DNA of 40,869 nucleotides from a virus (Duplodnaviria; Caudoviricetes): IMG/VR virus record IMGVR_UViG_3300038556_000050, positions 1-40,869 of that record. One strand, 5' to 3'. Made by a program: the position numbers and the translations under genes. Of the stretch, positions 1-40,869 are shown piece after piece (the stretch's first letter is position 1; each line of letters starts with the position of its first letter). A model generated the notes under the pieces. That model ran no database searches. It had not been told where the DNA came from and was given only the letters and a program-made list of their open reading frames with translations.

Positions 1-1089
1 TCAGGCGGCGGCCTTCATTTTCGTCAATTCGCCCTGCACTTCCTGCAACAGCTTCTCAATCGCCGCGCAGGACGCAGCCAGGTAAGCGGGGTCATGGGGG
101 GCATATTCGTCGGTGGTGGAAAACCCACCGTGCCCCAGTTGAGCCCCTACATCCCATTTCGCCACCCCTGAGGCGCGGAGCCAGCGGGCAACGGTATGCC
201 GGAGCGAGTACGGGTTTACGTCCCTCCCCAGCCCGGCATTTTTACGCATGTTTCGCCATGCGGTTTCCCACCTGCGGATGGGACGGTTTGCCCGCGTGAT
301 GTAGAGGCCCTCGCGATCATTGAACTGCCGGAGGTAGGCTTTCAGGCTCGGGGGCATCTTGACGATTGGCCGGTACTTCGGGGTCTGGACCCGCCCCGGC
401 GGGTTGAGGTCGAGCAGGTCGGCGTCGAAATCCACCCCCTCCCAGACGAACTCATAGGCCGTCGAGGGCCGGCAGCCGGTCCCCATCATCAGCATGATGG
501 CCTTGGACGTCTCCCTATTGGCTACGGCCAACAGGGAGGCGATTTGAGCGGGTTTCAGAGGGGCGCCCTTGGGCTTCTTCTTCTGCGCCTCGATAAGCTC
601 GATAAAGGGGACCGAGGCCAGCTCACCGCGCTTCCAAGCCCGGTTCGTAGCCGCTTTGATAATCCCGAGGAGGTTGTTGATGTAGGTCCGGGCGAAGCCC
701 TTCTTGAGCATCGCCTTGACAAACTCCTCGGTCTGCCCGGCGTGGCATGCCTCCTTGACCGTCTTCCCCTCGAAGAAGGTGGTGATGTTGGCCATCGAGG
801 ATTTGATGCGCCGCCCCGAGGCGAGGTTCTTGGCGTGCTGGTGGTAGTAGGCCAGCACGACCTCCTCCAACAGCACGTCCGAGGCGTCCCGCTCCTTCTT
901 GAGGGTGTTTCCGATCCACCACTCGGTCAGGAGGTCCTTGGCTTCTTGAAGGTCCGTTGTGCCAAGGCTGAAACGGCTTGTTTGTCCAGTCCGCTTGTCG
1001 AACCGGCAGCGGTGCCAGGCGGGGGAGCCGGGCTTTTTTCCGACCCACCATTCCCCGAGTTGGAGTTCTCGCTTTGCGTAACGTCCCAT
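1..1089 (-). CDS. int: Tyrosine recombinase/integrase
   Basis: Catalytic motifs TGCRPS (R), YSLRHTVA, QLGH and C-terminal Tyr (TTDEYA); 362 aa. Confidence 0.95.
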   Translation of the reverse strand: MGRYAKRELQLGEWWVGKKPGSPAWHRCRFDKRTGQTSRFSLGTTDLQEAKDLLTEWWIGNTLKKERDASDVLLEEVVLAYYHQHAKNLASGRRIKSSMANITTFFEGKTVKEACHAGQTEEFVKAMLKKGFARTYINNLLGIIKAATNRAWKRGELASVPFIELIEAQKKKPKGAPLKPAQIASLLAVANRETSKAIMLMMGTGCRPSTAYEFVWEGVDFDADLLDLNPPGRVQTPKYRPIVKMPPSLKAYLRQFNDREGLYITRANRPIRRWETAWRNMRKNAGLGRDVNPYSLRHTVARWLRASGVAKWDVGAQLGHGGFSTTDEYAPHDPAYLAASCAAIEKLLQEVQGELTKMKAAA

Positions 1090-1325
1090 GGCTGGGGCCT
1101 TCCCATGATGATGTCGGCGATCTGAAAGCCGAAGTAACGGATGCCCTTTCCGCCGGGCTCTTTCACCGGGTAGATTTTTCCAGCCATCCTCCAGCGTTTT
1201 GGCGTGGAGGGGTCCTTGTTGATGAATAGCGCGAGCTGCTCTTCCGTGTAGAGCATGTACGGCTCGATCTTGTATGCCTCACAGATGCCGTTGCGCATTT
1301 GCCAAAGCTCCTCGCGCAATACCAT
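927..1325 (-). CDS. Putative excisionase / HTH DNA-binding protein overlapping the integrase 5' end
   Basis: YTEEQLALFINKDPSTPKRWRMAGKI resembles Xis-type HTH; ATG 1325 has GAGGT RBS; lies directly upstream of int. Confidence 0.65.
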   Translation of the reverse strand: MVLREELWQMRNGICEAYKIEPYMLYTEEQLALFINKDPSTPKRWRMAGKIYPVKEPGGKGIRYFGFQIADIIMGRPQPWDVTQSENSNSGNGGSEKSPAPPPGTAAGSTSGLDKQAVSALAQRTFKKPRTS

Positions 1326-1326
1326 C

Positions 1327-1638
1327 TCATACCTCGCACGACTTGCCGAGCGAGAAGAGAATGCGTGACCACTCCGGGAGAATATAGGCACCCAGGACGA
1401 GAAGCAGGCCCCCTCCCCACCAGATGAGTCGTTTTGTCACAAGACCGACTGCGAAGCCGATGAACCCGACGAGGATGATCCAGATTCTTGCGGGCTCAAA
1501 AATCGCCCAGGCGACATCCTTCAGACCGCAGTAGAGATATGGCCTCAGTCCCAAACCAACGAATGCGTAGTTGATGAGAAAGGCCATTGTGACTAGTCCC
1601 AAGGCAGCGGCTCCGGGGGACACCTTTACCTTTTGCAT
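1327..1638 (-). CDS. Small integral membrane protein (about 3 TM)
   Basis: Three hydrophobic stretches; tightly packed with the next gene. Confidence 0.6.
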   Translation of the reverse strand: MQKVKVSPGAAALGLVTMAFLINYAFVGLGLRPYLYCGLKDVAWAIFEPARIWIILVGFIGFAVGLVTKRLIWWGGGLLLVLGAYILPEWSRILFSLGKSCEV

Positions 1639-1692
1639 GGCCGGACTATCCCTTTGCCCCTACCCCATTTCAACGGGCATTAGAGGGCAAGA

Positions 1693-2094
1693 TCATATGG
1701 AATCCCGCCCCTTGTTCTTGAATACTTTCTCCCCTTTGGTTGGGCGCCAGGGGCTTTCCCATTTCACATCCCCGCCAAACAGCGTGCAGAGGAGCGTTTT
1801 GCGTCCTTCCTTTAATCCCCACACTTGGCAATCGGAAACGTCGTATGCGCGTACCATGGCTGCGTGCCAACTCCATTCATACCCCTCGGGTTTGGTTCGC
1901 CCTTCCATTTCCCGTTGAATTCGGTCGGCGGATTGAAAGCCCTTTCCTGCGCCATATGCGACGAAGAATTTCTCAAACACCGGAGGCCCGTTGAAGGCTT
2001 TCCTTTGGCGCAGTTTATCTGGAATGATGTTTACTGCGACGATCAGCGAAATCACAACAACCAAAACGACTGCGATTAAGGTGTAGACGTCCAT
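1693..2094 (-). CDS. Hypothetical protein with N-terminal membrane anchor
   Basis: LIAVVLVVVISLIVAV hydrophobic segment; GGAG RBS upstream. Confidence 0.7.
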   Translation of the reverse strand: MDVYTLIAVVLVVVISLIVAVNIIPDKLRQRKAFNGPPVFEKFFVAYGAGKGFQSADRIQREMEGRTKPEGYEWSWHAAMVRAYDVSDCQVWGLKEGRKTLLCTLFGGDVKWESPWRPTKGEKVFKNKGRDSI

Positions 2095-2543
2095 TGAAAC
2101 GGCTCCTCCCTTTTAAAAAGGACCCTCATATCCGCGAGGTAATAGATTTCCACTCTGCCTCTCGCGTCCGCGATTTCATGTGGTGTGTTTTTGAAAACGA
2201 TCACGGGCTGAAGATGAAATCCGTTGAGGTATTGCTCCCACGTCCGCCATTCCCGCCAGCCCTGAAGATCCTGCAGGTACTTCTTCGCGATCACGAAAGG
2301 CATCGTGAACATGTGCAGCTCAGCGTCGGAATGGATCAGGTCGAGAAAGCTGGCCTTCGCGTGCTGCTGCACCGTAAGGTTCTCCCCTAACCGGGGCATC
2401 TCGTCTTCCCGCATCTCCATCATCAGCATGTGAGCTTCCGCAAAAGGAAGCGTCAGGACGATGGAATTCAGGCTGTTGGCTTGGTAGGCTTTCCGCTCAA
2501 AACCAGAGGTCCGCAATACTTTCGCAGCATAGTCATCGTACAT
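2076..2543 (-). CDS. Hypothetical protein
   Basis: Open frame with natural composition, overlaps next gene by 19 nt; start uncertain. Confidence 0.5.
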   Translation of the reverse strand: MYDDYAAKVLRTSGFERKAYQANSLNSIVLTLPFAEAHMLMMEMREDEMPRLGENLTVQQHAKASFLDLIHSDAELHMFTMPFVIAKKYLQDLQGWREWRTWEQYLNGFHLQPVIVFKNTPHEIADARGRVEIYYLADMRVLFKREEPFQWTSTP

Positions 2544-3258
2544 GAGCATTTTCGGCTATTTCATTCGCCTGATCGAATGGGCGGCGCTGACCGCAACCCA
2601 ACTGACCGTTGCCCTTGTGATCGGCGTGGCGAAAGCCCTGTTTAAGGGTGTGAGCCCCTCCCCGAAGCCTCAGTTGCCGGAAACTGTATCCGCACCTCCC
2701 AAAACCCCGCAAGGGGCATACGAGGGCAATCACACCACCAACGTGTATGTCCAAATGACCCAGCCAGCCGTCGAGTTGGCACCCCCATCCCGGATACCCC
2801 AAGAGGACGGGCAGCTTTACTACACGTGGGGCAAAGAGATTGCTGTCCACCCCCGGTCGGATGACTTATTGGAGCGTGTCGATTACATCGCCCAGGTCAA
2901 ATTCCACGACACCGCCGAAAGTATGAGGCCGCTCAAGCCGGACACCTCCACGCCCGGTGTCGCCCTGCGCTTCGACCTCCCCCAACTCCAACCCGAGCTC
3001 ACGGAGTTCGTGCCCGGGTCCAAACCTCTCGCCCTGCCCGACGACGACGCGCAAATCTACATCGCCGATGGCAAATCGTTTACTCGCGCGGGCGACATGT
3101 CGATGGTTTTGCCCAAGCGTGCCGAACCGCTGATCCCGATGCAGCTGCTGTATATCCCCATCCCTCCAGGTGATAACGAGCTGTGGGTGGCACGCACGTC
3201 AGACATTCTCCCACTTCGAGATCACCCCGAGGCTGCGCACCCAACCCGCGCCCTCTAA
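2542..3258 (+). CDS. Hypothetical membrane-anchored protein upstream of relaxase
   Basis: N-terminal hydrophobic helix, Pro-rich linker, globular C-terminus; 238 aa. Confidence 0.6.
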   Translation: MSIFGYFIRLIEWAALTATQLTVALVIGVAKALFKGVSPSPKPQLPETVSAPPKTPQGAYEGNHTTNVYVQMTQPAVELAPPSRIPQEDGQLYYTWGKEIAVHPRSDDLLERVDYIAQVKFHDTAESMRPLKPDTSTPGVALRFDLPQLQPELTEFVPGSKPLALPDDDAQIYIADGKSFTRAGDMSMVLPKRAEPLIPMQLLYIPIPPGDNELWVARTSDILPLRDHPEAAHPTRAL

Positions 3259-3340
3259 TGCGCTCCGCGTGCGCCTGAATGCCCGTTAGCAATCGTTGCG
3301 GAAATATCATGAAGCGTTGCAAAGCCCATCAGGGACAGCG

Positions 3341-3369
3341 CGGTTAGACTTTTTTCAAAAGTCCACCCG
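3341..3369. promoter_or_regulatory. Inverted repeat, candidate oriT element
   Basis: GACTTTT-TTC-AAAAGTC (3347-3363) with imperfect CGG/CCG extension, immediately upstream of the relaxase. Confidence 0.35.
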
Positions 3370-3404
3370 TTCAGCACGCCTTCAGCGGTGTAGAATTGCA
3401 TCAG

Positions 3405-4901
3405 ATGCAATCCGGGTTTTACCGATTTGAACATTCATACTTGAGCCGCGCCGGCAACAAGGTCCGCGGCAAGAGCGGGCGTTTCCACCTGTCAGCAATT
3501 GCAAGCTACATATCGAACACCAACAAAGCCTGCGACGTGCTCGCCGTGAACCTCTCCGAAGAGAGGGGAGAGCTTTACTCGCAACTCAACAGGCACTCGG
3601 CGAGCGTGACGAGAGCGAATGGTCGGATCGCCGAAACATTCATCATCAGCTTCGATGCGCGCATGAGCGATGAGCACCAGCGCGAAGCCCTCAATAATTT
3701 CCTCATGGCCGTCACGTTCAATGGCCAGACCAGGGCGACCGCCTACCGGCACAACGACCACGAACACAATCCTCATGCCCACGTCATCCTGATCGACACC
3801 GACGAGAACGGCGAGCCGGTCGGTCACTTCGGCCGCTCCGGGTCTTTCAGACGCGAGCACAGCCCGGTTAAGGGCAATCCCACTGTCTGGCTGCGGAAGA
3901 CCTGGCAGGATGAATGTAACGCGGTCCTAGAGGCCAATGGGTACGAATTCCGCATCGACATGCGGAGCAATTTAGAGCGCGGGATCGCCGAGGCGCAGAA
4001 AAAGCGCGGCCTCACCCAAGAAGGGCCGATCTCCGCCGATGGGGTACGTGAGCAAAAACATACTGACCATGTTGGTGAGGCCAACAAAAAGGGCGAAATC
4101 AAAGACTTGGAGCCCGCCCCCGAATGCCCTCCAATGCCCGTTGATGCGCCTGAGGCCGAAACCTACCCTGCCGACCTTCCCCGTGAGGACGATATGGCCG
4201 ATATCGAAGACGAGCTTGAGCCTATCCAAACCCCGAAGCAAAGAGTCCAGGCTGCCCTTTACTTTCGGGCGGCGAAACTCGACCTCCTCCAGATCCGATC
4301 AACGCGGGATGTCTGCCGGCTTTCCTTCAGCTCTGCGCAAAAAGAGCTGGAGACTGCACAGAACGAATGGACCCAAGCCTACCACGCCAAGGCGAATGCG
4401 GAGAAACGTGTCTTCATGGCTGAAGAAAGGTCCGATGGAAAAGTTAGGGGCGCCCGGATCAAGATCGGCTCATTTGAGTGGAAGAGTGAGGCCCGCAAAC
4501 AATCCGAGCAGGCTCAGGCCAATCTCTCCAGCGCGTTGAACGCGCGCGAGCACGCCTCGTATGTCGAGAAGTCCACGGCTGAACAGCTCGTCCGTTGGGA
4601 TACCGCCCAGAAGCAGGCGAAAGAGAAACTCCATGCGGCCGAAGCGGTGTTGCAGGACCACCTCACCCGGTTCGGCCAGGACGCCACGCTTGAGACCGCT
4701 GAAGGGCTTCTCGAATACAATGTCAGGTACAACCTCGACAAGATCCGCGACCGGGACAAATCCACTGGCGAAGAGCGGGAGGATTTGGAATTGGTCCTCA
4801 AGGACCTTCTCGACACAGAGCAGATCACCGAGGCTGAATACAACGACGCCCTCGGGGTAATCGGAGGCGGGATTGAACTTGATGAAGACCAAACGCTTTA
4901 G
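3405..4901 (+). CDS. HUH relaxase (MobA/MobL, MOBQ-like) with C-terminal coiled coil
   Basis: N-terminal FYRFEHSYLSR...SAIASYIS (candidate catalytic Tyr), 3H motif HNDHEHNPHAHVIL, RIDMRS resembling the MOBQ RIDHRS motif; ATG 3405 or TTG 3396. Confidence 0.85.
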   Translation: MQSGFYRFEHSYLSRAGNKVRGKSGRFHLSAIASYISNTNKACDVLAVNLSEERGELYSQLNRHSASVTRANGRIAETFIISFDARMSDEHQREALNNFLMAVTFNGQTRATAYRHNDHEHNPHAHVILIDTDENGEPVGHFGRSGSFRREHSPVKGNPTVWLRKTWQDECNAVLEANGYEFRIDMRSNLERGIAEAQKKRGLTQEGPISADGVREQKHTDHVGEANKKGEIKDLEPAPECPPMPVDAPEAETYPADLPREDDMADIEDELEPIQTPKQRVQAALYFRAAKLDLLQIRSTRDVCRLSFSSAQKELETAQNEWTQAYHAKANAEKRVFMAEERSDGKVRGARIKIGSFEWKSEARKQSEQAQANLSSALNAREHASYVEKSTAEQLVRWDTAQKQAKEKLHAAEAVLQDHLTRFGQDATLETAEGLLEYNVRYNLDKIRDRDKSTGEEREDLELVLKDLLDTEQITEAEYNDALGVIGGGIELDEDQTL

Positions 4902-6391
4902 AGATAACGCGGCGTGTTTGTTTTCGGATCGATCTCGTAAGGCAGTTTGCATTCAAGATTGAGCCTATCAGCTAGGATAACCGCCCGCCCCCTCGGCAAT
5001 GCCTTCAGCTCGTTGACCTTCTTGAGTTGCCGCGCTGTTTCATGTTGGCCCTCGCTCTTTCCATGGTCCGCCAAACTTTCCGACTTCGACATCGCGGTGT
5101 AGTCGCCAAGCAGACCTGCCACCGTCGTGTACAAGCGGGTATCCTTAAGCCCGCCGGTCACGATCCAATCACAGCCATCAATAAGAGGCTGTGCCTTCTC
5201 AGCGCCGCCGTAGTTTGTAACCACCTGGCCGATTGACTGCCAGCACATGAAAACGTTGACACCAACCTTTCGGAGCTGGGTAACGGCATGCAGGATGGGC
5301 TTGCAGAAGCCAAGCGTGTCCGCCTCATCCACAAAGACCCTGAGACCCTTCGGAAGTGGCTTACGATGCGTCGCGTAGAAGCGCTTCACTGCATCGATGC
5401 ACTGGCCGATGACGATACGATTGAAGGCACCGGAAACCCTCTCATCTCGAAGCCCACCGATTACGAATACGGCGACAGGTTTGGGGTTGTTGAAGACATC
5501 CTCCCAGCACCACGGATGGCTATTTGGCTTCATAATCTCCTTGATGGCAGGGTCATTGTAAACCCGAAGCTTACGCCCAATGGTGGAGTTGAAACTACCT
5601 TTCTCACGCTCCTTGACCCGCATGAAGACATTGATGCCTGCCTTTGCGGTATCCGACCCATTGGCCTGGATCAAGCCCAGTACCTTATCCCGCTCTTCCT
5701 CAGGAGCGGTCGCAAGCAAGCGCAACGGCTCGGCGAGCGTTGCTTGCGACCCCTTTTGTTGAAACTCCCAGTCGATCAGCGCAGCGACGACACCGTGGGC
5801 CGCGTCGATGAAGTGAGTGGAGCTGGCGTGCTCCTCCATATCGGGGACGAGCAGGCTTGCGATGGCCTCTACATCTGAGCCCTGACTAAATTGCGTCGAG
5901 TTCTTCAGCGGCGAAAGTGGGTTGTAATTGGTATTGCTCGCAGGGTTATCCAGATCAAGGACGAGCAGATCGTACCCGGCAGTCTTAAGCTTATCTCCGA
6001 ACTTGCCCAGATGCTCGCCCGCCGGATCACCGATCAGAATGTCGGGCTTTCTTTCGAGGTCGCAGAAGTAGTTTAGGTTGGCGGCAAACGTCTGACTTTT
6101 CCCCTCGCCACGTTTTCCGAAGAAATGGACGCACGACTCCGAGAGGCTGAAAACACGCTGCTTGTCTTGGAAACCGATAAGGAATCCGCCCGGGGTCAAA
6201 TGACCATCCCGCTTCAATTCCTTGAGCGTGGCGAAGCCGGCATTGCCGTGAGTAGGGGCTGCCTTTTGTTGCCCTCTAATCCATCGCACTGCCCGTGGCG
6301 CAAATTCCGTGATCAGCCACTTTAGGAAAAGCACGAGCGAGCCGATTGCATAGAGGCTCCACTCGATAGGTAGCAATAATCCTCGCAGCAT
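4898..6391 (-). CDS. virD4: Type IV coupling protein, VirD4/TraG family
   Basis: N-terminal TM, HGNAGFA motif, Walker A GKRGEGKS, DPAGE, YNPL, Walker B VFVDEADTLG, QSIGQ. Confidence 0.92.
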   Translation of the reverse strand: MLRGLLLPIEWSLYAIGSLVLFLKWLITEFAPRAVRWIRGQQKAAPTHGNAGFATLKELKRDGHLTPGGFLIGFQDKQRVFSLSESCVHFFGKRGEGKSQTFAANLNYFCDLERKPDILIGDPAGEHLGKFGDKLKTAGYDLLVLDLDNPASNTNYNPLSPLKNSTQFSQGSDVEAIASLLVPDMEEHASSTHFIDAAHGVVAALIDWEFQQKGSQATLAEPLRLLATAPEEERDKVLGLIQANGSDTAKAGINVFMRVKEREKGSFNSTIGRKLRVYNDPAIKEIMKPNSHPWCWEDVFNNPKPVAVFVIGGLRDERVSGAFNRIVIGQCIDAVKRFYATHRKPLPKGLRVFVDEADTLGFCKPILHAVTQLRKVGVNVFMCWQSIGQVVTNYGGAEKAQPLIDGCDWIVTGGLKDTRLYTTVAGLLGDYTAMSKSESLADHGKSEGQHETARQLKKVNELKALPRGRAVILADRLNLECKLPYEIDPKTNTPRYL

Positions 6392-6448
6392 GAATCTCGC
6401 TCGTGTTACCCTTTAATCCTTCAGGCAAATCTTAAAACGTTTCACCCT

Positions 6449-6465
6449 GGCAGAGCTTCTCTGCC
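6449..6465. repeat. Palindrome in the virD4/ardC divergent intergenic region
   Basis: GGCAGAG-CTT-CTCTGCC perfect 7-bp inverted repeat. Confidence 0.5.
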
Positions 6466-6498
6466 TGGAAGCGTCTGCCTGACTCATGGAGTGCCGAG

Positions 6499-7446
6499 AT
6501 GAAGGCCTCAGATCTCTACAAGTCAGTCACAGAGAAAATCATAGCAGAGCTTAAAGAAGGAGTCGCGCCGTGGGCAAAGCCGTGGAAAGACGGGACCCGA
6601 GGCCTTCAAACCATGCCCGCGAACGCTACTTCCGGGCGCCCCTACAGTGGAATCAACGTCCTCATCCTCTACATGGAGGCCAAGGAAAAGGGGTATCCGA
6701 CCCACGGCTGGGCAACCTTCCAACAGGCAAACCAGATCGGCGCCAGCGTCCGTAAGGGCGAGAAGGCCACTCAGGTCATCTTCGTCAAGCGGTCCACCAA
6801 GACCGACGAGACGACCGGCGAGGAGAAGAAGTCCTCGGTCATGCGGGCCTACCCCGTCTTCAACCTGGCCCAACTCGACAACGTGCCTCCGCAATACCTG
6901 GATGCACCTCCTCCGGTCGATGAAGACGTTGCCCACGACAACGCCTTCCAGCTCTGCAAGGACATCGGCGCCAATATCCAGCACGGCGGCAATCGCGCGG
7001 CTTACTACCCGCAGCGCGATGAGATCGTTTTGCCGCCGTTCGGAGCCTTCAAGAGCGAGGCTGACTATTGGGGGACCTGCTTCCACGAGGTCACCCACTG
7101 GACCGGAGCGAAGAAGCGGCTTGACCGACAATTCGGCAAGCGGTTCGGCGACAAAGCCTACTCGTTCGAGGAACTGGTGGCCGAGCTTGGAGCAGCGTTT
7201 ATCTGCGCCAGGCTAGATATCCCGGCAACCTTCCGCTCAGCGGCCTATATCGACCACTGGCTGAAGATCCTCGGTGAAGATAGCCGGGCCATCTTCACCG
7301 CGGCGAGCTACGCCGGCCACGCTGCCGACTATACCTTTGAGCAGCAGCACGCCGTCCAGGAACACACCCCCGACGTGGAGCGGCAGCAGCCCCTCACACC
7401 GCGCGCGGAATCCGCGAAGGAAATGGACGACGAAATTGCCTTTTAG
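6499..7446 (+). CDS. ardC: ArdC-family ssDNA-binding antirestriction protein with zincin-like domain
   Basis: PWAKPW, YSGINVLIL, WATFQQA, VRKGEKA, HEVTHWTG (HExxH), YSFEELVAELGAAF. Confidence 0.93.
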   Translation: MKASDLYKSVTEKIIAELKEGVAPWAKPWKDGTRGLQTMPANATSGRPYSGINVLILYMEAKEKGYPTHGWATFQQANQIGASVRKGEKATQVIFVKRSTKTDETTGEEKKSSVMRAYPVFNLAQLDNVPPQYLDAPPPVDEDVAHDNAFQLCKDIGANIQHGGNRAAYYPQRDEIVLPPFGAFKSEADYWGTCFHEVTHWTGAKKRLDRQFGKRFGDKAYSFEELVAELGAAFICARLDIPATFRSAAYIDHWLKILGEDSRAIFTAASYAGHAADYTFEQQHAVQEHTPDVERQQPLTPRAESAKEMDDEIAF

Positions 7447-7486
7447 GCAAACGAGGCCCTCACCGGGCGACTTGCCGGACTTCGGC

Positions 7487-7511
7487 GCCCTCCCTACGGG
7501 GAGGGCTTTTT
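7487..7511 (+). terminator. Intrinsic terminator after ardC
   Basis: GCCCTCCC-TACG-GGGAGGGC followed by TTTTT. Confidence 0.85.
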
Positions 7512-7755
7512 ACATCCAGCGGAAGACGAATAAGTATAGCATAAAGGCTGCGCCTACCGTGATGGCGCCGACTCGGACGGTGGTTTTATAGGGCGGAGGA
7601 GCCCACACCTCTGTCGCGAAAGCAAAGGCCAAGGCAAGACCGCCCCCCACTGCAATGAATCCGACTAGCCAGGCTAGGATTGTGGTGAAGGTGTCGAGAA
7701 ACATCACCCCGAAGGCGAGGACTGAAGCCGTTATTAGGAAGACCTTCAGCGACAT
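7510..7755 (-). CDS. Small membrane protein at end of lysis cassette
   Basis: 81 aa, almost wholly hydrophobic. Confidence 0.55.
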   Translation of the reverse strand: MSLKVFLITASVLAFGVMFLDTFTTILAWLVGFIAVGGGLALAFAFATEVWAPPPYKTTVRVGAITVGAAFMLYLFVFRWM

Positions 7756-7931
7756 ACGGCCTCCATCGCAATATCCAGCTCAAAAACCTGCTTGATCGTT
7801 TCTTCTGTGTCTGCCGGGGATACCGAAGGGGCGTACCGGTTATAAGTCACGCAGCCGGCCTCGGTCCTTGAGGAAACGCATCCGGTCATCAGGAGACCAG
7901 CCACGAGACTGAGCAACGGCTTCGTCAGCAT
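7746..7931 (-). CDS. Outer-membrane spanin (Rz1-like lipoprotein)
   Basis: Lipobox LMTG-C after hydrophobic signal; overlaps upstream gene in another frame. Confidence 0.75.
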   Translation of the reverse strand: MLTKPLLSLVAGLLMTGCVSSRTEAGCVTYNRYAPSVSPADTEETIKQVFELDIAMEAVCR

Positions 7932-8076
7932 CGAGAACTTTCTCCACGGTCTTCTCGGCTCGTGCGCCGTCCTGCAGCTTCACCGCTACGACCGCCGTCC
8001 CCAATGGCTTCAGATACGGCTTTACCGCCTCCAACAAAGCTTTGAGGAAAGCCAGTACCGCAGCCCATGAAGGCAT
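7840..8076 (-). CDS. Inner-membrane spanin (Rz-like)
   Basis: Hydrophobic N-terminus plus helical domain; overlapped by the lipoprotein gene; follows holin with TAATG coupling. Confidence 0.65.
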   Translation of the reverse strand: MPSWAAVLAFLKALLEAVKPYLKPLGTAVVAVKLQDGARAEKTVEKVLDADEAVAQSRGWSPDDRMRFLKDRGRLRDL

Positions 8077-8249
8077 TAGGCCTGTTTCTGTTCAGCCATC
8101 GAGCGAGCGATGAGGACCAGTACGCCAAGGATGGCATTCACTGTCCCGGCGTGATCGCCAACAAGGGACGCGAAATCCGGGCTCATTTGGAGGACGCCGA
8201 AGATGCTCACGAGCAATCCGGCGATATAAGTCTTCTTACCTTTCAACAA
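8076..8249 (-). CDS. Putative holin (57 aa, absent from ORF track)
   Basis: Hand translation MLKGKKTYIAGLLVSIFGVLQMSPDFASLVGDHAGTVNAILGVLVLIARSMAEQKQA; 2 TM; TTG start; between endolysin and spanins. Confidence 0.7.
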   Translation of the reverse strand: MLKGKKTYIAGLLVSIFGVLQMSPDFASLVGDHAGTVNAILGVLVLIARSMAEQKQA

Positions 8250-8387
8250 CGCCTTACCCTTTCATTGGGTAAAGCGTGAGCCGGGCCGAGATTCTTGTCA
8301 AAGAAAAAAGGCCGCCCCCATGAAGCAGCCTTTGCTCCCGCCGGGTAGGAGCTGAACAACCAACAGGACCGGCAACCGGAATCTAAC

Positions 8388-8753
8388 TCACTTGCTTTTG
8401 TCCGTCCACAAAGTCTCTTGCTCGCGGTTGTCAAGGTGCACGTGCCGATCGCAGACCTCGATGCCGTTGATGCCCGCCTGCATCGCTGCTTGGACGATCT
8501 TATAGCGCTTCTCTGAATTGGTGCAGGCGATGTCGACGGCCTCACCGGTAAGATGTTTGCTGAACTTGGCGCCTTTGATCTTCGCATTATGCGAAGAGGT
8601 CCTGAAGCCCGCGTTCACCTTCCATGGGAAACCGGCGAATAAGCGAGCCTGGTCGAGCTTCTTGAGGAAGTCCGAGTTCATCTTCACACCGCTGCCCGGC
8701 TCATCCGGACTGTCGAACTCCTTCGACTTGAAGTGGCGGATGGTCCATTTCAA
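8388..8753 (-). CDS. Endolysin, peptidase M15 family
   Basis: GFRTSSHN, SKHLTGEAVDI (SxHxxGxAxD), HVHLD zinc ligands. Confidence 0.88.
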   Translation of the reverse strand: MKWTIRHFKSKEFDSPDEPGSGVKMNSDFLKKLDQARLFAGFPWKVNAGFRTSSHNAKIKGAKFSKHLTGEAVDIACTNSEKRYKIVQAAMQAGINGIEVCDRHVHLDNREQETLWTDKSK

Positions 8754-9004
8754 CGCAGCTTATCCAGCTTGGCTTTGATATCTGCGACGTTCGACTTTAC
8801 GACCGCCACGTCAGCCTTCATGTCCGCCAGAGATGATGTTGCCGCCTTTAGATCCCGGATGTCGTCGTTCTGCCGATCGTTCATGGCATCGTTGGAAGCG
8901 GTATAGCTGGCTGCCCACCAGATGAAGGCGATGATTTGCAACGCCATCATGGACATCATCCCTACAGGAACTTTCTTGTCGAGGTGCCACGATTCCCGAC
9001 GCAT
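8750..9004 (-). CDS. Small membrane protein with coiled coil (holin/antiholin-like)
   Basis: WHLDKKVP + one TM + heptad tail; coupled to endolysin start. Confidence 0.6.
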   Translation of the reverse strand: MRRESWHLDKKVPVGMMSMMALQIIAFIWWAASYTASNDAMNDRQNDDIRDLKAATSSLADMKADVAVVKSNVADIKAKLDKLR

Positions 9005-10011
9005 CAGTCCAGCTGCTTAATGCTGTAGTTTGACGACCCCACATTGGTACTGATGAGGACGCCGTTCAAGAAACCAATCTGAGGATTCAAAAGGGCTTCC
9101 AGGTAGTCGGTTGTCCCGTTCAATACCACTTTCGCCGTGCATTCGATGCTGAAAAGGGCTTGGAAGCTTATCAGTACCGAGCGTTGGCACACTTGCGTGC
9201 TGCCGTTCTTTCTCAGAACCAGATATACCTGAGCACCTGTAGCAGCCACGGAAAAGGGGTTGATACTCAAGCCGAATGTTACTTCGTAGGTTTTCGATAC
9301 GCCATTCGTCGGTTGAAAGCGGCTTGTGGTTAGGCTGATGTAGTTTCCAAACGCAGCCGAGCTGGAGATGGTCGGCGCAACCGTGGTGCTGATAATTTTT
9401 AAGCCAGTGCCGGAGATCGTTTGGGAGGTTAGGGTTGTTTCCAGGAAGTTTGCAGTCGTGGCCGCTCCGCTTCCGCAGCCTGGTCCTGTACACGAACCGA
9501 GATAAGCGAAGGATGCAGAGATATTGCGGGCATTCAGGGCAGTGGCGCTCAGTACTTTGCTCGCGCTCACAACGTCTGCTGTCAGCACCATGCGGCTCTG
9601 AGGAGACGCGCTGTTAGACGTGACCGCGATGGCGCCAATGCTGGCAAAACTGACTTCGCTGCCGGTGCTATCTAAGCCATTCAAATAAATGGTACTGAGG
9701 TCCTGGTTTGCCGTGAGCGTATTGTCATTGTTGGTCAAGTACAGGTTCGGGTAACCAGGTTCACCCAAGGCGCCTGTAAGGGCTAAGCCGCCCTCATAGA
9801 AATAGGCGGTAGTTGTCCCCTGGATATTGACCTGAATCTGGTCATTGACACTGTTTGCTACAACACTTTCGGTACCGGAAACGATCCGATCGCCTTCGGC
9901 GCTACTGCTTCCGCCGTCTCCTCCCAACAGGCCTTGGAATAGATTGCCGCCGGCGTGAGCGTTGCCGACGATCGAACATAGTAGCGTCAGAAGGAGGACG
10001 AGGTTCTTCAT
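9004..10011 (-). CDS. Ser/Thr-rich fibre/receptor-binding-like protein with signal peptide and possible C1q/TNF-like C-terminal domain
   Basis: MKNLVLLLTLLCSIVGNAHA signal-like N-terminus; beta-rich; C-terminal YEVTFGL...LRKNGS...VVLNGTTDYLE; end of tail operon. Confidence 0.6.
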   Translation of the reverse strand: MKNLVLLLTLLCSIVGNAHAGGNLFQGLLGGDGGSSSAEGDRIVSGTESVVANSVNDQIQVNIQGTTTAYFYEGGLALTGALGEPGYPNLYLTNNDNTLTANQDLSTIYLNGLDSTGSEVSFASIGAIAVTSNSASPQSRMVLTADVVSASKVLSATALNARNISASFAYLGSCTGPGCGSGAATTANFLETTLTSQTISGTGLKIISTTVAPTISSSAAFGNYISLTTSRFQPTNGVSKTYEVTFGLSINPFSVAATGAQVYLVLRKNGSTQVCQRSVLISFQALFSIECTAKVVLNGTTDYLEALLNPQIGFLNGVLISTNVGSSNYSIKQLD

Positions 10012-10262
10012 TTCGGCTGGGCCACCCGTAAATCTGTGGGGACCGCGGCATAGTTGGTGCTGACCTTCATGGTACCGGCACCAGTGCCACTCACCTCAAC
10101 TACCGTTTCCTTGCTTGGATCGGTTTTGAAGATGATGGGTGTGCTGCTCACCTGCGAAGAGCGCACGATGTCGTTGTTGGTATCGATGACCAGAGCATTA
10201 GCCTCAAACAAAGTGAGGAGCGTCAACGCCGTGGTCGCCAGAAGTGGTTTTAAGCCTTTCAC
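10008..10262 (-). CDS. Small protein with signal-peptide-like N-terminus
   Basis: GTG start gives MKGLKPLLATTALTLLTLFEANA; ATGA-coupled to next gene. Confidence 0.55.
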   Translation of the reverse strand: MKGLKPLLATTALTLLTLFEANALVIDTNNDIVRSSQVSSTPIIFKTDPSKETVVEVSGTGAGTMKVSTNYAAVPTDLRVAQPK

Positions 10263-10319
10263 ATACCGAGCTTTCGTTGGTTGATTAAAACGCACACCAG
10301 TTTCGTGCGTCAAACTTTT

Positions 10320-11867
10320 TCATTGGCCAGCCATCGCGCGTAGACTCGTCTCGACCCGGCCCTGGCCCATCTTCTTGCCGGCCATCTTGGCCAGAGAAGC
10401 CCCAACCAAGGTCGCGCCTCCCGTCGAGATCCCGGTAGAGCCAGCCACAAGCAGGTTCAGCATCGGTCCCATGATCCCGTTGTTCTTGATGTCGGTGATG
10501 TCCACCCCGGCCTTGCCAACCAGGTTGAGAAGCCCCTCGCCTTGTGATGGGAAAGCCGCAGCCCGCAGCAGCTTGATCTGTTCCGGAGTGAAGCCGCGCA
10601 GTTTCTTCTCGGCGCCGGGCCGGAACCATGAGCGCAGCGAGGTACGGACCTTGTTGATGTCGCCATCCGCGAATTCCACGACTTTACGGAAATCGTCGAA
10701 GCGTTTGAATTTGCTGTAGTCGCCGAGGTATTTGTAGAGTGTCTGCACGTTTTCGGTTGAGCCCATCGTCAGGTCCTTGTCGCTGAGGCCTTCAACCCAA
10801 TCATCGAACTTCGCCAACAAGGAGGTCGCCTTGGCAGCATCCGCCTTCCCGTCCGGCTTCGCATAATTCCGGGAGATGAACTGGCCGATGGTTTGACGGA
10901 CCTGATGGATCTTATCGAGCGTGATGGGTTTGTTTTTGTAGCTCTTGAGGTCCTCGAGAACTGCGATCGTGTCGCCGTAGAGCTTCTGGGCCGCGCTCCC
11001 AGCCAAGTCGCCCTCACCCTCCAGTTCCGTGACGATCTTATCGATGCCGGCGTTAGTCGCCTTCTTCGAAACTGTCGTCCCGGTCTTATTAGCGGCCTTG
11101 AGCGTGGCGTCGGCCTGATTGGCAAGCGCCTGTCCGACCTGCTGCCATTCCTCTGCGGTCTTGGTACCGAAGCCCTTCCGGATCGCCTTGACGCCTTCGG
11201 AGACCTCGCTGGCGACCTTGGTACCGCCGCGCACCGCGCCGCCGGTCGCGCCGCCAACGGCGATGTTCTGAAGCTTGCTGTCACCGCTGCCCGTCGGCGC
11301 GTTGGCGCCCTCGACCCCGCCCAGCGCGGCTGCGCCGGCAATGGTCGTCTTAATAGCTTGTGGAGCCCGCGCCACGGGGGTGGTTACGATGGCACCAGCC
11401 ACGTTCCCGGCTAGGGCGGAGAGCTTGCCAGCGGTGCCGAGCCTATCGACCCGTGCGCGGCTCTCGTCTACCGCTTCCGTGGCCCGCCTCTCGACCCCTT
11501 CAGCTGCCTGCCGCAGTTTGCCTGTTGAATAGGAGCCGTCCGGGTTCAGGGTATCGCCCGGAGATGGACCACCGATGCCGAAGATGTCCGGTGGGGATGT
11601 GAGCTGCGCCAGCGTCTGGATCACGCCAAGCCCGGCCTGCCCGACACCTTCAACCAACCCCTTGGCAGAACGCGCCGCGGTGGAGCCCTCCGGTTTCTCT
11701 TCGGCCTTGGGGGCTTCCGCCTTTGGGGCCTCCGGTTTGAACGCCCGAATCTCTTCCAGCGTGACACCCTCAGACGCGATATAGGCGTCGATATCCTCTT
11801 CGGGGGCTCCCACCCCGACCATCTTCGCTACGTTGCGTTTGATTCGGGCCAGGTCATTCGAGGCCAT
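10320..11867 (-). CDS. Internal virion / DNA ejection protein
   Basis: 515 aa, Ala/Gly-rich helical, third of three such genes after the tail hub, as in P22-like gene order. Confidence 0.65.
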   Translation of the reverse strand: MASNDLARIKRNVAKMVGVGAPEEDIDAYIASEGVTLEEIRAFKPEAPKAEAPKAEEKPEGSTAARSAKGLVEGVGQAGLGVIQTLAQLTSPPDIFGIGGPSPGDTLNPDGSYSTGKLRQAAEGVERRATEAVDESRARVDRLGTAGKLSALAGNVAGAIVTTPVARAPQAIKTTIAGAAALGGVEGANAPTGSGDSKLQNIAVGGATGGAVRGGTKVASEVSEGVKAIRKGFGTKTAEEWQQVGQALANQADATLKAANKTGTTVSKKATNAGIDKIVTELEGEGDLAGSAAQKLYGDTIAVLEDLKSYKNKPITLDKIHQVRQTIGQFISRNYAKPDGKADAAKATSLLAKFDDWVEGLSDKDLTMGSTENVQTLYKYLGDYSKFKRFDDFRKVVEFADGDINKVRTSLRSWFRPGAEKKLRGFTPEQIKLLRAAAFPSQGEGLLNLVGKAGVDITDIKNNGIMGPMLNLLVAGSTGISTGGATLVGASLAKMAGKKMGQGRVETSLRAMAGQ

Positions 11868-13113
11868 ACTTGGCTTTCAGCTCTTGACCGCGTTGTGCCT
11901 CATCGATTGCTGGGCCTCCAGGGCCTGCGACCACCTTCACACCATCAAGGGCACGCTGACGAGCCTCAGATTTGAGCTTGACGGTTTCAGGCTTGTCTCC
12001 TGGCATTGGGAAGTACATCGGACCGTACAACTGGAACTCCTCTCTCGTGATAGCCGCACCGGTATCGCCGCGAAGGATGCCGGCGAGAAATTCCTTTTGG
12101 GCCTGGAAGTACTTTTGCGCGTCGGCCGACAAGGAGGCGTTGGCTGCCGCCCCTGCTCCCGGCACCAAGCTCAGAATCCCGCCCTCGCCCTCGGCGATGT
12201 TCTTGAGGCCGGCGCTCCAAAGGCTGGTCGGATTGAATTCCTTACTCCCTTCTAGCCCGCTGAGGGTCTGCATCGCACCCTGCATGCGGAGACCGAAGTT
12301 GGTATTCTTGCTCTGCGCTTCGGTCATCTTGACCGGCTTAGCGCCAGGCGCCGCTCCTGAAGCCGGGCTTGGGGCAGACGAAGGCGCCGCCGCTGGAGCG
12401 GGGCTCCGGATCGCGTTGGCCCGTGCCTGCTCGGTCTCCAGATCGGCAGTGAGGTTGTCGTTCTTGAGCTGCGCGTTGGCTTGTTCAAGCCGCTGAACGG
12501 ATCGAGCAGCATAAGCCTCCGGCGCGTAGGCCTTCAGCATCGCGTCTACTGGAACAGGATTCGGGTCCATGACCAACGAACCGTCCTGCCCTTTACCGTA
12601 AGCCTGGATAACGTCAACGCCGCTGATGTTGACGACCTTGGCGCCGTCGATCGGCACGCCGATACGGCTTTGCAGGAGCTTCGCGCTGCCCGGATTCGCC
12701 GCCAGCCAGTTCGGGACGCCGCTTTCATCGCCGAGCTGGGCCTGTTCGAGAGCTTGAGCGAGCTGGGCACCGCTCTGGGTCGCCTCGACGTGGGCCATGG
12801 CTGCCTCTTCAATGGCTCCCTGACGCTGTTTCAGCTTCATCTCGTAGTCCAGCAGCTCGCGCATTTGCTGATTGTTGATGTCCCGCTGAACCTGTGCTTT
12901 GCCCTTCTTGGTCAGCGCGACCCCGCCAGTAATCCCCTTGAGGAGAGCTGATACCGGGTCGCTGGCTTGGAAGCCGTTCGCGATCTCCGCCAAAGAGGAG
13001 GCGGCGACATCATCGCTGGTTTGCTGGGAGTTCAGTGTCTGAAGGTTCTGCATCGGGTTGCCGCCCTTTGCGAGCTTCAGGATATCCATTGTGCTGTATT
13101 CGCCGGTTGCCAT
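11854..13113 (-). CDS. Internal virion / DNA ejection protein
   Basis: 419 aa Ala/Gln-rich; ILRGDTGAAIT...YFPMPGD C-terminal motif; synteny. Confidence 0.65.
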   Translation of the reverse strand: MATGEYSTMDILKLAKGGNPMQNLQTLNSQQTSDDVAASSLAEIANGFQASDPVSALLKGITGGVALTKKGKAQVQRDINNQQMRELLDYEMKLKQRQGAIEEAAMAHVEATQSGAQLAQALEQAQLGDESGVPNWLAANPGSAKLLQSRIGVPIDGAKVVNISGVDVIQAYGKGQDGSLVMDPNPVPVDAMLKAYAPEAYAARSVQRLEQANAQLKNDNLTADLETEQARANAIRSPAPAAAPSSAPSPASGAAPGAKPVKMTEAQSKNTNFGLRMQGAMQTLSGLEGSKEFNPTSLWSAGLKNIAEGEGGILSLVPGAGAAANASLSADAQKYFQAQKEFLAGILRGDTGAAITREEFQLYGPMYFPMPGDKPETVKLKSEARQRALDGVKVVAGPGGPAIDEAQRGQELKAKYGLE

Positions 13114-13116
13114 TCG

Positions 13117-13902
13117 TCACCTCATACCCATAGCAGAGAACCCCGCACCAGCGGATGCGCCGGCCATCGGGCCGCCCAAGGCATAAGCGCCGAGAGTCGC
13201 AAGTGCGGCTAGGTTGTTGAATTTATTTCCTGCGTTCTGCGCGTTGATGGCGTTTGCATTCTGCTGGGCGCCATAGATCGCAAGGCTACGATTCTGCTGA
13301 AGACTGGCATCGCTCAACTGGAACTGCTGAGAGCGACCGAGGGACTGCGTAAGCTGACCAAGCTGGGTATCCATCCGGCCTGTCGCAAGTGAGTACAGGT
13401 TCGAGGCGTTGCCCAGCTCGTTTTCCCGAACGCCCTGCTCAATAGAAGAAAGGTCTCGGTTTATCTGCCCGCGGCTATCAGTGTAATCCTGACCGCGTTG
13501 AGCGCGGGCTACATTCCCCGCGGTGCTGTCCGCCTGTCCGTATCGGGCTAAGGTGCGTTCTTCTTGGCCCGTTCGATCGGCCATAGCCGCATCTAGACCC
13601 TTTACCTGCGTCGTCTCGTAATCAGCCAGGTACTGATCTAGCCAGGGAATCTGGGACCGGTCGTAGTTGGTCGAGAGCTTCTCGATCCAGCCAAGGCTTT
13701 CATCGGCGATGGATTTAAGCTTGTCCTCGTAGGCCTGCTGTTCCGGCGTTAGAGGCAGCCGGGTCGTCACCAGCGTCTTGGTGCCGTCCGGGTTTGTGAC
13801 ATAGGTGGATTGAGTCCCACCGATTTCATCGCGTGTGTCGACATATTGTGGCGGCGGCGGATCAGCCGGTGCAGAAGCTTTGGGCGAACTAAAGAGACTC
13901 AC
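13117..13902 (-). CDS. Internal virion / pilot protein (P22 gp7-like position)
   Basis: GTG 13902 gives MSLFSSPKASAPADPPPP; Gln/Asn-rich; Gly/Ala hydrophobic C-terminus. Confidence 0.65.
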   Translation of the reverse strand: MSLFSSPKASAPADPPPPQYVDTRDEIGGTQSTYVTNPDGTKTLVTTRLPLTPEQQAYEDKLKSIADESLGWIEKLSTNYDRSQIPWLDQYLADYETTQVKGLDAAMADRTGQEERTLARYGQADSTAGNVARAQRGQDYTDSRGQINRDLSSIEQGVRENELGNASNLYSLATGRMDTQLGQLTQSLGRSQQFQLSDASLQQNRSLAIYGAQQNANAINAQNAGNKFNNLAALATLGAYALGGPMAGASAGAGFSAMGMR

Positions 13903-14257
13903 GCATGCCGAACTTTCCTTCGTACTCTGCCTTGGGCAGAAGCACGTCCCCATCATCATAGGTGAGGTTGAATCCAAGTGACAACAGGCTTGCGAGGGTC
14001 TTCGGGTTTGAGAGACCCATGCGCAGCCTCGTCACCCCAAAGTCTTTGAAGGGCATCTCGAACATCTCGCGGATATGGCCTCGCGTCACAAGCCGCCCTT
14101 GCCACTCGGGGGCGATTGCGACGCTCAGGCTGCACTCATCCTCACGGAAGTCATGATAGGCGATCCACATGATGACCTCGCCGTCGGTGTTCTGGATGAT
14201 GTAACTTCTGGCCGACATCAGCTTGCGCGCTGAGCTGAGCTGATCTTGAGGATGCAC
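13889..14257 (-). CDS. GNAT-fold phage protein (P22 gp14-like position); 5' end possibly frameshifted
   Basis: SVAIAPEWQGR...MFEMPFKDFGVTRL...LLSLGF; directly upstream of ejection genes. Confidence 0.65.
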   Translation of the reverse strand: MHPQDQLSSARKLMSARSYIIQNTDGEVIMWIAYHDFREDECSLSVAIAPEWQGRLVTRGHIREMFEMPFKDFGVTRLRMGLSNPKTLASLLSLGFNLTYDDGDVLLPKAEYEGKFGMRESL

Positions 14258-14318
14258 CAGCCCGCATTTGCTCAGCAGCCGATGGATTCGAAGTTGAGAT
14301 GCGTGGCGAGGGTGAAGA

Positions 14319-15206
14319 TCATTTGCCGATCGCGAAGTAAACGAATCCGGTGTCGTTACCGGCGTTTGTAGTGTTCCCTACCCTGACCGTGATCGCGGAT
14401 GTGCTGCAGGAGGTCGCGAGGGACTGAGAGCCATTAATACTGCCGTCATCAGCGACGTTCGCGAATGAGTAGAAGCAAGAGTTTGGGAATGCTTTGGAGA
14501 AGTTGGCTGAACCCGTACCGTTATTCGTTGCGGTCATCGTCCCAGATCCCCACTGCAGGATATAACCACCAGCGAATTCGCAGCGGCCTGTCGTGGTACC
14601 CGTGCAGTTGGCCAACGACAGGGCTGTTGCAAACAACTTGTTGTCCGTCCCAGAAATGATTGTTGAGGCAGACGCAGCACCGAACGCGGAGCCACCAAGC
14701 GTGATCGATCCCGCCTGCAGCGTGGTAACGCTGGCGTTCGTCGTCGAGACCAAAGAGGTTGAGATCCCGGCATTGGCGACAAGGAGCCCAGCCGACGCAA
14801 TGTAATTCGAAGTTACACCAGCCGTCGTGAACGAGATCGTCGTGGCGCTGTTTGTGTAGACGCCGGTTGAGCCGCTCGCGATGCTGGTCTGACTTAGGTT
14901 TAGCGAGGCCCATGTGGCAGATGTGCCATTATTGGTGAGGTACTTGTCTGCATTGCCCGATACTGACGGCGGTGTCCGGACATCCAGCTCATTCAGCGCC
15001 TGGTAGGCCTTGTTGAAATCGCCATCGACCTTCGCCGAGGAGATAGCGGTATGGTTCGCACTATCCGTTTGATATTTCGTGGTGTTGACGGAGTGATTTG
15101 AGGGCGTGTAGGCCCCCGCAGGGCGCTCATATGTGGCGGCGAAGGCCAATGACTTGAGCGGTACGAGAAATGCAACGAGAGTGCAGGTCAACTTCCAGTT
15201 TTTCAC
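14319..15206 (-). CDS. Tail fibre/needle-like protein with signal-peptide-like N-terminus
   Basis: AISSAKVDGDFNKAYQALN attachment-like segment, C-terminal GGYILQWG...FSKAFPNSC...YFAIGK typical of small phage fibre tip domains. Confidence 0.7.
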   Translation of the reverse strand: MKNWKLTCTLVAFLVPLKSLAFAATYERPAGAYTPSNHSVNTTKYQTDSANHTAISSAKVDGDFNKAYQALNELDVRTPPSVSGNADKYLTNNGTSATWASLNLSQTSIASGSTGVYTNSATTISFTTAGVTSNYIASAGLLVANAGISTSLVSTTNASVTTLQAGSITLGGSAFGAASASTIISGTDNKLFATALSLANCTGTTTGRCEFAGGYILQWGSGTMTATNNGTGSANFSKAFPNSCFYSFANVADDGSINGSQSLATSCSTSAITVRVGNTTNAGNDTGFVYFAIGK

Positions 15207-15210
15207 ATAC

Positions 15211-17037
15211 TTACCTCCCTATTGGTCGAACGGCGAGAACAGCGAGAGGTCCCGTCGTGGTTTCATGTCTGAGTCTAAATGAAAATGCCTCGGCCAGGAA
15301 TTTATCTTCTTCAAACGGATTCACGGGGGAGCCGTCGAAGTATGCCTCATCCCACATCGATTCATCCCACTTCGCGCCGTCGCTCGTGACGTTGAACTGC
15401 GTTGTCACTGCGATGATGGAGTTGTAGTCGATGAAACGATCGACATAGAACTGCGCGAAAGCGGCATCCTCAAGAATGACCTGCCAGCCGACGTTGCTCC
15501 ATCTGCCGTTTGTCCCCGTGATCCATGGAGACCACCAGACACAAGCAATCGCTTCATCAGCGTCGGCATAGACCGTGCCAACCTCGCTATCGGCACCGTT
15601 GCCGTAGGCGTAGAGCTGGTCCCCGCGGGAGATAAGCAACCGTCCGTCTGACGTCGCACAGAACCCCGTCGCGTCGGCGAAATATCCTGTAAAGAGCACC
15701 CAGCCCTTGCTCTCCTCGCTCAGGACGTAAATCAGCAGTCCATCGTCATCGAGCTTGAAGCCATACAGCCCGTCCACTTCGGAATAAAAGGACCGGGCTT
15801 TCTTGTAGGCGGCATCTTCGGACAAGAGGACCTTTATCTTCGCCTGGACGGTCGGATCGATGTCCGAACCAAGATCGTGGTTGACCTCCAGCCCCTCCGT
15901 CTCAAAAACGCGACGAAGGGAGCGCGCACCGTAAGGGGTCATGAAAAGCGTGTCGGACGGGAACGGCTGTATGAGCTTGCCATGCACCGTACCGACCGGG
16001 ATGGTTTTGAGCCAGACGAAGCCGCCGGCAGTAAATGGATCGAGCCCCGTGTAGACGATGAGGTGCCGACGAGCGTGGAAGCAGATGTTCTGGTCGATGC
16101 TGGAGATACCAACCAGCTCATCAAACTTCTTCACCTTGTTGGCGAGGTTGATATAGCGGATCTCCTGGTTGGCGCCCGTTCCCTCATAGAAGAACCATGA
16201 GTTCTCGTTGTTGGTGGCGTCCTGATGGTAGACCTTCATCCCGTCGGCACCGCGGAACTGCTTGGCCTTCAACTGGCCGCCTGACAGGCCCCACAGCATA
16301 TCCAGCTCGGCGAACATGAAGCTGAAGGGTGGCGGCTGGTCGAAGTACTCGACGGTTTCCACGGTCTCGCTTGGGGTGGGAAACGGTGTGCCGACGACGT
16401 TGATGGTCAGGACATTGGTGCCGGAATCGTAGGAGGTCGAGGCGACAACCGCGGCGACCACGCCCTCGGTCTCGAAGGTGACCCGGATCTCCCGGCCATT
16501 CGGATAGTCTCCAGCTGCCCGGCCCGTACCCGGCTTCAGGGTGATCTGGCTGGTGCTGTTCTGCGTATAGTCCTCGGCCAGGTTGTCGCTGACGAACTCC
16601 CCGAGATCGGTGCAATCCACGCCGTCCCAGCTGAAGTTATTGTCCAAGCCATTGAAAAAGATGAGCTTGCTGTTGAAAGGCAGGCATCCAACCGACCCCA
16701 ACACGTTCAGCCCCGTCTTAATGTTGGTGTAGTTCCCTGTGCCCTGGTCGAACGTTCTAAGCGAACCATCCTCGCAATACACGATTGACTGCACGGTGCC
16801 ATCGCTCTTGATGAACTCGAAGGTATCGAGGATGGCGCTGCCGGCGGCATCCCCGATCGGTCCCATGCCGAACCGCTTCGCCCCGCTCCCGGCCTTGTTC
16901 ACGTTCGGGATGATGTTCTCGATAAGACGGGAGTACTTGTCCTTGACCAACAGCGTCGGCGAAACGGCGGTATTGAGCAGCTGACGAGGGAAGAGCGTCA
17001 GGAGCCGCCCGTCGTAAAGGCCCTGCCGCACGCTCAA
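15211..17037 (-). CDS. Tail hub/nozzle (P22 gp10-like) protein
   Basis: 608 aa beta-propeller-like, KWDESMWDEAYF near C-terminus, follows adaptor gene. Confidence 0.7.
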   Translation of the reverse strand: MSVRQGLYDGRLLTLFPRQLLNTAVSPTLLVKDKYSRLIENIIPNVNKAGSGAKRFGMGPIGDAAGSAILDTFEFIKSDGTVQSIVYCEDGSLRTFDQGTGNYTNIKTGLNVLGSVGCLPFNSKLIFFNGLDNNFSWDGVDCTDLGEFVSDNLAEDYTQNSTSQITLKPGTGRAAGDYPNGREIRVTFETEGVVAAVVASTSYDSGTNVLTINVVGTPFPTPSETVETVEYFDQPPPFSFMFAELDMLWGLSGGQLKAKQFRGADGMKVYHQDATNNENSWFFYEGTGANQEIRYINLANKVKKFDELVGISSIDQNICFHARRHLIVYTGLDPFTAGGFVWLKTIPVGTVHGKLIQPFPSDTLFMTPYGARSLRRVFETEGLEVNHDLGSDIDPTVQAKIKVLLSEDAAYKKARSFYSEVDGLYGFKLDDDGLLIYVLSEESKGWVLFTGYFADATGFCATSDGRLLISRGDQLYAYGNGADSEVGTVYADADEAIACVWWSPWITGTNGRWSNVGWQVILEDAAFAQFYVDRFIDYNSIIAVTTQFNVTSDGAKWDESMWDEAYFDGSPVNPFEEDKFLAEAFSFRLRHETTTGPLAVLAVRPIGR

Positions 17038-17672
17038 CCCAGATAGCTTTCAACGTGTTTTACCGCTTGGGGGTACTTGGCGTCGTAATGGGCGAAGATA
17101 CGGTCCCACAGCTCCTTGCAGGCCTTGTCGTTGTAGGCAAGTTCGGCGCCGACGATCTTGTCGCGCTCGTCATATGCCATGAGCTTAAGGGATTCCCAGA
17201 CATAGACGCTATGGAACACGCTGGGCAGGAAGAAATCAGCCTCCTCGCTGGATTCGTCCACCTCTTCCGGCAGTGGCGTGAAGCTCACCTGAGCATTGGT
17301 ATCGTTCTTCGGGTGCAGGCGAAGGCCGGTCTTTCCTGATTGATAGTATTCGTCCGGTGCGCCTTCGTCATCGAGGCCGGGGTCCTTTTCCTGCACCGCA
17401 CTTATATCGGTTGGCGTCAATTCGTTGTAGTCGTTATCCGCATCCCGGACGCCGAGGATATGCAGCGGCTCAGGGCTTAGGACACCCACGCCAGCGGTGA
17501 TGGCAACGGTCTGGAACTCCTGAGCTGCTACCGGGCAGAAGGACGTGACCTTCTCGTAGACATCCTTCACGGCCATGTTGAGGTAGCTGTAGACCTTCGT
17601 ATTGTCCGTCGAGCTGGTCGCCCCGATCAGCGCCAGACTCTTGATGCGTTCGACGATGGCAGCAGGCGTCAC
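17034..17672 (-). CDS. Head-tail adaptor (P22 gp4-like position)
   Basis: 212 aa; GAPDEYY...LRLHP, LPSVFH motifs of podovirus adaptors; synteny. Confidence 0.7.
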   Translation of the reverse strand: MTPAAIVERIKSLALIGATSSTDNTKVYSYLNMAVKDVYEKVTSFCPVAAQEFQTVAITAGVGVLSPEPLHILGVRDADNDYNELTPTDISAVQEKDPGLDDEGAPDEYYQSGKTGLRLHPKNDTNAQVSFTPLPEEVDESSEEADFFLPSVFHSVYVWESLKLMAYDERDKIVGAELAYNDKACKELWDRIFAHYDAKYPQAVKHVESYLG

Positions 17673-17717
17673 GTTCCTTCTTTCAATTAGTTAGGGGCCT
17701 ATAGCCGCCCCTTTGGC

Positions 17718-18089
17718 TTAGGGCTTGTAGACAACAATGCCCTTGATCACGTCGCCAGCAGCCAAGGTGCCGCTCGTCGCAACCGAACCACTCACGGTCA
17801 GTACACCGTTCGTCACGCTCACGATCGCCGGTTTGAGGGCGCCCAGAGAGCTGTAGACATTGATGTGCGTACCGCGGATGTTCGAGCGACCACGCGGCGC
17901 CGGCAGATCCATGGTCACGCCGTTGGTGGGGCTGACCACGGTTGCTTCGACGTAACCGATCTCAGGAGACTCGCCGACCGGCTTCACTGCCACGCGGGAG
18001 TTTACGGTAAGGCCCGAATCCGCCGCCTGGACGGCGCCGATGAAGGCGCCGACCAGAGCAACGGTGGCGAGCAAGGATTTGATGTTCAT
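17718..18089 (-). CDS. Putative capsid decoration-like protein with signal peptide
   Basis: MNIKSLLATVALVGAFIGAVQA signal; beta-rich; C-terminus resembles neighbouring 96-aa protein. Confidence 0.6.
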   Translation of the reverse strand: MNIKSLLATVALVGAFIGAVQAADSGLTVNSRVAVKPVGESPEIGYVEATVVSPTNGVTMDLPAPRGRSNIRGTHINVYSSLGALKPAIVSVTNGVLTVSGSVATSGTLAAGDVIKGIVVYKP

Positions 18090-18104
18090 GTCCTTGCCCT
18101 CCCC

Positions 18105-18395
18105 TTAGGTGTTGTAGCCGACAACGGTGAGGAAGATAGTCTCACCTGTCGCCAAGCCGGAGTCCACGACAGTCACGGTGCTGCCGGAGAAAGTGACCGC
18201 GCCCTGTGGGACACGGATCACGTTCGTAGCACTGCGGATCAGCGCCTTCGTCACCTCTTTGATGGTGCCGATGTCGCTGACGCTCACAGCCGCTTGGTTG
18301 GCGGTGTTGTCGTCGGCGGTTGTGGTGTAGGCCACTTCCTTGACCAGCGCATCGCGGTCAACAGTGCCGTTTTGATAAGCCACTACAGATTTCAT
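18105..18395 (-). CDS. Putative capsid decoration protein
   Basis: Small Thr/Val-rich protein right after capsid gene; AGGAGG RBS. Confidence 0.65.
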   Translation of the reverse strand: MKSVVAYQNGTVDRDALVKEVAYTTTADDNTANQAAVSVSDIGTIKEVTKALIRSATNVIRVPQGAVTFSGSTVTVVDSGLATGETIFLTVVGYNT

Positions 18396-18408
18396 GACTT
18401 AGCCCTCC

Positions 18409-19557
18409 TTATTTCTTGCCCGAGCAGAAGATGTGGACCACGCCCACGTCCTCAGCCGTGCCGCTGATGCTATCGACCAGCTTTTTGTAGCCAGGCACCA
18501 TGGTGACGGCCATTTCAGCGTTGCCGCCGTGGTCGCCAACCTCAGTGGTGATCGCCATGCGCACGGAACCGTCGGTATCGACGGTCGTGTACATCGCGTT
18601 CAGTGAGGCATCGTCATTCAGCTTCACCGCGCCGTATGCCAAGCACGCGGCGTTGGCACCGAGCAGGAGGCAGTGAGACACGTCGATGCTGTTCGCACCG
18701 GCCGCAGCCTCGTACATCGGGTTCGGGTTAGCCGTGGTAGGCTTGTAGAACGTCGGGACCACGTAGATGAGCATGTCATTATACTCACCGATGAAGGTGC
18801 CGCCGTTGATCACGTTGAAGACCGGCTTGTCCTTGTAGTTGACCAGGTTCTTGAAGTCCGGGTCACGTTTGATGTCGCGGCCAGCAATCGGGGTCAGAAG
18901 AACAACCCACTTGCGGACAAAGGCATCCTTGGTGACCTGGAACGAGGCTGGCGTCATGAAGGTCTTGCTGGAAGACTCGTTCTCGGCCTTGAACTTGGCC
19001 TCATCGAGCATCGCAAGAGACATCTTGTCGTCGGTCACATCCACGTTCGCGAGAGCGGTGGCATGGGTGGCGTTCCAGTTGTCGTCAGACGCACCGTAAA
19101 GATACCGGTTCCGTGTACGGCCAGAGCTTTCATCGGTCAGAGCGGCGAGCAGCTTATAGGCCACGCGAGACGCTGCAGCACGTTGCAGACGGCGTTTTGC
19201 GGTATCAGGCAGGTTAACACCGGTCCGCAGGGCGGATTCGGTGATATTGTTGACCTGGACAGCAACACGGTCGCGGGCGACGGATACGTTGTCGACCACG
19301 AAGGACAAGCCTTCGCCAGTACCCGACAAGCGTTCATCGCCGGTTTTCCAGCCGTCCATCCCGATTTCGTCGGTGAAGGCAACTTGAGAGCTTGAGCCCT
19401 CGCCGATGTTGAACTTCTCCGTGATGATGATGGAGTTGCTGCCGTTGGGCCGCATGATAGGCATCAACGGGTTATTGATGAGGCTCCCTTCCAAGATCTC
19501 GTTGGCGAATTTGGTTTTCGACAACGCGTGGTTAGAAGCAATGGTAGGATTTGGCAT
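18409..19557 (-). CDS. Major capsid protein (N4-gp56/DUF4043-like)
   Basis: 382 aa after scaffold; GDERLSGTGEGLSFVVDNVSV, DIKRDPDF, GTFIGEYNDM, CLLLGANA. Confidence 0.8.
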   Translation of the reverse strand: MPNPTIASNHALSKTKFANEILEGSLINNPLMPIMRPNGSNSIIITEKFNIGEGSSSQVAFTDEIGMDGWKTGDERLSGTGEGLSFVVDNVSVARDRVAVQVNNITESALRTGVNLPDTAKRRLQRAAASRVAYKLLAALTDESSGRTRNRYLYGASDDNWNATHATALANVDVTDDKMSLAMLDEAKFKAENESSSKTFMTPASFQVTKDAFVRKWVVLLTPIAGRDIKRDPDFKNLVNYKDKPVFNVINGGTFIGEYNDMLIYVVPTFYKPTTANPNPMYEAAAGANSIDVSHCLLLGANAACLAYGAVKLNDDASLNAMYTTVDTDGSVRMAITTEVGDHGGNAEMAVTMVPGYKKLVDSISGTAEDVGVVHIFCSGKK

Positions 19558-19578
19558 CCTCTTAGCTTTCTATTGGTT

Positions 19579-20400
19579 TTAGCCCAGCACAGTCGCTGTT
19601 GCGCTGCCGGCACCGTTCCCTGTTCGGGCAGCAACCGGGGCGCTTCCATTGAGCTGCACTCGTTGTTTGCGCGGCTGACTTGGGGGCTTCTCCTCCTTGC
19701 CTTCCTTGAGAGCCAGGTTCTCGGCTTCAAGTTCCGCGATGCGGCTTTGAGCATCATCCAGGGCGGTCATGACGTTGCCTTTGGCTTTCACCAAGGGCTT
19801 CATCTTGCCTTCCTGCTCGGTCGAAACCGAGATGATGTGCTCCACCAACTCATTCTCCGGCAGGCTCATGAAGCGCTCGCGCTCTTCAGCGCTGACGTTC
19901 AGCAAGGTGCCGTAGGTGTTGATGATGTCGTCGGCGTTCCGGCCGTTCGCCTTCAGGACCGAGGAAACGGCCTTGAGGTTGCGTTCGGCGAGATTGCATC
20001 GCTGGTTGAAGGCACCGGAGTCATCAATGGCCGGAGCGTCGAGAATACCGTCGAGGCGTGGCCGGTCGATCCCTAGTGATTGAGCTAGCTCATCGCGGTT
20101 TACGGCGCCCTCTTTCTTCTCCAACTCCTTGATAACTTTGTTGAGGATGTTGCGCGTTCCGCGTTCCGATCCCACACGACCGTTCATCTGCTGTACCTGC
20201 GTTTGCAGTTCGGCAATCTTCTGGTCGCGCGGATCTGCAGCTTCTTCTTTCGCCTCTTCCTCGCCCTCACCTGTTGCTTCGGTCTCTTCCGTGGTCTCCT
20301 CAGCGGTCGCCTCTTCCACCTCTTCGGTGGTCTCGGCGTCGGCTTCGGTCTCTTCGAGAAGTTCTTCCTCGGCGTTCAGGTTTTCATTGTCAGTCGTCAT
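19579..20400 (-). CDS. Capsid scaffolding protein
   Basis: Very acidic N-terminus, coiled coils, between portal and capsid. Confidence 0.7.
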   Translation of the reverse strand: MTTDNENLNAEEELLEETEADAETTEEVEEATAEETTEETEATGEGEEEAKEEAADPRDQKIAELQTQVQQMNGRVGSERGTRNILNKVIKELEKKEGAVNRDELAQSLGIDRPRLDGILDAPAIDDSGAFNQRCNLAERNLKAVSSVLKANGRNADDIINTYGTLLNVSAEERERFMSLPENELVEHIISVSTEQEGKMKPLVKAKGNVMTALDDAQSRIAELEAENLALKEGKEEKPPSQPRKQRVQLNGSAPVAARTGNGAGSATATVLG

Positions 20401-22265
20401 GCTGCTAGTCCCTGTGTCGGTTGTAGGGTGGGACCGCCCCCACCAGGCATTCCCGTCGGCGCCATCGGCGCGGTCGGCAATCCTTTAGCAGCATTCTCAT
20501 TGGCGGCGTTCTGAGCGGCCATTTGCTGCGGCAAACCTTTGTTGACTTCGTCCATGAGCTTGGCGGACTGAGGCACACCAAGCAGTTCGAGCAGACCGGG
20601 GGTAAGCCCCTGCAGGCCTCCAGCCGTCTGCATCGCCTTAAGCACCAGCTCGCGGGCGTACTCCTGCTGAGTGGCGACGTCCGGTACCTCTTCGACGTAG
20701 ACGTCATAGACGCCGGTACGGATATCGAGGGTAACGATGGGGTTGCCGTTCTTGTCCTTGGCCGGCTTGCCGTTGGAATCGAGCTGGGGCTGGTTCAGAA
20801 CCAGCGTTTTGACCTCGTTCTTGTCGTCGGTGACCCAGAGGGCGGTCTGGTCGGTGAAAACGGTCTGGATGAGGTAGAGCAGCTTCTCAGCCCAGCGCTT
20901 CTTCATCGCCAAGGCGTTGTCGATAATCATCGCCATGTTGCGGTTGGAGCCGAGTTGCCGCTTCTGGATCGCCACCCCGCTGCTGGCGTTCGTTTCTACC
21001 CCCATGCTTTCATCGAAGATGCCGAGCGCGACCTGAATATCCCGGTCATCGCTTTCGAGAATTGCGGCATGCTGAGAGATCGCCGTTTCGTGGCGGTTGA
21101 TGGACAGTTCCTTGTTGCTCTTCTTCAGCAGGACGCCATCGGGGCGGGCCGCTTCCTTGCGAACCTTATCCGCGTCCGCGGCGTCCCCTTCCATGATGAC
21201 CTGATGGGTGGCCATCAGCCACGTCATGCGGGTCTTTGTCTTGTTGTACCGGCGTTGGGGGTCCTTGGCATTGCGGACCAGGCCGAACGGGATGCCGGTG
21301 TTGTTCTCGCGGAAGCAGACGACCGGGGTGAGCAGGAACAGGCCCTTGGCCGGATTGAGCTGGTAGCCATCTTCGAGGGTGCCGAGCAGGACTTCTCCGG
21401 TGAAATAGACGATGACGACCTTGAAGCCGTGCTTGACGGCTACGTCCTTCTGTCGGGTACCGGGGCGCTTGCGCGCGTTGGCATAGGCTTCAGCTTTGTC
21501 GAAGAAGTTGACGAGACGGTCAGACGTATCGATGACCTCGTAGTACTTGCAAGGCTCCCGCATGAACCATTCGACGACCATGATCTCCTGCGAGCTGTCG
21601 TCGTAGTAGCCATTGCAGAGGGCGGAACGCTCATAGGCTGGACCAGCGAAAGGCTTCAAAAAGGTCCAGTTCGAGGCGGCATCGATCTCGGCCTTGCGAT
21701 CGGGGAACTTGAGCTTCGCCTCCTCCTTGGTCATCCATTCGACCTTGCCGGCATAGCGCTGGTTGCTCATGCCGGGCGTCATGTCAGACAGATCAGGGAT
21801 CACGGTAAGCGGATTGGCACGGGCTTCGAGGATCACGCCGTCCTGGACATCGAACTCATGCCAGCCGAGGCCGCAGACGCGGGCGTCGTGACCGACCTGA
21901 CTGAGGATGTGGGTGGACTGGTTCTTGTCCTCGACAAACATGGCGAGGTCGGTAAGGGCCTCAGCCGTGGCCTTCTGACCATCATCGAAACTGCGGGCAC
22001 GGAAGGCGACCTTGGTACGGGTCTGCACTTCCATGCCCGAGACGTTGTTGAGACGGGACTGGATGCGGTTGAAGGTCAGGGGGTTGATGCCGAGCTTCTT
22101 GACGGCCTCAACCTCTTCGTCCGACCACTGCTCCCCTTCGTAGAAGCGATAGTCTTCCTGAGCGCCGCGCTGCCATTCCTGATACCGCGGATCAGCAACG
22201 GCTACTTCAAACTGAGAACGAGCCCTCTTGAGCAGATCGTCGTCGCGGGCCGTGTTCTCATTCAG
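20397..22265 (-). CDS. Portal protein (P22-like); frame extends 77 codons above first ATG (22034)
   Basis: Extension encodes EDYRFYEGEQWSDEE...PLTFNRIQ, a typical portal N-terminus; also FGLVRNAKDPQRRYN and ASSGVAIQKRQ; start is CTG 22265 or a 1-nt frameshift from ATG 22261. Confidence 0.88.
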   Translation of the reverse strand: MNENTARDDDLLKRARSQFEVAVADPRYQEWQRGAQEDYRFYEGEQWSDEEVEAVKKLGINPLTFNRIQSRLNNVSGMEVQTRTKVAFRARSFDDGQKATAEALTDLAMFVEDKNQSTHILSQVGHDARVCGLGWHEFDVQDGVILEARANPLTVIPDLSDMTPGMSNQRYAGKVEWMTKEEAKLKFPDRKAEIDAASNWTFLKPFAGPAYERSALCNGYYDDSSQEIMVVEWFMREPCKYYEVIDTSDRLVNFFDKAEAYANARKRPGTRQKDVAVKHGFKVVIVYFTGEVLLGTLEDGYQLNPAKGLFLLTPVVCFRENNTGIPFGLVRNAKDPQRRYNKTKTRMTWLMATHQVIMEGDAADADKVRKEAARPDGVLLKKSNKELSINRHETAISQHAAILESDDRDIQVALGIFDESMGVETNASSGVAIQKRQLGSNRNMAMIIDNALAMKKRWAEKLLYLIQTVFTDQTALWVTDDKNEVKTLVLNQPQLDSNGKPAKDKNGNPIVTLDIRTGVYDVYVEEVPDVATQQEYARELVLKAMQTAGGLQGLTPGLLELLGVPQSAKLMDEVNKGLPQQMAAQNAANENAAKGLPTAPMAPTGMPGGGGPTLQPTQGLAA

Positions 22266-22271
22266 CTCCGG

Positions 22272-22547
22272 TTACTTCTTCTTGCGGACGACCTGCATGT
22301 CGCCGTCCATAACGGGCTCGCCATCAACAAGGACAGCTTCGACGGTCTTGTTGCCTTCGACCTTGCCGGACGGGATCAGCGTGTAGCCGCCCTCTTCCGC
22401 CTTGGCGCGGCCGATCAGGTCGGCGGCAACCGCTTCACCTTCGGCTTTGATCTCGCTGGCAGGCGCAACCTGACTGGCAGTTTGCTCTCGATTACCTTCG
22501 GCTTGCTCGGCTTTGGCCGCAGAAACTCGGGTGTTAGGACGTGGCAT
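22272..22547 (-). CDS. Hypothetical phage protein
   Basis: 91 aa between terL and portal. Confidence 0.65.
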   Translation of the reverse strand: MPRPNTRVSAAKAEQAEGNREQTASQVAPASEIKAEGEAVAADLIGRAKAEEGGYTLIPSGKVEGNKTVEAVLVDGEPVMDGDMQVVRKKK

Positions 22548-22608
22548 GTTGATGACTTTCGTTATGCGAGAGAATCATTGAGCGAATTGAAATTGTTGGC
22601 AAGCGTCT

Positions 22609-24012
22609 TCAGCACGCGACCGCAGGACGATCGGCGTAGAAGTTATCGTTTGCTGGCTTACGCCGAGCGACATCGCGCCCGCTCACCACTGCGTAGCGCA
22701 GGCCGTCCAGCCTGTGATCGTTCTTCTTGATGACACGTCCTTTTTCATCGCGCGAATACATGCGGCGTTCCGACAACAGTCCTTCACACGTTTTAAAGAT
22801 TTTCAGCAGCCCGTTCTGGAAAAGCTCAAGCACGGTCTGAATTCCGCTTTCGACCGAATTGTCCGCCGGATCGAGTCGCAGCCCATGACTTGCGTACTTC
22901 TCGATGAGCGCTGATCCATCCGCTTGACCGACAGCCTGGCCGGCGGGATCACACACCCCCGGTATCCAGATTCCGCGGGCGAGGATGTTGTTGGCATGAC
23001 TCTGCGTACTCAGCTCGGATTGCGCGTAATCGGAATACGCGTACCAGACGCCAGTATCCGGGTTTTGAGCAAGCCAGACAGCTGCCGTGGGATTGGTCCA
23101 GCCAAAGTCCATGCCGAAGCAGCGTTTCCAGTGGTCCGGGATGTCGAACGGCTCGCAGATAATGCTCTCCTCCGTGACGGGATAGATCATGCCGCTGCCG
23201 AGCGACGGCACACCCTTCATCCGCGCTTCGAGCTCGTGAGGCCTTGAGGCAAATGCTTTGATGAGGCTGGCGCGCTCTTCCGGCGACAGGTACGGATTGT
23301 CCTCCCAGCCTGCCTGGACGAACACCTTACCGTCCCGCGGCTGACCGCTAAGCAGTCCCTCGGTGAAGTTGTGCAGCAGTTCGGTCAGGCCCATGAGCGG
23401 CGTCATGGTCATCAGCATCACGCCCTGCGGCTTGTTGCCGACAGCGGCTGTACGCATGAAGCATTCGTCGTAGACGTCCTGCGGCGGCTCCTCGTCGAGG
23501 TGGATGACGTGCTTGTGCGTGCCTTGGAACTTGGCGCTGCCCTGATCGTAGCTCTTGAAGCCGAGCTGACTGATGCCGCCACTCTTGTGCTTGATGAAGA
23601 CGGTATCGACCGCATCGGCGATTCCGCCACGCATCGAGGGGCGGCCAACAATCAGCGATGGGTGGACGGTGCCAATGGTCCCCTTCTTGAGATTTCCGAG
23701 ATATTCGTTCTGAAGAATGTCCCGCGTCGCCTCGCCGGTTACTGACGCCGCCCAGGCATCGACCGGGCCGTCGAAGCGCCTACCCTTCCACCAAGCCGGA
23801 TAATTGCCGGTGAGGTGCATGGAGTTCTCGGCCGCGCCGCAGAAGGTCTTGCCGACGCGGTTGCCGGCCAGAAACAGGCGCTCACGACACGTGGCGCCGA
23901 GATCATGGAATTGTTGCTGCTTGACGTGCGGCTTGTAGAAGAGAAAGCGCCGCCGCTCTTCAGCGAGCCATTCAAAAGCGTTCTCCGCAACCCCGCGGGC
24001 ATTGAAGTCTAT
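22609..24012 (-). CDS. terL: Terminase large subunit; frame extends 64 codons above first ATG (23820)
   Basis: Extension holds Walker A FLAGNRVGKT; Walker B IHLDEEPP, MTMTP, nuclease GMDFG and DHRLDGLRY; only candidate start is ATA 24012. Confidence 0.92.
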   Translation of the reverse strand: MDFNARGVAENAFEWLAEERRRFLFYKPHVKQQQFHDLGATCRERLFLAGNRVGKTFCGAAENSMHLTGNYPAWWKGRRFDGPVDAWAASVTGEATRDILQNEYLGNLKKGTIGTVHPSLIVGRPSMRGGIADAVDTVFIKHKSGGISQLGFKSYDQGSAKFQGTHKHVIHLDEEPPQDVYDECFMRTAAVGNKPQGVMLMTMTPLMGLTELLHNFTEGLLSGQPRDGKVFVQAGWEDNPYLSPEERASLIKAFASRPHELEARMKGVPSLGSGMIYPVTEESIICEPFDIPDHWKRCFGMDFGWTNPTAAVWLAQNPDTGVWYAYSDYAQSELSTQSHANNILARGIWIPGVCDPAGQAVGQADGSALIEKYASHGLRLDPADNSVESGIQTVLELFQNGLLKIFKTCEGLLSERRMYSRDEKGRVIKKNDHRLDGLRYAVVSGRDVARRKPANDNFYADRPAVAC

Positions 24013-24413
24013 TGATCGTTTTTCCTATTCCGAGTGTGCAATCTATCACGCAAGAACCCGAACGTCATCCGAACACGCATGAACACAAACCTGAAAAACG
24101 TCCTCGTGCTTTCGTTTCGAAAGGTTTCAAGTCGTCGCTTTTCCATACGACTGTAATGCATGTAGTTCTCGTCGAGACTTGGTCCCCTGAACGATTGATC
24201 GCTAGGGCTACACACGGCTCTCCAGAGTACCCAGCAGGCCAGTGCGGATACCAAGAAGGTCGTCAAAGACGACAAGCCGGTCCAAGCCGATAACTCTTGC
24301 AATAGCACATTCAGTTCGAGGACTGCCAAGAGCGCAGCCGCCGATCCCACCGCGATGAAAGTATATATCGGGAGCAAATGCACTGAACGATACATGATCT
24401 TTCCGACACTCAC
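24009..24413 (-). CDS. Moron membrane protein (2 TM, basic C-terminus)
   Basis: GTG coupled to upstream stop; lower GC than flanks; lies between terS and terL. Confidence 0.55.
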   Translation of the reverse strand: MSVGKIMYRSVHLLPIYTFIAVGSAAALLAVLELNVLLQELSAWTGLSSLTTFLVSALACWVLWRAVCSPSDQSFRGPSLDENYMHYSRMEKRRLETFRNESTRTFFRFVFMRVRMTFGFLRDRLHTRNRKNDQ

Positions 24414-24697
24414 TTGCGCTGCCCTCCCCGCGCCACGGTGTATATTCCAATTGCTGAGATACAAATGATCATCGAAAGATCGGCAGCATCGAGTAAGTAT
24501 TGAAGAGGTACTGCGAACCTTGTGTTCTTGAAGAAAATAATCTCCTCGCCAGGGTGGGTTAAATGAGCAAACCACTGGATTGCGCCAATACATCCGATCA
24601 GAAATCCGATCGTAAGCGCATGAGACAAAAGCTCATTGAACAGCTCCCACCAACGAACCCATGTATCTCTGACATTTTCGTTTTCGAATTGGCTCAT
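24410..24697 (-). CDS. Moron membrane protein (2 TM)
   Basis: 95 aa with two hydrophobic helices; AT-rich. Confidence 0.6.
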   Translation of the reverse strand: MSQFENENVRDTWVRWWELFNELLSHALTIGFLIGCIGAIQWFAHLTHPGEEIIFFKNTRFAVPLQYLLDAADLSMIICISAIGIYTVARGGQRK

Positions 24698-24743
24698 GTA
24701 TTACCCCCCACCACACGTCACGGTAGTAGGAAGTCGACTGAAA

Positions 24744-25235
24744 TCAAGCGCTTTCCTTCAGCGCTTTGGCGACTGCCGCGATGACTGCATCTGGCACTTC
24801 GGACAGATCCGGCTTGGTCACGAGCGGATTGTCCTTGTCGCCCTTGAGCGTGGTCTCACTCTTCTCACCGTAAGTCTCTCGGTTCAGCTTACTGGCCTTC
24901 CAGCGAGCGTGATTGCCCATTTCCTTGAGCGTATCGACCAGCGGTTTGTTCGAGGCGCCGTCCAGCCCCATCTCGTAGACCGTCGCCAGCCGTTCCTCGT
25001 GTGAAATTAATTGCAACTCGACGCCCTGGCGCTGCGCCTCCTGCCGACGTGCCGAAAACCCTGAATCCGCGAGCCAGCGATAGCGCGTATCCCAGCAAAC
25101 CATGCCGTCTACGGCGTTGATCTCGATTTCAGTCTTTCCCAGGCGTAAAAGCGCAAGATACAACTCCTGCAGCGCCGTGACTTTCTCAACGGAGATGGGA
25201 GGACGCCCTGTGCGGGCCGGCTTGGTCGAACTCAT
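24744..25235 (-). CDS. terS: Terminase small subunit (Sf6-like)
   Basis: GRPP, TRYRWL, ARWKASKLNRETYGEK, GDKDNPL; upstream of terL. Confidence 0.8.
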   Translation of the reverse strand: MSSTKPARTGRPPISVEKVTALQELYLALLRLGKTEIEINAVDGMVCWDTRYRWLADSGFSARRQEAQRQGVELQLISHEERLATVYEMGLDGASNKPLVDTLKEMGNHARWKASKLNRETYGEKSETTLKGDKDNPLVTKPDLSEVPDAVIAAVAKALKESA

Positions 25236-25558
25236 TACATATTATGTGCACAATCCGGTATTTTCTGGCAATCACATTGCGAATCGGGATTGCTATTATA
25301 GATTCACATCCGAACGATTCGCGCATCAGCCGCATCACGTGAGGCTTATTCACAGCCCCAAGCCGCGCAGTAAGCAATTCATTTACATCGTGCAAATTAG
25401 CACAATATTCACAAACCATTGAAATCACGAGATATTTCAAACTTCAGAATTACTAATGTTTGTCCTGTGAAAAACCGATAAATTCTGCGTCGCCGGGGCT
25501 TGTGGTCCGACAGGATTCAGGCGTAGATAATCGCCACATACCGCCCTTTGGATTCGTG

Positions 25559-26143
25559 ATGCCCGGAGAGTTCGACCCAGCTATCAACGTTCTTGAACGC
25601 CGCCGCGAGGAAGCCCTCGTCGGCGTTGCGGAGCTTGAGCGCACCATCAATGCGCTGTGCAAGGAAGCTGGCTATCCCGCGCGCTACACCGAGACCAGCG
25701 GTGCCGGCGGCAACAAGGTCACCCAGATCGGCGATGACACGTTCTACGGAATGAAGCAGACGTCGGCGATGCGCATGTACTTGGAGATGCGCAAGGCTCA
25801 GAGCTTGGGTCCGGCGTCAGCCCGCGAGATCTACGAAGCAATCAAGTCCGGCGGTTATGTCTTCGAGGCCAAGGATGCCGAGACCGCCCTTGTCGGCATG
25901 CGCGCCCTGCTTCGCACTCAGCCACTCGTTTTCCATCGCCTGCCTCAGGGCACGTGGGGCCTTACCGCCTGGTATCCAGATGCCAAGAGGCCCAAGAGCG
26001 AGGAGCCAAAGAAAAAGGCGACGTCCAAGAAGGGCGTCGCCTCGAAGAGATCCAGACTGGCCCGAATTCGCGCAACGAAGGCGGCTAGTTCTGGTTCGGC
26101 GGCAGAGGGAACTCTGCCCGTTGACGAGGATGGGGAGACCTAG
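25559..26143 (+). CDS. Winged-helix-like DNA-binding protein with Lys-rich tail
   Basis: AMRMYLEMRK...ASAREIYEAIKSGG...GTWGLTAWY resembles HARE-HTH; start uncertain. Confidence 0.6.
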   Translation: MPGEFDPAINVLERRREEALVGVAELERTINALCKEAGYPARYTETSGAGGNKVTQIGDDTFYGMKQTSAMRMYLEMRKAQSLGPASAREIYEAIKSGGYVFEAKDAETALVGMRALLRTQPLVFHRLPQGTWGLTAWYPDAKRPKSEEPKKKATSKKGVASKRSRLARIRATKAASSGSAAEGTLPVDEDGET

Positions 26144-26339
26144 GACTCCGCCATCGACCTGGCCGGTCTCCAAAACCGGCTCCAGAGTGTAAGCGCCCCG
26201 GTTCACCCCGGGTGCGCCCAAGCGCTTTTTATCTAGGCTTTTTGGGGACTCGGGTCAACGCATCCCGGCGCCGGCAGACTGTCCGGCAGCGCATAGCGTT
26301 AATGTTATCCACCTCGCCGGTCGCGCATCCCGGGGGTGG

Positions 26340-27284
26340 TTGCCGGCCATCCGCAGCCAAGCGGATAACAGCGATTCAGTTGGCAAGCCCGCAGAGGAAC
26401 CCGTGACCGAAGACAACCTAGAAAAACTTCCTGACTACACCACGCCGGAGGACTTCTTCTTCAAGACCCCTCCTTACGATCAGCTGGAAATCTCTGATGC
26501 CCAGGTGCACGACCTTTTTGTTGAGCCTCTAACACTTGATGGGTTCTGCCCCTACTGCAACCAGTCGCGAACCTTCAGTCGCTCCAAGGGGGAGCGCAGT
26601 AACAATTGGTATGTACACCACAAGGTCCACGGCTACCTCGGCGATATTGTCCTCCAATGCACTAGGTATGAAGAGCACACCCTCCGCTTCCACGTTCGGA
26701 TGAGCGACGACACCATCTATAAATCGGGACAAGACCCGTCGTTTGCCGATATCGCAATCGACGAGAGCAAGGATTACTCGAAGCTCCTGACGAGGGCCGA
26801 TGCCGCGGAGTTCCACCGCGCCATCGGTTTGGCCGCTCACAACGTCGGTATTGGCTCCTACGTCTACCTGCGCCGCATATTCGAGCGGCTCGTCTTCAAG
26901 CGGTTCGAGGACTTCAAGTTGGAAGCCGGCTGGAAGGACGAGGACTTCTATGGCGTCCGCATGGATGATCGCGTCCGCCTACTAAAAGATCACCTTCCCT
27001 CATTTCTGGTGAAGAACGCGCGCATCTACTCGATTCTCAGCCTTGGTATACATGAGCTGGACGAAAAGCAGTGTCTCCAATTCTTTCCGGTGCTCCGCCA
27101 GTCGCTCATTTTGATCCTGGAGCAGGACAAGAAGCTTAAGGAAGAACTGGAATTACAGAAACAGCTCGAGAAGAGTATCGCGGCATTCGAACCTCCCAAG
27201 AAACTTGCTCCCCCAGCAACGCCTCTATCGCTCGCCGATCTCGGCAATCATCTCGAAGCTAGGCAGGGTAAGAATGAGTCCTAG
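26340..27284 (+). CDS. Moron protein, DUF4145/HEPN-like helical domain with N-terminal Cys motif
   Basis: CPYC; GIGSYVYLRRIFERLV; YSILSLGIHEL; start uncertain (GTG 26403 possible). Confidence 0.6.
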   Translation: MPAIRSQADNSDSVGKPAEEPVTEDNLEKLPDYTTPEDFFFKTPPYDQLEISDAQVHDLFVEPLTLDGFCPYCNQSRTFSRSKGERSNNWYVHHKVHGYLGDIVLQCTRYEEHTLRFHVRMSDDTIYKSGQDPSFADIAIDESKDYSKLLTRADAAEFHRAIGLAAHNVGIGSYVYLRRIFERLVFKRFEDFKLEAGWKDEDFYGVRMDDRVRLLKDHLPSFLVKNARIYSILSLGIHELDEKQCLQFFPVLRQSLILILEQDKKLKEELELQKQLEKSIAAFEPPKKLAPPATPLSLADLGNHLEARQGKNES

Positions 27285-27397
27285 CCGCGGCGCTGGTTCT
27301 CTGCGTTCGCGTGACCGATCATTGCTCCCAGTAGGAACACGAGCGCCAGAATGGCGCATCCCACTGGCGAGAACATCACCTCTAAGATTTCAATCAC
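27281..27397 (-). CDS. 38-aa single-TM peptide
   Basis: Hand translation MIEILEVMFSPVGCAILALVFLLGAMIGHANAENQRRG. Confidence 0.4.
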   Translation of the reverse strand: MIEILEVMFSPVGCAILALVFLLGAMIGHANAENQRRG

Positions 27398-27416
27398 TTC
27401 TCGTACTTTCTTTTCG

Positions 27417-27569
27417 TTACTGTTTCGCGACCCACTCGAACCCGAATTCCTGAGCGATGTGAGCAGAGATCAGCTCGATCGCTTCCACGGCCTCGGGCGA
27501 GTAGCCGATCGCCTCATTGCGTGCGGCCCTTAGAGCTTTGAGCAATCCGGTGATGATCCTGCCTTCCAT
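27417..27569 (-). CDS. 50-aa hypothetical phage protein
   Basis: Hand translation MEGRIITGLLKALRAARNEAIG...; TGATG coupling to upstream gene. Confidence 0.5.
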   Translation of the reverse strand: MEGRIITGLLKALRAARNEAIGYSPEAVEAIELISAHIAQEFGFEWVAKQ

Positions 27570-27781
27570 CAGCTGTTCACTACCGCGCTGAAGTCAGTAT
27601 GGGCGGCCAGCGCGCTCGCGATCACCTCATCATCGCCTTGGTTTTGACTGATGGCGAGGATCGCGCAGGCCAGCGCAACCTTCTCCGGATCTTCATTGGC
27701 CGGGCCACGTTGCATCACCTCCTGAGCGATCTGCACAGGCGTCTTGTCGATCTTCATTTTCCGTATCTTCCGTTGTTTCAA
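27569..27781 (-). CDS. Hypothetical phage protein
   Basis: Part of tightly packed small-gene operon. Confidence 0.5.
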   Translation of the reverse strand: MKQRKIRKMKIDKTPVQIAQEVMQRGPANEDPEKVALACAILAISQNQGDDEVIASALAAHTDFSAVVNS

Positions 27782-27941
27782 TCCCAGCCCGGATCAGCTT
27801 TAGCTTCTCCTCGTAGGCTGCCTTTTCCATTTCCGTGTACGGTTTCAGGGATGAGGACCCGCGGGGATCTACCCCGAAGGCCCTTATCCACTTCTCCCGG
27901 TTCTCAGCGCTTATCTTCAGCGCCCCACCCTCTGCGAGCAT
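27693..27941 (-). CDS. Hypothetical phage protein
   Basis: Part of small-gene operon; overlaps next gene. Confidence 0.45.
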   Translation of the reverse strand: MLAEGGALKISAENREKWIRAFGVDPRGSSSLKPYTEMEKAAYEEKLKLIRAGIETTEDTENEDRQDACADRSGGDATWPGQ

Positions 27942-27947
27942 CGGCGG

Positions 27948-28196
27948 TTACGCCTTGCCCTCCAGTTTCTTCTTTCGCTCACGAGCGTCGGCCTGTGTGT
28001 TGAAGACCTTGCTCAGCTTAGTGGGTTTTACCTTCTTGTGGCCGGCGCCGTGACTGTTCGGTACCAGGTAGTCATAGAACTGGATGCCACAGCGTTTGCG
28101 ACTTGGCACACGCTTCATCACGATGTTTCGGTAGATCTTGTCATTCAGTTTGTAGTCACCGACAACCCAACTGTTACTCATTGCAGTAGCTTTCAT
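27948..28196 (-). CDS. Basic hypothetical phage protein
   Basis: TAATG-coupled to upstream gene. Confidence 0.55.
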   Translation of the reverse strand: MKATAMSNSWVVGDYKLNDKIYRNIVMKRVPSRKRCGIQFYDYLVPNSHGAGHKKVKPTKLSKVFNTQADARERKKKLEGKA

Positions 28197-28657
28197 TATT
28201 GTTTGTTTTGGTGATCCTCCTGTTCTCCTTTTGGGGGAACCTTCTTGAATGTCCGGAAGAAGCCCGCGTGCTCCGGATGCTTCTCGGTGAATTTCTCAGC
28301 CAAGAAACGGGTCAGTGCATTGGGGCACTTGAACGGCTTCCCGCCGTCGAACCGTTCATCCCAGCGCATACGCTCAATTATTGCCTTCGCTCCAAAGTTG
28401 GTCCGACCACGGCGGATCGCGTCGAGGGCATACTTGGCGAAGAGCGGGTAATACTCGGGATGAGCTGCCATGTAACGACGCGCCCACACGTCAAGCGGCT
28501 CTTTCTCTTTGCGAGAGCCGACGTTCCGGTGGACTCGCACTTGGATGTCAGAGGGCGCCTTATCCATCAGCTCCACGAGCGGAAGGCCGGGCACAAACTG
28601 CTTTCCGAGCATTTCGCGCTTGATGGGATCCGGCAGGCTCATCGGACGCTGATCCAC
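28196..28657 (-). CDS. Conserved-looking phage hypothetical protein
   Basis: FGAKAIIERMRW...HPEHAGFF motif recalled from phage early proteins. Confidence 0.65.
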   Translation of the reverse strand: MDQRPMSLPDPIKREMLGKQFVPGLPLVELMDKAPSDIQVRVHRNVGSRKEKEPLDVWARRYMAAHPEYYPLFAKYALDAIRRGRTNFGAKAIIERMRWDERFDGGKPFKCPNALTRFLAEKFTEKHPEHAGFFRTFKKVPPKGEQEDHQNKQ

Positions 28658-28827
28658 AGCCAGGCACTGCCTATCATCGGCATCGTGATTGGCCAGATGA
28701 CCGATAACGATATCGCTTCAGACGCTTTCAGCAATCTTGAGCCGTCAGCTTTCTCGAAAGTGGCCCAGAAGCCAAAACACAGGTTGAAAATCACAAAGTA
28801 GACAAAGGCGAGGAGCCAGGCTCTCAT
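28639..28827 (-). CDS. Small membrane protein
   Basis: Two hydrophobic segments, WP motif, ATGA coupling. Confidence 0.55.
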   Translation of the reverse strand: MRAWLLAFVYFVIFNLCFGFWATFEKADGSRLLKASEAISLSVIWPITMPMIGSAWLWISVR

Positions 28828-29228
28828 GAGCTGAGCCCTTCACCTTCGAGCACGTCGATGAAAATTACCGCCGATGCGTCACCGCCATAGGCGAGTTCAG
28901 CTTCTTCCTTGGTGTGATGGAGGTGGGTGACGAAACTCGCAAAAGGTGTCGCGTCTTTACTTGAGAACGCTAGCCACCCTGTAATGCGCTTGGGCTCTAC
29001 CCATTCGGCGACGAGGTCGAGTGGATCTTCTAAGTCAGCACGCTTCGAAATTCTTCCGTTCGCCCATGGGTAATGGGCTTCGCCCAGATCTTCTCCAAGA
29101 ATAACGATGGCAGTTTCACCATCATCTTTCTTGAACGGCGTCTCGCCAATAAAGGCTACGAAAGCCTTCCGACCATCTTGCGTCCGGTAGTACTTCCCGG
29201 CTTCTAACTTGAGTGTTTGTGGTCCCAC
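28824..29228 (-). CDS. Hypothetical phage protein
   Basis: LEAGKYYRTQDGRKA...DLVAEW motif; GTG 29228 preferred over track start 29498. Confidence 0.65.
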   Translation of the reverse strand: MGPQTLKLEAGKYYRTQDGRKAFVAFIGETPFKKDDGETAIVILGEDLGEAHYPWANGRISKRADLEDPLDLVAEWVEPKRITGWLAFSSKDATPFASFVTHLHHTKEEAELAYGGDASAVIFIDVLEGEGLSS

Positions 29229-29245
29229 GTCATGCTGCCCTGCCC

Positions 29246-29341
29246 TTAAGCGGCGTTGGCCAGCAGGATGCCGAAGAATCCCCAGCCGTAATAGATGCCA
29301 ACGGCCATTACCGCGGCGAAGTGTTGAAGGTCTTTTTTCAT
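29246..29341 (-). CDS. 31-aa hydrophobic peptide, first gene of leftward operon
   Basis: AGGAG RBS; MKKDLQHFAAVMAVGIYYGWGFFGILLANAA. Confidence 0.5.
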   Translation of the reverse strand: MKKDLQHFAAVMAVGIYYGWGFFGILLANAA

Positions 29342-29349
29342 TGTCGTTT

Positions 29350-29476
29350 CTCCTGTTGTGAGTGAATCGTCTCACGACCAAAAGAATCTCGTCAACAGAA
29401 ATCGCCAAGAAAATGAGCAACACAAATTTCTTGAAGTATACAATTATCTGACTCAGAGTGCTTCTCACAACAGGAG
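29350..29476. promoter_or_regulatory. Divergent promoter region bounded by a 13-bp inverted repeat
   Basis: CTCCTGTTGTGAG 29350-29362 / CTCACAACAGGAG 29464-29476; AT-rich spacer with TTGAAG-17-CAGAGT (+) and three GANTC sites. Confidence 0.7.
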
Positions 29477-29484
29477 CAAACACT

Positions 29485-29634
29485 ATGAGCAGGAGCAAAC
29501 GAGACTACGAGGCGCACGTCGAAAAGATGGATGGTCTCGATCAGTTCATTGATGAACAGCGCGGCAGCATCACTGACGGAGACCTACAGCGCATGTTCGA
29601 GGAGCAACAGGCGGAAGCCGGGAGCAATGGCTAA
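29485..29634 (+). CDS. 49-aa acidic protein, first gene of rightward operon
   Basis: AGGAG RBS; hand translation MSRSKRDYEAHVEKMDGLDQFIDEQ... Confidence 0.55.
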   Translation: MSRSKRDYEAHVEKMDGLDQFIDEQRGSITDGDLQRMFEEQQAEAGSNG

Positions 29635-30097
29635 CCGTCAGCTCCTACACCGGTCTCACCTAGAAACCTTCAAGAGCTGGGTAATCGCACAAGGCTATAA
29701 CGTCGAGGCGTGCAAAGGTGATGGCTATGAGGTTTTGCGCTTTCGCGTTCCGGCCATCAAAGAACCAATCATCATCTACGACCGCAACGAGGGCGACCAC
29801 TTCACAACCTTCGGCAAGGGTGACGGCATTGTCAGACGTTTCATCCGGGGCAAGAAGCAACTGGAAAAGTCCGTACTCAACCCCGCTAGTGACGAGTTTG
29901 ACCCGGTAGCAACCGGCAAACACCTCACAGAGCGCATCAACAGTTTCACCAACCCTGCTGGCCTCATCTGCTATTGGGCCGCGGGAATGAACAAGCTTCG
30001 CCTGGCAGCAATGCCAGAGAAGTGGCGGCACGAATTGACGCGCCGCTATGAAGACCGGTTGGAGACCATAAATGCCAATGGCCCCGACTATTTCTGA
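29627..30097 (+). CDS. Hypothetical phage protein
   Basis: MANRQLLHRSHLETFKSW...YEVLRF; GGGAG RBS. Confidence 0.65.
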   Translation: MANRQLLHRSHLETFKSWVIAQGYNVEACKGDGYEVLRFRVPAIKEPIIIYDRNEGDHFTTFGKGDGIVRRFIRGKKQLEKSVLNPASDEFDPVATGKHLTERINSFTNPAGLICYWAAGMNKLRLAAMPEKWRHELTRRYEDRLETINANGPDYF

Positions 30098-30103
30098 TAA
30101 CCA

Positions 30104-30514
30104 ATGAATGAAACGAAAATGGACTTAAACTCTATCTTCCCGAGCAAATACATCAAATCATCCGACCTCCAAGGGCGTGAAGTAACGCTGACCATTGCGC
30201 GTATCGCCATCGAGAAGCTCGACGACGGGCAGAAGCCGGTCATCTACTTCGGCGGCAAGGAGAAGGGCCTCATCTGCAACAAGACCAATGCCAATCGCAT
30301 CGCGCACTACTACGGCACGAACACGGACGGCTGGATCGGCAAGCAAATTGTTCTCGGCGTTGAGCTGGTGGATATGCAGGGCCAAACCAAGGAAGGGCTG
30401 CGCATCAAAGGCATCCCTGCCCCGGCGCCCCTCACGCAGACGCAGCCGGCACCGGCCGCAGCTGCGCCTGCGGCAAACGCCGATCGTCCGTTCAATGACG
30501 ACATCCCCTTCTAA
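30104..30514 (+). CDS. Phage ssDNA-binding-like protein
   Basis: FPSKYIKSSDL, CNKTNA, WIGKQI; Pro/Ala linker; SSB-type tail FNDDIPF. Confidence 0.75.
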   Translation: MNETKMDLNSIFPSKYIKSSDLQGREVTLTIARIAIEKLDDGQKPVIYFGGKEKGLICNKTNANRIAHYYGTNTDGWIGKQIVLGVELVDMQGQTKEGLRIKGIPAPAPLTQTQPAPAAAAPAANADRPFNDDIPF

Positions 30515-30732
30515 TGCCGAAGGGAGTTAGCCAGCGCGACGAGGACGCCAAGGCATTAGCCGAGGCGTACCAGGTCGCAGAGGAGAAAGGTAAGGCCTTC
30601 GTGAAAGCCATGGAGGCCGCCTTTCCTGTCTACATTGCTATGCAGGAGGCAAGGAAACAGCGCGACGAGATGCGCACGACCTACCGGGCCAAATACCTCG
30701 GCCCGAAACCAGAAACAACGAAAGAGCCCTAA
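30514..30732 (+). CDS. Hypothetical helical protein
   Basis: TAATG coupling. Confidence 0.6.
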   Translation: MPKGVSQRDEDAKALAEAYQVAEEKGKAFVKAMEAAFPVYIAMQEARKQRDEMRTTYRAKYLGPKPETTKEP

Positions 30733-30957
30733 GTGGCAAAGATCAAAACCAATTTCTCTCTGTCTGCCGAGGCACGGCGGGAGCTTAAACGCATTCACGG
30801 CAGATGGGGCAGCAAGTACGAGGTCACCACTCTGGAACAGCTGATATTCTACGTGGGCGGCATCGTCCGTGAGTCCGTGGACCGCACCATCAAGGACACT
30901 GCTCTGCGGCGTGAGGCCGAGGTTAAGATTGAGATGCTAAAGCATAGCAACGGCTAG
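30733..30957 (+). CDS. Possible ribbon-helix-helix protein
   Basis: KIKTNFSLSAEARRELKRI strand-helix pattern. Confidence 0.5.
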   Translation: MAKIKTNFSLSAEARRELKRIHGRWGSKYEVTTLEQLIFYVGGIVRESVDRTIKDTALRREAEVKIEMLKHSNG

Positions 30958-30960
30958 GAT

Positions 30961-31479
30961 CTAGAACTCTTCAAGGTGACCGTGCTGCGGCATGTCGTTT
31001 TTGTAGGGTGAGTACTTTAGGAAGAAGTCTCTCCAAAAGATGACCATATTCTCGATAAGGATCGGTGCTTCAATCCAGAACTTTTTGCCGTCCCACTTTG
31101 TTTCGATTTCTATTTGCAAAGATGGGACGCCATACCCGCCAACACCGAAACCGCCCTCCCCATAACCGCCTGATCTTAAGGTCGATTGTGACACCTGACG
31201 GATGAAGTGCTTCGAGCCATTGGCAATACGCTGCATGTCGGCGAAAAACGTCGGCTGCGCATCCAGCCATGCCTTGAAGCCCACTTCGTCTCTAATCCCT
31301 AACTCACGCCACGTAGCGTAGTCATTCTTCAGCCAATCACCCCACACCCACTCTGCGAGGTGGTATGCCGTGAGCGCGGCGTTTATCGCTAGACGCGCAG
31401 AGTCACGCTTGCTGGCAAGCTCATCGTAGTCTTGGTAGAGCTTTTCAAGGAAATCGCGAGAGTTCTTAATGTCGAACAT
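30961..31479 (-). CDS. Moron protein with HEPN-like motif
   Basis: AYHLAEWVW and RIANGSKH (R-x6-H); helical. Confidence 0.6.
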   Translation of the reverse strand: MFDIKNSRDFLEKLYQDYDELASKRDSARLAINAALTAYHLAEWVWGDWLKNDYATWRELGIRDEVGFKAWLDAQPTFFADMQRIANGSKHFIRQVSQSTLRSGGYGEGGFGVGGYGVPSLQIEIETKWDGKKFWIEAPILIENMVIFWRDFFLKYSPYKNDMPQHGHLEEF

Positions 31480-31521
31480 TGAGGACGCACCCCTGCCCTT
31501 GTGGATCCCGCTATTTATGGA

Positions 31522-31968
31522 TCAGAACAAGCCGTAGTCCAGTGCGAAGGCTCCGGCCCAAGCGGCGTCCGCCTCATCTTCTTTCAGGTCGACGCCCCAC
31601 CTTGCCCTCGCTGCGGCCTGCATCTCAGGCTTCTTGGCGTTGCCCTTGCCCGTGGCGTGGATCTTCAGCTTAGAGAGATGGATCTTCGACCATGGCAGCC
31701 CCGCCAGCTCGCAGGCGAGAACGGCAGCTCCAAGCATTGGGAAGAGAGCTTTGACGCTGGAGAACTGTCCGGAGAAAGGCTCTTCGATACAGACGCCGAG
31801 GCAGTCCGGTCCGGCGTGGCGTTTGATGACGTTGTTGACCCCGACCGTGCGACTTCCGATGTCGGCTTCAAACCGAAGTGTCTGGGCATCCAATCCTCCA
31901 TCTACGTACACCTTGCTGACGCCGAGCGTAGTACCGAGGTCCAGACCGAGCACGTACTTTCGGCTCAA
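31522..31968 (-). CDS. RuvC-like Holliday junction resolvase
   Basis: VLGLDLG, IEEPF, ATGKGNAKK, DEADAAW acidic catalytic motifs. Confidence 0.85.
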   Translation of the reverse strand: MSRKYVLGLDLGTTLGVSKVYVDGGLDAQTLRFEADIGSRTVGVNNVIKRHAGPDCLGVCIEEPFSGQFSSVKALFPMLGAAVLACELAGLPWSKIHLSKLKIHATGKGNAKKPEMQAAARARWGVDLKEDEADAAWAGAFALDYGLF

Positions 31969-32181
31969 TCATTGATGCTTCGTTGATTTACCCACGACAA
32001 TCAGAGGGAGCTTGCGCTTGGCCTTCCGGATGAATGCTTCCACTTCACTCTTGAGACTGGCCGGTACCCGTACAGGCTTTGTTGGCTCACCGTAGCGGCC
32101 GCTACCCTTCAGCCGACCGCGGCGGCCGACACGCATCGAGGGCTGGAGTGTTTGCATGTGGGAAACGTGAGCCGATTGCAT
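31969..32181 (-). CDS. Small basic DNA-binding-like protein
   Basis: GRLKGSGRYGEPTKPVRVPASL resembles the N-terminal extension of some UmuD/S24 proteins; no peptidase domain; real start probably downstream. Confidence 0.5.
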   Translation of the reverse strand: MQSAHVSHMQTLQPSMRVGRRGRLKGSGRYGEPTKPVRVPASLKSEVEAFIRKAKRKLPLIVVGKSTKHQ

Positions 32182-32227
32182 TCACTCGTCAAGGTGGTAG
32201 CCTCCTTCAAAAGCAAGGGGGGACTGG

Positions 32228-32572
32228 ATGCTTAGGATAGCCACGCTCATTGCCGCGTTTTCGTTTTCTGCCACATGGGCCAATGCCGAGACCATTGACG
32301 TCAAGTATTACGGCTCGCTGGATCTCAAGACCTTCGACTGCACCACAATAACCAGGAGCAGCTTCGTGAACCGAGCCTGCTACGATAAGGCCAAACGGTT
32401 CATGGTCGTCCAACTCAAGGAGACCTACTATCCCTATTGCGAGATGCCTGCCGCGACCTACGACGCCTTCTTGAAGGCCGAGTCGATGGGCAGGTACTTC
32501 AATGCCAACATCAAGGGATCGGGCAAGGACGGGCCTTTTGACTGCCGAACGCACGCCAAGCCGACTTACTGA
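32228..32572 (+). CDS. KTSC-domain protein with signal peptide
   Basis: YDAFLKAESMGRYFNANIKG; N-terminal signal ending ANA. Confidence 0.8.
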   Translation: MLRIATLIAAFSFSATWANAETIDVKYYGSLDLKTFDCTTITRSSFVNRACYDKAKRFMVVQLKETYYPYCEMPAATYDAFLKAESMGRYFNANIKGSGKDGPFDCRTHAKPTY

Positions 32573-32950
32573 AGGACTTGGCCTAGTAACGCCAAACCAC
32601 AAACAGGAAGACGACCAGGAAGCATGCGGCTCCAATGCCCAACGCCCCTTCGGCGCTGACATCGACTCCCCAGATATTGATGCGGAATTTGGGCGGCTGA
32701 CTCATGATGTGGCTCTCCATTTAAACTTGGGAGAGCTGAATCAGCTGCGCTCAGCAAAGAATCATGATCACGAAAATTCTTAATGGTGCAAGTGGCGTGA
32801 GAAGCCGTTCCCCCACCTTTGGGGCAGAAAGTTGCGCCCTCAAACAACGCTCTCTGTCACCCCCCCTATAAGCCTCATGCGACACGAAGTTTTTCGCGGC
32901 CTTCTTTTCGGGTAACTACCCAAGTCGCTCTACGATTTCTGTGGAGAACT

Positions 32951-33169
32951 TCAGGGCACATCCCCCGGCTTACCGCCGCCGATGCTGTAGGGCTTGTTGA
33001 GGAAGTAGGAGCGGTTGGCGAACGCCTTCTCGGCGTATTGGTCGATGGCAACCGTGATCGCCTGGACATGCTGGTAGCACCAGCCTTCCCGCGTCGCTAA
33101 GTGGCGAACCTCGGCCAATGCCTTGATGAACGGCGGTGGATTGGGATCATCCTGGAAGTGCTTCACCAC
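32951..33169 (-). CDS. Hypothetical protein, second gene of LexA-boxed operon
   Basis: GTG overlapping upstream TGA; 72 aa. Confidence 0.6.
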   Translation of the reverse strand: MVKHFQDDPNPPPFIKALAEVRHLATREGWCYQHVQAITVAIDQYAEKAFANRSYFLNKPYSIGGGKPGDVP

Positions 33170-33393
33170 TTCCTCCCACCCAGCACCCGGCCCTTCGGCC
33201 GCGGGATCTCGGCCTTCATTCGGTCCCGGTCGGCACAAAGCTGGTCAATCTTCTCAAGCATACGGTGTAGCAACGCCTCAGCTGACGTGGTGGGTATCCC
33301 GGCCTTCTGGAGCTGCAGGATCTCCCTGCGTTGCCGTCCGACCTGGATGCGCATGCGCTCGATCTCGGTCCTGATGAAGTCGAGGTCCGGCAT
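33163..33393 (-). CDS. Small helical protein, probably SOS-regulated
   Basis: 76 aa helical hairpin; LexA box upstream. Confidence 0.7.
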   Translation of the reverse strand: MPDLDFIRTEIERMRIQVGRQRREILQLQKAGIPTTSAEALLHRMLEKIDQLCADRDRMKAEIPRPKGRVLGGRKW

Positions 33394-33426
33394 ATTTCGC
33401 CCTGAAAATCACGATGGACGGCAATA

Positions 33427-33441
33427 GAACATAACAGGAAC
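33427..33441 (-). promoter_or_regulatory. Alphaproteobacterial LexA box GTTC-N7-GTTC
   Basis: GTTC-CTGTTAT-GTTC on minus strand, intergenic, between TTGCTT and TATTGC promoter-like hexamers. Confidence 0.8.
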
Positions 33442-33497
33442 AAAAAGCAAGCCGCTACGGATAGCGGCCTGCCTGTCTATTGTTGCTAGATTTTCCC

Positions 33498-33998
33498 CTA
33501 GGTGCGCCGCGTCACAACCACGATGTGCGGCCGGCGCGAGAAAATACGTGAGAACAAAGCGGAGAAGAGAGCGCAAAACGCAACAAACCCGACAAGAGCC
33601 ATCACGCCATAAGCAATCCACTGCTCGCCTTTTTCTTTGAGGGATTTCCCCAAGTCGGCAGCCTTCTTCTTGAGCCCCCACGGGTCTTTGAAGAATTTTG
33701 CCGTCTCCACGAAGGGACGCTTGATGGCTTTCCAGGATTCATCACCTAGGTGGACCACTCCCTTTCCTACGTCTTTGGCGAGGGTTTTAGGGCCGTCCAA
33801 CGGCTTCTCAATGATCTTGTCGACTTGTTTTTCGACCACCTTTGGGGGAACGACTGGCGGCACGAACGCGGGGGCGACTGCCCTCGCAGCACCCCTCGCA
33901 GCTCGCTCGATGTCGCCCATCGCAAACGAGCTGGTAGAAATCAAAACACTCAAACAGAACACCGTTGCACGAAGAAGAACGCCGTGAAGGTTGCTCAT
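33498..33998 (-). CDS. Exported/membrane protein (signal peptide + C-terminal TM)
   Basis: Signal ending SFA; Lys-rich amphipathic middle; C-terminal TM then basic tail. Confidence 0.6.
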   Translation of the reverse strand: MSNLHGVLLRATVFCLSVLISTSSFAMGDIERAARGAARAVAPAFVPPVVPPKVVEKQVDKIIEKPLDGPKTLAKDVGKGVVHLGDESWKAIKRPFVETAKFFKDPWGLKKKAADLGKSLKEKGEQWIAYGVMALVGFVAFCALFSALFSRIFSRRPHIVVVTRRT

Positions 33999-34154
33999 GG
34001 TAGCTCGGATTTAAACCGTCCTCTGGTTGGTTGACGCGGCGCGGATGTAAACCTCTCCGGTAACCGCCGCAATCACCCCCTCACTCTCAATCATGAACGG
34101 CAGATAAATGCTCGGTTACAACCACTGGATGACATTCGATAATCTCAGTGAACA

Positions 34155-34865
34155 TCAACTTTTTGAGAGGAATTCCAAGAGACGTGCCCTCTCAAGTACA
34201 CCGCTACCTATAGCTAGTCGCACATCCGCAATGAAGGCGGCCAGCGAAGGTAGCTTCTGGCACCCTCTCACCGACCATTTTGCAGCCTTACGGATGGCGA
34301 ACAGCGGAAACTCCTCCAGCTCCTCGCACCACACCAGTACCTGAGCTTTCAGCTTCCCCTCGTCGCCTGTGTAGACGTTGAAGGCGGCAAACAGCTTGGC
34401 GACCTCGATCTCCAATTCGGGGCCGCGGTCCCGTGCCGGCCGCAGGATCTCAGAAAGGGATTTCACCTGGTGCGAGAGCAGGTCTCTCTCCTCCGCCGTC
34501 AGGCTGGGCAGAGCCGGAGGATGCCCTCCCACTGAAGCCACTACCAGGTTGTGATGCTCCGTAGCGGTTAGCCAGACTTGAACGGCAGGCGGCAGCGAGG
34601 TTGTTGTTAGCGCCACGGCCAATCGCTCCGCCTCCGCGGCCGTTCTCGCGATCACACCAGTTCTGCCAGGTTGTAAGCCAGTCTCGCTTGCGACCACCGC
34701 CCTTTGCGTCTGGACTTCGCCAGTAACGACAGAACTGCTTCCAGACATCTCCGGCTCGGACTGCGGACCATCCGATGCTTGCTGCATAGTCGCCGAATCC
34801 GGCAGGCGGTTCGCCTCCGCTGTTTTGCAGAAACTGGTCAAGGCTGATTGCAGGCGCTGGTCCAC
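34155..34865 (-). CDS. Putative helicase loader/replication accessory protein
   Basis: WCEELEEFPLFAIRKAA...LPSLAAFI; overlaps initiator 3' end; true start probably downstream of 34865. Confidence 0.55.
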   Translation of the reverse strand: MDQRLQSALTSFCKTAEANRLPDSATMQQASDGPQSEPEMSGSSSVVTGEVQTQRAVVASETGLQPGRTGVIARTAAEAERLAVALTTTSLPPAVQVWLTATEHHNLVVASVGGHPPALPSLTAEERDLLSHQVKSLSEILRPARDRGPELEIEVAKLFAAFNVYTGDEGKLKAQVLVWCEELEEFPLFAIRKAAKWSVRGCQKLPSLAAFIADVRLAIGSGVLERARLLEFLSKS

Positions 34866-35274
34866 GCTTGGGAGCTTTCGTTGATTGGGGAGACACAGAG
34901 GGGTCTCTTAATTGGGTTGTTAGAGATGGGTACTTAGGGTCGTCCTGCGCGACTGGGGGTGGTCTATCAGAACGACCAGGGTGGTTGCCCTGCGCAACCA
35001 GCGGCATTGTGGGGACATAGCGGTTGCTGGTTTGGTCGCCATCCTCGTCGACACGGCCTTCTATTCGCAGCAGTCCAGCGTCAGCTGCCAGCTTCACGTG
35101 CTTGATAACCGTGCTGCGGTTCAACCCGCTTTCTTTGGCGATCGATAAGTAGGAGGGGTAAGCCCCAGATCCATCAGCGGCCATACGCACACCGATAGTG
35201 TAGCAGACGAGCTTTGTGGTCGGCTCTATCGCCGCGTCACGTATCGCTTGCTGCCAGGAAAAGAACGCATTCAA
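34450..35274 (-). CDS. Phage replication initiator (N-terminal HTH, C-terminal DnaT-like domain)
   Basis: AYPSYLSIAKESGLNRSTVIKHV, QTSNRY, FCRYW...DWLTTWQNW. Confidence 0.8.
   Translation of the reverse strand: MNAFFSWQQAIRDAAIEPTTKLVCYTIGVRMAADGSGAYPSYLSIAKESGLNRSTVIKHVKLAADAGLLRIEGRVDEDGDQTSNRYVPTMPLVAQGNHPGRSDRPPPVAQDDPKYPSLTTQLRDPSVSPQSTKAPKRGPAPAISLDQFLQNSGGEPPAGFGDYAASIGWSAVRAGDVWKQFCRYWRSPDAKGGGRKRDWLTTWQNWCDRENGRGGGAIGRGANNNLAAACRSSLANRYGASQPGSGFSGRASSGSAQPDGGGERPALAPGEIPF
34938..34999. repeat. Three 17-bp imperfect repeats, candidate iterons/origin
   Basis: GGTCGTCCTGCGCGACT 34938, GGTCTATCAGAACGACC 34961, GGTTGCCCTGCGCAACC 34983; 22-23 bp period inside the initiator linker. Confidence 0.55.
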
Positions 35275-35361
35275 GAACCCAAGCTTTCATTACTTTTGCC
35301 TCCCAAGCGTCTCTAGGCACCCGCGCAGGGCTTGGGACACTGCGCGGGGTTGACTGAAGCT

Positions 35362-35386
35362 TGAATCAGGAAGTCGTATACAGCAA
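35362..35386 (-). promoter_or_regulatory. Promoter-like motif copy upstream of initiator
   Basis: TTGCTGTATACGACTTCCTGATTCA, same layout as the 29431 and 38501 motifs. Confidence 0.55.
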
Positions 35387-35395
35387 GCGGTCTGA

Positions 35396-35863
35396 TTATC
35401 TATTTCGCTGCGACCGATATGCGGCCGTTAGTGCGGCGCTGATCTTCTGGCCCGTGAAGAAAGCGCGGTCGATGATCTGGCTGTGCTCTTCATCCTTGAA
35501 TTTCGTCCTTATGCCGGTTGCGGTCACGAAGTGCAACCAGAATACGTCGAGGCCTCGTCCTCGCTGGTATTCGATCATGTACCGGTCGGTCTTCTCCTGG
35601 CATGTTGGCCGGCGCTTGATCTCACCATCGGTTAGAGGGTAGCAGGCGACGAAGGCGTCTGTGAAAGTATCAAGCTCCTTCACACTCATGCGAGAAACGT
35701 CAACCAGCGTCTCGTTGAATATCTTCTCGTCGAAGACAGGGACCAGCAGAGGTGGCAACTTCTGTTGCGCTTCGACAGTCCCGATCAAAAGAATCCCGAT
35801 TGAAAGCGCTCCAAGCCAACTCGACACGAACTTCCCACCAAACATTTCAAGCCGTCTCCACAT
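35396..35863 (-). CDS. Exported hypothetical protein (moron)
   Basis: Signal-like LGALSIGILLIGTVEA; two Cys. Confidence 0.6.
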   Translation of the reverse strand: MWRRLEMFGGKFVSSWLGALSIGILLIGTVEAQQKLPPLLVPVFDEKIFNETLVDVSRMSVKELDTFTDAFVACYPLTDGEIKRRPTCQEKTDRYMIEYQRGRGLDVFWLHFVTATGIRTKFKDEEHSQIIDRAFFTGQKISAALTAAYRSQRNR

Positions 35864-35873
35864 CTTCCTGCAA

Positions 35874-36143
35874 TTACCTCTTCTTCAACACTTCGACTTC
35901 CCATGCGTGATTGGTGTGAAGGAAAGGCTCATCACAATCAACCATCCGCGCGTGAACCCGGAAGCGCGTTCCCTCCTCGTGCGCCTCCCTCAACTTCTTC
36001 GGGAACCGAACTCGCATCACCTTAGGGAACGTGCTGTCAGGGACATTCCGCACGTGAATGCCGGCATGAACTCCGTTGCCCTTCTCGAAATACGTCTCGA
36101 CAACGATGATCTCGTAACCTGGTCTCGGTTTCAGCATCCTCAT
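35874..36143 (-). CDS. Hypothetical protein
   Basis: GAGG RBS before ATG 36143/36137; IIVVETY...IHVR beta-rich. Confidence 0.55.
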   Translation of the reverse strand: MRMLKPRPGYEIIVVETYFEKGNGVHAGIHVRNVPDSTFPKVMRVRFPKKLREAHEEGTRFRVHARMVDCDEPFLHTNHAWEVEVLKKR

Positions 36144-36371
36144 CCTCGTGCGGCTTGCGGTATACGATTTATCGCTACAAGATTCACGCACAAGAAGAAA
36201 TCTCAAAACTTTTCCCGTCAGTGCGATTCCACCCACGGAGCAGCGACTATTAGGCACGCTGGCGCGGAGAGTGGGCTCGAAAATCCGCGTTGAGAGCTTT
36301 TGACTCGCAAGGTGCTGACGAACTGCCCTCCCCGAGGGCCTTCCCTTCAACTCTGAAAAACGGAGTCGCCG

Positions 36372-36560
36372 ATGGCGCTCGACGACGTAAGGCCCTGCCC
36401 GTGCGGCAGCGGTCTCTCTTCACGCTGGGCAAATGATGCCCGTGGAATCCCTCTCTGCCGGACTTGTCCGAAATGCGAGGAGGAGAAGCTGGCACGGTAT
36501 CGGCCCGAGGTTCTCACCGATTCCAACTATGCGGCCGATGAGGACATCGACCCATGTTGA
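36372..36560 (+). CDS. Small Cys-rich (Zn-binding) protein
   Basis: CPCGSG and CRTCPKC; GGAG RBS. Confidence 0.65.
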   Translation: MALDDVRPCPCGSGLSSRWANDARGIPLCRTCPKCEEEKLARYRPEVLTDSNYAADEDIDPC

Positions 36561-36748
36561 GGAATTGGTACCGCTGCACGGGAGATCATCTCATGCAGTG
36601 GACGACCGAGACACCTCACCCGGTGAACTCGCCCTGCCCGACTTGCGGGCTCTTGTTTTACCCATGGGCGGGCGAGGACATGACGACAGCCAAATTCAAA
36701 TCGGACAACGGCATCGTCGATTCCCCGCAGCTCGATCTCTTCAAGTGA
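36554..36748 (+). CDS. Small Zn-ribbon-like protein
   Basis: CTGDH...CPTCG; overlaps upstream stop. Confidence 0.55.
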   Translation: MLRNWYRCTGDHLMQWTTETPHPVNSPCPTCGLLFYPWAGEDMTTAKFKSDNGIVDSPQLDLFK

Positions 36749-36820
36749 CCTGCAATGCCCCGATGTGCGCCGTGTGCTTTTCACGCGGCTTTCTAAACTC
36801 GCCTCAGAAAGGGAGGGAGA

Positions 36821-37147
36821 ATGCTTAGATCCATCAGCTTCAAAGTCGCATGGGACGGAAACGAGCAGTTTTCGCACTTCATCAACGCCGGCGGGGAAAT
36901 CTCCGTGGTGGATATTGAAACCGACATCGCCAAGGTTTGCGTGATGGCGAACGCGGTCAATGAGGTGACGGACGAACAGCGGGAGGCGGTGCTGAAGGTC
37001 GCTTACTTCGCCACCCGCAACAATCCTTTGGTGTGCATCACGTTTGGTCAAGGGCTTTCCCCATTCCACGGACACACACCTCCAGACCTTATCGCCATTG
37101 GGGCTCGCATCGACTGCGAATCCCCGAACGACTTGGGGGCCGTCTAA
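36821..37147 (+). CDS. Hypothetical protein
   Basis: Strong GGAGG RBS; 108 aa. Confidence 0.6.
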   Translation: MLRSISFKVAWDGNEQFSHFINAGGEISVVDIETDIAKVCVMANAVNEVTDEQREAVLKVAYFATRNNPLVCITFGQGLSPFHGHTPPDLIAIGARIDCESPNDLGAV

Positions 37148-37195
37148 GCGGTACGGGAGCGAAACCCACCCCCAAACCTCAGCCTCCCCGACTTG

Positions 37196-37222
37196 GCCTC
37201 CCCTTCGGGGGAGGTTCTTTTT
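37196..37222 (+). terminator. Intrinsic terminator
   Basis: CCTCCCC-TTCG-GGGGAGG then TTCTTTTT. Confidence 0.8.
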
Positions 37223-37314
37223 GTTCTGATTTGCGGGTCAATCCGGAACGCTGAATTTTTCTTCTGCCTCAGTTGCGACCCAATTCGCGCAGGATCATTC
37301 CCGAGGAGGTCGCC

Positions 37315-37635
37315 ATGAAATACAGCATCTCACTCGCACATGAAGGCTCAGGCATTGCCGACATCACAATACGGCGTGGTGGAACGGTGGATCGAAACAG
37401 GCCCACGATGACACCCTTCACTATTGAGATTGAAGCGCCTGGCTTGGAGGTGGACTACCAACAATTGCTCGCGCTCCACAAGCTCATCAAGGGCTACAAA
37501 GAATACACCCTGTCAGAAGGCGCGGGACGGGTTTTAAGCGGTCCCCTGATGGCGCTGAAGGTCCTAGAGCAGTCCTTTCAGGAAAGTGGTTGGTTGGCGT
37601 CCTTACTGGACAAGAGCGCGCAGAGGTTCAGTTAG
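37315..37635 (+). CDS. Hypothetical protein
   Basis: GAGGAGG RBS before ATG 37315. Confidence 0.65.
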   Translation: MKYSISLAHEGSGIADITIRRGGTVDRNRPTMTPFTIEIEAPGLEVDYQQLLALHKLIKGYKEYTLSEGAGRVLSGPLMALKVLEQSFQESGWLASLLDKSAQRFS

Positions 37636-37836
37636 ATGTTCTACGCTTACGTCGATAAAGCACCCATCACCCGCAGTGTGGTCGTAAAGGGAGAGACTTG
37701 GGCGGAGTTCAGGGAAGCCCTTACAGCCGAACTCGCCAGACCAGACCGGGTGAAGTTTCATACGGTGATGAGGGACAAGCAGGCGCTTGAGATTTCGGGG
37801 AACACCATCGAGGAGCTTCCAGTCGAGGAGCCGTGA
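37636..37836 (+). CDS. Small hypothetical protein (paralogue of next gene)
   Basis: Starts directly after upstream stop. Confidence 0.6.
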   Translation: MFYAYVDKAPITRSVVVKGETWAEFREALTAELARPDRVKFHTVMRDKQALEISGNTIEELPVEEP

Positions 37837-38057
37837 TGTATTACGCCCACATCTGGACGAAGCGAGCGCGGTACGTGATTGTTAAGGGGCGGACGTGGAC
37901 GGCTTTACGGAAAGGCGTTGAAGCCGAGATGAAGAAGAAGCGCGCACTGTATTGGTGCAGCGTGCTTCAAATGAAGCGGGGCGAGCAAATCCTGTACGAC
38001 ATTGGCGAGAGCCGGACGATGAAGAAGTTTCCGTTGAAGGAGCCGCCTACACCTTGA
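37833..38057 (+). CDS. Small basic hypothetical protein
   Basis: GTGA coupling, GAGGAG RBS. Confidence 0.6.
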   Translation: MMYYAHIWTKRARYVIVKGRTWTALRKGVEAEMKKKRALYWCSVLQMKRGEQILYDIGESRTMKKFPLKEPPTP

Positions 38058-38364
38058 ACGCATCAAGCGGCCTGAGTGTTTCCTCCATCTCCGCTTTCAG
38101 CCACGCAGGTTGACCACCCCTCCCCGCCCAGGTCAGCGAGGGGTTTCGCAACGAGCGATACTTCGCCACCGCCTTCACGGGTTTGGCTTTGAGAGGTCTA
38201 TCAGTCAGTGAACCGAGTTCGGCGCGGAGTTCAGCCCGGCGCTTCTCCTTTGCCGTGTTGTGCAAGGCCGTAAACTCATCGAGCAGAAGGTCTTGGCTGA
38301 CTAAATCGAGAGCAGAAAAAATCTCGGTCCATTCCGCATTTATAGAGCTTTGCAGTTTTGCCAT
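38047..38364 (-). CDS. H-NS family nucleoid-associated protein
   Basis: AKYRSLRNPSLTWAGRGGQPAWL matches the H-NS DNA-binding domain signature TW.GRG..P. Confidence 0.85.
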   Translation of the reverse strand: MAKLQSSINAEWTEIFSALDLVSQDLLLDEFTALHNTAKEKRRAELRAELGSLTDRPLKAKPVKAVAKYRSLRNPSLTWAGRGGQPAWLKAEMEETLRPLDAFKV

Positions 38365-38500
38365 GGGGTTCGCTCCATCCAGAAATTTCTGGACAGGCTT
38401 ACGGGCTTTGCGTCAGGTTTGCACCGTGTACTGCAGTGCATAACGGGGCGCTCTTCTTTCGTTGCAGTTGGTCGAGCCCCCGTCTTTCTTACGAATTCCT

Positions 38501-38529
38501 TTGAAGTATACATTCACCTGACTCATGAT
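38501..38529 (+). promoter_or_regulatory. Promoter-like motif upstream of methyltransferase operon
   Basis: TTGAAG-17-CATGAT; 22/25 identical to 29431-29455. Confidence 0.65.
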
Positions 38530-38553
38530 GATGGGGCAACGAAAGAACCCCAT

Positions 38554-38850
38554 ATGAGAACTATTGGTTACGACTACGCGGAATTGGCCCGCATCGCCCC
38601 ACAGATCAACGACCGCATTCTGCGCTTCGACGTTTACCGCAAGCGGCGCCGTATGGATGGCACACGCTACGATGAATGCATCATCAGCTTCGACGAGATC
38701 GAAAACGCCCTCGCCTTTGTCGGTAACACCGACATTTGGTACGGCCAGGACCTGTGCGTGCGGGAAGTTGACGTCCTCTCCGACGACGCGGTGTGCGTCC
38801 TCGCAGCCGAATGGCACGAGGAAGTCCTCGGCGGCCGGTACTTGAACTAA
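38554..38850 (+). CDS. Hypothetical protein
   Basis: ATG 38554 downstream of promoter motif. Confidence 0.55.
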   Translation: MRTIGYDYAELARIAPQINDRILRFDVYRKRRRMDGTRYDECIISFDEIENALAFVGNTDIWYGQDLCVREVDVLSDDAVCVLAAEWHEEVLGGRYLN

Positions 38851-38865
38851 GGGAAAGCGAGGTGC

Positions 38866-39747
38866 TTGAACCTTTACAACGACAATGATCCAGCTGTTTG
38901 CGCTTGGGTCATGGGTCTCGTCGAGGCTGGAAAGATTCCGCCTGGCGACGTCTTATGCAAATCAATAACTGAAATTTCTCCCGATGATTGCCGACGTTAC
39001 ACTCAATGTCACTTCTTCTGCGGAATCGCAGGATGGTCAGTTGCCCTTGCCCTTGCCGAATGGCCCGACGACAAGCCTGTCTGGACCGGCAGCTGCCCTT
39101 GCCAGCCATTTAGTTCGGCCGGATCTGGCAAAGGTGCAGAAGATGAGCGCCATTTGTGGCCCGCTTTCCATTCCCTCATCAGCCAGTGCAAGCCTTCAAC
39201 GGTCTTTGGAGAGCAGGTTGCGAGCCCTAACGGACGGCTATGGCTCACCGCTGTACGGTCTGACTTGGAAGCAGTGGGATATGCCGTTGGGGCTGTCGAT
39301 CTGTGCGCTGCGGGCGTCGGTGCGCCGCACATCAGGCAGCGATTGTACTGGGTGGCCAACGCCAATGACGAACGACAGCCCGTACAGCTACGGACCGGGC
39401 CGGAGGAAGATTCTGAAACTCGGAGGTGTAGCCCAGTTGGCCGGATGGCCGACGCCGCAGGTGTCGGACACGAAACAGGCCTACGGGTCCCAAGAGAATG
39501 CGTTCCGCAGATGGGAGAGGAACCCCTTTCCGAGCTTAGCTGTCTACGCCAAAGCCCTTGGCACGATCCCGAATGGATCTACTGCCGCGACGGAAAGTAC
39601 CGGCCAGTTGAACCCGGAATTAGCCCGTTGGCTGATGGGGTACCCGGCCGGCTGGTCCAGCTATGCGGTTATGGGAACGCGATCAATACGTACCAAGCGG
39701 CGACCTTCATAGCAGCTGCCGCAAACGACAATTATGCTATTTCCTGA
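38866..39747 (+). CDS. C5-cytosine DNA methyltransferase (orphan, phage type)
   Basis: Motif I FFCGIAG, IV GSCPCQPFS, VI EQV, VIII HIRQRLY, X GYGNAI. Confidence 0.92.
   Translation: MNLYNDNDPAVCAWVMGLVEAGKIPPGDVLCKSITEISPDDCRRYTQCHFFCGIAGWSVALALAEWPDDKPVWTGSCPCQPFSSAGSGKGAEDERHLWPAFHSLISQCKPSTVFGEQVASPNGRLWLTAVRSDLEAVGYAVGAVDLCAAGVGAPHIRQRLYWVANANDERQPVQLRTGPEEDSETRRCSPVGRMADAAGVGHETGLRVPRECVPQMGEEPLSELSCLRQSPWHDPEWIYCRDGKYRPVEPGISPLADGVPGRLVQLCGYGNAINTYQAATFIAAAANDNYAIS
38984..39712 (+). CDS. Nested alternative-frame ORF, putative methyltransferase beta subunit
   Basis: Two GWPTP repeats and GQLNPELARWLMGYPAGW (motif IX-like); start uncertain. Confidence 0.55.
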   Translation: MIADVTLNVTSSAESQDGQLPLPLPNGPTTSLSGPAAALASHLVRPDLAKVQKMSAICGPLSIPSSASASLQRSLESRLRALTDGYGSPLYGLTWKQWDMPLGLSICALRASVRRTSGSDCTGWPTPMTNDSPYSYGPGRRKILKLGGVAQLAGWPTPQVSDTKQAYGSQENAFRRWERNPFPSLAVYAKALGTIPNGSTAATESTGQLNPELARWLMGYPAGWSSYAVMGTRSIRTKRRPS

Positions 39748-40189
39748 AAAACGCGAAAATGCTGATCGCTGTTGCAGCCACGGAAAGTGCAAGCGTCACG
39801 CGGGTTTGCCAGAACTCCCACTGTGCCTTCTTCTCCGCGCGGATCTCTGCTCTCAGGGTCTTAACGCCGTCACTTGTGAGAAGCCTGAAGCCGAACATCT
39901 TGGATTCGAACCATGACTTTTCGTCTTCGTAAGGTGGAAGCGGGACAATCAGATTGCGCGCCAACGTCACCAAGTGTTGGGTTGTTAGTTGGTTTATCTC
40001 CTCGTCCCATTCATCAAGGTCGAACTGCTCGCGGGATCGCAAGTCGTCCCTAGCGTCCCTACTACCCTTTGCCTTAAGCAATTTCTCCCATTCTTTCCTG
40101 AAATGCGTGACGGTCGCTGCTCGCTTACGCTGCAGCCTTTGAAGCTTGAACCGGTAAATGGCTTCGTCAAACATCAATTCAGCGGCCAC
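39737..40189 (-). CDS. Helical protein with C-terminal TM
   Basis: 150 aa; TM VTLALSVAATAISIFAFF; overlaps upstream gene. Confidence 0.65.
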   Translation of the reverse strand: MAAELMFDEAIYRFKLQRLQRKRAATVTHFRKEWEKLLKAKGSRDARDDLRSREQFDLDEWDEEINQLTTQHLVTLARNLIVPLPPYEDEKSWFESKMFGFRLLTSDGVKTLRAEIRAEKKAQWEFWQTRVTLALSVAATAISIFAFFRK

Positions 40190-40869
40190 ACTTTGTAACG
40201 AGTTGGGAACAGATTGAACTCTGCCAACACCTTCGAATAGGCGTCGGCAAACCCACCCTTTCGGCTCCCGTACCTATGAGACACAGTATACAGATAGATA
40301 TCAGCGAGCTGGATCATCCGCGAGTGGTGCGATCTGGCGAAATGGACCGAGTCCACGATGCTGCTGATTTTTATGCCCCAATCCCATGGGGTGCCCTTGA
40401 CCCTATAGCGGGCGAAGTCAGCGATCATGTTTTTGAATTCTTGATTGTCCAGGTCGCCAATGAGGATGGTGTGTTCGTTGGTCCCCATCGCAAGCTCGAC
40501 CCGCTCACAGAAGTGCGCAAAGGCTATCTCGGCAATCTTCCGCTTGGCCTTCAATTTCTCGTAGTCGATCGCCACATATACTCGCCTTACCGGCGCATCG
40601 GCTAAGATCTGCGTCAGTCGTTTCAGAACGTCGAGCCTCGCCGGGAAGTCCATTCCTGAGAACGGCCCCTTCTTGAAATGGATCAACCGTGCATGGAAGC
40701 AGCTTTCCGGTGTGAGATCTGCGCTCCCGAAAAGCTCGGTAGCGAGATCGTTGAGATGGCCTTCAACCTCCATGATCTTGTCCATGGGCACACAGATGCC
40801 ACCCACGAAATAGTAGTTCTGGCCCTGCGTTGGCTGGGCCTTCACCTCATCGAAATAGGTAACGAACAT
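40174..40869 (-). CDS. DUF3800-like (RNase H-fold) protein
   Basis: N-terminal YFDE, ILIGD, C-terminal SRMIQLADI. Confidence 0.8.
   Translation of the reverse strand: MFVTYFDEVKAQPTQGQNYYFVGGICVPMDKIMEVEGHLNDLATELFGSADLTPESCFHARLIHFKKGPFSGMDFPARLDVLKRLTQILADAPVRRVYVAIDYEKLKAKRKIAEIAFAHFCERVELAMGTNEHTILIGDLDNQEFKNMIADFARYRVKGTPWDWGIKISSIVDSVHFARSHHSRMIQLADIYLYTVSHRYGSRKGGFADAYSKVLAEFNLFPTRYKVWPLN

Follow-up and report, generated by a model that had tools for sequence, protein, structure and literature searches.

MOBQ-Type Relaxase, Coupling Protein, ArdC and Predicted oriT among the Tailed-Phage Genes of a Provirus

Introduction

Phages are usually kept apart from conjugative elements in classification, on the ground that each kind has a transfer route that excludes the other. 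The virus record IMGVR_UViG_3300038556_000050 (Caudoviricetes), analysed here over 40,869 nucleotides and referred to as the window, raises the question whether one temperate phage may be equipped for both, as mobilisation (MOB) genes for a relaxase, a VirD4-like coupling protein (T4CP) and the anti-restriction protein ArdC are found inside its phage genes.

Gene Layout of the Provirus

The window is a provirus, in which open frames and protein families reveal one integrase and intact MOBQ-type relaxase, T4CP and ArdC genes (Table 1). The location of these three genes between the integrase/excisionase-like pair and the lysis genes, as described in the earlier note, is confirmed by families, motifs and gene order. 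That note's claim of no VirB/Trb genes, second integrase or transposase also agrees with our searches, since a six-frame PF00589 search found a single integrase in the record and a family search found no VirB/Trb or transposase families among 58 ORFs chosen from the 218 listed. The combination of integrase, relaxase and T4CP with no mating-pore genes found is that of an IME of the relaxase and T4CP type, and the gene set of a temperate tailed phage, including terminase, portal, capsid, tail and lysis genes, is present in open frames. Assignment to the phage-plasmids was considered and rejected, the window being a provirus with an integrase and no Rep/Par family, a phage-plasmid trait, among the 58 ORFs scanned.

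Table 1. Features of the window with their coordinates, strands and basis of assignment.
Feature	Position	Strand	Basis or remark
Tyrosine integrase	1..1089	-	PF00589
Excisionase-like HTH protein, function inferred	1086..1322	-	weak BldC-type HTH match, E=1e-4
Small hydrophobic protein	1327..1638	-	no family; homologue at same place in G001, G002, G003, G802
Three variable ORFs (slot 1693..3258)	1693-2094; 2076-2549; 2542-3258	-; -; +	no family
Predicted oriT	3331..3363	-	7-bp inverted repeat 3347-3363, then TAACCGCG/C
MOBQ-type HUH relaxase	3405-4901	+	PF03389 MobA_MobL, E=1.3e-10
VirD4-like T4CP	4898-6391	-	PF02534, E=4.8e-26
ArdC anti-restriction protein	6499-7446	+	PF08401 and PF18818
Terminator-like hairpin and T-run	7487..7511	+	read from sequence
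Lysis region	7746..9004	-	M15 endolysin 8388-8753 by PF08291, phrog_894
Spanin- and holin-like small ORFs, inferred	within 7746..9004	-	frames only
Short-tailed virion module	9004..25235	-	terS, terL, P22-like portal, scaffold, PF13252 capsid (18409-19557), SU10-type adaptor, tail fibre; syntenic in G001, G005, G006
Predicted ejection proteins	within 9004..25235	-	virion module
O-like replication initiator	34450..35274	-	phrog_270/391
C5 DNA methyltransferase	38866..39747	+	PF00145

The excisionase-like ORF overlaps the integrase start, and its homologue adjoins the integrase gene in most relatives. The mobilisation block had been proposed to start at 2542, which is right as far as relaxase, T4CP and ArdC are concerned but not for the first ORF, whose 238-aa product belongs to no family and could not be upheld as a mobilisation protein. 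In several relatives the variable slot is occupied instead by weak RHH/NikA-like proteins (a NikA-like protein in L005 and RHH matches below cut-off in L072 and L052), and the window has no recognisable MobC/RHH accessory gene. The terminator-like hairpin closes ardC against the convergent lysis genes, and similar hairpins occur 3' of ardC in relatives.

Relaxase, Predicted oriT, T4CP and ArdC

The relaxase possesses the MOBQ features of motif I Tyr, motif II, the three-His motif and the MobA/NES fold, and its Tyr35 and H-x5-NPHAH motif are invariant in 7/7 aligned relatives. In the structure model an N-terminal nuclease domain is followed by a disordered linker and, at the C-terminus, by a long helical hairpin with a beta-hairpin at its tip; 2NS6 MobA and 4HT4 NES match best both by structure and by sequence. 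Because the protein fails the NCBIfam NF041496 MobQ cut-off (44.2 bits against 200) yet passes the Pfam PF03389 cut-off (41.9 against 26.7), it is classified by sequence as MOBQ-type, forming a divergent separate clade. A search of 1.84 billion proteins gave 37 clusters for it at E<=1e-30, and pHAE1, a member of class MOBQ1, is among its closest relatives on plasmids. The single Tyr, the three-His motif and a nic motif after an inverted repeat are shared with RSF1010/R1162 MobA, NES and pHAE1, whereas the C-terminus is a helical hairpin and not a primase or helicase as in known MOBQ relaxases. The Foldseek/VIA matches listed for this C-terminus, with its acidic tail, are coiled coils of a generic kind (best Z 12.3), and no BID domain was found either among them or in the sequence search.

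A predicted MOBQ-like oriT sits 42 bp upstream of the relaxase gene, and its nick is placed by the prediction to the base, between 3339 and 3338 of the minus strand. Known MOBQ nic sites have the form TAAGTGCG/CCCT after an inverted repeat (PMC4814116, PMC3832669), and the window differs from them in having TAAC in place of TAAG. The stem covaries across 8 aligned elements, with 56/56 cells paired and two-sided change in 3/7 pairs, and the pattern gave 0 matches in 200 simulated windows; in the oriT motif scan 4/11 matches were in places with no MOB genes. Conservation and covariation together predict that a cognate oriT is present. In a second relaxase subfamily the corresponding position is occupied by an inverted repeat particular to that subfamily. 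The predicted oriT, at 3338-3363, had been overlooked in the earlier note.

The T4CP gene is convergent with the relaxase gene, and its product has Walker A (GKRGEGKS) and Walker B (FVDEA) motifs and an N-terminal hydrophobic segment. ArdC consists of an ssDNA-binding and a zincin domain with the motifs HEVTHW and EELVAE.

Attachment Sites and the Unity of the Element

In 22 records, some of them near-duplicates, the integrase, excisionase, relaxase, T4CP, ArdC and lysis genes form a block with unchanged gene order and orientation; relaxases of relatives are 24–59% identical to that of the window. The module is broken in two of the 22, ardC being split in G596 and the relaxase gene of G809 carrying IS66. 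In four relatives one att pair encloses the integrase, MOB, lysis and virion genes: G001 (45 bp, 41.5 kb), G003 (41 bp, 40.2 kb), G009 (48 bp, 46.2 kb) and G008 (31 of 35 bp, 42.7 kb). No pair was found in the examined stretches of G596, G007, G800, G799, G801 and G006. The attL/attR mapping suggested in the earlier note thus succeeded in four relatives, while for the window the att is known from the left side alone, as one core 68–98 bp left of the window. For the window, integration is predicted into the 5' end of gloA, whereas relatives use tRNA-Thr or tRNA-Val. One further relative, G802 (37.4 kb, CheckV 100%), is circular by the overlap of its ends and contains both virion and MOB modules. 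No excision joints were found in the assembled contigs of one sequencing run, probably that of the source (one 56-kb contig).

An att site between ardC and the lysis genes, which according to the earlier note would reveal two tandem elements, is absent in the window and in 3/3 relatives by best-match scan, the best internal matches being only 22/45 in G001, 21/41 in G003, 24/48 in G009 and 18/31 in the window. Since a single att pair lacking any internal copy bounds four relatives, and a fifth is a complete circle, the window is judged to be one element and not a tandem, and its genes are those of a phage and of a mobilisable element at once. A tandem of an IME beside a prophage, as in phage-ICE tandems, is very improbable: it would account for the position of the integrase, excisionase and MOB genes at the lysis end and for G004, a 7.5-kb phage-free remnant with no T4CP at the same gloA site, but it is largely refuted by the single integrase, by the att pairs and their missing internal copy, and by the closed circle with both modules, and the same junction recurs in the 22 records at several att sites.

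Diversity of Virion Modules and Selection

The block is paired with at least five head modules of short- and long-tailed phages, namely P22-like portal with PF13252 capsid, SU10, Gp13-like long-tailed, HK97-like long-tailed, and P22 coat. The congruence of head and MOB gene trees raised in the earlier note was not observed, as the trees disagree (integrase tree by a quick method and excluding G006; congruence judged with no ArdC tree), and the genes have been shuffled within a pool of phage genes. In an integrase-only scan of IMG/VR the block was carried by 17/21 records, including 7/11 records new to that scan, which characterises the integrase clade, on these records, as tightly linked to the MOB block. 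A capsid scan gave 4 matches, 2 with MOB genes and 2 that are fragments ending in tail genes. The T4CP alignment pattern scan matched nothing in IMG/VR, so that pattern scans miss members.

In three close pairs, two of them with dS near saturation, dN/dS was 0.07–0.08 for the relaxase domain, 0.01–0.07 for T4CP, 0.01–0.17 for ArdC and 0.07–0.17 for the capsid; as these ratios indicate, relaxase, T4CP and ArdC are under purifying selection like the capsid.

These values also bear on an alternative that we consider unlikely, in which the window, as a mobilisable island, would have conjugation as its sole route, its virion genes no longer yielding infectious particles in the current host. It would be in line with terL and portal genes lacking ATG/GTG/TTG starts in the window, an unrelated ORF between terS and terL, a window CheckV value of 56%, the decayed members G004 and G810, and the finding that the window relaxase has no match in 50,697 INPHARED records of cultured phages; for the T4CP and the G003 relaxase, the search for cultured phages gave only weak matches to unannotated faecal contigs. 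However, G001 and G005 show non-canonical starts at the very positions where the window has them, the virion frames are all open with a capsid dN/dS of 0.07–0.17, the att-bounded relatives of 40–46 kb correspond to the window size, and G802 is a complete circle.

Proposed Route of Transfer

According to these data the window is one temperate phage with a predicted oriT, relaxase, T4CP and ArdC as a conserved part of its genome, which would probably be mobilised by conjugation via the pore of another element besides its likely spread by virions. Of the phage-IME hybrid put forward in the earlier note, the single element and the joint phage and mobilisable gene content are supported, also by the predicted oriT and the purifying selection, and the head/MOB tree congruence is not.

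In the proposed mechanism Int and Xis would excise a circle of roughly 41 kb, the relaxase would nick the minus strand at 3339/3338 and bind its 5' end, and the phage's own T4CP would pass the relaxase-DNA complex to a borrowed VirB/Trb channel. The strand would enter with int first, cross attP and end with ardC, T4CP and relaxase, and by the orientation of the oriT the methyltransferase gene would reach the recipient shortly behind attP. ArdC and the methyltransferase could then counter recipient restriction, and Int would re-integrate the circle. As ardC is last on the predicted transferred strand its entry would be late, which counts against the proposal; in R388 ardC is located in the leading region.

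The location of the oriT less than 3.4 kb from an attachment site and directed at the flanking chromosome may also be explained by a cassette that mainly targets other elements or the host, with the T4CP occupying or redirecting incoming pores or the integrated oriT mobilising flanking chromosome in an Hfr-like manner, and self-transfer as a by-product. A helper pilus is reshaped by the mobilisable element SGI1, according to an excerpt of PMC11389934. We give this explanation a low probability, as cognate oriT, relaxase, ArdC and integrase make up the usual self-transfer kit and family searches detected no fertility-inhibition family.

A broader extension of conjugative self-transfer, which is tentative and to which we assign slightly less than an even chance, is an alphaproteobacterial dual-route class whose lasting core would be the integrase-oriT-relaxase-T4CP-ArdC cassette with exchangeable virion modules, and which could exit by lysis or non-lethally via a borrowed pore, reaching cells that the tail cannot infect.

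Comparison with Known Systems

Prophage mobilisation by a helper T4SS is already known, and what is added here is the phage-carried cassette of predicted oriT, relaxase, T4CP and ArdC, of which no report was found in the literature searched. In the available excerpts on the streptococcal mobilizable prophages, SMphages (PMC13651849, PMC13693407), a prophage is moved in trans by a helper T4SS, independently of particles, at about 2e-7 per donor (PMC13651849, section 8). As is proposed for the window and its relatives, an integrated prophage is here tied to the T4SS of a helper element. In the same excerpts the SMphages represent one phage lineage in Gram-positive hosts, whereas the window family is alphaproteobacterial where named and includes at least five head modules; moreover, these excerpts name no phage-encoded relaxase, oriT or T4CP, whereas the window family, compared by description, encodes a predicted oriT, relaxase, T4CP and ArdC.

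An integrase, an oriT (predicted in the window), a relaxase, an own coupling protein and the lack of a pore are shared with IMEs and with mobilisable plasmids, such as CloDF13, that encode both relaxase and T4CP themselves (excerpts of PMC11389934, PMC12282955), whereas in the window family the same att-bounded stretch also holds full virion, lysis and replication modules. The phage-ICE tandems likewise have adjacent phage and conjugation genes, the phage integrase making a transferable circle, but in the excerpt consulted (PMC13651849) they possess a second integrase system, an att inside the tandem and a complete T4SS, and hybrid status is denied by the authors; the window family has a single integrase and neither an internal att nor a pore. 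Phi1207.3 and the P1-derived plasmids are, like the window, phage-type elements tied to conjugation. For the conjugative prophage Phi1207.3 the mechanism is described as unknown, in a paper that speaks neither of a relaxase nor of a coupling protein (PMC4260502), and in P1-derived mobilisable plasmids the gain of mob genes accompanies loss of phage genes (PMC10879196), whereas the window family keeps both gene sets under selection.

This joint retention of virion and MOB sets extends across at least five virion types. If the proposed transfer is true, phage host range could follow mating contact and not receptors, the phage would gain a non-lethal exit, and a part of the chromosomal relaxases now attributed to IMEs would belong to prophages.

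Hosts and Helper T4SS

The named hosts are alphaproteobacterial. A VirB4 (PF03135) match was found in only 2/5 host genomes of relatives, one of them weak, and this too counts against the proposed route. The absence of this match in the other three would suit a role of relaxase and oriT inside the cell, in rolling-circle replication or upkeep of the excised circle with no export of DNA, and relaxase-driven replication is known for ICEs (ICEBs1 NicK). Such a role is nevertheless doubtful, since all 22 phage records retain the T4CP, which is anchored in the membrane, has its Walker motifs intact and is under the strongest constraint of the genes compared (dN/dS 0.01–0.07), and the phages own O-like or DnaB replication genes. 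As for conjugation through a borrowed pore, the cultured Xanthobacter sp. VTT E-85241 (G002) carries the element together with a strong VirB4 match.

Mobilization Genes in the Window

Taken together, the sequence data point to a real, conserved, and selected phage-borne mobilization cassette that has a defined predicted oriT and occurs with at least five types of virion. IMG/VR lists the window as a provirus with boundaries at gene edges, and its genes were assigned by Pfam and PHROG family scan of 58 ORFs picked from 218 listed. The earlier note's claim of intact relaxase, coupling protein (T4CP), and ArdC genes unaccompanied by VirB/Trb genes was borne out: the relaxase retains Tyr35 and the H-x5-NPHAH motif, T4CP has Walker A and Walker B plus an N-terminal hydrophobic segment, ArdC has HExxH, and neither VirB/Trb nor transposase families were found among the 58 scanned ORFs. 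Likewise, only one integrase was obtained by six-frame search, in line with the claim that there is no second integrase or transposase.

Genes and modules assigned in the window
Feature	Position	Strand	Basis
Integrase	1–1089	−	Pfam and PHROG scan
Relaxase	3405–4901	+	PF03389
T4CP	4898–6391	−	PF02534, PF12696, PF10412
ArdC	6499–7446	+	PF08401, PF18818
M15 endolysin			Pfam and PHROG scan
Short-tailed virion module			P22-like portal, PF13252 capsid, terminase

Both by profile and by fold the closest solved structures to the relaxase are NES (4HT4) and R1162 MobA (2NS6), which are MOBQ members according to the available part of PMC4814116. Because its score is far under the NCBIfam MobQ cut-off, the relaxase is placed in a divergent MOBQ-type clade. 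Its C-terminus is predicted to fold as a long helical hairpin with a β-hairpin at the tip, which recalls the BID secretion signal as characterized in the accessible portion of PMC6509941, but the tail is acidic and the structure search retrieved no BID structure for this C-terminus. A second, shorter MOBQ-like relaxase group was observed in 11 of 401 genomes of the family of relative G002 (L091–L101, L103; E 1e-38 to 1e-46), with weak T4CP neighbours in two, and is possibly an outgroup of the cassette.

Elsewhere in the window a 194-aa hydrophobic ORF of no family lies between terS and terL (24009–24593), an insert absent from relative G001. The portal (22256) and terL (~23980) are without ATG, GTG, or TTG starts, and the same question arises at L054:10000 and L054:8290 (G001) and at L060:14910 (G005). 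The portal frame runs on from the stop of the upstream gene, with CTG as third codon in the window and G001 and ATT in G005, and the terL start candidates are ATA overlapping TAG in the window and, in G001, an in-frame GTC that directly follows the terS stop; this may reflect conserved non-AUG starts or stop read-through. The early region (25460–40869) is made up of short ORFs that form a mosaic across both strands, including a KTSC-domain gene (32228–32572), and no repressor was recognized among the ORFs scanned there.

Predicted oriT

An inverted repeat followed by TAACYGCRC is common to 8 elements on the minus strand upstream of the relaxase. This predicted oriT, at 3338–3363 in the window, had been overlooked in the earlier note. 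In the stem 56 of 56 cells are paired with two-sided change in 3 of 7 pairs, and the score was attained by 0 of 500 shuffles, a control inflated by the relatedness of the 8 elements, slid controls being lower too. A generic oriT detector gave 13 matches in 102 sequences (1.36 Mb) and 0 in 200 simulated windows; 12 of them are the predicted oriT in cassette elements (some loci being the same element), and one is a classical TAAGTGCGC site close to another relaxase. In the available parts of PMC4814116 and PMC3832669 the RSF1010 nic is given as TAAGTGCG/CCCT after an inverted repeat, with NWACCNNTAAGTGCGCCCTYNN as family consensus, and by this analogy the nick is predicted between 3339 and 3338. 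Members with more distant relaxases possess another inverted repeat at the equal position (perfect repeat of at least 7 bp in 9 of 11 regions). The motif by itself pulled out 11 IMG/VR records, 7 of them with the whole block, three of which had been found earlier.

One Integrated Element

In four relatives one direct-repeat pair surrounds the integrase, MOB block (oriT, relaxase, T4CP, and ArdC), lysis genes, and virion genes in units of 40–46 kb: G001 (45 bp), G003 (41 bp), G009 (48 bp), and G008 (31 of 35 bp). The G003 repeat belongs to a tRNA-Val gene, those of G001 and G009 look by eye like the 3′ half of tRNA-Thr, and ARAGORN called tRNA-Thr beside the related integrase in L052. Two elements in tandem would place an att site between ardC and the lysis genes; on the side of ardC that faces the lysis genes, the best internal matches were only 22/45, 21/41, and 24/48 in G001, G003, and G009, and the best second copy of the window core inside the window was 18/31. 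That core, 68–98 bp left of base 1 on the source contig L051, encodes the start of a gene which we take to be gloA-like and matches the repeat bounding the 7.5-kb phage-free element G004. No att pair was found in six other members within the stretches examined. Record G802 (37.4 kb, terminal overlap, CheckV 100%) is a circle holding the integrase, the MOB block, and P22-type coat, portal, and terminase genes. In keeping with the earlier note, these data argue for one element and not two.

At the same gloA-like site, G004 (L005:6731–14230) comprises an integrase 65% identical to that of the window, a NikA-like gene, an intact relaxase, and a partial ardC, without T4CP or virion genes, and may either have arisen by deletion or represent a minimal IME.

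Distribution and Selection of the Cassette

The order int-xis-(variable)-relaxase(+)-T4CP(−)-ardC(+)-lysis was found in 22 records (window, G001–G003, G005–G009, L052, G596, G799–G802, and G804–G810; close pairs G799/G801, G806/G807, and G809/G810), where xis had no match in G801; hosts known by name belong to Bradyrhizobium, Xanthobacter, and Ancylobacter. Head modules, assigned without L052, G805, and G810 in which heads were not seen (no head genes were recognized in G810, L160), comprise the P22-like portal with PF13252 capsid (window, G001, G005, G006, G806, and G807), SU10 (G002, G003, G007, and G800), Gp13-like capsid with tail tube and tape measure (G008, G009, G596, and G808), HK97-like long-tailed (G799, and G801 by tail genes and closeness), and P22 coat (G802 and G804), and the head module of G809 was assigned to none of these types.

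The integrase-alignment scan alone gave 21 records, 17 with the block, but ten of these records were already known, which leaves 7 of 11 as independent. Of the four without the block, two are phages of the PolA/SNF2 type, one is a 5-kb fragment that bears a capsid gene, and one is the weakest match. The family is rare: the relaxase clade occurs in 2 of 401 genomes of G002's family (the same two, each already part of the query alignments, carry the integrase at E ≤ 1e-90), and there were 2 strong matches among 401 genomes of the order.

The relaxase, T4CP, and integrase trees conflict with one another and with head type: the long-tailed G008 and the SU10-type G800 are sisters in the T4CP tree and also fall in one relaxase clade, and G006 and G009 have the relaxase in common but not the head. 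The congruence of head and MOB trees, proposed as a check in the earlier note, therefore fails, and the pattern is one of genes shuffled within a phage pool with the layout conserved.

Nei-Gojobori dN/dS for the relaxase domain, T4CP, and ArdC, with the capsid as comparison, was 0.068, 0.062, and 0.121 (capsid 0.173) for window-G001 and 0.083, 0.067, and 0.165 (capsid 0.072) for G002-G003; the unsaturated pair G799-G801 (dS 0.22–0.36) gave 0.077, 0.010, and 0.013, and three more distant pairs gave higher values, up to 0.56, for genes not closely related. A broken MOB gene was present in 2 of 22 records: IS66 lies within the relaxase of G809 (L146:4300–7000), and ardC is split by a stop in G596 (L134:4028–5035).

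Proposed Transfer and Relation to Known Systems

Spread both as virions and by conjugation seems rather probable, in which case the pore would be supplied from elsewhere. G002 gave VirB4 matches (E = 5e-36 and 1e-6) and G003 a weak one; G001, G004, and G596 gave none. The orientation of the predicted oriT suggests export of the minus strand beginning with int and crossing attP; the methyltransferase and replication genes would follow, and ardC, T4CP, and relaxase would enter the recipient last. Entry of the relaxase last is the usual layout. Unlike R388, where ardC is in the leading region and required in the recipient (PMC7213743, available part), ArdC is predicted here to enter late, although the predicted transferred strand would at least serve as template for ardC. 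Hitchers that lack a helper are common, with a figure of 24% of E. coli genomes in the accessible text of PMC11389934.

Prophage mobilization by a helper T4SS is already known from streptococcal SMphages, with which the family is compared through later papers' descriptions in their available parts (PMC13651849, PMC13693407, and PMC12462003); the family described here has its cassette on at least five virion types. In phage-ICE tandems, two integrase systems occur together with a full T4SS, in contrast to the single integrase and lack of VirB/Trb families among the scanned ORFs of the window. The available portions of the sources mention neither relaxase nor coupling protein for Phi1207.3 (PMC4260502), describe P1-derived plasmids that gained mob while phage genes were lost (PMC10879196), and, in a preprint, mention conjugative phage-plasmids and viral clusters with relaxases (10.64898/2025.12.20.690322); no comparable element was seen in those of PMC12282955 and 10.64898/2026.01.13.699239. 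In the literature searched, where subscription papers were thinly covered, no description of an oriT-relaxase-T4CP-ArdC cassette in integrated alphaproteobacterial phages was found.

In four relatives, genes with an H-NS C-terminal domain (L058:17850–18197, L053:16338–16721, L120:1034–1417, and L117:15252–15596) are located close to the far att end, which would be among the early-entering parts of the predicted transferred strand. Cargo of the defence type at this far end includes EcoRII-like and PvuII-like restriction-modification pairs and a SIR2-like gene (L058:14124–17044, L060:3170–5013, and L060:10601–11575), with which the DUF3800 gene of the window (40174–40869) is counted. The G001 prophage carries a LigD-like ATP-dependent DNA ligase (L054:1622–2524), and record G799 contains a tRNA-Trp gene (L122:5939–6013).
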